Source: Heterodontus francisci (taxonomy: Eukaryota). From it: a stretch of DNA of 64,000 nucleotides. Each line of letters opens with the position of its first letter. Positions within the stretch are counted from its first letter, which is position 1. The position numbers were made by a program, and so were the translations under genes. Location of the stretch: contig NC_090399.1 of assembly GCF_036365525.1 (NCBI RefSeq), forward strand, positions 67,016,862 to 67,080,861, in the 5' to 3' direction. The notes beneath the pieces were generated by a model that had not been told where the DNA came from, ran no database searches, and saw nothing but the letters and a program-made list of their open reading frames with translations. Shown here piece by piece: positions 1 through 64,000 of this stretch.

Positions 1-3000
1 TTACAGGGACTCTGTGTTGTGTTGAGTTACAGGGACTCTGTGTTGTGTATATTTACAGGGACTCTGTGTTGTGATTATTTACAGGGACTCTGTGTTGTGT
101 TGTGTTGATTTACAGGGACTCTGTGTTGTGTTGATTTACAGGGACTCTGTGTTGTGTTTATTTACAGGGACTCTGTTGTGTTGTGTTGTGTTGATTTACA
201 GGGACTCTGTGTTGTGTTTATTTACAGGGACTCTGTGTTGTGTTTATTTACAGGGACTCTGTGTTGTGTTGTGTCTATTTACAGGGACTCTGTGTTGTGT
301 TTATTTACAGGGACTCTGTGTTGTGTTTATTTACAGGGACTCTGTGTTGTGTTGTGTTTATTTACAGGGACTTTGTGTTGTGTTTATTTTCAGGGACTCT
401 GTGTTGTGTTGTGTTGATTTACAGGGACTCTGTGTTGTGTTTATTTACAGGGACTCTGTGTTGTGTTGATTTACAGGGGCTTTGTGTTGTGTTTCTTTAC
501 AGGGACTCTGTGTTGTGTTGTGTTTATTTACAGGGACTCTGTGTTGTGTTGATTTACAGGGACTCTGTGTTGTGTTGTGTTTATTTACAGGGACTCTGTG
601 TTGTGTTTATTTACAGGGACTCTGTGTTGTGTTGTGTTGATTTACAGGGGCTCTGTGTTGTGTTTATTTACAGGGACTCCGTGTTATGTTTATTTACAGG
701 GACTCTGTGTTGTGTTGTGTTTATTTACAGGGACTCTGTGTTGTGTTTATTTACAGGGACTCTGTGTTGTGTTGATTTACAGGGACTCTGTGTTGTGTTT
801 ATTTACAGGGACTCTGTTGTGTTTATTTACAGGGACTCTGTGTTGTGTTGTGTTTATTTACAGGGACTCTGTGTTGTGTTGTGTTTATTTACAGGGACTC
901 TGTGTTATGTTTATTTCCAGGGACTCTGTGTTGTGTTGTGTTTATTTACAGGGACTCTGTGTTGTGTTTATTTACAGGGACTCTGTGTTGTGTTGTGTTT
1001 ATTTACAGGGACTCTGTGTTGTGTTGTGTTGATTTACAGGGGCTCTGTGTTGTGTTTATTTACAGGGACTCCGTGTTGTGTTTATTTACAGGGACTCTGT
1101 GTTGTGTTGGGTTTATTTACAGGGACTCTGTGTTGTGTTTATTTACAGGGACTCTGTGTTGTGATTATTTACAGGGACTCTGTGTTGTGTTGTGTTGATT
1201 TACAGGGACACTGTGTTGTGTTGTGTTGATTTACAGAGACTCTGTGTTGTGTTTATTTACAGGGACTCTGTGTTGTGTTGTGTTGATTTACAGGGACTCT
1301 GTGTTGTGTTTATTTACAGGGACTCTGTGTTGTGTTTATTTACAGGGACTCTGTGTTGTGTTGATTTACAGGGGCTCTGTGTTGTGTTTCTTTACAGGGA
1401 CTCTGTGTTGTGTTGTGTTTATTTACAGGGACTCTGTGTTGTGTTGATTTACAGGGACTCTGTGTTGTGTTGTGTTTATTTACAGGGACTCTGTGTTGTG
1501 TTTATTTACAGGGACTCTGTGTTGTGTTGTGTTGATTTACAGGGGCTCTGTGTTGTGTTTATTTACAGGGACTCCGTGTTGTGTTTATTTACAGGGACTC
1601 TGTGTTGTGTTGTGTTTATTTACAGGGACTCTGTGTTGTGTTTATTTACAGGGACTCTGTGTTGTGTTGATTTACAGGGACTCTGTGTTGTGTTGATTTA
1701 CAGGGACTCTGTGTTGTGATTATTTACAGGGACTCTGTTGTGTTTATTTACAGGGACTCTGTGTTGTGTTGTGTTTATTTACAGGGACTCTGTGTTGTGT
1801 TGTGTTTATTTACAGGGACTCTGTGTTGTGTTGATTTACAGGGACTCTGTGTTGTGTTTATTTACAGGGACTCTGTGTTGTGTTTATTTACAGGGACTCT
1901 GTGTTGTGTTGATTTACAGGGACTCTGTGCTGTGTTGTGTTTATTTACAGGGACTCTGTGTTGTGTTTATTTACAGGGACTCTGTGTTGTGCTGTGTTTA
2001 TTTACAGGGACTCTGTTGTGTTAGGGTTTATTTACAGGGACTCTGTGTTGTGTTTATTTACAGGGACTCTGTGTTGTGTTTATTTACAGAGACTCTGTGT
2101 TGTGTTTATTTACAGGGACTCTGTGTTGTGTTTATTTACAGGGACTCTGTGTTGTGTTTATTTACAGCGACTCTGTGTTGTGTTTATTTACAGGGCCTCT
2201 GTGTTGTGTTTTGTTTATTTACAGGGACTCTGTGTTGTGTTTATTTACAGCGACTCTGTGTTGTGTTTATTTACAGGGCCTCTGTGTTGTGTTTTGTTTA
2301 TTTACAGGGACTCTGTGTTGTGTTTATTTACAGGGCCTCTGTGTTGTGTTGTGTTTATTTACAGGGACTCTGTTGTGTTTATTTACAGGGACTCTGTGTT
2401 GTGTTTATTTACAGGGACTCTGTGTTGTGTTGTGTTTATTTACAGGGACTCTGTTGTGTTTATTTACAGGGACTCTGTGTTATGTTTATTTACAGGGACT
2501 CTGTGTTGTGTTGTGTTTATTTACAGGGACTCAGTTGTGTTTATTTACAGGGACTCTGTGTTGTGTTGTGTTTATTTACAGGGGCTCTGTGTTGTGTTGT
2601 GTTTATTTACAGGGACTCTGTGTTGTGTTGTTTTGGGGTTTATTTACAGGGGCTCTGTTTTGTGTTGTGTTGGTCATTATTTACAGGGGCTCTGTGTTGT
2701 GTTGGGGTTTACTTACAGGGAGTCTGTGTTGTGTTGGGGTTTATTTACAGGGGCTCTGTGTTGTGTTTTGTTTATTTACAGGGACTCTGTGTTGTGTTGT
2801 GTTTATTTACAGGGGCTCTGTGTTGTGTTGTGTTTATTTACAGGGGCTCTGTGTTGTGTTGTGTTTATTTACAGGGACTCTGTGTTGTGTTTATTTACAG
2901 GGACTCTGTGTTGTGTTTATTTACAGGGACTCTGTGTTGTGTTGATTTACAGGGACTCTGTGTTAGGGTTTATTTACAGGGACTCTGTGTTGTGTTTATT

Positions 3001-6000
3001 TACAGGGACTCTGTGTTGTGTTTATTTACAGGGACTCTGTGTTGTGCTGTGTTTATTTACAGGGACTCTGTTGTGTTAGGGTTTATTTACAGGGACTCTG
3101 TGTTGTGTTTATTTACAGGGACTCTGTGCTGTGTTGTGTTTATTTACAGGGACTCTGTGTTGTGTTTATTTACAGGGACTCTGTGTTGTGCTGTGTTTAT
3201 TTACAGGGACTCTGTTGTGTTAGGGTTTATTTACAGGGACTCTGTGTTGTGTTTATTTACAGAGACTCTGTGTTGTGTTTATTTACAGGGACTCTGTGTT
3301 GTGTTTATTTACAGGGACTCTGTGTTGTGTTTATTTACAGCGACTCTGTGTTGTGTTTATTTACAGGGCCTCTGTGTTGTGTTTTGTTTATTTACAGGGA
3401 CTCTGTGTTGTGTTTATTTACAGCGACTCTGTGTTGTGTTTATTTACAGGGCCTCTGTGTTGTGTATTGTTTATTTACTGGGACTCTGTGTTGTGTTTAT
3501 TTACAGGGCCTCTGTGTTGTGTTGTGTTTATTTAAAGGGACTCTGTTGTGTTTATTTACAGGGACTCTGTGTTGTGTTTATTTACAGGGACTCTGTGTTG
3601 TGTTGTGTTTATTTACAGGGACTCTGTTGTGTTTATTTACAGGGACTCTGTGTTATGTTTATTTACAGGGACTCTGTGTTGTGTTGTGTTTATTTACAGG
3701 GACTCTGTTGTGTTTATTTACAGGGACTCTGTGTTATGTTTATTTACAGGGACTCTGTGTTGTGTTGTGTTTATTTACAGGGACTCTGTTGTGTTTATTT
3801 ACAGGGACTCTGTGTTGTGTTTATTTACAGGGGCTCTGTGTTGTGTTTATTTACAGGGACTCTGTGTTGTGTTTATTTACAGGGACTCTGTTGTGTTTAT
3901 TTACAGGGACTCTGTGTTATGTTTATTTACAGGGACTCTGTGTTGTGTTGTGTTTATTTACAGGGACTCTGTTGTGTTTATTTACAGGGACTCTGTGTTG
4001 TGTTTATTTACAGGGGCTCTGTGTTGTGTTTATTTACAGAGACTCTGTGTTGTGTTTATTTACAGGGACTCTGTGTTGTGTTTATTTACAGGGGCTCTGT
4101 GTTGTGTTGTGTTTATTTACAGGGGCTCTGTGTTGTGTTTCTTTACAGGGACTCTGTGTTGTGTTGTGTTTATTTACAGGGGCTCTGTGTTGTGTTGTGT
4201 TTATTTACAGGGGCTCTGTGTTGTGTTGTGTTTATTTACAGGGACTCTGTGTTGTGTTTATTTACAGGGGCTCTGTGTTGTGTTGTGTTTATTTACAGGG
4301 ACTCTGTGTTGTGTTTATTTACAGGGGCTCTGTGTTGTGTTGTGTTTATTTACAGGGGCTCTGTGTTGTGTTTCTTTACAGGGACTCTGTGTTGTGTTGT
4401 GTTTATTTACAGGGGCTCTGTGTTGTGTTGTGTTTATTTACAGGGGCTCTGTGTTGTGTTGTGTTTATTTACAGGGACTCTGTGTTGTGTTTATTTACAG
4501 GGACTCTGTGTTGTGTTGTGTTTATTTACAGGGACTCTGTGTTGTGTTTATTTACAGGGACTCTGTGTTGTGTTGTGTTTATTTACAGGGACTCTGTGTT
4601 GTGTTTATTTACAGGGGCTCTGTGTTGTGTTGTGTTTATTTACAGGGGCTCTGTGTTGTGTTGTGTTTATTTACAGGGACTCTGTGTTGTGTTTATTTAC
4701 AGGGACTCTGTGTTGTGTTGTGTTTCTTTACAGGGACTCTGGGTTGTGTTGTGTTTATTTACAGGGGCTCTGTGTTGTGTTGTGTTTATTTACAGGGACT
4801 CTGTGTTGTGTTTATTTACAGGGGCTCTGTGTTGTGTTGTGTTTATTTACAGGGACTCTGTGTTGTGTTTATTTACAGGGACTCTGTGTTGTTTTGTGTT
4901 TATTTACAGGGACTCTGTGTTGTGTTTATTTACAGGGACTCTGTGTTGTGTTGATTTACAGGGACTCTGTGTTGTGTTTATTTACAGGGACTCTGTGTTG
5001 TGTTGTGTTTATTTACAGGGGCTCTGTGTTGTGTTGTGTTTATTTACAGGGGCTCTGTGTTGTGTTGTGTTTATTTACAGGGACTCTGTGTTGTGTTTAT
5101 TTACAGGGGCTCTGTGTTGTGTTGTGTTTATTTACAGGGACTCTGTGTTGTGTTGTGTTTATTTACAGGGACTCTGTGTTGTGTTTATTTACAGGGACTC
5201 TGTGTTGTTTTGTGTTTATTTACAGGGACTCTGTGTTGTGTTTATTTACAGGGACTCTGTGTTGTGTTGATTTACAGGGACTCTGTGTTGTGTTTATTTA
5301 CAGGGACTCTGTGTTGTGTTGTGTTTATTTACAGGGGCTCTGTGTTGTGTTGTGTTTATTTACAGGGGCTCTGTGTTGTGTTGTGTTTATTTACAGGGAC
5401 TCTGTGTTGTGTTTATTTACAGGGACTCTGTGTTGTGTTTATTTACAGGGACTCTGTGTTGTGTTGATTTACAGGGACTCTGTGTTAGGGTTTATTTACA
5501 GGGACTCTGTGTTGTGTTTATTTACAGGGACTCTGTGTTGTGTTTATTTACAGGGACTCTGTGTTGTGCTGTGTTTATTTACAGGGACTCTGTTGTGTTA
5601 GGGTTTATTTACAGGGACTCTGTGTTGTGTTTATTTACAGGGACTCTGTGCTGTGTTGTGTTTATTTACAGGGACTCTGTGTTGTGTTTATTTACAGGGA
5701 CTCTGTGTTGTGCTGTGTTTATTTACAGGGACTCTGTTGTGTTAGGGTTTATTTACAGGGACTCTGTTGTGTTTATTTACAGGGACTCTGTGTTGTGTTT
5801 ATTTACAGAGACTCTGTGTTGTGTTTATTTACAGGGACTCTGTGTTGTGTTTATTTACAGGGACTCTGTGTTGTGTTGATTTACAGGGACTCTGTGTTGT
5901 GTTTATTTACAGGGACTCTGTGTTGTGTTTATTTACAGGGACTCTGTGTTGTGTTTATTTACAGGGACTCTGTGTTGTGTTTATTTACAGGGACTCTGTT

Positions 6001-9000
6001 GTGTTGATTTACAGGGACTCTGTGTTGTGTTTATTTACAGGGACTCTGTGTTGTGTTTATTTACAGGGACTCTGTGTTGTGTTTATTTACAGGGACTCTG
6101 TGTTGTGTTGATTTACAGGGACTCTGTGTTGTGTTTATTTACAGGGACTCTGTGTTGTGTTTATTTACAGGGACTCTGTGTTGTGTTTATTTACAGGGAC
6201 TCTGTGTTGTGTTTATTTACAGGGACTCTGTGTTGTGTTGATTTACAGGGACTCTGTGTTGTGTTTTGTTTATTTACAGGGACTCTGTGTTGTGTTTATT
6301 TACAGCGACTCTGTGTTGTGTTTATTTACAGGGCCTCTGTGTTGTGTTTTGTTTATTTACAGGGACTCTGTGTTGTGTTTATTTACAGGGCCTCTGTGTT
6401 GTGTTGTGTTTATTTACAGGGACTCTGTTGTGTTTATTTACAGGGACTCTGTGTTGTGTTTATTTACAGGGACTCTGTGTTGTGTTGTGTTTATTTACAG
6501 GGACTCTGTTGTGTTTATTTACAGGGACTCTGTGTTATGTTTATTTACAGGGACTCTGTGTTGTGTTGTGTTTATTTACAGGGACTCTGTTGTGTTTATT
6601 TACAGGGACTCTGTGTTATGTTTATTTACAGGGACTCTGTGTTGTCTTGTGTTTATTTACAGGGACTCTGTTGTGTTTATTTACAGGGACTCTGTGTTGT
6701 GTTTATTTACAGGGGCTCTGTGTTGTGTTTATTTACAGGGACTCTGTGTTGTGTTTATTTACAGGGACTCTGTTGTGTTTATTTACAGGGACTCTGTGTT
6801 ATGTTTATTTACAGGGACTCTGTGTTGTGTTGTGTTTATTTACAGGGACTCTGTTGTGTTTATTTACAGGGACTCTGTGTTGTGTTTATTTACAGGGGCT
6901 CTGTGTTGTGTTTATTTACAGAGACTCTGTGTTGTGTTTATTTACAGGGACTCTGTGTTGTGTTTATTTACAGGGGCTCTGTGTTGTGTTGTGTTTATTT
7001 ACAGGGGCTCTGTGTTGTGTTTCTTTACAGGGACTCTGTGTTGTGTTGTGTTTATTTACAGGGGCTCTGTGTTGTGTTGTGTTTATTTACAGGGGCTCTG
7101 TGTTGTGTTGTGTTTATTTACAGGGACTCTGTGTTGTGTTTATTTACAGGGGCTCTGTGTTGTGTTGTGTTTATTTACAGGGACTCTGTGTTGTGTTTAT
7201 TTACAGGGGCTCTGTGTTGTGTTGTGTTTATTTACAGGGGCTCTGTGTTGTGTTTCTTTACAGGGACTCTGTGTTGTGTTGTGTTTATTTACAGGGGCTC
7301 TGTGTTGTGTTGTGTTTATTTACAGGGGCTCTGTGTTGTGTTGTGTTTATTTACAGGGACTCTGTGTTGTGTTTATTTACAGGGACTCTGTGTTGTGTTG
7401 TGTTTATTTACAGGGACTCTGTGTTGTGTTTATTTACAGGGACTCTGTGTTGTGTTGTGTTTATTTACAGGGACTCTGTGTTGTGTTGTGTTTATTTACA
7501 GGGACTCTGTGTTGTGTTTATTTACAGGGACTCTGTGTTGTTTTGTGTTTATTTACAGGGACTCTGTGTTGTGTTTATTTACAGGGACTCTGTGTTGTGT
7601 TGATTTACAGGGACTCTGTGTTGTGTTTATTTACAGGGACTCTGTGTTGTGTTGTGTTTATTTACAGGGGCTCTGTGTTGTGTTGTGTTTATTTACAGGG
7701 GCTCTGTGTTGTGTTGTGTTTATTTACAGGGACTCTGTGTTGTGTTTATTTACAGGGACTCTGTGTTGTGTTTATTTACAGGGACTCTGTGTTGTGTTGA
7801 TTTACAGGGACTCTGTGTTAGGGTTTATTTACAGGGACTCTGTGTTGTGTTTATTTACAGGGACTCTGTGTTGTGTTTATTTACAGGGACTCTGTGTTGT
7901 GCTGTGTTTATTTACAGGGACTCTGTTGTGTTAGGGTTTATTTACAGGGACTCTGTGTTGTGTTTATTTACAGGGACTCTGTGTTGTGTTTATTTACAGA
8001 GACTCTGTGTTGTGTTTATTTACAGGGACTCTGTGTTGTGTTTATTTACAGGGACTCTGTGTTGTGTTTATTTACAGGGACTCTGTGTTGTGTTGATTTA
8101 CAGGGACTCTGTGTTGTGTTTATTTACAGGGACTCTGTGTTGTGTTTATTTACAGGGACTCTGTGTTGTGTTTATTTACAGGGACTCTGTGTTGTGTTTA
8201 TTTACAGGGACTCTGTGTTGTGTTTATTTACAGGGACTCTGTGTTGTGTTTATTTACAGGGACTCTGTGTTGTGTTTATTTACAGGGACTCTGTGTTGTG
8301 TTGATTTACAGGGACTCTGTGTTGTGTTTATTTACAGGGACTCTGTGTTGTGTTTATTTACAGGGACTCTGTGTTGTGTTGATTTACAGGGACTCTGTGT
8401 TGTGTTTTGTTTATTTACAGGGACTCTGTGTTGTGTTTATTTACAGCGACTCTGTGTTGTGTTTATTTACAGGGCCTCTGTGTTGTGTTTTGTTTATTTA
8501 CAGGGACTCTGTGTTGTGTTTATTTACAGGGCCTCTGTGTTGTGTTGTGTTTATTTACAGGGACTCTGTTGTGTTTATTTACAGGGACTCTGTGTTGTGT
8601 TTATTTACAGGGACTCTGTGTTGTGTTGTGTTTATTTACAGGGACTCTGTTGTGTTTATTTACAGGGACTCTGTGTTATGTTTATTTACAGGGACTCTGT
8701 GTTGTGTTGTGTTTATTTACAGGGACTCTGTTGTGTTTATTTACAGGGACTCTGTGTTATGTTTATTTACAGGGACTCTGTGTTGTGTTGTGTTTATTTA
8801 CAGGGACTCTGTTGTGTTTATTTACAGGGACTCTGTGTTGTGTTTATTTACAGGGGCTCTGTGTTGTGTTTATTTACAGGGACTCTGTGTTGTGTTTATT
8901 TACAGGGACTCTGTTGTGTTTATTTACAGGGACTCTGTGTTATGTTTATTTACAGGGACTCTGTGTTGTGTTGTGTTTATTTACAGGGACTCTGTTGTGT

Positions 9001-12000
9001 TTATTTACAGGGACTCTGTGTTGTGTTTATTTACAGGGGCTTTGTGTTGTGTTTATTTACAGAGACTCTGTGTTGTGTTTATTTACAGGGACTCTGTGTT
9101 GTGTTTATTTACAGGGGCTCTGTGTTGTGTTGTGTTTATTTACAGGGGCTCTGTGTTGTGTTTCTTTACAGGGACTCTGTGTTGTGTTGTGTTTATTTAC
9201 AGGGGCTCTGTGTTGTGTTGTGTTTATTTACAGGGACTCTGTGTTGTGTTTATTTACAGGGACTCTGTGTTGTGTTGTGTTTATTTACAGGGACTCTGTG
9301 TTGTGTTGTGTTTATTTACAGGGACTCTGTGTTGTGTTTATTTACAGGGACTCTGTGTTGTTTTGTGTTTATTTACAGGGACTCTGTGTTGTGTTTATTT
9401 ACAGGGACTCTGTGTTGTGTTGATTTACAGGGACTCTGTGTTGTGTTTATTTACAGGGACTCTGTGTTGTGTTGTGTTTAGTTACAGGGGCTCTGTGTTG
9501 TGTTGTGTTTATTTACAGGGGCTCTGTGTTGTGTTGTGTTTATTTACAGGGACTCTGTGTTGTGTTTATTTACAGGGACTCTGTGTTGTGTTTATTTACA
9601 GGGACTCTGTGTTGTGTTGATTTACAGGGACTCTGTGTTAGGGTTTATTTACAGGGACTCTGTGTTGTGTTTATTTACAGGGACTCTGTGTTGTGTTTAT
9701 TTACAGGGACTCTGTGTTGTGCTGTGTTTATTTACAGGGACTCTGTTGTGTTAGGGTTTATTTACAGGGACTCTGTGTTGTGTTTATTTACAGGGACTCT
9801 GTGTTGTGTTTATTTACAGGGACTCTGTGTTGTGTTTATTTACAGGGACTCTGTGTTGTGTTTATTTACAGGGACTCTGTGTTGTGTTTATTTACAGGGA
9901 CTCTGTGTTGTGTTTATTTACAGGGACTCTGTGTTGTGTTTATTTACAGGGACTCTGTGTTGTGTTTATTTACAGGGACTCTGTGTTGTGTTTATTTACA
10001 GGGACTCTGTGTTGTGTTGATTTACAGGGACTCTGTGTTGTGTTTATTTACAGGGACTCTGTGTTGTGTTTATTTACAGGGACTCTGTGTTGTGTTGATT
10101 TACAGGGACTCTGTGTTGTGTTTTGTTTATTTACAGGGACTCTGTGTTGTGTTTATTTACAGCGACTCTGTGTTGTGTTTATTTACAGGGCCTCTGTGTT
10201 GTGTTTTGTTTATTTACAGGGACTCTGTGTTGTGTTTATTTACAGGGCCTCTGTGTTGTGTTGTGTTTATTTACAGGGACTCTGTTGTGTTTATTTACAG
10301 GGACTCTGTGTTGTGTTTATTTACAGGGACTCTGTGTTGTGTTGTGTTTATTTACAGGGACTCTGTTGTGTTTATTTACAGGGACTCTGTGTTATGTTTA
10401 TTTACAGGGACTCTGTGTTGTGTTGTGTTTATTTACAGGGACTCTGTTGTGTTTATTTACAGGGACTCTGTGTTATGTTTATTTACAGGGACTCTGTGTT
10501 GTGTTGTGTTTATTTACAGGGACTCTGTTGTGTTTATTTACAGGGACTCTGTGTTGTGTTTATTTACAGGGGCTCTGTGTTGTGTTTATTTACAGGGACT
10601 CTGTGTTGTGTTTATTTACAGGGACTCTGTTGTGTTTATTTACAGGGACTCTGTGTTATGTTTATTTACAGGGACTCTGTGTTGTGTTGTGTTTATTTAC
10701 AGGGACTCTGTTGTGTTTATTTACAGGGACTCTGTGTTGTGTTTATTTACAGGGGCTCTGTGTTGTGTTTATTTACAGAGACTCTGTGTTGTGTTTATTT
10801 ACAGGGACTCTGTGTTGTGTTTATTTACAGGGGCTCTGTGTTGTGTTGTGTTTATTTACAGGGGCTCTGTGTTGTGTTTCTTTACAGGGACTCTGTGTTG
10901 TGTTGTGTTTATTTACAGGGGCTCTGTGTTGTGTTGTGTTTATTTACAGGGGCTCTGTGTTGTGTTGTGTTTATTTACAGGGACTCTGTGTTGTGTTTAT
11001 TTACAGGGGCTCCGTGTTGTGTTGTGTTTATTTACAGGGACTCTGTGTTGTGTTTATTTACAGGGGCTCTGTGTTGTGTTGTGTTTATTTACAGGGGCTC
11101 TGTGTTGTGTTTCTTTACAGGGACTCTGTTGTGTTGTGTTTATTTACAGGGGCTCTGTGTTGTGTTGTGTTTCTTTACAGGGGCTCTGTGTTGTGTTGTG
11201 TTTATTTACAGGGACTCTGTGTTGTGTTTATTTACAGGGACTCTGTGTTGTGTTTATTTACAGGGACTCTGTGTTGTGTTGTGTTTATTTACAGGGACTC
11301 TGTGTTGTGTTTATTTACAGGGGCTCTGTGTTGTGTTGTGTTTATTTACAGGGGCTCTGTGTTGTGTTGTGTTTATTTACAGGGACTCTGTGTTGTGTTT
11401 ATTTACAGGGACTCTGTGTTGTGTTGTGTTTCTTTACAGGGACTCTGTGTTGTGTTGTGTTTATTTACAGGGGCTCTGTGTTGTGTTGTGTTTATTTACA
11501 GGGACTCTGTGTTGTGTTTATTTACAGGGGCTCTGTGTTGTGTTGTGTTTATTTACAGGAACTCTGTGTTGTGTTGTGTTTATTTACAGGGACTCTGTGT
11601 TGTGTTTATTTACAGGGACTCTGTGTTGTTTTGTGTTTATTTACAGGGACTCTGTGTTGTGTTTATTTACAGGGACTCTGTGTTGTGTTGATTTACAGGG
11701 ACTCTGTGTTGTGTTTATTTACAGGGACTCTGTGTTGTGTTGTGTTTATTTACAGGGACTCTGTGTTGTGTTTATTTACAGGGACTCTGTGTTGTGTTGA
11801 TTTACAGGGACTCTGTGTTAGGGTTTATTTACAGGGACTCTATGTTGTGTTTATTTACAGGGACTCTGTGTTGTGTTTATTTACAGGGACTCTGTGTTGT
11901 GCTGTGTTTATTTACAGGGACTCTGTTGTGTTAGGGTTTATTTACAGGGACTCTGTGTTGTGTTTATTTACAGGGACTCTGTGCTGTGTTGTGTTTATTT

Positions 12001-15000
12001 ACAGGGACTCTGTGTTGTGTTTATTTACAGGGACTCTGTGTTGTGCTGTGTTTATTTACAGGGACTCTGTTGTGTTAGGGTTTATTTACAGGGACTCTGT
12101 GTTGTGTTTATTTACAGGGACTCTGTGTTGTGTTGATTTACAGGGACTCTGTGTTAGGGTTTATTTACAGGGACTCTGTGTTGTGTTTATTTACAGGGAC
12201 TCTGTGTTGTGTTTATTTACAGGGACTCTGTGTTGTGCTGTGTTTATTTACAGGGACTCTGTTGTGTTAGGGTTTATTTACAGGGACTCTGTGTTGTGTT
12301 TATTTACAGGGACTCTGTGTTGTGTTTATTTACAGAGACTCTGTGTTGTGTTTATTTACAGGGACTCTGTGTTGTGTTTATTTACAGGGACTCTGTGTTG
12401 TGTTTATTTACAGGGACTCTGTGTTGTGTTGATTTACAGGGACTCTGTGTTGTGTTTATTTACAGGGACTCTGTGTTGTGTTTATTTACAGGGACTCTGT
12501 GTTGTGTTTATTTACAGGGACTCTGTGTTGTGTTTATTTACAGGGACTCTGTGTTGTGTTGATTTACAGGGACTCTGTGTTGTGTTTATTTACAGGGACT
12601 CTGTGTTGTGTTTATTTACAGGGACTCTGTGTTGTGTTGATTTACAGGGACTCTGTGTTGTGTTTTGTTTATTTACAGGGACTCTGTGTTGTGTTTATTT
12701 ACAGCGACTCTGTGTTGTGTTTATTTACAGGGCCTCTGTGTTGTGTTTTGTTTATTTACAGGGACTCTGTGTTGTGTTTATTTACAGGGCCTCTGTGTTG
12801 TGTTGTGTTTATTTACAGGGACTCTGTTGTGTTTATTTACAGGGACTCTGTGTTGTGTTTATTTACAGGGACTCTGTGTTGTGTTGTGTTTATTTACAGG
12901 GACTCTGTTGTGTTTATTTACAGGGACTCTGTGTTATGTTTATTTACAGGGACTCTGTGTTGTGTTGTGTTTATTTACAGGGACTCTGTTGTGTTTATTT
13001 ACAGGGACTCTGTGTTATGTTTATTTACAGGGACTCTGTGTTGTGTTGTGTTTATTTACAGGGACTCTGTTGTGTTTATTTACAGGGACTCTGTGTTGTG
13101 TTTATTTACAGGGGCTCTGTGTTGTGTTTATTTACAGGGACTCTGTGTTGTGTTTATTTACAGGGACTCTGTTGTGTTTATTTACAGGGACTCTGTGTTA
13201 TGTTTATTTACAGGGACTCTGTGTTGTGTTGTGTTTATTTACAGGGACTCTGTTGTGTTTATTTACAGGGACTCTGTGTTGTGTTTATTTACAGGGGCTC
13301 TGTGTTGTGTTTATTTACAGAGACTCTGTGTTGTGTTTATTTACAGGGACTCTGTGTTGTGTTTATTTACAGGGGCTCTGTGTTGTGTTGTGTTTATTTA
13401 CAGGGGCTCTGTGTTGTGTTTCTTTACAGGGACTCTGTGTTGTGTTGTGTTTATTTACAGGGGCTCTGTGTTGTGTTGTGTTTATTTACAGGGGCTCTGT
13501 GTTGTGTTGTGTTTATTTACAGGGACTCTGTGTTGTGTTTATTTACAGGGGCTCCGTGTTGTGTTGTGTTTATTTACAGGGACTCTGTGTTGTGTTTATT
13601 TACAGGGGCTCTGTGTTGTGTTGTGTTTATTTACAGGGGCTCTGAGTTGTGTTTCTTTACAGGGACTCTGTGTTGTGTTGTGTTTATTTACAGGGGCTCT
13701 GTGTTGTGTTGTGTTTATTTACAGGGGCTCTGTGTTGTGTTGTGTTTATTTACAGGGACTCTGTGTTGTGTTTATTTACAGGGACTCTGTGTTGTGTTTA
13801 TTTACAGGGACTCTGTGTTGTGTTGTGTTTATTTACAGGGACTCTGTGTTGTGTTTATTTACAGGGGCTCTGTGTTGTGTTGTGTTTATTTACAGGGGCT
13901 CTGTGTTGTGTTGTGTTTATTTACAGGGACTCTGTGTTGTGTTTATTTACAGGGACTCTGTGTTGTGTTGTGTTTCTTTACAGGGACTCTGTGTTGTGTT
14001 GTGTTTATTTACAGGGGCTCTGTGTTGTGTTGTGTTTATTTACAGGGACTCTGTGTTGTGTTTATTTACAGGGGCTCTGTGTTGTGTTGTGTTTATTTAC
14101 AGGAACTCTGTGTTGTGTTGTGTTTATTTACAGGGACTCTGTGTTGTGTTTATTTACAGGGACTCTGTGTTGTTTTGTGTTTATTTACAGGGACTCTGTG
14201 TTGTGTTTATTTACAGGGACTCTGTGTTGTGTTGATTTACAGGGACTCTGTGTTGTGTTTATTTACAGGGACTCTGTGTTGTGTTGTGTTTATTTACAGG
14301 GACTCTGTGTTGTGTTTATTTACAGGGACTCTGTGTTGTGTTGATTTACAGGGACTCTGTGTTAGGGTTTATTTACAGGGACTCTGTGTTGTGTTTATTT
14401 ACAGGGACTCTGTGTTGTGTTTATTTACAGGGACTCTGTGTTGTGCTGTGTTTATTTACAGGGACTCTGTTGTGTTAGGGTTTATTTACAGGGACTCTGT
14501 GTTGTGTTTATTTACAGGGACTCTGTGCTGTGTTGTGTTTATTTACAGGGACTCTGTGTTGTGTTTATTTACAGGGACTCTGTGTTGTGCTGTGTTTATT
14601 TACAGGGACTCTGTTGTGTTAGGGTTTATTTACAGGGACTCTGTGTTGTGTTTATTTACAGGGACTCTGTGTTGTGTTTATTTACAGAGACTCTGTGTTG
14701 TGTTTATTTACAGGGACTCTGTGTTGTGTTTATTTACAGGGACTCTGTGTTGTGTTTATTTACAGCGACTCTGTGTTGTGTTTATTTACAGGGCCTCTGT
14801 GTTGTGTTTTGTTTATTTACAGGGACTCTGTGTTGTGTTTATTTACAGCGACTCTGTGTTGTGTTTATTTACAGGGCCTCTGTGTTGTGTTTTGTTTATT
14901 TACAGGGACTCTGTGTTGTGTTTATTTACAGGGCCTCTGTGTTGTGTTGTGTTTATTTACAGGGACTCTGTTGTGTTTATTTACAGGGACTCTGTGTTGT

Positions 15001-17147
15001 GTTTATTTACAGGGACTCTGTGTTGTGTTGTGTTTATTTACAGGGACTCTGTTGTGTTTATTTACAGGGACTCTGTGTTATGTTTATTTACAGGGACTCT
15101 GTGTTGTGTTGTGTTTATTTACAGGGACTCTGTTGTGTTTATTTACAGGGACTCTGTGTTATGTTTATTTACAGGGACTCTGTGTTGTGTTGTGTTTATT
15201 TACAGGGACTCTGTTGTGTTTATTTACAGGGACTCTGTGTTGTGTTTATTTACAGGGGCTCTGTGTTGTGTTTATTTACAGGGACTCTGTGTTGTGTTTA
15301 TTTACAGGGACTCTGTTGTGTTTATTTACAGGGACTCTGTGTTATGTTTATTTACAGGGACTCTGTGTTGTGTTGTGTTTATTTACAGGGACTCTGTTGT
15401 GTTTATTTACAGGGACTCTGTGTTGTGTTTATTTACAGGGGCTCTGTGTTGTGTTTATTTACAGAGACTCTGTGTTGTGTTTATTTACAGGGACTCTGTG
15501 TTGTGTTTATTTACAGGGGCTCTGTGTTGTGTTGTGTTTATTTACAGGGGCTCTGTGTTGTGTTTCTTTACAGGGACTCTGTGTTGTGTTGTGTTTATTT
15601 ACAGGGGCTCTGTGTTGTGTTGTGTTTATTTACAGGGGCTCTGTGTTGTGTTGTGTTTATTTACAGGGACTCTGTGTTGTGTTTATTTACAGGGGCTCTG
15701 TGTTGTGTTGTGTTTATTTACAGGGACTCTGTGTTGTGTTTATTTACAGGGGCTCTGTGTTGTGTTGTGTTTATTTACAGGGGCTCTGTGTTGTGTTTCT
15801 TTACAGGGACTCTGTGTTGTGTTGTGTTTATTTACAGGAGCTCTGTGTTGTGTTGTGTTTATTTACAGGGTCTCTGTGTTGTGTTGTGTTTATTTACAGG
15901 GACTCTGTGTTGTGTTTATTTACAGGGACTCTGTGTTGTGTTTATTTACAGGGACTCTGTGTTGTGTTGTGTTTATTTACAGGGGCTCTGTGTTGTGTTG
16001 TGTTTATTTACAGGGACTCTGTGTTGTGTTGTGTTTATTTACAGGGGCTCTGTGTTGTGTTGTGTTTATTTACAGGGGCTCTGTGTTGTGTTGTGTTTAT
16101 TTACAGGGACTCTGTGTTGTGTTGTGTTTATTTACAGGGGCTCTGTGTTGTGTTGTGTTTATTTACAGGGACTCTGTGTTGTGTTTATTTACAGGGGCTC
16201 TGTGTTGTGTTGTGTTTATTTACAGGGGCTCTGTGTTGTGTTGTGTTTATTTACAGGGACTCTGTGTTGTGTTTATTTACAGGGACTCTGTGTTGTGTTG
16301 TGTTTATTTACAGGGACTCTGTGTTGTGTTTATTTACAGGGACTCTGTGTTGTGTTGTGTTTATTTACAGGGACTCTGTGTTGTGTTGTGTTTATTTACA
16401 GGGGCTCTGTGTTGTGTTGTGTTTATTTACAGGGACTCTGTGTTGTGTTGTGTTTATTTACAGGGGCTCTGTGTTGTGTTGTGTTTATTTACAGGGGCTC
16501 TGTGTTGTGTTGTGTTTATTTACAGGGACTCTGTGTTGTGTTTATTTACAGGGACTCTGTGTTGTGTTGTGTTTATTTACAGGGACTCTGTGTTGTGTTT
16601 ATTTACAGGGACTCTGTGTTGTGTTGTGTTTATTTACAGGGACTCTGTGTTGTGTTTATTTACAGGGGCTCTGTGTTGTGTTGTGTTTATTTACAGGGGC
16701 TCTGTGTTGTGTTGTGTTTATTTACAGGGACTCTGTGTTGTGTTTATTTACAGGGACTCTGTGTTGTGTTGTGTTTCTTTACAGGGACTTTGTGTTGTGT
16801 TGTGTTTATTTACAGGGACTCTGTGTTGTGTTTATTTACAGGGGCTCTGTGTTGTGTTTCTTTACAGGGACTCTGTGTTGTGTTATGTTTATTTACAGGG
16901 ACTCTGTGTTGTGTTTATTTACAGGGGCTCTGTGTTGTGTTTATTTACAGGGGCTCTGTGTTGTGTTATGTTTATTTACAGGGACTCTGTGTTGTGTTTA
17001 TTTACAGGGGCTCTGTGTTGTGTTTATTTACAGGGGCTCTGTGTTGTGTTATGTTTATTTACAGGGACTCTGTGTTGTGTTTATTTACAGGGGCTCTGTG
17101 TTGTGTTTATTTACAGGGGCTCTGTGTTGTGTTGTGTTTATTTACAG
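1..17147. repeat. Large tandem satellite/minisatellite, consensus TTTATTTACAGGGACTCTGTGTTGTG (26 bp; 24-bp and 31-bp variants), roughly 600 units by length/unit estimate, open at the left window edge; presumed intron 1 of the MHC class I gene
   Basis: Repeat visible continuously from position 1 to the last TTTACAG ending at 17147. Recurrent variant units (GGGGCTC, GGGCCTC, AGCGACTC, AGAGACTC, TTAGGGTTT, TTTCTTTAC, TTGATTTAC). Confidence 0.98.
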
Positions 17148-17172
17148 AGTTTGATCCTTTTCCCTCTTTCAG

Positions 17173-17433
17173 CCTCCCACTGGTACCGGTATTTTTATAC
17201 CTCAGTATCTGGTGTGTCGGATTTCCCTCAGTTTGTTGCTGTCGGTTACCTGGATGATAAGGAGCTGAATTATTATGACAGTTGGATGAAGACCATTGAA
17301 CCTCGACACCGGGTGATGGAGCTGGCGGCCGATGCTGAATTTTACCGGAGGAACACGGAAGTCGCGCGGGGAGCGGAGAAGATCGACAAGGTTAATATTG
17401 ACAACAACAGGAAGCGGAGCAACCAGTCGGGCG
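17173..17433 (+). CDS. MHC class I exon 2 (alpha1 domain), 261 nt: (A)SHWYRYFYTSVSGVSDFPQFVAVGYLDDKELNYYDSWMKTIEPRHRVMELAADAEFYRRNTEVARGAEKIDKVNIDNNRKRSNQSG(G)
   Basis: Acceptor cttttccctctttcAG (17171-17172), donor G|GTGAGT (17434). SHxxRYFYT, PxFVAVGYxDD, YDS and NQS motifs. Confidence 0.96.
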
Positions 17434-20400
17434 GTGAGTCCTCAGCATCTTCACCTGGGGATCCGAGCCGGGAATGGGGGCAGGAAGGGCGGCACAGAGC
17501 GGGATCGGGAAAAGAGCCAGGAATGGGGGAGGGGTGGATCGGGATTGAGGGGGGGATCCAGTGATTCGGGCTGTGATTGGCTGTGGCTGTGTGATTGACA
17601 TATCAGAGGGCGGGTTCTCAATGAGCCGTGTTCTGATTGGGTGTTGTGTGTTTGATTGACAGTCTATGAGGGCTAAGTCTCTGGGAGCCGTGTTCTGAGT
17701 GGCTATATTTGTTTGATTGACAGTCTGTGAGGGCGGAGTCTCTGGTAGCTGGATTGTGATTGGCTGTGTATGTTGGACAGACTGTGAGGGCGTTGTCGCC
17801 TGGAACCGGGTTCTGATTGGCTGGGTATTTTTGATTGACAGTCTGTGGGCGGAGTCTCAGGGAGCCAGGGTCTGATTGGCTCTGTGATTGATTGACAGTG
17901 TGAGGGCGGGGTCTCTGTGATTGGCTGTTTATTTGATTTCAGTTTGTTTGTACTTTGCCAACCCAATGTTTTTTTCATGTTTGTGCTTGGGGCCAGGCTA
18001 TTCAGTTTCTGTCCATTAAAACCCTCTCTGCACGAACGCATTGTCTTTCTCCACTCCATTAACATACCGTTTGCCTTTGCTCCTTGACCACTTGGTCAGT
18101 TAGTCTCTGTGACTTTGTCCGATCTACACCTTCTCGTTTGTTATATCTTCTCCTACCCCCACTTTACTGGTTTAAAACCTTTTGTATTTCTAATATTTGC
18201 CAGGTCGGATGACGGGTTACTGACCTGAAACGTTAACTCTGCTTTCTCTCCACAGATACTGCCACAGTCATAGAGAGATACAGCACCGAAACAGGTCCCT
18301 TTGCCCACCGGGGCTGTGCCAACCAACAACCACCCATTTATACTAATACTACATTAATCCCATATTCCTACCATATCCCCACAATTCATGTACCACCTAC
18401 CTACACTAGGGGCAATTTACAACGGTCAATTTTCCTATCAACCTGCAAGTCTTTGGCTGTGGGAGGATACCTGAGCACCTGGCAGAAACCCAAGCGGTCA
18501 CAGGGAGAACTTGCAAACTTCGCAGAGATAGTACCCAGAACTGAACCCAGGTCACTGGAGCTGTGAGGCTGCAGTGCTAGCCACTGCGCCACCCCGGGTG
18601 CAAGATTGTGGGGATGTGGTAGGGAATAATGTAGGATTAGGATAAATGGGGGGTTGTTGGTCAGCACAGACTCAGTGGGCTGAACGGCCTGATTCAGTGC
18701 TGTATCTCTCTCATCAGAGCTGCTGATTATTTCCAGCATTTCTTGTTTTGATTTCCAGCATCTGCAGTATTTTGCTTTTATTTTAGTGTTTAATTCACTG
18801 CCACGTCTCTTCCAAGAATGCCTACCTTGAAGAAGTTCTGCTCTTCTCTCCGACGGGGTTTTCGTTTCTCTCTTTTACCTTGTTCACCTTCATTGCTTTC
18901 TATTTCCCTCCTGGTGTTTGATAAGGTATCTACCAAAACTCGTTTTCACAGCCACATCTCCTTCCTCAGTGACTGTCTCCAGCTCAGACTTATTCCACGT
19001 GGATCCCAACTGCAGTTTCACCCATCATGTTTTGAATCCACCCAGGATCACAGGTATCTCCGAGAAATACAACGTTCCTCGGACTGCTACTCTTGCCGCA
19101 TCCTGAGATCCACACTCAGTGCTATGCGCCGCCATATGCACACACTGGACCTCTCTCTCCAGCAGCACCGCCTCACTTTATCTCAAAGCTGTTCTACTCC
19201 GCAGTTTCATTTCATCTTTCATCTTATCCGACGCATTAACAAAAAACTTTTTTTCTTCCTTTCAGGTGTTAAGGAACGCAAGCTCCAGCAGCTGATGGGG
19301 ACTAATGCCCCTCCAGATCCTCCTTCCGCTTCACTTCCCTCTGACCCCACCCTTTCTGATCTGAACCCTTGCCGTGTATTCACTATACCCTCTGATCTCC
19401 CCCTCTCTGACGCTGTATGATCTCTACTTAGCAGATGACTCAGTTTTATCCCCTAACACCACCACCTTGATTAATTTCTCGCTGGGCATGACTTTGAGCT
19501 CTTCTTCCATCGCCTTCGCCTCCGTTCTCACTTCTTTGACCAGGAGTTCTCCTCCCATCCAGCAGACCCATTCACCTGCCTCCATCATTCCCCCTCTACC
19601 TGGACCCCTCCCCCTGGCCTCTTACCCACTCTTGATATTTTCATTGAGAATTGTTGGTGAGACATCGGCCGTCTTAATTTCTCTGCCCCCCTCACTCACT
19701 CACTGTTCCCTTCTGAATTTGCTGCACTCCGTTCTCTCAGGTCTAACCCCAACATTGCGATCAAACCTGCAGACAAGGGTGGTGCTGAAGTTGTCTGACG
19801 TACCGACCTCTACCTTGCAGAGGCTCAGCACCAACTCTCAGACACTTCTTCCTACCTTCCCCTGGACCAGGACCCCACCACCCAACATCAAGCTACAGTC
19901 CACAGGACTGTCACTGACCTCATTTCCTCTGAAGATCTTCCCTCTACAGCTTCAAACCTCATAGTCCCACAACCCCGGACAGCCCGCTTCTACCTCCTTC
20001 CCAAAATCCACAAACGGGACTGACCCGGCAGACCCATTGTGTCAGCCTGCTCCTGCATCACTGAACTAATTTCTTCCTATCTTGACTCTATCTTTTCTCC
20101 GCTAGTCCAGTCTCTTCCCACCTACATCCGTGACTCTTCTGATGCCCCACGTCATTTTGACAATTTCCAGTTTCCTGGCCCCAACCGCCTCCTCTTCACC
20201 CTGAACGTCCAATCTCTCTACACCTCCATCCCCCACCAGGATGGTTTGAGGGCTCTCCGCTTCTTCCTTGAACAGAGGCCCGACCAGTCCCCATCCACCA
20301 CTACCTTCCTCCACCTGGCTGAACTGGTTCTCACATTGAACAACTTCTCCTTCAACTCCACTCACTTCCTTCAAGTAAAAGATGTTGCGATGGGTACCCA

Positions 20401-23400
20401 CATGGGTCCTAGTTATGCCTGTCTTTTTGTATCGAACATTCCTTTTATTTATTTTTTTATTTATTTAGAGATACAGCACCGAAATAGACCCTTCAGCCCA
20501 CCGAGTCTGTGCTGACCAAGAACCACCCACTTATACTGACCCTACAGTAATCCCATATTCCCTACCACCTACCTACACTAGGGGCAATTTACAATGGCCA
20601 ATTTACCTATCCACCTGTAAGTCTTTGGCGGTGGGAGGAAACCGGAGCACCCGGCGAAAACCCACGCAGACACAGGGAGAACTCGCAAACTCCACACAGG
20701 CAGTAACCAGAATTGAACACGGGTCCCTGGAGCTGTGAGGCTGCGGTGCTAACCACTGCGCCACTGTGCCGCCCATTCCTTGTTCCAGTCCTACTCAGGC
20801 CCCCTCCCCCAACTCTTTTTCCAGTACATTGATGACTGTATCGGTGCCGTTTCCTGCTCTCGCCCCGAACTGGAAAACTTTATCAACCTTGCTTCTAATT
20901 TTCACCCTTCTCCCACCTTCACATGATCCATCTCTGACACTTCCATTCCCTTCCTTGGCTTCTCTGTCTCCATCTCTGGTGATAGGCTCTCTACTAATGT
21001 TCATCATAAGCCCACCAACTCCCACAGCTACCTCAACTACACGTCTTCACACCCTGTCTCCTGTAAGGACTCCATTCCATTCTCCCAGTTTCTTCGTCTC
21101 TGACACATCTGCTCTGATGATGCAATTGTCTGCAATAGTGCTTCTGATATGTCTTCCTTTTTCCTCAACCGAGGATTTCCCCCCACTGTGGTTGACAGGG
21201 CCTTCAACCGTGTCCGGCCCATTTCCCGCGCCTCTACCCTCACCCCTTCCCCTCCCTCCCAGAACCGTGACAGGGTTCCCCGTGTCCTCACTTTTCACCC
21301 CATCAGCCTTCATATCCAAAGGATCATCCTCCGCCATTTCCGCCACCTCCAGCGTGATGCCACTACCAGTCGCATCTTCCCCTCCCTTCCCCTGTCAGCA
21401 TTCCGAAGGGATTGTTCCCTCCGCGACACCCTGGTCCACTCCTCCATTACCCCCACCACCTTGTCCCCTTCCCACGGCACCTTCCCCTGCAATCACAGGA
21501 GGTGTAATACCTGCCCATTTACCTCCTCTCTCCTCACTATCCCCGGCCCCAAACACTGCTTTCAGGTGATGCAGTGATTTACTTGTACTTCTTTCAATGT
21601 AGTATACTGTATTCGCTGCTCACAGTGTGGTCTCCTCTACACTGGGGAGACCAAACGCAGACTGGGTGACCGCTTTGCGGAACATCTCTGCTCAGTCCAA
21701 AAGCATGATCCCCAAGCTTCCGTTGCTGGGCATTTCAACACTCCCCCTCCCCCGCGCTCATGCTCACATCTCTGTCCTGGGAATTCTGCAGTGTTCCAGT
21801 GAACATCAATGAAAGCTCGAGGAACAGCATCTCATTTACCGATTAGGCACACTATAGACTGCCGGACTGAACATTGAGTTCAATAATTTCAGAGCATGAT
21901 GGGCCCCCTTTTTATTTTTAGTTATTTTTTCTTTTTTTTTTCTTTGTTCATTTTATTTTAGTTTGTTTAGTTTGTTTCTACTTTGCCTACCCACTGTTTT
22001 TTTCATGTTTGTGCTTTGGGCCAGGCTGTTCAGTTTTCTGTCAATTTACACCCTCTCTGCACTTTGTCTTTTACCACACCATGAACATATTGTTTGCCTT
22101 TGCTCCATGACCTTCTGGTCAGTTATTCTCTGTGACCTTGTCCTATCAGCACCATCTCTTTGGTTATCTCTTGCCCCACCCCTGCTTTATTTGCTTAAAA
22201 CCTTTCACAATCCGAATATTTGTCAGTTCTGAAGAAGGGTCACTGACCTGAAACGTTAACTCTGCTTCTCTCTCCACAGATGCTGCCAGACCTGCTGAGT
22301 ATTTCCAGCCTTTCTTGTTTTTACTTCAGATTTCCAGCATCTGCAGTATTTTGTTTTTATTTATCTGATTGGCTGCGTGTGTTTGGTTGGTAGGGTGTGA
22401 GGGGGTGGCATGGGGAGGAACTCTGTGATCCAGGCTGTAATTGGCTGTATTTGTTTGATTGACAGGGTGTGAGGGTGGGGTCGCTGTGTGCCTGGCTCTG
22501 ATTGGCTGTATGTGTTTGATTTGACAGGGATCCACACATGGCAGACCATGTACGGCTGTGAGCTGCGGGAGGACGGCAACAGCAGTGGGTTCGCACAGTA
22601 TGGCTGGAACGGGAAGGATTTCATCAACTTCGACAAGAAGAACATGGTCTGGGTCACCCCGGTCACCTGGGGAGAGATCACCAAGAGCAAGTGGGATCAG
22701 AACAAGGAGGGGAACAAGAAGCTGAAGAATTACCTGGAGGAACGGTGCATCGCGTGGCTGAAAAGATATCTGCAGATAGGAGAAAAAGAACTGAGGCCCG
22801 GTGAGGGAGTTTTTTTTATTCATTCATGGGATGTGGGTGTCGCTGGCCAGGCCAGCATTTAGTGCCCATCCCTAATTGCCCTTGAGAAGGTGGTGGTGAG
22901 CTGCCTTCTTGAACCGCTGCAGTCTGTCTGGTGCAGGTTCAACCACAGTGCTGTTCGGAAGGGAGTTCCAGGATTTTGACCCAGCGACAGTGAAGGTACG
23001 GCGATATAGTTCCAAGTCAGGATGGTGGGTGACTTGAACGGGAAGTTGCAGGTGGTGGTGTTCCCATGCATCTGCTGCCCTTGACCTTTTGGTGGTAGAG
23101 GTCACGGGTTTGGAAGGTACTGTCGACGGAGTCTCGGTGCATTGCTGCAGTGCATCTTGTAGATGGTACACCCTGCTGCCACTGTGCGTCGGTGGTGGAG
23201 GGAGTGAATGTTTGTAGATGGGGTGACAATCAAGCGGGCTGTTTTGTCCTGGATGGTGTCGAGCTTCTTGAGTGTTGTTGGAGCTCCACCCATCCAGGAA
23301 AGTGGAGAGTATTCCATCACACTCCTGACTTGTGCCTTGTAGATGGTGGACAGTCTTTGGGGAGTCAGGAGGTGAGTTACTCGCCGCAGGATTCCTAGCC

Positions 23401-26400
23401 TCTGACCTGCTCTTGTAGCCACGGTATTTATATGGTTACTCCAGTTCAGTTTCTGGTCAATGGTGACCCCCAGGAGGTTGATAGTGGGAGATTCAGTGAT
23501 GGTAATGCCATTGAATGTCAAGGGGAGATGGTTAGATTCTCTCTTGTTGGAGATGGTCACTGCCTGGCACTTTTTTGGCGCGAATGTTACTTGCCACTTA
23601 TCAGCCCAAGCCTGGATATTGTCCAGGTCTTGCTGCATTTCTACATGGACTGCTTCAGTATCTGAGGAGTCACGAATGGTGCTGAACATTGTTCAATCCT
23701 CAGTGAACATCCCCACTTCTGACTTTATGGTTGAAGGAAGGTCATTGATGAAGCAGCTGAAGATGGTTGGGCCGAGGACACTACCCTGAGGAACTCCTGC
23801 AGTGATGTCCTGGAGCTCAGATGATTGACCTCCAACAACCACAAACATCTTTCTTTGCGCTAGGTATGACTCCAACCAGCGGAGAATTTTTGCCCGATTC
23901 CCATTGACCTCAGTTTTGCTGGGGCTCCTTGATCCCGTACCCGGTCAAATGCTGCCTTGATGTCAAGGAACAGTAACTCTCACCTCACCTCTTGAGTTCA
24001 GCTCTTTTGTCCATGTTGGAGCCAAGGCTGTAATGAGGTCGGGAGGTGAGTGGCCCTGGCGGAATCCAAACTGAGCGTCACTGAGCAGGTTATTGCTAAG
24101 CAAGTGCTGCTTGATGGCACTGTCGACGACATCTTCCATCACTTTACTGATGATTGAGAGTAGGCTGATGGGGCGGTAATTAGCTGGGCTGCATTTGTCC
24201 TGCTTTTTGTGTACAGGACATACCTGGGCAATTTTCCACCTTGCTGAATAGATGTCAGTGTTGTAGCTGTACTGGAACAGCTTGGCTAGGGGCACGGCAA
24301 GTTCTGGAGCACAGGTCTTCAGTACTATTGCTGGAATATTGTCAGGACCCACAGCTTTTGCAGAATCCAATGCCTTCAGTTGTTTTTTGATATCATGCGG
24401 AGTGAATCGAATTGGCTGAAGTTTGGCATCTGTGATGCAGAGGACTTCAGGAGGAGGCCGAGAATGATCATCATCTCCGCACTTCTGGCTGAAGATTGTT
24501 GCAAATGATTCAGCCTTACCTTTTGCATTGATGTGCTGGGCTCCTCCCTCATTGAGGATGAGGATATTTGTGGAGTCACCTCCTCCTGGTAGTTGTTTAA
24601 TTGTCCACCACCGTTCTCGGCTGGATGTGGCAGGACTGCAGAGCTTAGATCTGATCCGTTGGTTCTGGGATCGCTTAGCTCTGTCTATCGCATGCTGCTT
24701 ATGCAGTTTGACACGCAAGTAGTCCCGGGTTGTAGCTTCACCAGGTTGACACCTCATTTTGAAGTATGCCTGGTGCTACTCCTGGCATGCCCTCCTGCAC
24801 TCTTCATTGAACCAGGGTTGGTTTCCTGGCTTGATGGTAATGGTAGAGTGGGGGATATGCCGGGCCATGAGGTTACAGATTTTGGTTGAGTACAATTCTG
24901 CTGCTGCTGATGGCCCACAGCGCCTCATGGATGCCCAGTTTTGCATTGCTAGATCTGTTCAAAATCTAACCCATTTAGTACAATGGTAGTCAGAGAGCCA
25001 TAGAGTTATACAACAGAGAAACAGGCCCTTCGGCCCATCGTGTCTGTGCTGGCCATCATCGCCTATCTATTCTAATTCTATTTTCCAGCACTTGGCCTGT
25101 AGCTTTGTATGCTATGGTGTTTCAAGTGCTCATCTAAATGCTTCTTAAATGTTGTGAGGGTTCCTGCCTCTACCACCCCTTCAGGCAGTGCATTCCAGAT
25201 TCCAACCACCCTCTGGGTGAAAAATGTTTTCCTCAAATCCCCTCTAAACCTCCTGCCCATTACCTTAAATCTGTGCCCCTTGGTTATTGACATCTCTGCT
25301 AAGGGAAAAGGTTTCTTCTGATCTATGCCCCTCATAATTTTGTGTACCTCAATCAGGTCCCCCCTCAACCTTCTCTGCTCTAAGAATATCTCCCAACTTT
25401 GGCACAAGCCTCCAGATCTTAGTAAGGACTTTGCAGGGTCGGCAGGGCTGGGTTTGCCGTTGTCATTTCCGGTGTCTAGGTCGATGCCGGGTGGTCCGTC
25501 CGGTTTCATTTTTTATCGACTTTGTAGCGGTTAGATACAACTGAATGGCTTGCGAGACCATTTCAGAGGGAGTGGAAGGGTCAACCGCAATGCTGTGGGT
25601 CTGGATTCACATATAGAAACATAGAAAATAGGAGCAGGAGTAGGCCATTCGGCCCTTTGAGCCATTCATTATGATCATGGCTGATCATCCAACTCAGTAA
25701 CCTGTTCCTGCTTTCGCCCCATACCCTTTGATCCCTTTAAACTCAAGAGCTATATCTAACTCCTTCTTGAAAACATACAATATTTTGGCCTCAACTGCTT
25801 TCTGTGGTAGTGAATTCCACAGGCTCGCTACTCTCTGGGTGAAGAAATTTCTCCTCATCTCAGTCCTGAAAGGTTTACCCCATATTCTTAGACCATGAAC
25901 CCTGGTTCTGGACTCCCCCACCATCGGGAACATCCTTCCTACATCTACCCTGTCAAGTCCTGTCAGAATTTTGTAGGTTTCTATGAGATCCCCCCTCACT
26001 CTTCTGAACTCCAGCAAATATAATCCTAACCAACAAAATCTCTCCTCATACGTCAGTCCCGCCATCCCAGGAATCAGTCTGGTAAACCTTCGCTGCACTC
26101 CCTCTATGGCAAGAACATCCTTCCTCAAATAAGGAGACCAAAACTGCACACAATATTACAGGTGTGGCCTCACCAAGGCCCTGTATAATTGCAGCAAGAC
26201 ATCCCTGCTCCTGTACTCGAATCCTCTCACTATGAAGGCCAACATACCATTTGCCCTTTTTATCACCTGTTGCACCTGCATGCTTACCTTCAGTGACTGG
26301 TGTACGAGAACACCCAGGTCTCGCTGCGTATTCCCATCTCTCAGTTTATAGCCATTCAGATAATAATCTGCCTTCCTGTTTTTTCTGCCAAAGTGGATAA

Positions 26401-29400
26401 CCTCACATTTATCCACGTTATACTGCATCTGCCATGCATTTGCCCACTCACCCAACTTGTCCACATCACCCTGAAGCCTCTCTGCATCCTCCTCACAACT
26501 CACCCTCCTACCCAGTTTTGTGTCATCTGCAAATTTGGAGATATTACATTTAATTCCCTCATCTAAATCGTTAATATATATTGTGAATAGCTGGGGTCCT
26601 AGCACCCATCCCTGCGGTACCCCACTAGTCACTGCCTGCCATTCGGAAAAAGACCCATTTATCCCGACTCTTTGTTTCCTGTCCGCCAACCAATTTTCTA
26701 TCCATCGCAATACACTGCCCCCAATCACATTATCTTTAATTTTACAAGCTAATCTCTTATGTGGGACTTCGTCAAAAGCCTTCTGAAAGTCTAAATAAGC
26801 CACATCCACTGGCTTCCCCTCATCAACTCTATTAGTTACATCCTCGAAGAATTCTAGTAGATTTGTCAAGCACGATTTCCCTTTCGTAACCCCATGCTGA
26901 ATCTGTCCAGTTCTACCACTATTCTCCAAGTGCTCTGCGAAAATCTTTGATAATGGACTCCAGAATTTCCCCCACTACCAATGTCAGGCTAACTGGTCTA
27001 TAATTCCCTGCTTTCTCTCTACATGTAGGCCAGACCAGGTAAGGACAGCAGATTTCCTTCCCGAAAGGACATTAGTGAACCAGATGGGTTTTTACAACAA
27101 TTGACAATAGTTTCCTGGCCATCATTAGACTAGCTTTTTAATTCCAGATTTATTAATTGAATTCAAATTCCACCATCTGCTGTGGTGGGATTTGAACCCA
27201 TGTCCCCAGAGCAATACCCTGGGTCTCTGGGTTACTAGTCCAGTGACAATACCCCTAAGCCACCACCGCCCCTGTGAGCAGTTGTGGGGTGGGGGGGGGG
27301 GTGGTGAGATCTAAGAGTTGGTTAGTGGTGGGGGGGTGGCGGGGAACTGAGAGTGGGTGAGTGAGTGTGGGGGGGTAGTGAGTGTGGGTGAGTAAGGGGA
27401 CCGAGAGTGGGCGAGTCTGTTTCTCTGGATTACTGTACTAACTCCTCTCTCTCTGTCTCAGTTTCTCCCTCCGTGTCCTTTACCCGTCGCGGTGATAGTA
27501 ACCGACTGTCCTGTGTCACCACTGGGTTTTACCCTCAAGCCATCGAGGTGACTCTGCGCAGAGATGGGGTTTCCCTCAACGAGACTCACTCCGACGGGAT
27601 CCTGCCCAATCACGATGGCACCTACCAGATCCACAAATGGACTGATATTGATCCTGCGGACCAGGCCAAGTTCTCCTGTGAGGTGGATCACAGCGGGCTG
27701 AAGGAGAAGATGGTGGCGTTTTATGGTAAGTCTTTCTCCCACAGTGAGAGGATCCAGTCTCACTACAGGAGGGAGGGAGGGTCAGTGCTGAGCTGTGTGA
27801 GGATCCAGTCTCACTACAGGAGGGAGGGTCAGTGCTGAGCTGCGTGAGGATCCAGTCTCACTACAGGAGGGAGGGTCCGTGCTGAGCTGTGTGAGGATCC
27901 AGTCTCACTACAGGAGGGAGGGTCAGTGCTGAGCTGTGTGAGGATCCAGTCTCAATACAGGAGGGAGGGAGGGTCAGTGCTGAGCTGTGTGAGGATCCAG
28001 TCTCACTCCAGGAGGGAGGGAGGGTCAGTGCTGAGCTGTGTGAGGATCCAGTCTCACTACAGGAGGGAGGGTCAGTGCTGAGCTGTGTGAGGATCCAGTC
28101 TCACTGCAGATGGGAGGGTCAGTGCTGAGCTGTGTGAGGATCCAGTCTCACCACTGGAGGGAGGGTCAGTGCTGAGCTGTGTGAGGATCTAGTCTCACTA
28201 CAGGAGGGAGGGTCAGTGCTGAGCTGTGTGAGGATCCAGTCTCACTACAGGAGGGAGGGTCAGTGCTGAGCTGTGTGAGGATCCAGTCTCACTACAGGAG
28301 GGAGGGAGGGTCAGTGCTGAGCTGTGTGAGGATCCAGTCTCACTCCAGGAGGGAGGGAGGGTCAGTGTGTCCTGGGATATTACAGCGCGGTGGGGCTCTG
28401 TGTGTCCTCGCTCTCTCTCTCTGCCTGTGTCTGTTCCCTGATGTCTAATTCACGCTCTCTCTCTGGTTCTATTTATCAGAACGGAAGTCTGTCTCCCTGC
28501 TCCCTATTATTGTCGGTGTTCTGGTTGTTGCTGTTCTGCTGATCATCGCTGTCATCGTGGGTGTCGTCATCCACAAAAAGAAAGGTAGGAATTGGAGAGA
28601 AAATGGGCAGATGCTCACTGGGGCCGTGCGGGCTCTGGGTGATGTAAGTGGTGCCGGGGGGTGGGGGGATAGCGTCTGGGGCCCAGGGTGGGGGTGGGAT
28701 TGCTTGTGGGTGGGGAATGGTGACACGGGGTGGAGTGGGGGAGTGTTTGGTGGCCCAGGGTGGGGGTGGGATTGCTGGTGGGTGAGGAATGGTGACCCGG
28801 GATGGAGTGGGGGGTATTTTCGGGCCCAGGGTGGGGGTGGGATTGCTGGTGGGTGGGGAATGGTGACTCGGGGTGGAGTGGGGGAGTGTTTGGGGGCCCA
28901 GGGTGGGGGTGGGATTGCTGGTGGGTGGGGATTGGTGACTCGGGGTGGAGTGGTGGAGAGTTTGGGGGCACAGGGTGGGGGTGGGATTGCTGGTGGGTGG
29001 GGAATGGTGACCCGGGGTGGAGTGGGTGAGTGTTTGGGGGCCCAGGGTGGGGGTGGGATTGCTGGTGGGTGGGGAATGGTGACTCGGGGTGGAGTGGGGG
29101 AGTGTTTGGGAGCCCAGGGTAGGGGTGGGATTGCTGGTGGGTAGGGAATGGTGACCCGGGGTGGAGTGAGGGAGTGTTTGGGGGCCCAGGGTGGAGGTAG
29201 GATTGCCGCTGGATGGTGAATGGTGACCCGGGGTGGAGTGGGGGAGTGTTTGGGAGCCCAGGGTGGGCGTGGGATTGCTGGTGGGTGGGGAATTGTGACT
29301 CTGGGTGGAGTGGGGGAGTGTTTGGGGGCCCAGGGTGGGGGTGGGATTGCTGGTGGGTGGGGAATGGTGACCCGGGATGGAGTGGAGGAGTGTTTGGGGG

Positions 29401-32400
29401 CCCAGGGTGGGGGTAGGATTGCCGGTGGATGGGGAATGGTGACCCGGGGTGGAGTGGTGGAGTGTTTGGGGGCCCAGGGTGAGCGTGGGATTGCTGGTGG
29501 TTGGGGAATGGTGACTCGGGGTGGAGTGGGGGAGTGTTTGGGGGCCCAGGGTGGGGGTGGGATTGCTGGTGGGTGGGGAATGGTGACTCGGGGTGGAGTG
29601 GGTGAGTGTATGGGGGCCCAGGGTGGGGGTGGGATTGCTGGTGGGTGGGGAATGGTGACTCGGGGTGGAGTGGGGGAGTGTTTGGGGGCTCAGGGTGGGG
29701 GTGGGATTCCTGGTGGGTGGGGAATGGTGACCTGGGGTGGATGGGGGTTGGCTCCGGGTCTGAAGATGGGGAACAAGGAAATGTCGACACTTGGTCCAGT
29801 GAGCAGGGGAGAGGATGTGCTTTTGGAACCACAAATAAAGGCAAAACTAAACGATGTGAAGTAATTAAACCAGGAGAGGGAGAGAAATGGGAAATGTGTG
29901 AGTAAAATATTCGAACAGAATGACAGTGTTAGTGTTTGTGTCCCAAGTCAGCATTATTTATATGAACACATAGAGTATACGGAACAAGTTCCATGAATTG
30001 CAGACTTGAATTCAACTTGGAGGGTATGACAAGGCAGCCATTAAGGAGACATGGATGGAAGATGGGGAGGAGTGGGAATGAAATATACCAGGTTATCCGG
30101 TCCACAGGAAAGATCGGAAAAATGGTGAAGGAGGAACAGTTACCTTAGTGATGAAAGATGAAATCACTTCAGTGGGAAGAGAGGATATAACCAGAGTTCA
30201 GCAGGCAGTGGAGAACTTATGGGTCGTATTAAGAAATTGAGAAGTATTTAAGACTAGCGGGTGTGCTGTATAGACCCCCGGGTAGTAGCTGTGAAGCTGT
30301 AACTTGTATAAAGTCTAGATAAGCAAGTAGTCAAACCGGAATGGTTTTAATAAGGGATTTTAACTTTCATTATAGACTGGGATAAGCAGACTACCACACA
30401 TCAGAAAGGTAGTGAATTTCTAGAGTGTGTCCAGGATAGTTTTCAGAAACGTCCTAGAACCAACAAGGAGACATGCTCTATTAGATTAATAATGAGTAAT
30501 GAGACTGATTTAATTAACACCCTAACAGTGGAAGAATATTGATCAAATAGTGATCATAATATGATTGAGTTCTCATAGTGTTGAAATGGAGAAACATGAA
30601 ACAGCCACTCAGATTCTAGAATTAGGTAATGCTGATTTTAACAGGATAAGACACAGATTGTCCAGAGTAAACTGGACAAATCTATTAATGAGTAAAACAG
30701 AAGATCAGTGGGAGGTGTTCAAAAGAGAATTTAAAGTGATACAGAAGCAGTTTATATCACTAAAGGGCAAGTGTTCTACCTGCCAAAAAAGACAGCTATG
30801 GGCAATTAAAAAGGTAAGAGATAACAAACTGTAAAAAACATACAGAAATGTAAAAAATAGCACAGATCCTGGTGAATGAGGAAGGTGCAAAGAACAGCAA
30901 AGGATGACACAGCAGATAGTAAGGGTTACAAGAAGAAGTACGAAAAGAAACTTGCAAGGGTTATCAAAATCAACACAAAGAACTTAGTTACATTCGGAAA
31001 AAGAGGGTCAGAAGCAAAGCAGTCCCTTTGAAAACTGATGATGGTGATGTTGTCAATGAGAAGGAAATGGTGGACATGTTGAATAATTAATTTGTGTCAA
31101 TATTTACAGTGGAGGATGAAAAAAGAATGACAGACTGCCCAAGGAAACTATTATTGGATCAGAGACAGGAACTTAATAAAATTAACGTAAGTAATGTAAC
31201 AGTAATGGAGAAATTAATGACACTAAAAAGTGATAAATCCCCAGGATCAGATGGTTCCATCCCAGAGTTTTAAAGGAAGGAGGTGAGAACAGTGCAGATC
31301 CCTAACTATAATCTTCTGAAGTTTGCTTGATTCAGGAACTGTTCCTTAAGATTGGAAAATTGTGCCTGTCAGTCTGCTATTGAAGGAAGGTGGAAATTAT
31401 AGACCAGTTAGCCTCACATCTGTTATCAGAAAATTACTAGAGTCGATAATTTAATTGGAGAATTCAGCACCTTGAACATTGTCAGCTGATCATAGAAAAC
31501 CAGCATGGATTTGATATTGAATTGTTTGAAGAGGTGACTAAAGGAATAGGGGAATGTCTATGGATGTTATTTATATGGTCTTCCAGAAGGCATTTGATAA
31601 AGTTCCTCAAAAGAGACTGTTTAGCTAAAGGTGAAGCTCAGGGAATTGAAGATAAATTATTGACCTGTTAGGAAGTTAGCTGAGTGACAGGAGACGGAGA
31701 GTAGGGATAATGGACAGGTAGTGTAATTGTCAGGATGTGATTAGTCATGTCCCACAAAGATCTGTGTTGAGGCCTCAACTATTCACTGTGTTTATTAACA
31801 AACAATGAGATAGAAAACCACAAATCCAGATTTGTAGACGACACAAAAATAGACAGTATTGTAGGCAGTGTAGATGGAAGCATAAAATTACAAAGAGATT
31901 AATTGAAGAGATAAAATTGATAGATTAAGTGAATGGGCAAAACTATGGCAAATGGATTTCAATGTAGGCAAATGTGACATCATCCACTTTGGACCAATGA
32001 AAGGTAAACCAGAGTACTTTCTGAATGATGAAATACTAGAAACAGGGCGGTCCAGGTTCTAGGTACGTAGATCATTAAAATGTCATTTACCCCAGGTACC
32101 TTCCCCCAAATAGTGTGGAATTTTGCCTTACTCTTGATAACAATGGCACTTAACAAGGAGACAAAGTATTTGTTCCCACAAACTACTTAATATCCGTATA
32201 GTTTGGGTAGAAGGTAAATACTCACTATACTGCTAGTTGGTAACCTCGCGTGTAAGAGTCCGTCCTCCAGTAGTCGGTCCGCTGAACGAGTTCTCTTCAC
32301 ATCTGTAGTGACTGACTAGGTCACTCTTCCCAACTGCAGCAACAATGTCCTTGAGGGCTGTGGCTTTCTCCCCCTTTCTGACCCTGGTCCTGTGATATCA

Positions 32401-35400
32401 TGAGTAATGTCTCAAATTGGGTCATCCGATTGTGTTTCAGTGCCTTATCAATCCCACCATGGCTTTGCAAGACCACCTACATGTGGTCATATCCTGCTCT
32501 CAGCAGGTGGGAGGGGGTGGGTTTGGGTCCATACCAGCAATGATGTGATATGTACATCTTAATAAGGCAGGAGGAAATCATTCACACATAGTCTGAGAGG
32601 TCATTGTCTGAGAACTGTTGTAGACAATGTTTGATGTTGTAATAGTCTGAGACTACCACCTTAATGACATGTCCTGACTCGGGTGTGTGTGGGGGTTTTG
32701 TGTGTGTCCTTGTTCAGTTAAACTGTCTTTATTTTTAACAAATCCAATATAAGCCCCAATGATGAGGTCTTTGGCTGGAATTCCTCTTCTCCCTATGTCC
32801 CGATGTCCTCCGCACTCCATGTTTTTACCAGCCTTTGTCAAACTCTGCACATGAAAGCACATTAAATCACCAAGTCCCAGTTTATATCTGTAACAAGATA
32901 TTGTTACAATTTGTCAGAACAGTTAAAACAAACTGAAATTCAGCAAAAACTGTTACAATCAGATAGCTGAATAAAAACATGGCATAAAAATACATTCCCC
33001 TCGCAGCACGTACAGAACATAATCTAAAAGACTAATGAAATGCTGACCTTTATATCTAGAGGTCTAGGATATAAGGGAGTAGAAGTCAAACCTCAGCGAT
33101 ACAAAGCCCTGGTTAGCCTGGAGTTACTGTGAACAGTTCTGGATACCAGGATGAATATATTGGTCTTGGAGGGAGTGCAGCACGGATTTACCAGAATGAT
33201 GAAATGAGAACAGAAAGTGCCGGAAATACTCAGCAGGTGTGGCAGCATCTGTGGAGAGAGAAACACAGTTAACTTTTTAAGTCTGTGACCCTTCATCAGA
33301 ACTGTCAAAGGTTAGAAATGTAACAGTCTTTGAGCAAGTGGAGGGGGGGGCGGGAAGGGGGTGAAGTAGAACAAGAAGGACAGACTGTGATCGGACGGAG
33401 GGGGAGATGTTAAATGAGAGATGTCATGGAATGTAATGTAACTGGAGTGCTAAATAGTTACAGCAAAAGACAAAGCACAGTCCAGAGAGAGTGTTAAAGG
33501 CAGAATAATGAACAGGTCTGTACGAAAACAAAAACATGAAAAATAAGTTTAGGGCTAACACATGGTTAAAAAAATAAATAAAACTGAACAGGAATCTATA
33601 TATTAAAAAAAATAAAAAAATAAATACACAAAAAATAATGGGGCTCATTGTCTGAAGTTATTGATCTTAATATTGAGTCCAGAAGGATGTAGAGTGCTTG
33701 AAGTCTTGCTTCAATTGTATAGAACGTTAGTTAGACCACACCTGGAGTAAAGCCCTGCTTAGGTTGGGAAAAACAACCTGACCTAAACCTGACCGATCCA
33801 CAGCGGGCCCAACTCGGCCCGAGTCCCTCCAATTTCACCCCGAGCTCGACCCGACCCGACCCGACCCGACCCGACCATCTCTTTACTTACCTTCCGTCTG
33901 GGAAGCTCCATGAAGCTGCAGCGCATGTGTGATGACGTCATAGTGATGTCACTCGCCCACTGCGCAGACTCCGTTTCGTCCCAGACTCCCGGCTCAGGTA
34001 AGTTTTTATTTTTAATACTTACCGGCGGAGCACCAGCCGTGAGTGTCCGGCCCGACCCGACCTGGATTCGGCCCGACAGCCGGATCCGGAAGAGGGGCCG
34101 ACCCGACCCGAACGCAACACATGTCGTCGGGTTAGGGTCGGGTTGCAGGCCTTTAACCTGGAGTACGGTGTGCAGTTTTAGTCCCCTTACCTTAGGAAGG
34201 ATATTATTGCCATCGAGGGAGTGCAACGAAGGTTCACCGGACTTGTTCCCGGGATGGTGGGACTGTCCTGTGAAGAGAGATTGGGGAAACTGGGCCTGTA
34301 TTTTCTAGAGTTTCGAAGAATGAGAGGTGATCTCATTGAAACCTCCAAAATACTTAAAGGGACAGACAGGATAGATGCAGGTAAGATGTTTCCCCTGGTT
34401 GGGGAGTCTAGAACCAGGGGACACAATTTCAAAATAAGGGGGAAGCCACTTAGGACAGAGATGAGGAGAAATTTCTTTACTCAGAGGGTTGTGAATCTTT
34501 GGAATTCTCTACCCCAGAGGGCTGTGGAAGCTCAGTCATTGAGTATGTTTAAAGTAGAGATTGACCAGATTTCTAAAAACAAATGACTTGGGGGTTATGA
34601 GGATAGTGTGGGAAAAAGGCATTGAAGTGGATGATCAGCCATTATCATATTGAATGGCGGAGCAGGCTTGATGGGCTGAATGGCCTACTCCTCTGTTCCT
34701 AGTTGGAAAATAAGGTGCTGTTCCTCGAGCTTGCGTTGATATTCACTGGAACACTGCAGCAGACCACGGACAGAAATATGGGCATGCGAGCAGGGTGGAG
34801 TTTTAAAATTACAAGCAACTGGAATCTTGGGATCATCGAATCATAGAAATTTTAAGGCACAGAAAGAGGCCACTTGGCCCACTGTGTCTGTGCTGGCCAA
34901 AAAACGATCCACCTATTCTAATCCCACCTTCCAGCATTTGGTCCGTAGCCCTGCAGATTACGGCACTTGAGGTGTATATCCAGACTCATTTTAAATGAGT
35001 TGAGGGTTTCTGCCTCAACTACCCTTTCAGGCAGTGAGTTCCAGACCCCCAGCACCCTCTGGGTGAAAACGGTTTTCCTCATCTCCCCTCTAATTTTTCT
35101 ACCAATCATTTTAAATCTATGCCCCCTAGTCACTGACCTCTCTGCGAAGGTGAATAGACCCTTCACCTCCACTCTATCCAGGCTCCTCAAACTTTTATAC
35201 ATTTCAATCAGATCTCCCCTCAGCTTTCTCTGTTCCAACGAGAACAACCCCAGCCTATCCAATCTTTCCTCATAGCTGCCTTTTTCCAGTCCTCGCAACA
35301 TCCTCGTAAATCTCCTCTGCATCCTCGCTAATGCAATTACATCCTTTCTGTACTGAGGTGACCAGAACTGCACACAGTACTCAAGTTGTGGCCTAACCAA

Positions 35401-38400
35401 TAATTTATACAATTCCAACATAACCTCCTTGCTCTTATATTCTGTACCTCGGCTAATAAAGGAAAGGATTCCATATGCCTTCTTAACCACCATATTGACC
35501 TGTCCTGCTACCTTCAGGGATCTGTGGACATTCACTCCAAGGTCCCTCACTTCCTCTACACTTCTCAGTATTTTCCCATTAATCGTGTATTCCTTTGTCT
35601 GACACTCCCACCTCACACTTCTCCAAGTTGAATTCCATTTGTCACTTTTCTGCCCACCTGACCAGACCATCAATATCTTCCTGCAGCTGACAGCTATCCT
35701 CCTCACTATCTACCACATGGCCAATCTTTGTGTCGTCCGCAAACTTATCGATCATGCCCGCTACATTTACGTCCAAATCGTTAAAAGACATCACAAAAAG
35801 CAGGGGACCCTGTACTGAGCCCTGCGGAATGCCACTGGAAACAGCCCTCCAGTCATTAAAACTATCATCAACAATTACCCTTTGTTTCCTGCCACTGAAC
35901 CAATTTTGTATCCACCTTGCTGCATTTCCCTGGATCCCCATGGGATTTTATTCTGTCATGCTTGTGGACCAAGCAGAGGTGTTCTGCAAAGCGGTTGCCC
36001 AGCCTGCGTTTGGTCTCCCCTAGTGTAGAGGAGACCGCATAGTGAACAGCGAATACAGTATACTAAATGGAAAGAAGTACAAGTAAATCGCTGCTTCACC
36101 TGGATGGAGTGTTTGGGGCCTTGGATGGTGAGGAGAGAGGAGGTAAACGGGCAGGTATTACACCTCCTGCGATTGCATGGGAAGGAGATGAGGTTTTGGG
36201 GGTAATGGGAGAGTGAACCAGGGGGAACGATCCCTTCGGAATGCTGACTGGAGGGGAGGAGAAGATGTGTTTGGTGGCATTATGCTGGAGGTGGCGGAAA
36301 GGGCGGAGGATGATCCTCTGGATGTGGAGGCTGATGGGGTGGAAAGTGAGGACAGGGTGAACCCTGTCACGGTTCTGGGAGGGAGGGAAAGGGGTGAGGG
36401 TAGAGGTGTGGGAAATGGGCCGGACACAGTTGAGGGCCCTGTCAACCACATTGTGTGGGAATCCTCGGTTGAGGAAAAAGGAAGACGTATCAGAAGCGCT
36501 GTTGTGGATGGTTGCATCATCAGAGCAGATGCGTCGGAGATGGAGAAACTGGGAGAATGGAATGGAAACCTTACAGGAAGCAGGGTGTGAGGAAGTGTCG
36601 TCAAGGTATCCATGGGAGTCAATGGTCTTATAATAAATGCTAGTGGACAGCCTATCCCCAGAGGTGGAGACAGAGAAGTCGAGGAAGGGAAGGGAAGTGT
36701 CGGAGATGGACCACGTAAAGGTGAGAGATGGGTGGAAATTGGAAGTAAAGTTGATGAAGTTTTCCAGTTCGGGGTGAAAGCAGGAAGCGACACTGACAGT
36801 CATTGGGGGTGGGGGGCCTGAGCAGGACTGGAACAAGGAATGTTTGACATAATCCCACAAAAGACAGGTCTAACTAGTACAATGCAGGTTCCCATTGCAA
36901 CCCCTTTTATTTGAGTTGAGATGAGGGAGAAGTTGTTCATTGTGGGAACAAGTTCAGCCAGGTGGAGGAGGGTAGTGGTGGATGGGGACTGGTTGGGCCT
37001 CTGTTCAGGGAAGAAGCGGAGAGCCCTCAAGCCGTCCTGGTGGGGGATGGAGGTGTCGAGAGATTGGATGTCCATAGTGAAGGAGGCGGTTAGGGGCAGG
37101 AAACTGGAAATTGTCAAAATGACATAGGGCAGCAGAAGAGTCATGGATGTAGGTGGGAAGAGACTGGACAAGGGCAGAAAAAATAGAATCAAGATGAGAG
37201 GAAATAAGTTCAATGGGACAGGAACAGGCTAAAACGATGGGTCTACCAGGACAATTCTGTTTGTGGATTTTGAGAAGGAGATTGAAGCGGTCTGTTCAGG
37301 GTTTCAGGTCTATGAGGCTGGAAGCTGTAGAGGGAAGATCTCCCGAGGAGATGAGGTCATTGATAGTCCTGTGGACAGTAGCTTGATGTTTGGTGATGGT
37401 GTCATGGCCCGGGGGAGGTAGGAAGAAGTGTCTGTGATTTGGCACTCAGCCTCTGCAATGTAGAGGTCGGTCCACCAGACACCAACAGCACCAGCCTTGT
37501 CAGCAGGTTTGATAACAATATCAGGGTTAGAATTGTATTTCATTGAATTTTGCTCTTAATTTACCAGAATGATATTTGGACTCCAAGGCTTAAGCTATGA
37601 GGAGAGAATACACAAACTAGGATTGTATTCCATTGAATTTATTTCTGAGGGTTTATTTCCACTGTTTGGGGAGTGTAGGATTCGGAGAATTGTCGAGAAA
37701 TTAGAGCCAGACCTTTCAGCAGTGAAATTAGGTGATGCTTCTCACAAGGGTGATAGAAGTTTGGAATTCTCTTCCACAAACAGCAACAGTTAATTTTAAA
37801 ATTACGTAATAGTTTTTTTGTTAGCCAGAGGTATGAAGGGATATGAGGCAAAGGTGGGTCGATGGAATTAGATTGCAGATCAGTCATGAACTCATTGAAT
37901 GAGTAAATGGCCTACTCCTGTTCCTATGTACTTATCTTCCTATGAGTGGTGGTCCCAGGGGGAAGGTGACTGGGAATGATAAAGCTGTCACTATCTTCCG
38001 CCTCTCTCCTCTCTGACTGTCAGTCTCTGGTTACTAACTGAGAATTCCTTGTTTTACAGCAGGGGAGAAGACCGGCTATAATCAAGCGAAGAGTAAGTTT
38101 ACCTCAAACTACAACTGGATCTTCAAATAACTGTATGAAGAGCAGGAATTGCTGCTAATAGTGTCTGTACAGTGAACAGTTTATTGCTCTGTCTCCATCT
38201 GTGTGTGGTATCTTCCTCTCTGTGTGTATTCCCCTGCCCCCCACCTTGTCCAAATGTTGTGATCCTCCGTTCCAGCAGAAGGCTATTCCTGTAGAATCGT
38301 GCAGAAGTTCCCTCCCTGAGCTAGGCAGCACTGTGTCCACGTCCAGCCCGACCCAACCTGAGCCCGAATGCCAGACCCGACTCGACCCAAACCCGACACG

Positions 38401-39016
38401 TCATCGGGTCTGTTTGGGCAGCCGTGCTTTAGTATGAATATTTCAATAGTATATTCTTCACTGGTCTTCTAACTGGGCTATTACAGTTGGTGTTTCCTGT
38501 ACAATCTCCTGGGTGGAATTTGAGTGCAGTGTCTCTCTCTATACACATCAAAGGCTGGATCATACAATTCAACACTCAGCTTTGAGAATGGCCGACTGGA
38601 GATGCTGGTCCTGTTCAGTCTGAGACTGGAGATATGAGTGTTGGGGAGTGATAAACACTTCTCATAACATTTCCTGTCAGGACGTGGCCTCCTGTCAGCC
38701 TCTCAGTTTCATCTAAAGGAGGCAGGTTTTCTTCAAATTGGTCACTGGGGTTTCGTGTTGTCTCTGCCCGAGGATTCAGTGTCACTAGTTTTTGGAGAGT
38801 GAATGGTCTGATGAGTTTTGCTGCTGGTGTTTGGATGGGTCTGATGGGCTTTGCTGGTGTTTCGAGGGCATCTGGGTTTTGCTGCTGGTGTTTGGTTGGC
38901 TCTGATGGGTTTGTCTCTCTCTGTAACCATGTATTTATTTCTCTTCCCCAGTGATCTCCCGTGTCCCGCTGAAATTCCAGGGAGTTCAGTGCACAGTCAG
39001 CGGGATGAATTGCTGA
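17173..39016 (+). CDS. MHC class I heavy (alpha) chain gene, exons 2 to terminal (leader exon outside the window); U-type shark class I, lineage not assigned
   Basis: Five exons join in phase 1 with canonical AG/GT into alpha1-alpha2-alpha3-TM-cyt with no stops. Class I hallmarks: N86 glycan (NQS), C101/C164, TKxKW, C1-set GFYP/NxDGTYQ/FSCEVDH, exon-6 Tyr. The last exon is less certain. Confidence 0.95.
17565..17927 (+). repeat. Degenerate ~60-bp tandem repeat (6-7 units) with (C/G)TGATTGG CCAAT/Y-box, ATTGACAG and GGGCGG GC-box motifs; left half of an array split by a Penelope insertion
   Basis: TGATTGG near 17574, 17634, 17757, 17814, 17873 and 17918. GGGCGG near 17608, 17731, 17847 and 17904. 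Confidence 0.75.
18270..18595 (-). mobile_element. HE1-type tRNA-derived SINE inserted in the Penelope 5' pseudo-LTR
   Basis: Reverse complement of GGTGGCGCAGTGGCTAGCAC...GGGTTCAG... with a ...GCTGTATCTCTC tail. Confidence 0.88.
18605..18712 (+). mobile_element. HE1 SINE 3' fragment, inverted relative to the adjacent copy
   Basis: gtggggatgtggtaggga...cagcacagactcagtgggctga...tcagtgctgtatctctc matches the HE1 3' tail seen at 43530-43647. Confidence 0.75.
20445..20773 (-). mobile_element. HE1-type SINE inserted in the Penelope RT, 8-bp TSD CATTCCTT
   Basis: TSD at 20437-20444 and 20774-20781. A/B boxes on the minus strand. Confidence 0.92.
22224..22262 (+). ncRNA. Minimal type I hammerhead ribozyme motif in the Penelope pseudo-LTR
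   Basis: AGTT-CTGAAGA-AGGGTCA/C/TGACCT-GAAA-CGTT-AACT: intact CUGANGA and GAAA core, stem I AGTT/AACT, stem II hairpin, palindromic AACGTT stem III typical of PLE hammerheads. Confidence 0.75.
22366..22527 (+). repeat. Right half of the same ~60-bp repeat; its last unit is the real exon 3 acceptor
   Basis: ctgattggctgcgtgtgtttggttgg..., ctgtaattggctgtatttgtttgattgacagggtgtgaggg, ctctgattggctgtatgtgtttgatttgacAG|exon 3. Confidence 0.7.
22528..22800 (+). CDS. MHC class I exon 3 (alpha2 domain), 273 nt: GIHTWQTMYGCELREDGNSSGFAQYGWNGKDFINFDKKNMVWVTPVTWGEITKSKWDQNKEGNKKLKNYLEERCIAWLKRYLQIGEKELRP
   Basis: Acceptor tttgacAG (22526-22527), donor G|GTGAGG (22801). HTxQxMYGC, GKDF, TKxKW and YLExxCIxWLxxY motifs. 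Confidence 0.97.
24990..25390 (-). mobile_element. CR1 LINE 3' fragment (nested)
   Basis: LEQRRLRGDLIEVHKIMRG...FFTQRVVGIWNALP, the CR1 ORF2 C-terminus. Confidence 0.85.
25613..27020 (-). mobile_element. CR1 LINE 3' part (RT), nested
   Basis: ORFs 26156-26929 and 25694-26149: LDFQKAFD, GVPQG, KFADDTKL. (TTTCTATG)n tail at 25613-25630. Confidence 0.92.
27462..27725 (+). CDS. MHC class I exon 4 (alpha3, Ig C1-set), 264 nt: VSPSVSFTRRGDSNRLSCVTTGFYPQAIEVTLRRDGVSLNETHSDGILPNHDGTYQIHKWTDIDPADQAKFSCEVDHSGLKEKMVAFY
   Basis: Perfect TACTAAC branch point (27436-27442), polypyrimidine tract, AG 27460-27461, donor G|GTAAGT (27726). C...GFYP...NHDGTYQ...FSCEVDH motifs. Confidence 0.97.
27744..28368. 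repeat. Intron-4 minisatellite, 47/51-bp unit GGATCCAGTCTCACTACAGGAGGGAGGGTCAGTGCTGAGCTGTGTGA, 13 copies
   Basis: GGATC(C/T) at 27750, 27801, 27848 ... 28330, with 47- or 51-bp spacing. Confidence 0.95.
28480..28584 (+). CDS. MHC class I exon 5 (connecting peptide + transmembrane), 105 nt: ERKSVSLLPIIVGVLVVAVLLIIAVIVGVVIHKKK
   Basis: Acceptor tttatcAG (28478-28479), donor G|GTAGGA (28585). Long hydrophobic helix followed by a basic stop-transfer. Phase 1 at both ends. Confidence 0.93.
28660..29750. repeat. Intron-5 G-rich minisatellite, 72-bp unit, about 15 copies (G-quadruplex-prone)
   Basis: CCCAGGGTGGGGGTGGGATTGCTGGTGGGTGGGGAATGGTGAC... recurs every 71-72 bp from 28682 to 29689; many GGG/GGGG runs per unit. 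Confidence 0.95.
32088..33008. mobile_element. Unclassified ~0.9-kb insertion within the CR1 (possibly LTR-derived)
   Basis: CR1 homology stops at about 32087 and resumes at about 33009; the intervening sequence has no recognised motif. Confidence 0.35.
33700..34700 (+). mobile_element. CR1 3' fragment (split by a hAT MITE)
   Basis: LVRPHLEY|...QRRFTGLVPG...RRMRGDLIET...FFTQRVVNLWNSLP. Confidence 0.85.
33748..34155. mobile_element. Non-autonomous hAT DNA transposon (MITE), 408 bp, TIR TAAAG(C/G)CCTGC, 8-bp TSD ACCTGGAG
   Basis: TSD at 33740-33747 and 34156-34163. TIRs at 33748-33758 and 34145-34155. Subterminal (CCCGA)n repeats. Confidence 0.88.
34838..35950 (-). mobile_element. CR1 LINE 3' part
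   Basis: ORFs 35642-35941 and 34918-35706: GIPQGSV, KFADDTKI, VRPQLEYCVQFW. Confidence 0.9.
38060..38092 (+). CDS. MHC class I exon 6 (cytoplasmic), 33 nt: AGEKTGYNQAK
   Basis: TACTAAC branch point (38032-38038), acceptor ttttacAG (38058-38059), donor A|GTAAGT (38093). The 33-nt length and GYxxA Tyr motif match class I exon 6. Confidence 0.88.
38335..38432. mobile_element. Probable hAT MITE remnant (CCCGA repeats)
   Basis: cccgacccaacctgagcccga...gacacgtcatcgggtc...gctttA resembles the right end of the 33748-34155 element. Confidence 0.45.
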
Positions 39017-40790
39017 ATCAGGGAGGGTGGTTTATCATCGAGGTGATGGCGAGTGACTGATCATAGCTCTACATCTGTGACTCTGTTTAATTGTAACTGG
39101 TGGGGGGGGGGGCGCGGTTGTTGATTCTGAATGTCTGTACACTCTGATCATTTTGAACTTTGACCTGTATGGTTTTTTTTTTAGAATTAGAACATTACAG
39201 CGCAGTACAGGCCCTTCGGCCCTCGATGTTGCGCCGACCAATTAGGAAAGCTAATAGAATGTTACCATTTATCGCAAGGGGAATTGAATACAAAAGTAGG
39301 GAGGTTATGCTTCAGCTGTACAGGACATTGGTGAGACCACATCTGGATTAGTGTACAGTACTGGTCTCCTTACTGTCTATTTAAACCAATTAAGCCTTTT
39401 GTTATCACTGCTGTCACTTTTGGTCTTATACAGAAGAATTTTACTGAGTTATTAAATGGTTGAACATAGATAGAAAGCAAGAGAGATGGATCTCTTCCCA
39501 TTTCAGATGGGGAAACTATATAACCTTAAAGGATGGGAAGCGAAAAAATATATAAATCACAGTAGCAAAATCCCAAATTATGCAATTGCAGACATGGAGT
39601 AGGTTACGAGTAAGCAGTATAATAATGAACTTCCAAAAATATTTTTTAACAAAACCATCAATGTACTGATCGACATATAAATTTCATAGCTTCCCCCTAT
39701 ATTGTAAACAATTAAGACTATATACATAGTCTGATATAGATATAAACAAGTGTAGCCTTCATATGACGCAGAACTAAAAGGTTGGAGAAAACTCGACAGG
39801 TATGGAGATGTAGTTCAGTTCCCACTCTGAAGTCATGCATTCTGTCCTTATTTTTCTTTTTCCATTATAATTATTTGGCACACATCGAGAATGGAAATTG
39901 CCCATATAAACACGTCGCGGTCTAAATACACCCATTGCCAATGTAGTGTTCCCACTGGCAGGAGACTAATTAAATTTCCATTATAAATGTGGACAAAGGA
40001 ATTTATAATGGGAAAAGTTGCACAAATGTGGGATTTTGAGATACATTAATACAGTTTCTCTATTTGATGTGAAAATACCTACCAGACTACATACGATCAC
40101 TGAAGTTTAGAACTTTGTGTCAATATTTACAATGCAATTTGCACTCTGCCTCCTTTGCAGTTGCCATTCTTTTCAACCAACTTTTAAATTGTGCTTGGTT
40201 AGAACTTGCATTCGGTTTGGAAATTAATTATTTTTCATGCTTGTTACTTTGCACATGCTCTGGGAATGTTGAATCATTCACTGATTTCAATGGGGGGGCT
40301 TGTTTACACTTTTGCTTTTTAAATGTTAACTGTCTTTGAATCCTTTTCCTTCATCAAGAATAATTAATGAGCGTGACCCTGATCATCTCCTCACCCTCAC
40401 TCAGTTTCTGGTTAAATTGTCCGATGTACTAACTGGGAGTGGAGATACACTCACACTCCGTCCAAGTGGCCCTTGACCGACTGGAACCCACAGGGCCTGG
40501 TCCCTGGGGTTGGGGAGGGGGGCCTAATCCCCGAGACCATCAGTCCTGATGGAAGTTGTAGATGGGGTGGGAGAGTGAGGTGGTCCTGCTCTGCGTGACA
40601 GTCCCGGGACATGGGAATGTGTTGATCATTGGGAGATCGGGGAGTGTGATCAGATTTATATTTTGCTGGGGTTTATGGGGGGAGAGGAGTGGTGGGGGCA
40701 TGTGCTTTGTGAGAGGGGGCTCTGTAATGCAATTTTTGTATTCCCTAAATTCCAATAATAAATGAGGTTTGGACTCCACTTCCTGTCTCT
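38952..40790 (+). other. Probable terminal exon of the class I gene (short coding tail MISRVPLKFQGVQCTVSGMNC* to 39016 if spliced directly from exon 6, then 3' UTR)
   Basis: Strong acceptor tatttatttctcttccccAG (38950-38951) with upstream ctgtAAc. AATAAA at 40757-40762 followed by a U/GU-rich tract. No transcript evidence. Confidence 0.45.
40757..40762 (+). terminator. Candidate polyadenylation signal AATAAA
   Basis: AATAAA preceded by TGTA/U-rich sequence and followed by cttcctgtctctgtct; lies in unique sequence just before the next TE block. Confidence 0.45.
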
Positions 40791-40848
40791 GTCTAATGTA
40801 TCGAATGGTGGAGAATGTTCAGATCTAACAATGAAAATCCCAGGTAAC

Positions 40849-43008
40849 TGTTATAACTGAGGTGGACGGAGAATTCTGTTTATTCTAGTTCCACTTCTCC
40901 ACAAATCACAACATATATTTAAATTTTCCCACTTACCGATACGGTCAATCACAGACTCTATTTTTCCCAGAATAAAACACACCAACCAGGTTTCTTTAAT
41001 AAACAACAAAATTATCAGTTTATTATAAAACAAGTCTTGACCATTAATGGAGTAAAGCATAAACACAAAGATTGAAATATTAAAGTTACCTTTTTACCTT
41101 AGACCCCAACACTTTCACACACACACATATACAACAATTGACTGGAAAAATAAAGGGATTTTTGTTTTTAGAGCTCTTTTACAGACCAAAAAAAAAAACA
41201 CTTGGGCTGAACACTTGTTTATTCTTCAAGAAACAGCAGATGATATATGTTGTGTTTCTAAACTGGCATACAGTCTGCCTTCCAAGTACACGTAGACAGG
41301 TCACTGGGATCTTTCAGAACACTCCTTTTCAGGCGGAGTTGAGAATTAATTTAGCAGGCTTTTGTTCAAAGACAGGAGACAAGGTGAGGTGAGAGTGACT
41401 GCCCTTGACATCAAGGCAGCATTTGAACAAATATGGCATCAAGAAACCCAAGCAAAACAGAGTCTATGGGAATTAGGAGGAAAACTCTCTGCTGGCTGGA
41501 GTCCTACCCAGCACAAAGGAAGATGGTTGTGGTTGTTGGAGGCCAATCATCTGAGCTCCAGGACATCAATGCAGGAGTTCCTCGGGGTTGTGTCCGAGGC
41601 CCAACCATCTTCAGCTGCTTCATCAATGACCTTCCTTCAATTATAAGCTCAGAAGTGGGGATGTTCGCTGATGATTGCACAATGTTCAGCACCATTTGCG
41701 ACTCCTCAGGTAAAATGCAGCAAGATCTGGACAATATCCAGACTTGGGCTGATAAGTGGCAAGTAACATTCGCGCCACACAAGTGCCAGGCAATGACCGT
41801 CTCCAGCAAGAGAGAATCTAACCATCTCCCCTTGACATTCAATGGCATTACAATTGCTGAATCCCCCACTATCAACATCCTGGGGATTACCATTGGCCAG
41901 AAACGGAACTGGACTAGCCGTTATAAATACCGTGGCAACAAAAGCTGGTCAGAGGCTAGGAATCCTGTGGCAAGTAACTTAGCTCCTGACTCCCCAAAGC
42001 CTGTCCACCATCTATAAGCACAAGTCAGGAGTGTGATGGAATACTCTCCACTTGCCTGGATGGGTACAGCTCTAGCAACACGCAAGAGGCTCAACACTAT
42101 CCAGGACAAAGCAGCCATCTTGATTGGCACCCCATCCACAAACATTCCCTCCACTACTGATGCACAGTGGCAGCACTGTGTACCATCTACACGATGCACT
42201 GCAGCAATGCACCAAGGCTTCTTAGGCAGCACCTTCCAAACCCACAATCTCTACCAACTGGAAGGACAAGGGTTTCAGATGCATGGGAACATCACCACCT
42301 GCAAGTTCCCCTCCAAGCCATACACTATCCTGACTTGGAATTATATCGCTGTTCTTTTACTGTCACTGGGTCAAAATCCTGGAACTTCCTTCTTAACAGT
42401 ACTGTGGGTGTACCGACAGCCCAAAGACTGCAAGCAGTTCAAGAAGGCAACTCACCATCACTTTCTCAAGGGCATTAGGGATGGGTAATAAATGTTGGCC
42501 TAGTCAGTGATGCCCGTATCCCATGAACAAATAAAAAAACAGTAGACTTCTCTGAGTCTTTTAAGAGGTGCTGGAAAGCTGAGCTGGTTTGTGGTCTCTC
42601 CATCCTTGGGAATTCTCTTCTTTCCTTGGACGTTATCTTCTTGAAAGTTCTCTCCCATTTTATACAGTCCAACCCCAACTCAAAACAATTCAAAAGCGAA
42701 TGTTAACGGGAGGTCAACCTTTTGACCTCCATCAATCTTGACCTGTCACTTACTTGTAAACAACTTCTTCAGGTGTCCAAAGTTCTCTGTTTATTGAGCT
42801 GGAAGTCAGGTGGTTTCCTGGAAAGGCTTGTTTTCCTCACAAAACCTCTGAACCCCTTTTAAGAAACATTTCCAGGGATCGTTATTCAACGTCAACTAGC
42901 CTTTACATGACCCCATTTGGAAACCACAAAGTTTAACATTTCTTCAATCTTTCACAAATGAATCCTCAAGAAATATATTAAACAAAACACAGAGGCACTT
43001 TCGTAACA
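40849..43008. mobile_element. Possible solo LTR (TGTTA...TAACA) interrupted by a LINE
   Basis: Inverted termini TGTTA (40849) and TAACA (43004-43008), flanked by CR1-like sequence. No clean TSD. Confidence 0.4.
41377..42540 (+). mobile_element. CR1-group LINE 3' fragment (same family as 22810-27273)
   Basis: GEVRVTALDIKAAF, MFADDCTMF, and tail cccatgaacaaataaaaaaa. Confidence 0.88.
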
Positions 43009-43301
43009 TCTGCCTGTCGAGCAAATTATTGTAAATCAAGTAATAAACAGGCCACAGAGATTTCCAAAAGGAAGATGCTTCTCACAACACCTGGAATTCT
43101 TTGAGGAGGTAATAGACATGGTGATGGAGGAAATGTGATGGATGTAGTGTACGTGGACTTTCGGAAAGTCTTTGACAAGGTGCCATAGAGATGACTAAAT
43201 GAGCACCTTGCATCTGCCTTCACAATAGGAGAGGATGCTGCCAATATCACAGTAAAGGCGGATATAATTAGGAAATGGAATAGAATAGAAATAGATAAAG
43301 A

Positions 43302-43647
43302 GGGCGGCACAGTGGCGCAGTGGTTAGCACCGCAGCCTCACAGCTCCAGGGACCGGGTTCGATTCTGGGTACTGCCTGTGCGGAGTTTGCAAGTTCTCCC
43401 TGTGTCTGCGTGGGTTTCCTCCGGGTGCTCCGGTTTCCTCCCACACGCCAAAGACTTGCAGGTTGATAGGTTAATTGGCTATTACAAATTGCCCCTAGTA
43501 TAGGTAGGTGGTAGGAAATATATAGGAACAGGTGGGGATGTGGTAGGAATATGGGATTAGTGTAGGATTAGTATAAATGGGTGGTTGATGGTCGGCACAG
43601 ACTCGGTGGGCCGAAGGGCCTGTTTCAGTGCTGTATCTCTAAACTAA
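43302..43647 (+). mobile_element. HE1-type SINE
   Basis: GGGCGGCACAGTGGCGCAGTGGTTAGC (A box), GGTTCGATTC (B box), tail GTATCTCTAAACTAAA. Confidence 0.92.
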
Positions 43648-44377
43648 ATTAGGAGGTAATTAAATAGTTGGTCGGGCACAAAGTAGAAAAATCTGCCAGT
43701 CTGGATGGAATGCATGATGGATTATTGAGGGATTATTGAGGAAGCGACGTTTAAGAGACATCTTGACAAATACATGAATATGAAGGGAATAGTGGGATAT
43801 GAGCCCCGGAAGTGCAGAAGGTGTTCGTTTAGGCAGGCATCAAGATCGGCGCAGGCTTGGAAGGCCGAATGGCCTGTTCCTGTACGGTTCTTTGTTCTTT
43901 GTTCTTGAAGTTCTGACCACAATCTTCCAATCCTCTTCGGATATGGGAGTGATGCCAGAGGACTGGAGAATTATAAATGTTACATCCCTATTCAAAATGA
44001 TGAGAGGGATAAACCTGGTAACTACAAACCAGTCAGTTTAGCTTTAGTGATGTGGAAACATCTTGATACGATAATGAAAGAAAAAATATAGTCACTTACA
44101 AAATGTATAATAAATGACAGCCTGTGTGTGTATGACTTTCAAAGGGCCACATAATTTTAATTAGCAAATTTTAATTTAATTGAAGCCCATGGGATTAAAA
44201 GGACAGAGACTGCATGGAGATGAAATTGGCTAAGAGAAAAGGTAGAATAGTGCTGAACGCTTGTTAGAGGATTGGAACAGACTTCAGGAGGATCTAGACT
44301 GGTAAAATGGACAGATACATGGAGGTGAAATTCAATTCAGATGTGTGAGATGTTACATTTTGGTAGAAAGACTGAGG

Positions 44378-45010
44378 AAAACATCCTGGGAGTTGCCATT
44401 GACCAGAAACTTAACTGGAGCAGCCATTTAAGTGCCTACAAGAGCAGGTCAGAGGCTGGGAATTCAGCGGTGAGTAACTCACTTCCTGACTCCCCAAAGC
44501 CTGTCCACAAAGCACAAGTCAGGAGTATGATGGAATACTCTCCACTTTCCTGGATGGGTGCAGCTACAACAACACCCATGAAGCTCGGCACCATCCAGGA
44601 CAAAGCAGCCAGTTTGATTGGCACCCCATCTACAAACATTCACTCCCTCCACCACCGACGCACAGTGGCAGCAGTGTGTGCCATCTACAAGATGCACTGC
44701 AGCAACGCACCAAGGCTCCTTCGACAGCACCTTCCAAACCTGCGATCTCTACTACCTAGAAGAACAAAGGCAGAAAATCACCACCTCCAAGTCACACACT
44801 ATCCTGACTTTGAACAATATCGCTGTTCCTCACTGTCATTGAATCAAAATCCTGGAACTCCCTTCCAAACAGCACTGTGGGTGCACCTACCCCACGTAGA
44901 TTGCAGTGGTTCAAGAAGGCACCCCACCACCACCTTCTCAAGGGCAATTAGGGATGGGCAATAAATGCTGTCCTGGTCAGTGACGCCCACATCCCATGAA
45001 TGAATAAAAA
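44378..45010 (+). mobile_element. CR1-group LINE 3' fragment nested in an older CR1
   Basis: NILGVAIDQKLNWS...AQVRSMMEYSPL, and tail cccatgaatgaataaaaaa. Confidence 0.85.
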
Positions 45011-45301
45011 ACAGCAATATGAACGAAAAGGTACAATTTTAAAGGGGCTGCAGGTACAGAGACCTGGGGTACAAATCTTTGAAGATTGCAGGACAAGTTG
45101 ATCAGGCTGTTTTTAACAAAAGTTTATGTGATCCTGGGCTTTATAAACAGAGGCATAGACTCCAAAATCAATCAAGTTCTGTTAAACCTTTATAAACCAC
45201 TGGTTCAGCCAGTTACAGGCTTCCCTTGTGTCAGGGGTGTTCAGACCGAGGTCACCCATCAATGATTCAGCTTGACAATCCCAATTGGGTTTGACAAGCC
45301 T

Positions 45302-46456
45302 TTAGAGTCATAGAGTTATACAACACAGAAACAGGTTCTTCGGCCCATCATGTCTGTGCCAGCCATCAAGCACCGAACTATTCTAATCCCATTTTCCAGC
45401 ACTTGGTCCGTAGCCTTGTATGCTGTGATGTTTCAAGTGCTAATCTAAATACTTCTTAAATGTTGTGAGGGTTCCTGCCTCTAACACCTCTTCAGGCAGT
45501 GGGTTCCTAATTCCAACCACCCTCTGGGTGAAAGTTTTTGCCTCCAAACCCCTCTAAACCTCCTGCACCTTACCTTAAATCTATGCCCCCTGGTTATTGA
45601 TCCCTTCGCTAAGGGAAAAAGTTTCTTCCTATCTAACTAGGGCGTCACAGTGGCGCAGTGGCTAGCACCGCAGCCTCATAGCTCTGGTAACCCAGGTTCA
45701 ATTCTGGGTACTGCCTGTGCGGAGTTTGCAAGTTCTCCCTGTAACTGTGTGGGTTTTCGCCGGGTACTCTGGTTTCCTCCCACAGCCAAAGACTTACAGA
45801 TGATAGGTAAATTGGATGTTGTAAATTTCTGCTAGTGTAGGTAGGGAATATGGGATTACTGTAGGGTTAGTATAAATGGGTGGTTGTTGGTCAGCACAGA
45901 CTCGGTGGGCTGAAAGGGCCTGTGTCAGTGCTGTATCCCTAAATAAAAACCTATCAATGCCCCTCAAAATTTTGTATACCACAATCATGTCCCCCCTCAG
46001 CCTTTTCTGCTCTAAGGAAAATAACCCGAGCCTATCCACTCTCTTTTCATAGCTGAAATGCTCCAGCCCAGGCAACATCCTGGTGAATCTCCTCTGCACC
46101 CTCTCCAGTGCAACCACATCCTTCCTATAGTGTGGTGCCCAGAACTGTACACAGTACTCCAGCTGTGGCCTGACTAGCATTTCATACAGCTCCATCGTAA
46201 CCCTCCTGCTGTTATATTTGATGCCTTGCCTAATAAAGGCAAGTATCCCATATGGCTTCCTAACCACCTTATCTACCTGTGCTGCTACCTTCAGTGATCG
46301 ATGGACAAGTACACCAAGGTCCCTCTGACCCTGTGTACTTCCTAGGATCCTACCATCCATTGTATATTCCCTTGCCTTGTTAGTCCTTCCAAAATGCATC
46401 ACCTCACACTTCTCAGGAGTAAATTTCATTTTCCACAGCTCCGCCCATCTTCCCAA
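45302..46456 (-). mobile_element. CR1 LINE 3' part with an HE1 SINE inserted
   Basis: ORF 45794-46456: KCEVMHFGR, RDLGV, VRPQLEYCVQFW. Confidence 0.88.
45640..45946 (+). mobile_element. HE1-type SINE
   Basis: gggcgtcacagtggcgcagtggctagc...gctgtatccctaaataaaa; flanked by cctatc on both sides. Confidence 0.88.
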
Positions 46457-48255
46457 CCCTTGAGCAAGAGGGTAACCAGGGAAAGGGTTGGCCCACTCAA
46501 GGACAGAGGAGGGAATCTATGTGTGGAGCCAGAGGAAATGGGCGAGGTACGAGATGAGTACTTTGCATCAGTATTCACCAAAGAGGAGGACTTGGTAGAT
46601 GATGAGTCTAAGGAAGGGAGTGCAGATAGTCTGGGTCATGTCGTTATCAAAAAGAAGGAGGTGTTGGGTGTCTTGCAAAGCATTAAGGTAGATAAGTCCC
46701 CAGGGCCTGATGGGATCTACCCCAGAATACTGAGGGAGGCAAGGGAAGAAATTGCTGGGGCCTTGACAGAAATCTTTGTATCCTCATTGGCTACAGGTGA
46801 GGTCCCAGAGGACTGGAGAATAGACAGTGTTGTTCTTTTGTTTAAGAAGGGTAGCAAGGATAATCCAGAAAATTACAGGCCCGTGAGCCTTACGTCAGTG
46901 GTAGGGAAACTATTAGAGAGGATTCTTCGGGACAGGATTTACTCCCATTTGGAAACAAATCAACTTATTAGCGAGAGGCAGCATGGTTTTGTGAAGGGGA
47001 GGTCGTGTCTCACTAACTTGATTGAGTTTTTTGAGGAAGTGACGAAGATGATTGATGAAGGAAGGGCAGTGGATGTTGTCTACATGGACTTCAGTAAAGC
47101 CTTTGACAAGGTCCCTCATGGCAGACTGGTAAAAAAGGTGAACTCACACGGGATCAGAGGTGAGCTGGCAAGATGGATGCAGAACTGGCTCGGTCATAGA
47201 AGACAGAGGGTAGCAGTGGATGGGTGCTTTTCTGAATGGAGGGCTGTGACTAGTGGTGTTCCGCAGGGATCAGTACTGGGACCTTTGCTGTTTGTAGTAT
47301 ATATAAATGATTTGGAGGAAAATGCAGCTGTTCTGATTAGCAAGTTTGCGGACGACACAAAGTTTGGTGGAGTTGTGGATAGTGATGAGGATTGTCAGAG
47401 GATACAGCAGGATATAGATCGGTTGGAGACTTGGGCGGAGAAATGGCAGATGGAGTTTAATCCGGACAAATGTGAGGTAATGCATTTTGGAAGATCTAAT
47501 ACAGGTGGGAAGTATACAATAAATGGTAGAACCCTTAGGAGTATTGATAGGCAGAGAGATCTGGGCGTACAGGTCCACAGGTCACTGAAAGTGGCAACGC
47601 AGGTGGATAAGGTAGTCAAGAAGGCATACAGCATGCTTGCCTTCATCGGTTGGGGCATCGAGTATAAAAATTGGCAAGTCATGCTGCAGCTGTGCAGAAT
47701 TTTAGTTAGGCCACACTTCAAATATTGCGTGCAATTCTGGTCGCCACACTACCAGAAGGATGTGGAGGCTTTGGAGAGGGTATAGAAGAGGTTTACCAGG
47801 ATGTTGCCTGGTCTGGAGGGAATTAGCTATGAGGAGAGGTTGGATAAACTCGGATTGTTTTCCCTGGAACGACGGAGGTGGAGGGGCGACATGATAGAGG
47901 TTTACAAAGTTGTGAGTGGCATGGACAGAGTGGATAGTCAGAAGCTTTTTCCCAGGGTGGAAGTGTCAGTTACTAGGGGACATGGGTTTAAGGTGAGAGG
48001 AGCAAAGTTTAGAGGGGATGTGCGAGGCAAGTTCTTTACACAGAGGGTGGTGAGTGCCTGGAACTTGCTGCCCGGCAATGTGGTGGAAACAGGTACGATA
48101 GCGACGTTTAATTGACAAATACATGAATATGATGGGAATAGAGGGATACGGATCCCGGAAGTGCAGAATGTTTTAGTTTAGACAGGCATCAAGTTCGGCG
48201 CAGGCTTGGAGGGCCGAATGGCCTGTTCCTGTGCTGTACTGTTCTTTGTTCTTTG
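46457..48255 (+). mobile_element. Young CR1 LINE, 3' 1.8 kb with a nearly intact RT
   Basis: 463-aa ORF with KSPGPDG, NYRPVSLTS, MDFSKAFD, GVPQGSVLGP, KFADDTK; one stop near 47785; (GTTCTTT)n tail. Confidence 0.95.
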
Positions 48256-48419
48256 TTAAGATTTATAAAACGCCTTAGGATTTTCCTTTATCTTACCTGC
48301 CAGTGTTTTCTCATGTCCCCTCTTCGCTCTTCTAATTACTATTTGAAGTGCCCCTTTATTATAACATTGGCAGATTCAATCATACATACAGTATTCAAGA
48401 AAAAATTAAGAGAAGAAAT

Positions 48420-49120
48420 CGGCTGGAATTTTATGTTGGCGTGGTGGCCTCACTCACTGACTAAAAAGCCGGGCCTGGAAGCCACAGATCAATTTTACAT
48501 GGCCCAGGTCCTTAATTGGCCTCGGTCAGGATCTCTGCACCTCTGAGGCAGGATGACCCGCCTCCTAGAGCTGACGGCCAATTAGAAGGCTGGCAGCTCT
48601 TTGGTCCCGGGAGCGGTGGCCACTGCTGGGGCTGCACCAAGCCAGAAGAGGACGATGGACATCACCCTTCAGGAAGCTAAGAAGGACTCGGACCTCGCTG
48701 GGGACAATCAGCTGGGCCCAGGCGAGGGTGGAGGGAGTCCACAAGCACCGTGGGGGGGGGGGTGAGCTAGTTTTAAAGGGGCAGGCCGGGGCTGTTGGGG
48801 AATTGGGGGGGCCTCCATGGGGCACAGGATGCCCAATCAGGAGGGCCACACCGCCCCCACCTTGCCCGCAAGGAGATTGCCAGGTATTACTGTGTGACCT
48901 CCTCAGGTTCCAAAGTGCCAGTAATATACCAGCGGCAGTGGATGAAGGCCCTTAAGTGGCTGTTTGCCACCTTTCCTGCTGCTGGTAAAATAGCAGTGGG
49001 AGCGGGTAGGTGACGGACACTGCGTCCTCCACCTCCCACTCGATTTTACGCTCCCCCCATCACCACCACCTCCTCGCCCACTCCTGGGGGTTGGTGGGGA
49101 GGGTGCTTAAAATTTCAGCC
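48420..49120. mobile_element. Probable non-autonomous Harbinger-like DNA element (TIR GGCTG(G/A)AATTTT)
   Basis: ggctggaatttta at 48421 and taaaatttcagccc ending at 49120 are inverted repeats. No TSD recognised. Confidence 0.55.
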
Positions 49121-49190
49121 CTCGAAACAGAAAAAGCTGGAAATATACAACAGGTCTGGCAGCATCTGTGGAGATAGAAACAGAGTTAAC

Positions 49191-52100
49191 TGTTATGAAC
49201 TCACAAGACCTCACTTGCTTGTACTGTGTCTTTATTGAACTGAACTTGTGATGGCTGCCTGTCGTGAGTGCCTCATGGTAGAGGTCACATGACGAAGGCA
49301 AGCCAGGAGGCACATTAGTACAGTATTGCATTTCTAACCCAAACATCTCCCTTTTCATATTAAAAAAAACAAAAAATGCCCAAGTTACCCACAATGCACA
49401 CAACTGTTCTCTTGCATTAGCAGTTTGTCATTCTTGTCAGTCTCTGCACATGCATTACACACATAGTCAATACATTGTGTCGGTCTGTTAATGGTGCACG
49501 TGCCCATTGTCATTGGCTGCTCATCTGGTTGATTTTCCTTCTCCAGCGAGTGTTGTTCCCTTGTCACTTGTTGCCGCGGTAACTGTTGTTCCATTTCTGT
49601 TGTTGGGATGCTGTGAATCTCTGGGGATGTGGGTTGTTCTGTGTATCTGTGCAGATGGTGAGTTCATATCTTCCTGATTGGCCGCCTGCCGTGAAGGAAC
49701 AGCTTCTCCTGTTGTGTGTATGTGCCTGTGGTTGTAACGGTCTATCTGGTCGTTCACTTCTACCACATCCGATGGAGGTGACAACTGCTCTACACAGATC
49801 CCCAGTTGCCACTTGGGCTGACTCTTGTTGAGAATGTTGAAAGTTTTTACCCTGACTGCCTCTCCAATGCTCAATTCTGGTAATGGTTTGGCTGTTTTGT
49901 CCAAGTGAAATTTGACTTTCTGCCGTTTCACTTTGATTTTGTCACTCACGTCTCTTAGTACTTCTGGCTTCAGTAGCCTTTTTTGCTATTGGGAGAGTAG
50001 TTTGGGTAACATTAGTCTTTGTACGGGAATACTTTCTATGCCTTCAGTAGGTGTGTTTCTCCACTCGAGGATTACCTTGTGTACATCGGTGCCAGATTTG
50101 TTTGATTTCTTTATGATTCCTTTAGTGATTTTCACTGTCTGCCTCAGCCTTTTCATTGGACTGGGGATAGTGTGGAGATGATGAATGGTGATGAATCTCC
50201 CAATCCTTTATGAAGCGGCTGAATTCTTTACTCGTGAATTGAGGGCCATTGTCGGTCATCACAATGTCTGGAATGCTGTAACGCTTTCAGGCATTCTAAA
50301 ATCTCACCGGTAGTCATTGAGGTCAGCTGGTCTACCTCCCACTAGTCAGAATAGTAATCTATGGTAACAAGATAATCAGTTCCTGTGAGAGTGAAGAGGT
50401 CTACTCCCAGTTTCATCCAAGGTCTGTCTGGGATGTCATGTGTTATCAGCGGCTCTTTAGCTTGTTTAGCTTGGTACTCATTACACACACTGCACTGCCT
50501 GATATGGTCCTTGATCTCATTGCTCATGTTTGGCCAGTAGAGTGTGTCTCTTGTCTTCCTCAGACTCGACTCAATTCCTTGGTGGCTTGCATGGATGTGC
50601 TTTAGCATCTCTCCTCTCAACTCTTGAGGGATAATGACTCTATTTCCTTTGTACAAGATGCCATCTTGGGCTGTCAATTCATCTCTGTCTGCCCAATACG
50701 CTCTTGTGACCACAGGAGTGTCCTTGATGCTGTCGGGCCATCCTTTCATCACTACTTCTTGCAATACTTGGAGAGTTGGATCTTGCGGAGTAGATCGCTT
50801 GATTTGAGCAAGTCTGTCAGTTTCAATGTCTCTGCTGGGTTGATGACTTCCAGATTATGTCGAGCTGCAGCTTCATGTTGGATCTGGAAGATTTCACACT
50901 CTGTCATAGCATGCTCTACTTTCTTCATAGGGAGTGCTGCTCTCGACAGCATGTCAGCGATGTACATCTTTTTCCCTTGCTTGTATGTCACATCCAGATA
51001 ATATCTGTGTAACTGGAGTAACATTCTTTCAAGACACTTTGGAGCAGATAGTAGCAGTTTGAGGAAAATGCTTTGAAGTGGCTTGTGGTTGAACTCAACT
51101 GTCACTTTGTCTCTTCCAAGTAGGTGTTGATGAAAATGTTCACAAGCAAAGACAATGGCCAGGCACTCTTTCTCAATCTGAGCATGGTGTCATTCCGTTT
51201 GCGTTAACGCCCTGGATGCAAATGCAACCTGTTGTTCGTGCTGCAGTAGGGTTGCTCCAAGTCCTGTCTCGCTGGTGTCACACTGCAGGGTGACTTCATC
51301 ATTTACATCATAGTATTTCAGCTCTGGCACTGCCGTCACTAGTTGCTTGATTTTAGTGAACACTGTTTCTTGTTCTGTGCCCCAATACCACTGCACGTGA
51401 TTGGCAGTGAGTTGGCGTAATAGTTCACGCTACGACGACACATTGGGCAAGAATTTTGCTACATAGTGGACAAATCCAACAAATCATTGCATTGCTTTTA
51501 CATCTGTTGGTCACTGCATCATTGTTACTGCTCTCACCTTTTCAGGATCTGGGTGAAGACCTTTTACTGTCAGTACATGACCGATGTACTTGACTTCGGG
51601 CATCTTTAACTGCAATTTTTTCTTGTTAAGCTTCAGGTTCATCTGGCGAGCTCTGTGTAGCAGTCGGACTAGATTTTTATCATGGTCGGGAATGGCTTCT
51701 TCCATTGAGTCTCCACACCCATAAACTAGCAGATCATCCACTATAGCTTCCACTCTGGGACGATCACTAACTATCTCATCTGTCTGCGTTGATACTCCTC
51801 TGGAGCCGTGGAAATGACAAACAGTATGTGCAACCATCTGTATCTCCCGAACGGTGTCCAGAATGTGGTTAGAAAGCTGCTGCTTTCTTCCAGCTTCACT
51901 TGCCAGTAACCATCCTTCATATCTGAAGATTTTTGCCTTTGCAAGTTGTGGCAAAATTCCTTCGATAGTTGGCATGAGGTAGTGAGATCTCTTCAGAGCT
52001 TTATTTAGATCTTTTGAGTCAATGCATACTCTCAGCTTTCCAGGTTGTCTCTGTGCTGCCATGCTGATAATCCATTCTGTCGGGGTTGTCACTTTCTTGA

Positions 52101-52830
52101 TTTTCCCTACTTTTCCAGTTCTTCTATCTTGTCTTTCAGGCTGGCCTTGAGGGCAGCTGGAATCTCCATCAGCAGTTGCTGAATTGATCTTACCCTCTCG
52201 TCTACTTCGAGATCATATTCTCCAGGAAGACATCCTAAACCTGTAAATATATTGTTGTAAAAACAAGAAATGCTGGAACCACTCAGCAGGTCAGGCAGCG
52301 TCTGTGGAAAGAGAAGCAGAGTTAACGTTTCGGGTCAGTGACCCTTCTTCGGAACTGACAAATATTAAAAATGTCACAGGTTATAAGCAAGTGATGTGGG
52401 GGTGGGGCAAGAGATAACAAAGGAGAAGGTGTAGATTGGACCAGGCCACATAGCTGACCAAAAGGTCATGGAGCAAAGGCAAACAATATATTAATGGTGT
52501 GTTGAAAGACAAAGCGTTAGTACAGATATGGTGTTAACGGACTGAATATTGAACAGCAGCAAGTGCAAATATTTAAAAAAAACAATGGGTACGCAAACTG
52601 AACAAACTAAGATGTAATGAAATAAATGCAAAAAAAGGTTGTAAAAAAGAAGAAAAAAAGAAAAAAGAAAAAACGACTAAAAATGAAAGTAAAATGGGGG
52701 GCTGTCATGCTCTGAAATTATTGAACTGAATGTTCAGTCCGGCAGGCTGTAGTGTGCCTAATCGGTAGATGAGATGCTGTTCCTCAAGCTTGCGTTGAGT
52801 ACATTGTTGTACTCATCTAGGATCTATTGA
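49191..52830 (-). mobile_element. Gypsy/Ty3 LTR retrotransposon, degenerate pol (RT-RNase H-integrase) with PPT and 3' LTR (49191-49345)
   Basis: Minus-strand LRVCID, IVDDLLVYG, LQCDTS, H..HQGIE..WPNM..CxxC, GVDLF, IDYYS. PPT AAAAGGGAGA (49346-49355) abuts a TG...CA LTR of 155 bp containing AATAAA. Confidence 0.9.
52260..52802 (-). mobile_element. Penelope 3' end/pseudo-LTR inserted in the Gypsy pol, duplication ATTGTTGTA
   Basis: Duplicated 9-mer at 52251-52259 and 52803-52811. Homologous to 21800-22365. Hammerhead-like motif at 52318-52358 (CCGAAGA variant core). Confidence 0.85.
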
Positions 52831-53047
52831 TTTCAGTGTGCAGCCTTTGGCAGAACGCACTGCTGACTGGCTGTACACTCAATGGGGGTGGGTGGGGGTG
52901 GCCGCAGCCTGGCTGTGGATAGCAACACATGATGAGCCTGCACCTCTTAAAGGCAGCCTGTCCCTCTTAAAGGGGAGCTGCAGTCATTATACAAAAGTTG
53001 ATTCAGTCTGTGTGTGGAAGGCTTGGGTAGAAGGCGAATCACAACAA

Positions 53048-53720
53048 ATGGAGCAACAGGCAAGAGAGATGGCTCCTAGATTTTCCGCCACGGTGCTGGA
53101 GGAACTAGTCCAGGAGGTGAAAAGGAGCTGAAAGCCACTGCCTTCATAGGGAGCCAGGAGAACCTCGAAGCACACCCTGAGTAGCGAATGGGAGCAGTGA
53201 CCAGGGAGGACAATTCACGAGTCTGGCTCCTGAGGGCTTGGCTGCAGTGCTACAAGAAGATGAATGACCTCACGGTCAAGGTCAGTGAATGCATCTTTAA
53301 AGGACATCTCCTACCCACCACAGCACCAGCACCCTCTCCTACTGCTCAATGCACCGAATTCCCCCATCACTCACCCAGTTTATGGCATTCAGGACTCACA
53401 CTCCGCCTTCACATACTCCACCTCGCCCTCACCTACCAATGCTGCCAGCCTCGCACCCACCTCTTCATGCCTCCACATACCTCCAGCTATTCCGCTATGG
53501 CAGGCACATCAGCCAAATTGTTGCACACACATTGACATCCTGCCCGCTCTCTCGCAGGATAAGGTGGCACTGAACGGGCGAGGGCAGCAGAGAAGCAGAG
53601 GGGGGCAGGCATGCCCTGCATCTCCTGAGCCCTGGGGAGGTGATGCTGTTCCACATCATGGGCCTGGCTGTCACAGAGCCCATTGCATCCACCGTCTCCG
53701 AGAACATTGAGGGTGATGGC
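53048..53720 (+). pseudogene. Harbinger transposon Myb/SANT-like DNA-binding protein relic
   Basis: MEQQAREMAPRFSATVLEELVQEV...RAWLQCYKKMNDL resembles Harbinger Myb/SANT proteins; stops and frameshifts present. Confidence 0.65.
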
Positions 53721-53865
53721 ATGTTCCTGACTGATGGCCCATCTCAAATCCCACCTCACCCTCATTCTGGCGTGAAGTGCAAGCTGCAGGTGGTGTGACC
53801 ATGGATTCCCAGCTTTCCACCACAACTCCCCTTCCCTCCCCCCAACCCTCTCCTTCTGCATTTCA

Positions 53866-54075
53866 GCCGCAAACCTGTCGATGAGACTCTGCAGACACTC
53901 TTCAGTGTGAGATGTTAATGCAGCATCGTCAGCAAAGAGGACTTCCCTGATAAGGACTTTCCGTACTTTGGTCTTCGCTCTAAGACGGGCAAGGTTGGAC
54001 AACCTGCCATCTGATCTTGTGTGGAGGAAAATTCCTTCTTCAGAGGACTTGAACGCATGTGAGAGCAGCAGGGAT
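53866..54075 (-). mobile_element. RTE-clade LINE RT fragment
   Basis: NLARLRAKTKVRKVLIREVLFADDAALTSHTEECLQSLIDRF. Confidence 0.82.
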
Positions 54076-57005
54076 AGGTAGTGATAGGTACTACATAAAT
54101 GTTAGCTTTTCTGTTCTATATTGATCGGTGGGACATGATGGAATAACTGTGATGTACGGGTGATATTTTAGAGAAAGTGGAGTCTCAGTATCTGCTCCTG
54201 TACGGCCCATCAGGACAGAGGTCCTGGATACTTCCAACCTATCTCCACCTCTTCATTCTCCTCCTCTTCCAACTTCCTCCTCTTCTTCCTCCTCCTCTTC
54301 ATACCTCCACCTCTTCCTACCTCCTCCTCTACATACCTCCCCTTTCCCTTCCTCCCCGCCTCTTCCTCCTCTTCTTCTCCATACTCCTCCTCTTCCTGTC
54401 TCCTCCTCAGCCAGCCTCCTCCTTTTCTCCTCCTCCTCTTCATCTGCCTCTTCTTCCTACCTCCTCCTCTTCTCCTCCTCCGGTTCTCCTCCAACTCTTC
54501 CTGTCTCCTCCTCTTCTCCCTCCTCCTCGTCTCCTCCTCTTCCAACTTCCTCCTGTTCCTGCCTACTCCTCTTCTTCCCCCTCCTCTTCCTGCCTCCTCC
54601 ACGTCTCCTCCTCTTCTCCGCCGATTCCTGCCTCCTCCTCTTCTTCCTCCTCCTTTTCTTCCTCCTCCACTTCTTTCTCCTCCTCTTCTCCTCCTCTTCT
54701 ACTCTACCTCTTCTTCCTCCTCCTCTTCCACTCCCCCACATCTCCTCCTCGTCTTCATCCACCTCTTCTCCTCCTCGTCTTCTCCTCCTCTTCTTCCTCC
54801 ACCTCTTCTCATCCTCCCCTTCCTACCTCCTGTTCATCTTTCACATCCTCTTCTCCTCCTCTTCACCTCCTCCTCATCTTCCTCCCCCTCTTCTCCCTCA
54901 TCCTCTTCTTCCTCCTCCTCTTCCTGCCTCCTCCTCTTCTTTCTCCTACTCTTCTCCCTCCTCCACCTCTTACTCCTCCTCTTCTACAAAATCATTTCCC
55001 TGTCTCCTCCTCTTCACCTCCTCCTCTTCTCCCTNNNNNNNNNNNNNNNNNNNNNNNNNNNNNNNNNNNNNNNNNNNNNNNNNNNNNNNNNNNNNNNNNN
55101 NNNNNNNNNNNNNNNNNNNNNNNNNNNNNNNNNNNNNNNNNNNNNNNNNNNNNNNNNNNNNNNNNNNNNNNNNNNNNNNNNNNNNNNNNNNNNNNNNNNN
55201 NNNNCTCCACCTCCCCTTCTTCTTCCTCCTCTTCCTGCCTCCTCTTCTTCCTCCTCCTCTTCCTGCCTCTTTTTCCTACTCCTCCTCTCTTCCTCCTTTT
55301 CTCCTCCTCCTCTCTTCCTGCTTCACTTCCTGCCACCTCCTCATCTCCCCCTCCTCTTCTCCTCCTCCCCTTCCTGCCTCCTCCTCGTCTCCTCTTCCTC
55401 TTCCTGCTGCCTCCTCTTCCCCTCCTCCTCTTCTTACTCCTCTGCTAATCGTCCTCCACTTCCTGCATGCTCTTATTCCTTCTCCTCATCCTCTTCTCCT
55501 CATCCACTGCCTGCACACCTCCTCTTGTCCTCCTCCGATTCCACCTCCTCCTCTTCCTGCCTCCTCCTCTTCTCCTCTTCCTCTTCTCCCTCCTCCTCTG
55601 CTCCTCCTCCTCCCTTCCTTCCTCCTCCTCTTCTCCTCCTCCTCTTCCTGCTGCCTCCTCTTCCCCTCCTCCTCTTCTTACTCCTCTGCTAATCGTCCTC
55701 CACTTCCTGCATCCTCTTATTCCTTCTCCTCATCCTCTTCTCCTCATCCACTGCCTGCCACCTCCTCTTGTCCTCCTCCGATTCCACCTCCTCCTCTTCC
55801 TGCCTCCTCCTCTTCTCCTCTTCCTCTTCTCCCTCCTCCTCTGCTCCTCCTCCCTTCCTTCCTCCTCCTCTTCCTGCTGCCTCCTCTTCCCCTCCTCCTC
55901 TTCTTACTCCTCTGCTAATCGTCCTCCACTTCCTGCCTCCTCTTATTCCTTCTCCTCATCCTCTTCTCCTCCTTCACTGCCTGCCACCTCCTCTTCTCCT
56001 CCTCCGATTCCACCTCCTCCTCTTCCTGCCTCCTCCTCTTTCTGCCTCCTCTTCTCCCTCCTCCTCTGCTCCTCCTCCTCTTCTCCTCCCCTTCCTTCCT
56101 CCTCTTCCTGCTGCCTCCTCTTCCCCTCCTCCTCTTCTTACTCCTCTGCTAATCGTCCTCCACTTCCTGCCTCCTCTTATTCCTTCTCCTCATCCTCTTC
56201 TCCTCTTCCTGCCTCCTCCTGTTCTCCTCCTCCACTGCCTGCCTCCTCCTCTCCTCCGATTGCTCTTCCTCCTCTTCCTCTTCGCCTCCTCCTCTTCCTG
56301 CCTTCTCTTTTCCTCCTCCTCTTCCTTTCCACTTCCCTTCGTCTCCTCCTCTTCTCCCTCCTCCTCTTCTCCTCGCCTCATCCTGCCTCCTCCTCTTCAT
56401 GCCTCNNNNNNNNNNNNNNNNNNNNNNNNNNNNNNNNNNNNNNNNNNNNNNNNNNNNNNNNNNNNNNNNNNNNNNNNNNNNNNNNNNNNNNNNNNNNNNN
56501 NNNNNNNNNNNNNNNNNNNNNNNNNNNNNNNNNNNNNNNNNNNNNNNNNNNNNNNNNNNNNNNNNNNNNNNNNNNNNNNNNNTCCTGCCTACTCTTCTTC
56601 CCCCTCCTCTTCCTGCCTCCTCCACGTCTCCTCCTCCTCCTCCTCCACTTCTCCTCTTCTCCTCTATCTCTTCTTCCTCCTCCTCTTCCTCTCCCCCACA
56701 TCTCCTCCTCGTCTTCGTCCTCCTCTTCTACTCCTCGTCTTCCCCTCCTCTTCTTCCTCCACCTCTTCTCATACTCCCCTTCCTACCTCCTGTTCTTCTT
56801 TCACATCCTCTTCTCCTCCTCTTCTGCTCCTCCTCTTCTTCCTCCCCCTCTTCTCCCTCATCCTCTTCTTCCTCCTCCTCTTCCTGCCTCCTCCTCTTCT
56901 TTCTTCTACTCTCCTCCCTAATCATCTTCCCGCCTCCTCCTCTTCCTCCTCCTCTTCCTCCTACTCTTCTCCGTCCTCCACCTCTTCCTCCTCCTCTTCT
57001 CCTGT

Positions 57006-57362
57006 GGGGGCGGCACAGTGGCGCAGTGGTTAGCACTGCAGCCTCACAGCTCCAGCGACCCGGGTTCAATTCTGGGTACTGCCTGTGTGGAGTTTGCAAG
57101 TTCTCCCTGTGTGTGCGTGGGTTTCCTCCGGGTGCTCCGGTTTCCTCCCACATGCCAAAGACTTGCAGGTTGATAGGTAAATTGGCCATTAGCAATTGCC
57201 TCTAGTATAGGTAGGTGGTAGGGAAATATAGGGACAGGTGGGGATGTGGAAGGAATATGGGATTAGTGTAGGATTAGTATAAATGGGTGGTTAATGGTCG
57301 GCACAGACTCGGTGGGCCGAAGGACCTGTTTCAGTGCTGTATCTCTAAACTAAACTAAACTA
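57006..57362 (+). mobile_element. HE1-type SINE (copy 1 in the segmental repeat)
   Basis: A/B boxes and a (CTAAA)n tail. Confidence 0.92.
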
Positions 57363-57560
57363 ACCATCTTCCTGTCTCCTCCTCTTCTCCCTNNNNNNNN
57401 NNNNNNNNNNNNNNNNNNNNNNNNNNNNNNNNNNNNNNNNNNNNNNNNNNNNNNNNNNNNNNNNNNNNNNNNNNNNNNNNNNNNNNNNNNNNNNNNNNNN
57501 NNNNNNNNNNNNNNNNNNNNNNNNNNNNNNNNNNNNNNNNNNNNNNNNNNNNNNNNNNNN

Positions 57561-58062
57561 AACAAAGAACAGTACAGCACAGGAACAGGCCATTCGGCCC
57601 TCCAAGCCTGCGCCGATTTTGCTGCCTGCCTAAACTAACACCTTCTGCACTTCCGGGGCCCATATCTCTCTATTCCCATCCTATTCATGTATTTGTCAAG
57701 ATGTCTCTTAAACATCGCTATCATACCTGCTTCCACCACCTCCCCCGGCAGCAAGTTCCAAGCACTCACCACCCTCTGTGTAAAGAACTTGCCTCGCACA
57801 TCCCCTCTAAACTTTGCCCCTCTCACCTTAAACCTATGTCCCCCCTAGTAACTGACTCTTCCACCCTGGGAAAAGGCTTCTGACTATCCACTCTGTCCAT
57901 GCTGCTCATAACTTTGTAAACCTCTGTCATGTCGCCCCTCCACCTCTGTCGTTCCAGTGAAAACAATCCGAGATTTTCCAACCTCTCCTCATAGCTAATC
58001 CCCTCCAGACCAGGCAACATCCTGGTAAACCTCCTCTGTACTCTCTCCAAAGCCTCCATGTC
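57561..58062 (-). mobile_element. CR1 3' fragment (copy 1)
   Basis: KDMEALERVQRRFTRMLPG...FFTQRVVSAWN. Confidence 0.9.
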
Positions 58063-60353
58063 CTTCTTCTCTTTCTCCTCTTCCTGCCTCCTCCTCTTCT
58101 TCTCTTTTTCCTCTTCCTGCCTCCTCATCTTCTCCCGCTCTTCTTCCACCTCTTCTTCTCCTCTTCCTACCTCCTCTTCTTGTTCCTCCGCGCTTCTCTT
58201 CCTCCACTTTTTCCTCCTCCTCTTCTTCCTCCACGTCTTCTCCCTACTCCTTTTCCTGCCTCCTCCTCATCTCCCTAGTCATCTTCCTTCCTCCTCCTCT
58301 TCCTGCCTTCTCCTCATCTTCCTCCTCCTGTTATTCCTCCTCTTTCTGCCTCTTTTCCCCCCCCCCCCGCTCCTTCTCCTTTCCTCCCCCTCCTCTACTC
58401 CTCCTCCCCTTCCTGCCTCCTCTTCTCCTCCTCCAATTCCTCCTCCTCCTCTTCCTGCTCCACTTCCTGCCACCTCCTCGTCTCCCCCTCCTCTTCTCCT
58501 CCTCCTCCCTGCCACCTCCCCTTCTCCTCCTCCAATTCCTCCTCCTCCTCTTCCTGCCTCCTCTTTTCCTCTTCCTCTTCTCTTCCTGCCTCCTCTTCTC
58601 CTCCTCCACTGCCTGCCTCCTCCTCTTCTCCTCCTTGCTCTTCCTCCTCTTCCTGCCTCCTCCTCTTCCTCTTTGCCTCCTCCTGTCCTCCTCCTCTTCT
58701 CCTCTTCTCCTCCTCCTCTTCCTGCCTTCTCTTCTCCTCCTCCTCTTCCTTTCCACTCCTCTTCGTCTCCTCTTCTTCTCCCTCCTCCTCTTCTCCTCGC
58801 CTCTTCCTGCCTCCTCCTCTACCTCCCTTTTCTTCTCCTCCTCTTCTTTCCCACTCCTCTTCTCCTCCTCCTCCACTCCCTCCGCCTTCTCCTCCTCTTC
58901 CTTCCCACTCCTCTTCGCCTCCTCCTCTTCTTCCTGCCTCCTCCTCTTCTCCTCCTCCTCTTCCTGCCTCCTCCTCTTCCTCTGTGCCTTCTCCTCCTCC
59001 TCTTCCTGCCGCCTCTTCTCCTCCGCCTCTTCTTCCTCCTCCTCGTCCCCTCCTCCTCTTTTCCTCCTCCTATGCCTGCTCCTCCTCTTCCTGCCTCCCC
59101 CTCCTGCCTCCTCCTCTTCTTCCTGCCTCCTCCTCTTCCTCCGTGTCTTCTCCTCCTCCTCTTCCTGCCTCCTCCTCTCCTCCGTGTCTTCTCCTACACC
59201 TCTTCTCCCCCTCCTCTTCTCCTCCTCCTTCGGTTTTCCTCCTATTCGTTTTCTCCTCCTCTTTTCCTCCTCCTCTTCCTGCCTCCTCCTCTCCTCCGTG
59301 TCTTCTCCTACTCCTCTTCTCCTCCTCCTTCGGTCTTCCTGCTCCTCGTCCCCTCCTCCGCTTTTCCTCCTCCTATTCTCCTCCTTCTTTACTCCCCCCC
59401 TCTTTGCCTGCTCCTCTTCTTCTCCTCCTCTTCCTGCCTCCTCCTCTTCCTGCCTCCTCCGCTTCTCTTCCTCCTCCGCTCCTCCGCTTCCTATTCCTGC
59501 CTCCTCCTCTTCTTCCTCTTCCTCTTCTTCCTCCTCCTCTTGCTGCCTCCTCTTCTCCTCATCCTCCTCCTCTTCACCTCCTCTTCTCCTCTTCCTGCCT
59601 CCTCTTCTCCTGCTCCGCTTCTCCTCCTTCTCTTGTCTTCCTCCTCTTCTCCTCCTCTTCTCCTCTTCTTCTTCCTCCTCCTCTTCTTCCTCCTCTGCTT
59701 CCTGTCTCCTCATCTCCTCCTCTTGCTGCCTCCTTTTCTCGTCCTCCGCTTCACCTCCTCCTCCTTTTGTCCTCCTCTTATCCTCCTCCTCATCTCCTCC
59801 TCCCCTTCCCGCCTCCTCCTCTTCCCGCCCACTCCTCTTCTCCTCCAACTCATCTACTCCTCCTCTACTCCTCCTTCTCTCCCTGCCTCCTCCTCTTCCT
59901 GCCACCCCCTCTACCTTCCTCCTCTTCCTACCTCCTCCTCTTCCCATCTCCTCCGCCTCGTCCTGTATCCTCCTCTCCTCCTCCTGTTCTTCCTCCTACT
60001 CTTCTCCTCCTCCTCTTCTTCCTCCTTCTCTTCTCTGCCTCCTCTTCCTGCCTCCTCATCCAGCTGCCGCCTCCTCTTCATCCTCTTCCTCTTCTCCTGC
60101 TCCTCTTCCTGCCTCATCCTCTACCTGCCTCCTCCTCTTCCTGCCACCTCCTCTACCTGCTTCCTCCCCTTCCTGCCTCCTCCTCTTCTACTCCTCCTCC
60201 TCTTCCACTTCCTGTCTCATCCTCTTCCTGCCTCCTCCTCTACCTGCCTCCTCCTCTTCTTTCTTCTACTCTCCTCCCTAATCATCTTCCCGCCTCCTCC
60301 TCTTCCTCCTACTCTTCTCCGTCCTCCACCTCTTCCTCCTCCTCTTCTCCTGT

Positions 60354-60708
60354 GGGGGCGGCACAGTGGCGCAGTGGTTAGCACTGCAGCCTCACAGCTC
60401 CAGCGACCCGGGTTCAATTCTGGGTACTGCCTGTGTGGAGTTTGCAAGTTCTCCCTGTGTGTGCGTGGGTTTCCTCCGGGTGCTCCGGTTTCCTCCCACA
60501 TGCCAAAGACTTGCAGGTTGATAGGTAAATTGGCCATTAGCAATTGCCTCCAGTGGTAGGTGGTAGGGAAATATAGGGACAGGTGGGGATGTGGAAGGAA
60601 TATGGGATTAGTGTAGGATTAGTATAAATGGGTGGTTAATGGTCGGCACAGACTCGGTGGGCCGAAGGGCCTGTTTCAGTGCTGTATCTCTAAACTAAAC
60701 TAAACTAA
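60354..60708 (+). mobile_element. HE1-type SINE (copy 2)
   Basis: Near-identical to 57006-57362. Confidence 0.92.
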
Positions 60709-60908
60709 CCATCTTCCTGTCTCCTCCTCTTCTCCCTNNNNNNNNNNNNNNNNNNNNNNNNNNNNNNNNNNNNNNNNNNNNNNNNNNNNNNNNNNNNNNN
60801 NNNNNNNNNNNNNNNNNNNNNNNNNNNNNNNNNNNNNNNNNNNNNNNNNNNNNNNNNNNNNNNNNNNNNNNNNNNNNNNNNNNNNNNNNNNNNNNNNNNN
60901 NNNNNNNN

Positions 60909-61418
60909 AACAAAGAACAAAGAACAGTACAGCACAGGAACAGGCCATTCGGCCCTCCAAGCCTGCGCCGATTTTGCTGCCTGCCTAAACTAACACCTTC
61001 TGCACTTCCGGGGCCCATATCTCTCTATTCCCATCCTATTCATGTATTTGTCAAGATGTCTCTTAAACATCGCTATCATACCTGCTTCCACCACCTCCCC
61101 CGGCAGCAAGTTCCAAGCACTCACCACCCTCTGTGTAAAGAACTTGCCTCGCACATCCCCTCTAAACTTTGCCCCTCTCACCTTAAACCTATGTCCCCCC
61201 TAGTAACTGACTCTTCCACCCTGGGAAAAGGCTTCTGACTATCCACTCTGTCCATGCTGCTCATAACTTTGTAAACCTCTGTCATGTCGCCCCTCCACCT
61301 CTGTCGTTCCAGTGAAAACAATCCGAGTTTTTCCAACCTCTCCTCATAGCTAATGCCCTCCAGACCAGGCAACATCCTGGTAAACCTCCTCTGTACTCTC
61401 TCCAAAGCCTCCATGTCC
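60909..61418 (-). mobile_element. CR1 3' fragment (copy 2)
   Basis: Near-identical to 57561-58062. Confidence 0.9.
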
Positions 61419-63707
61419 TTCTTCTCTTTCTCCTCTTCCTGCCTCCTCCTCTTCTTCTCTTTTTCCTCTTCCTGCCTCCTCATCTTCTCCCGCTCTTCTT
61501 CCACCTCTTCTTCTCCTCTTCCTACCTCCTCTTCTTGTTCCTCCGTGCTTCTCTTCCTCCACTTTTTCCTCCTCCTCTTCTTCCTCCACGTCTTCTCCCT
61601 ACTCCTTTTCCTGCCTCCTCCTCATCTCCCTAGTCATCTTCCTTCCTCCTCCTCTTCCTGCCTTCTCCTCATCTTCCTCCTCCTGTTATTCCTCCTCTTT
61701 CTGCCTCTTTTTCCCCCCCCCCGCTCCTTCTCCTTTCCTCCCCCTCCTCTACTCCTCCTCCCCTTCCTGCCTCCTCTTCTCCTCCTCCAATTCCTCCTCC
61801 TCCTCTTCCTGCTCCACTTCCTGCCACCTCCTCGTCTCCCCCTCCTCTTCTCCTCCTCCTCCCTGCCACCTCCCCTTCTCCTCCTCCAATTCCTCCTCCT
61901 CCTCTTCCTGCCTCCTCTTTTCCTCTTCCTCTTCTCTTCCTGCCTCCTCTTCTCCTCCTCCACTGCCTGCCTCCTCCTCTTCTCCTCCTTGCTCTTCCTC
62001 CTCTTCCTGCCTCCTCCTCTTCCTCTTTGCCTCCTCCTGTCCTCCTCCTCTTCTCCTCTTCTCCTCCTCCTCTTCCTGCCTTCTCTTCTCCTCCTCCTCT
62101 TCCTTTCCACTCCTCTTCGTCTCCTCTTCTTCTCCCTCCTCCTCTTCTCCTCGCCTCTTCCTGCCTCCTCCTCTACCTCCCTTTTCTTCTCCTCCTCTTC
62201 TTTCCCACTCCTCTTCTCCTCCTCCTCCACTCCCTCCGCCTTCTCCTCCTCTTCCTTCCCACTCCTCTTCGCCTCCTCCTCTTCTTCCTGCCTCCTCCTC
62301 TTCTCCTCCTCCTCTTCCTGCCTCCTCTTCCTCTGTGCCTTCTCCTCCTCCTCTTCCTGCCGCCTCTTCTCCTCCGCCTCTTCTTCCTCCTCCTCGTCCC
62401 CTCCTCCTCTTTTCCTCCTCCTATGCCTGCTCCTCCTCTTCCTGCCTCCCCCTCCTGCCTCCTCCTCTTCTTCCTGCCTCCTCCTCTTCCTCCGTGTCTT
62501 CTCCTCCTCCTCTTCCTGCCTCCTCCTCTCCTCCGTGTCTTCTCCTACACCTCTTCTCCCCCTCCTCTTCTCCTCCTCCTTCGGTTTTCCTCCTATTCGT
62601 TTTCTCCTCCTCTTTTCCTCCTCCTCTTCCTGCCTCCTCCTCTCCTCCGTGTCTTCTCCTACTCCTCTTCTCCTCCTCCTTCGGTCTTCCTGCTCCTCGT
62701 CCCCTCCTCCGCTTTTCCTCCTCCTATTCTCCTCCTTCTTTACTCCCCCCCTCTTTGCCTGCTCCTCTTCTTCTCCTCCTCTTCCTGCCTCCTCCTCTTC
62801 CTGCCTCCTCCGCTTCTCTTCCTCCTCCGCTCCTCCGCTTCCTATTCCTGCATCCTCCTCTTCTTCCTCTTCCTCTTCTTCCTCCTCCTCTTGCTGCCTC
62901 CTCTTCTCCTCATCCTCCTCCTCTTCACCTCCTCTTCTCCTCTTCCTGCCTCCTCTTCTCCTGCTCCGCTTCTCCTCCTTCTCTTGTCTTCCTCCTCTTC
63001 TCCTCCTCTTCTCCTCTTCTTCTTCCTCCTCCTCTTCTTCCTCCTCTGCTTCCTGTCTCCTCATCTCCTCCTCTTGCTGCCTCCTTTTCTCGTCCTCCGC
63101 TTCACCTCCTCCTCCTTTTGTCCTCCTCTTATCCTCCTCCTCATCTCCTCCTCCCCTTCCCGCCTCCTCTTCCCGCCCACTCCTCTTCTCCTCCAACTCA
63201 TCTACTCCTCCTCTACTCCTCCTTCTCTCCCTGCCTCCTCCTCTTCCTGCCACCCCCTCTACCTTCCTCCTCTTCCTACCTCCTCCTCTTCCCATCTCCT
63301 CCGCCTCGTCCTGTATCCTCCTCTCCTCCTCCTGTTCTTCCTCCTACTCTTCTCCTCCTCCTCTTCTTCCTCCTTCTCTTCTCTGCTTCCTCTTCCTGCC
63401 TCCTCATCCAGCTGCCGCCTCCTCTTCATCCTCTTCCTCTTCTCCTGCTCCTCTTCCTGCCTCATCCTCTACCTGCCTCCTCCTCTTCCTGCCACCTCCT
63501 CTACCTGCTTCCTCCCCTTCCTGCCTCCTCCTCTTCTACTCCTCCTCCTCTTCCTCTTCCTCTTCCTGTCTCATCCTCTTCCTGCCTCCTCCTCTACCTG
63601 CCTCCTCCTCTTCTTTCTTCTACTCTCATCCCTAATCATCTTCCCGCCTCCTCCTCTTCCTCCTACTCTTCTCCGTCCTCCACCTCTTCCTCCTCCTCTT
63701 CTCCTGT

Positions 63708-64000
63708 GGGGGCGGCACAGTGGCGCAGTGGTTAGCACTGCAGCCTCACAGCTCCAGCGACCCGGGTTCAATTCTGGGTACTGCCTGTGTGGAGTTTGCA
63801 AGTTCTCCCTGTGTGTGCGTGGGTTTCCTCCGGGTGCTCCGGTTTTCTCCCACATGCCAAAGACTTGCAGGTTGATAGGTAAATTGGCCATTAGCAATTG
63901 CCTCCAGTGGTAGGTGGTAGGGAAATATAGGGACAGGTGGGGATGTGGAAGGAATATGGGATTAGTGTAGGATTAGTATAAATGGGTGGTTAATGGTAGG
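63708..64000 (+). mobile_element. HE1-type SINE (copy 3, running to the window edge)
   Basis: Near-identical to 60354-60708. Confidence 0.9.

What the first reader, a model, noticed from the sequence alone, without database searches (positions are those of the whole stretch)
1..17172. A >=17-kb satellite made of splice-acceptor-like units ends right at the MHC class I alpha1 acceptor
Seen: every unit contains (U/G-rich)TTTATTTACAG|G, a U-rich tract plus YAG|G, on the gene's sense strand. The last unit ends at 17147, 25 nt before the real AG (17171-17172), and use of that decoy would frameshift alpha1. The leader exon is not in the window, so intron 1 is probably >17 kb and holds hundreds of decoy acceptors. 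Established: UG-rich repeats are bound by TDP-43 and CELF proteins, which repress cryptic splice sites. Inference: the array may have grown from duplicated acceptor-region sequence (CAG|GG ACT C also resembles a Gly-Thr-His exon-2 start), and its length could modulate splicing or expression as a VNTR-like dial.
Basis: partly seen in the sequence, partly recalled or inferred. Interest (0 to 1): 0.7.

Follow-up and report, generated by a model that had tools for sequence, protein, structure and literature searches.

The report
Giant satellite intron in shark MHC
A shark immune gene (MHC class I) has a 196-kb first intron, 96% of it one short repeat with about 5,600 splice-signal look-alikes, yet the RNA assemblies seen join the leader exon to the true splice site, so the repeat is likely a tolerated runaway copy of one found in sister genes rather than a splicing dial.

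Summary
The array is 188,414 bp, not 17 kb: about 5,770 units with no N, ending 25 nt before the alpha1 AG. The leader exon lies 196,132 bp upstream. A likely-RNA contig joins that leader (30 of 30 shown letters) to the real acceptor, and a second organism shows the same joint. The repeat is not dispersed: all 2,210 exact matches of a 28-nt probe are accounted for, 2,046 here, 159 in intron 1 of nine class I paralog loci (1.8-3.7 kb arrays) and 5 on another contig. The unit does not resemble this gene's alpha1 acceptor; it resembles the family's AG-free 43-45-bp intron-1 repeat and, about as well, the alpha2 acceptor. Units have background pyrimidine content (9-11 of 17; real site 15), and the last 21.6 kb has no donor motif, so exon definition likely ignores them. 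The best reading is a tolerated expansion of a family-wide intronic minisatellite. The length-dial idea is untested. This scan has already noted similar arrays at other genes of this genome; this is the longest among the notes returned.

The parts
1..17147 (+). 3' end (616 units of 24-31 bp) of a 188,414-bp intron-1 minisatellite array, G000:C29:66845595-67034008. The window holds only the young 26/31-bp subfamily, which replaces the 30/32/37-bp GGGG-containing subfamily about 4 kb before the window starts.
17139..17147 (+). Core of the last unit: nearest decoy AG (25 nt upstream of the real one, frameshifting); also carries two branch-point-like motifs 29 and 33 nt from the real AG (inferred role)
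17148..17172 (+). Unique 25-nt real alpha1 acceptor: branch-like motif at -19, 15-nt uninterrupted pyrimidine run, CAG
   Evidence: RNA-contig joint
17173..17433 (+). MHC class I alpha1 exon, joined in contigs to the leader exon at C29:66837853-66837901 (outside the window; intron 1 = 196,132 bp)
17567..17917 (+). Intron-2 57-61-bp repeat carrying copies of an alpha2-acceptor-like end; continues at about 22367-22527 after inserted repeats
22528..22800 (+). alpha2 exon; its TG-rich acceptor (9 of 17 pyrimidines) is used in RNA contigs and resembles the satellite unit
27462..27725 (+). alpha3 exon
28480..28584 (+). Transmembrane exon
38060..38092 (+). Likely first cytoplasmic exon (10 of 12 residues match the tail of cDNA-derived P0003)

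Best explanation
The array is a 188-kb expansion of a 32-bp minisatellite that also sits in intron 1 of sister MHC class I genes; it is likely a tolerated passenger that grew by unequal exchange or slippage, and its AGs are likely ignored because they lack a downstream splice donor and have weaker pyrimidine tracts than the true site. Shown: size, position in intron 1, family distribution, a leader-to-real-AG joint in likely-RNA contigs, no donor motif in the last 21.6 kb, background-level pyrimidine content. Inferred: (1) the alpha1 exon is picked by exon definition from its own donor at 17434, so only the last few units compete; (2) among those, the real AG wins by its 15-nt pyrimidine run, and the last unit's AG lies too close behind the likely branch point; (3) loss or absence of the AG-free 43-53-bp repeat that separates this minisatellite from the acceptor in paralogs brought it to 25 nt from the exon.
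For: Leader joined to 17170-17173 in X5 (143-nt loose end; 30 of 30 shown letters match this leader, against 29 and 28 for the two closest paralog leaders) and in X8 of a second organism (22 of 23 letters). alpha1-alpha2 joint without differences in X7. The NCBI model P0001 and the protein P0003 both put this leader type directly on ASHWYRY. 2,210 of 2,210 probe matches placed: 2,046 here, 159 in nine paralog intron-1 loci, 5 on C5. 0 GTRAG in the whole array; last GTAA 21,636 nt before the real AG. Units have 9-11 of 17 pyrimidines, against a background YAG mean of 9.5 (n=280) and 15 for the real site. The AG positions are conserved about as much as their neighbours (98 and 95% against 92-99% in the old part), so there is no sign of purge or of special retention. 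Neighbouring paralogs carry harder cases, with about 136 and 15 copies of a 137-bp unit that repeats their own acceptor. Published precedents report normal splicing (PMC3087553 passages; PMC1557585 passages).
Against: Contigs drop rare forms, so minor decoy use is not excluded. The contig that carries the leader covers only the part of alpha1 shared by two versions of the gene (they part after 17341), so it is not proven that the leader joint comes from the haplotype with the 188-kb array. The used alpha2 acceptor is as pyrimidine-poor as the units (9 of 17), so the count does not show the units are incompetent; no MaxEntScan or SpliceAI score was available. One run (X6) enters the real AG from a different, transposon-like upstream piece, which is unexplained. 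The 21 kb next to the acceptor is a younger subfamily that lost the G-run and the weak donors, which selection as well as drift could produce.
Confidence: 0.72

Rival explanations
1. The array is a length-variable dial. More units would mean longer transcription time, more sequestration of U/UG-binding proteins and more mis-splicing to frameshifting AGs, tuning the level or timing of this class I allele.
For: The intron is 196 kb against 6-67 kb in 17 other leader/alpha1 pairs. The nearest decoy is frameshifting. Short satellite-matching contigs occur in the likely-RNA runs (they may come from paralogs). Human precedents for repeats near 3' splice sites exist (CFTR TG, ABCA7; abstract and introduction of PMC10078293).
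Against: All three listed loose ends that enter alpha1 do so at the real AG. Perfect (TG)n runs are at most 4 repeats long (3 places). AG is not specially conserved. In F7 minigenes, changing the repeat number did not change donor choice (PMC1557585 passages).
Confidence: 0.12
2. Shared intron-1 minisatellites act as recombination or gene-conversion substrates that swap promoter-leader blocks and alpha1 exons between class I loci; the giant array is a by-product of, or an aid to, that exchange.
For: The first about 7.7 kb of this intron is 91-95% identical to the same part of two neighbouring genes whose alpha1 is only 39-40% identical, while the satellite itself is shared with a different group of genes 4-10 Mb away. 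P0003 pairs the neighbour's leader peptide with this gene's alpha1 start. A >10-kb intron 2 serves allelic recombination in trout class I (PMC6523485 passages).
Against: Mosaic introns show that exchange happened, not that the repeat causes it or is kept for it; the two neighbours with the most similar 5' intron lack this satellite.
Confidence: 0.11
3. The array's length is inflated by the assembly, or the array separates a leader that really belongs to another gene or haplotype.
For: No raw long reads were examined. A leaderless minus-strand alpha1 lies 1.5 kb from the leader, which suggests a local rearrangement.
Against: No N in the array, subfamilies and higher-order periods change along it, and the longest exact repeat is 4.6 kb. 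RNA contigs join this leader to this alpha1. The minus-strand gene has a stop in alpha2.
Confidence: 0.05

Closest known systems
Amphioxus 'mirage' minisatellites and human boundary VNTRs (F7 IVS7, CBS, LMNB2); PMC3087553 and PMC1557585, passages read
   Same: Intronic tandem repeat next to an exon, with many silent splice-site look-alikes and normal splicing.
   Different: Mirage units copy the gene's own boundary and number a few to a few dozen. Here the unit is not a copy of the alpha1 boundary, stops 25 nt short of it and numbers about 5,770. The 137-bp arrays of the two neighbouring paralogs are the true mirages.
Drosophila Y-loop genes kl-3 and kl-5 (satellite intron gigantism); PMC6508621, abstract read
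   Same: An intron made almost wholly of tandem repeat (96% here) that must be transcribed and spliced out.
   Different: There: megabases of simple satellite, germline-specific, with dedicated RNA-binding proteins. Here: 196 kb, 24-37-bp units with an AG in each, in an immune gene, with no cofactor shown.
Splicing-associated tandem repeats (CFTR (TG)n with TDP-43; ABCA7 25-bp VNTR); PMC10078293, abstract and introduction read
   Same: TG-rich repeat close to a 3' splice site.
   Different: No long perfect TG run; no length-splicing association is shown; the affected exon here is not known to be skippable.
Large recombinogenic intron 2 of teleost classical class I (trout UBA, cyprinids, medaka); PMC6523485, passages read
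   Same: An enlarged intron in a polymorphic class I gene with signs of exchange between loci or alleles.
   Different: Here it is intron 1 (leader/alpha1), over ten times longer than the >10 kb cited, and made of one minisatellite.

Membership tests
Mirage / boundary-spanning minisatellite | Unit is a tandem copy of the adjacent exon-intron boundary | tested here: not met
   Unit against the alpha1 acceptor and exon start: no better than shuffles, p 0.25-0.89; the array ends 25 nt before the AG.
Mirage / boundary-spanning minisatellite | Normal splicing despite pseudo-sites | tested here: met
   Leader joined to the real AG in contigs of X5 and X8; contigs show presence only.
Mirage / boundary-spanning minisatellite | Copy number varies between haplotypes | not testable with these tools
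   Only one copy of this alpha1 is assembled. Paralog arrays of the same unit range from 1.8 to 3.7 kb.
Satellite giant intron (Y-loop type) | Intron consists almost entirely of tandem repeat and is spliced out | tested here: met
   188,414 of 196,132 bp; joint.
Satellite giant intron (Y-loop type) | Megabase size and simple-satellite units | tested here: not met
   196 kb; units 24-37 bp.
Satellite giant intron (Y-loop type) | Dedicated RNA-binding proteins needed for expression | not testable with these tools
   Needs CLIP or knockdown.
Splicing-associated TR (CFTR TG / ABCA7 type) | Long (TG)n run next to the 3' splice site | tested here: not met
   Runs of 2 repeats: 10,206; of 3: 208; of 4: 3; none longer.
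Splicing-associated TR (CFTR TG / ABCA7 type) | Repeat length associated with splicing outcome | not testable with these tools
   No population DNA and RNA pairs available.
Recursive splice sites | YAG directly followed by a donor (AG|GT) | tested here: not met
   11 YAG|GT among 5,608 YAG and none followed by GTRAG; 107 weak GTAA motifs in the older part could allow occasional micro pseudo-exons.
Shark classical class I (UAA) | Conserved peptide-terminus residues, polymorphism, location by the immunoproteasome/TAP genes | tested here: inconclusive
   7 of 8 anchor residues by recalled HLA numbering (position 59 is Phe); closest named full-length homolog is labelled 'MHC class IA antigen'; two versions in one sample's contigs; a proteasome-subunit exon about 1 Mb away. 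No tree was built, and two neighbours look equally classical.

The most novel reading that the evidence does not exclude
A likely classical shark MHC class I allele carries a 188-kb intron-1 macro-array whose haplotype-specific length sets how fast and how much the allele is expressed (hours of extra transcription, a sink for U/UG-binding proteins, leak to frameshifting AGs), and the same repeat family drives promoter-leader swapping between class I loci: MHC expression polymorphism encoded in satellite length.
Probability: 0.12. Interest if true: 0.72.

Novelty: new member of a known kind. Interest (0 to 1): 0.36.

Why it matters
As it stands, it is an extreme natural test of 3' splice-site choice: a vertebrate spliceosome finds one AG behind about 5,600 look-alikes in an expressed immune gene, as exon definition predicts. 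It also shows that shark class I first introns are built from a few shared minisatellites that expand 50- to 100-fold at single loci, which will break short-read assemblies and annotation of the MHC. If length varied between haplotypes and tracked expression, it would be a new source of MHC functional polymorphism; nothing here shows that.

Tried and rejected
No RNA holder was listed on record; X5-X8 are guessed RNA, and I treat them as RNA only because their contigs join exons at the GT-AG boundaries. No contig of the four runs covered 17154-17168, the stretch that use of the last decoy would include, and no loose end at a satellite unit was leader-like; only four units were laid and contigs drop rare forms, so this blank is not counted as evidence. 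Contig depths of the two gene versions were not used to rank expression. Origin from the alpha1 acceptor was rejected. The choice between the 43-45-bp repeat (best p about 0.001) and the alpha2 or TM acceptors (p 0.001-0.035) is unresolved; there were 33 comparisons of T/G-rich strings, so most would not survive correction. Genome-wide dispersal was rejected for the 28-nt probe; more diverged copies would be missed. The 2,640-aa open frame from the array into alpha1 was rejected as a gene: it follows from stop-poor composition, and the RNA joint skips it. My regex leader search gave only false hits in repeats and its output was cut; leaders were then found by DNA search. The 'cyt1' row was offset by two bases and is ignored. 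A crude promoter-motif scan found nothing useful. The two Almeida papers on shark class I lineages were not held, so lineage naming stays open, and they or their supplements may describe intron sizes. Searches (listings only, unless a paper is cited as read) returned no paper describing this intron. MaxEntScan and SpliceAI were unavailable.
Full report
Observation. The window starts inside a tandem array that runs to 17147. Units are mostly 26 or 31 bp; 515 of 657 AGs in 1-17172 lie in the context TTTATTTACAG|GG, and 615 of 616 units keep the AG. The real acceptor ends at 17172 and is followed by an intact class I alpha1 exon, then alpha2, alpha3 and transmembrane exons and a likely cytoplasmic exon at 38060-38092. 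Splicing to the last unit's AG would shift the frame and stop after 36 codons.

Size and context. The window is G000:C29:67016862-67080861 of a 6-Gb genome; the source of the identical protein labels it Heterodontus francisci. Fetching upstream showed the array is continuous from C29:66845595 to 67034008: 188,414 bp, about 5,770 units, no N. The first 167 kb are 30/32/37-bp units with a GGGG run; the last 21 kb are 26/31-bp units without it. Higher-order periods of about 1-5 kb change along the array and the longest exact repeat is 4,607 bp. A class I leader exon (MIGLTVLVLLYGGVSA, phase-1 donor) lies at C29:66837853-66837901, giving an intron 1 of 196,132 bp, 96% satellite. Seventeen other leader/alpha1 pairs, matched by nearest same-strand hit, span 6-67 kb.

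Is it spliced? Four likely-RNA runs (two samples, two studies) were laid as contigs. In X5 a 303-nt contig fits from 17170 with a 143-nt loose end whose 30 shown letters match this leader at 30 of 30 (29 and 28 for the closest paralog leaders); the three-letter overlap is the CAG common to leader end and intron end. X8, another organism, shows the same joint at 22 of 23 letters. X7 joins alpha1 to alpha2 with no differences. P0001 and P0003 both have this leader type on ASHWYRY. Limits: the leader-bearing contig covers only the half of alpha1 shared by two versions of the gene, and contigs do not show rare forms. X6 enters the same AG from a piece resembling a transposon fragment in the 5' intron that has many genomic relatives; this may be an exonised element of the other haplotype or a chimeric contig.

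Where else is the repeat? A 28-nt probe has 2,210 exact matches in the genome. All were placed: 2,046 in this array, 159 in intron 1 of nine class I paralog loci (seven on C29, two on small contigs), always in the sense orientation, and 5 in a 193-bp copy on C5. In the paralogs the array is 1.8-3.7 kb and is followed by a short degenerate stretch and an AG-free 45-53-bp repeat that runs up to the acceptor. Repeats abutting the alpha1 acceptor are the rule in this family: 10 of the 12 loci run through TRF have one ending within about 35 nt of the exon. Two neighbours carry a 137-bp unit that includes their own acceptor, about 136 and 15 times.

Origin of the unit. Against shuffles, the unit does not match this gene's alpha1 acceptor or exon start (p 0.25-0.89). 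It matches the 43-45-bp intron-1 repeat (best p about 0.001; there its CAG aligns with a branch-point-like CTGAT, not with an acceptor) and the alpha2 and TM acceptors (p 0.001-0.035), among 33 comparisons. Adjacency in the paralogs favours the 43-45-bp repeat (inference); the question is open.

Why the decoys are likely ignored. The array has no GTRAG, and its last GTAA is 21,636 nt before the real AG; only 11 of 5,608 YAGs are followed by GT, so these are not recursive sites. Under exon definition (established knowledge) an AG without a nearby downstream donor is not defined, which leaves the last few units to compete for the alpha1 donor. These have 11 of 17 pyrimidines with a longest run of 3, against 15 of 17 with a run of 15 for the real site; background YAGs average 9.5. 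The last unit offers branch-like motifs at -29 and -33 from the real AG, too close in front of its own AG (inference). Against this, the used alpha2 acceptor scores only 9 of 17, so the units are not shown to be incompetent. AG is conserved like neighbouring positions. The sense strand has no AATAAA or ATTAAA while the antisense strand has 4,973 AATAAA, so this orientation avoids premature polyadenylation; the copies share ancestry, so their common orientation is not independent evidence.

The gene. It is classical-like: the closest named homolog is a bamboo-shark 'class IA antigen', the best structure hit is 6LUP, 7 of 8 anchor residues are kept by recalled numbering, and a proteasome-subunit exon lies about 1 Mb away. 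Lineage was not settled. The 5' 7.7 kb of intron 1 is 91-95% identical to two neighbours with 39-40% alpha1 identity, which shows exchange between loci.

Comparison with known systems. Boundary-copying minisatellites with silent splice sites are described in amphioxus and humans (PMC3087553 and PMC1557585, passages; both leads came from earlier notes of this scan). Satellite giant introns are described in Drosophila (PMC6508621, abstract), splicing-linked repeats in humans (PMC10078293, abstract and introduction), and large recombinogenic class I introns in teleosts (PMC6523485, passages). I also read passages of PMC10751288 and PMC12562908 for lineage names. This array works like the first two but is a strict member of neither. 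Earlier notes of this scan report 15-99 kb arrays at other genes of the same genome (unchecked apart from the repeat family seen).

Verdict. Real and much larger than reported, intronic, family-restricted, and spliced out correctly in the contigs seen. Most likely a tolerated expansion (0.72); dial 0.12, recombination role 0.11, artefact 0.05. New member of a known kind; interest 0.36.

Noticed in passing
G000:C29:66702713-66721428 (L055, L063, L021) and L019: A true mirage: an 18.7-kb array of a 137-bp unit repeats the gene's own alpha1 acceptor about 136 times (15 times in the paralog at 66.35 Mb); the 40 nt before decoy and real AG are identical in the latter. A cleaner test of 3' splice-site choice than the given finding.
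   Followed up: partly
L029:97-361 (C29:66836101-66836352, minus strand): An alpha1 exon with no leader found on its strand, head-to-head with this gene's leader 1.5 kb away; its alpha2 has a TGA stop. Likely a truncated pseudogene.
   Followed up: partly
L029:1902-9600: The 5' part of intron 1 (65-, 40- and 51-bp repeats and a LINE-like fragment) is 91-95% identical to two neighbouring class I genes with very different alpha1; P0003 has the neighbour's leader peptide.
   Followed up: partly
whole array, C29:66845595-67034008: 4,973 AATAAA on the antisense strand and none on the sense strand.
   Followed up: no
window 17567-17917 and about 22367-22527: An intron-2 57-61-bp repeat whose last copy is the alpha2 acceptor, split by about 4.4 kb of inserted repeats; about five acceptor-like copies lie just after the alpha1 donor.
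   Followed up: partly
L029:8600-8852 and window 17171: Run X6 has a contig entering the real alpha1 AG from a piece similar, but not identical, to a sense LINE-like fragment in intron 1: a possible exonised element of the other haplotype or a chimera.
   Followed up: partly
window about 31106-31190 and 38060-38092: The NCBI model P0001 takes its tail from a repeat-like stretch near 31.1 kb and reads the 38.06-kb exon in another frame; the P0003-like tail suggests that the model's C-terminus is wrong.
   Followed up: partly
C29:66474268-66528126 (L057, L090-L093, L022): A neighbouring class I gene has a 59-kb intron 1 that is mostly a 43-45-bp repeat.
   Followed up: partly
L058:4916-5108 (C5): A lone 193-bp copy of the satellite outside the class I contig; gene context not checked.
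   Followed up: no
window 54243-63702: Several kilobase-long CTC-rich arrays in repeated blocks.
   Followed up: no
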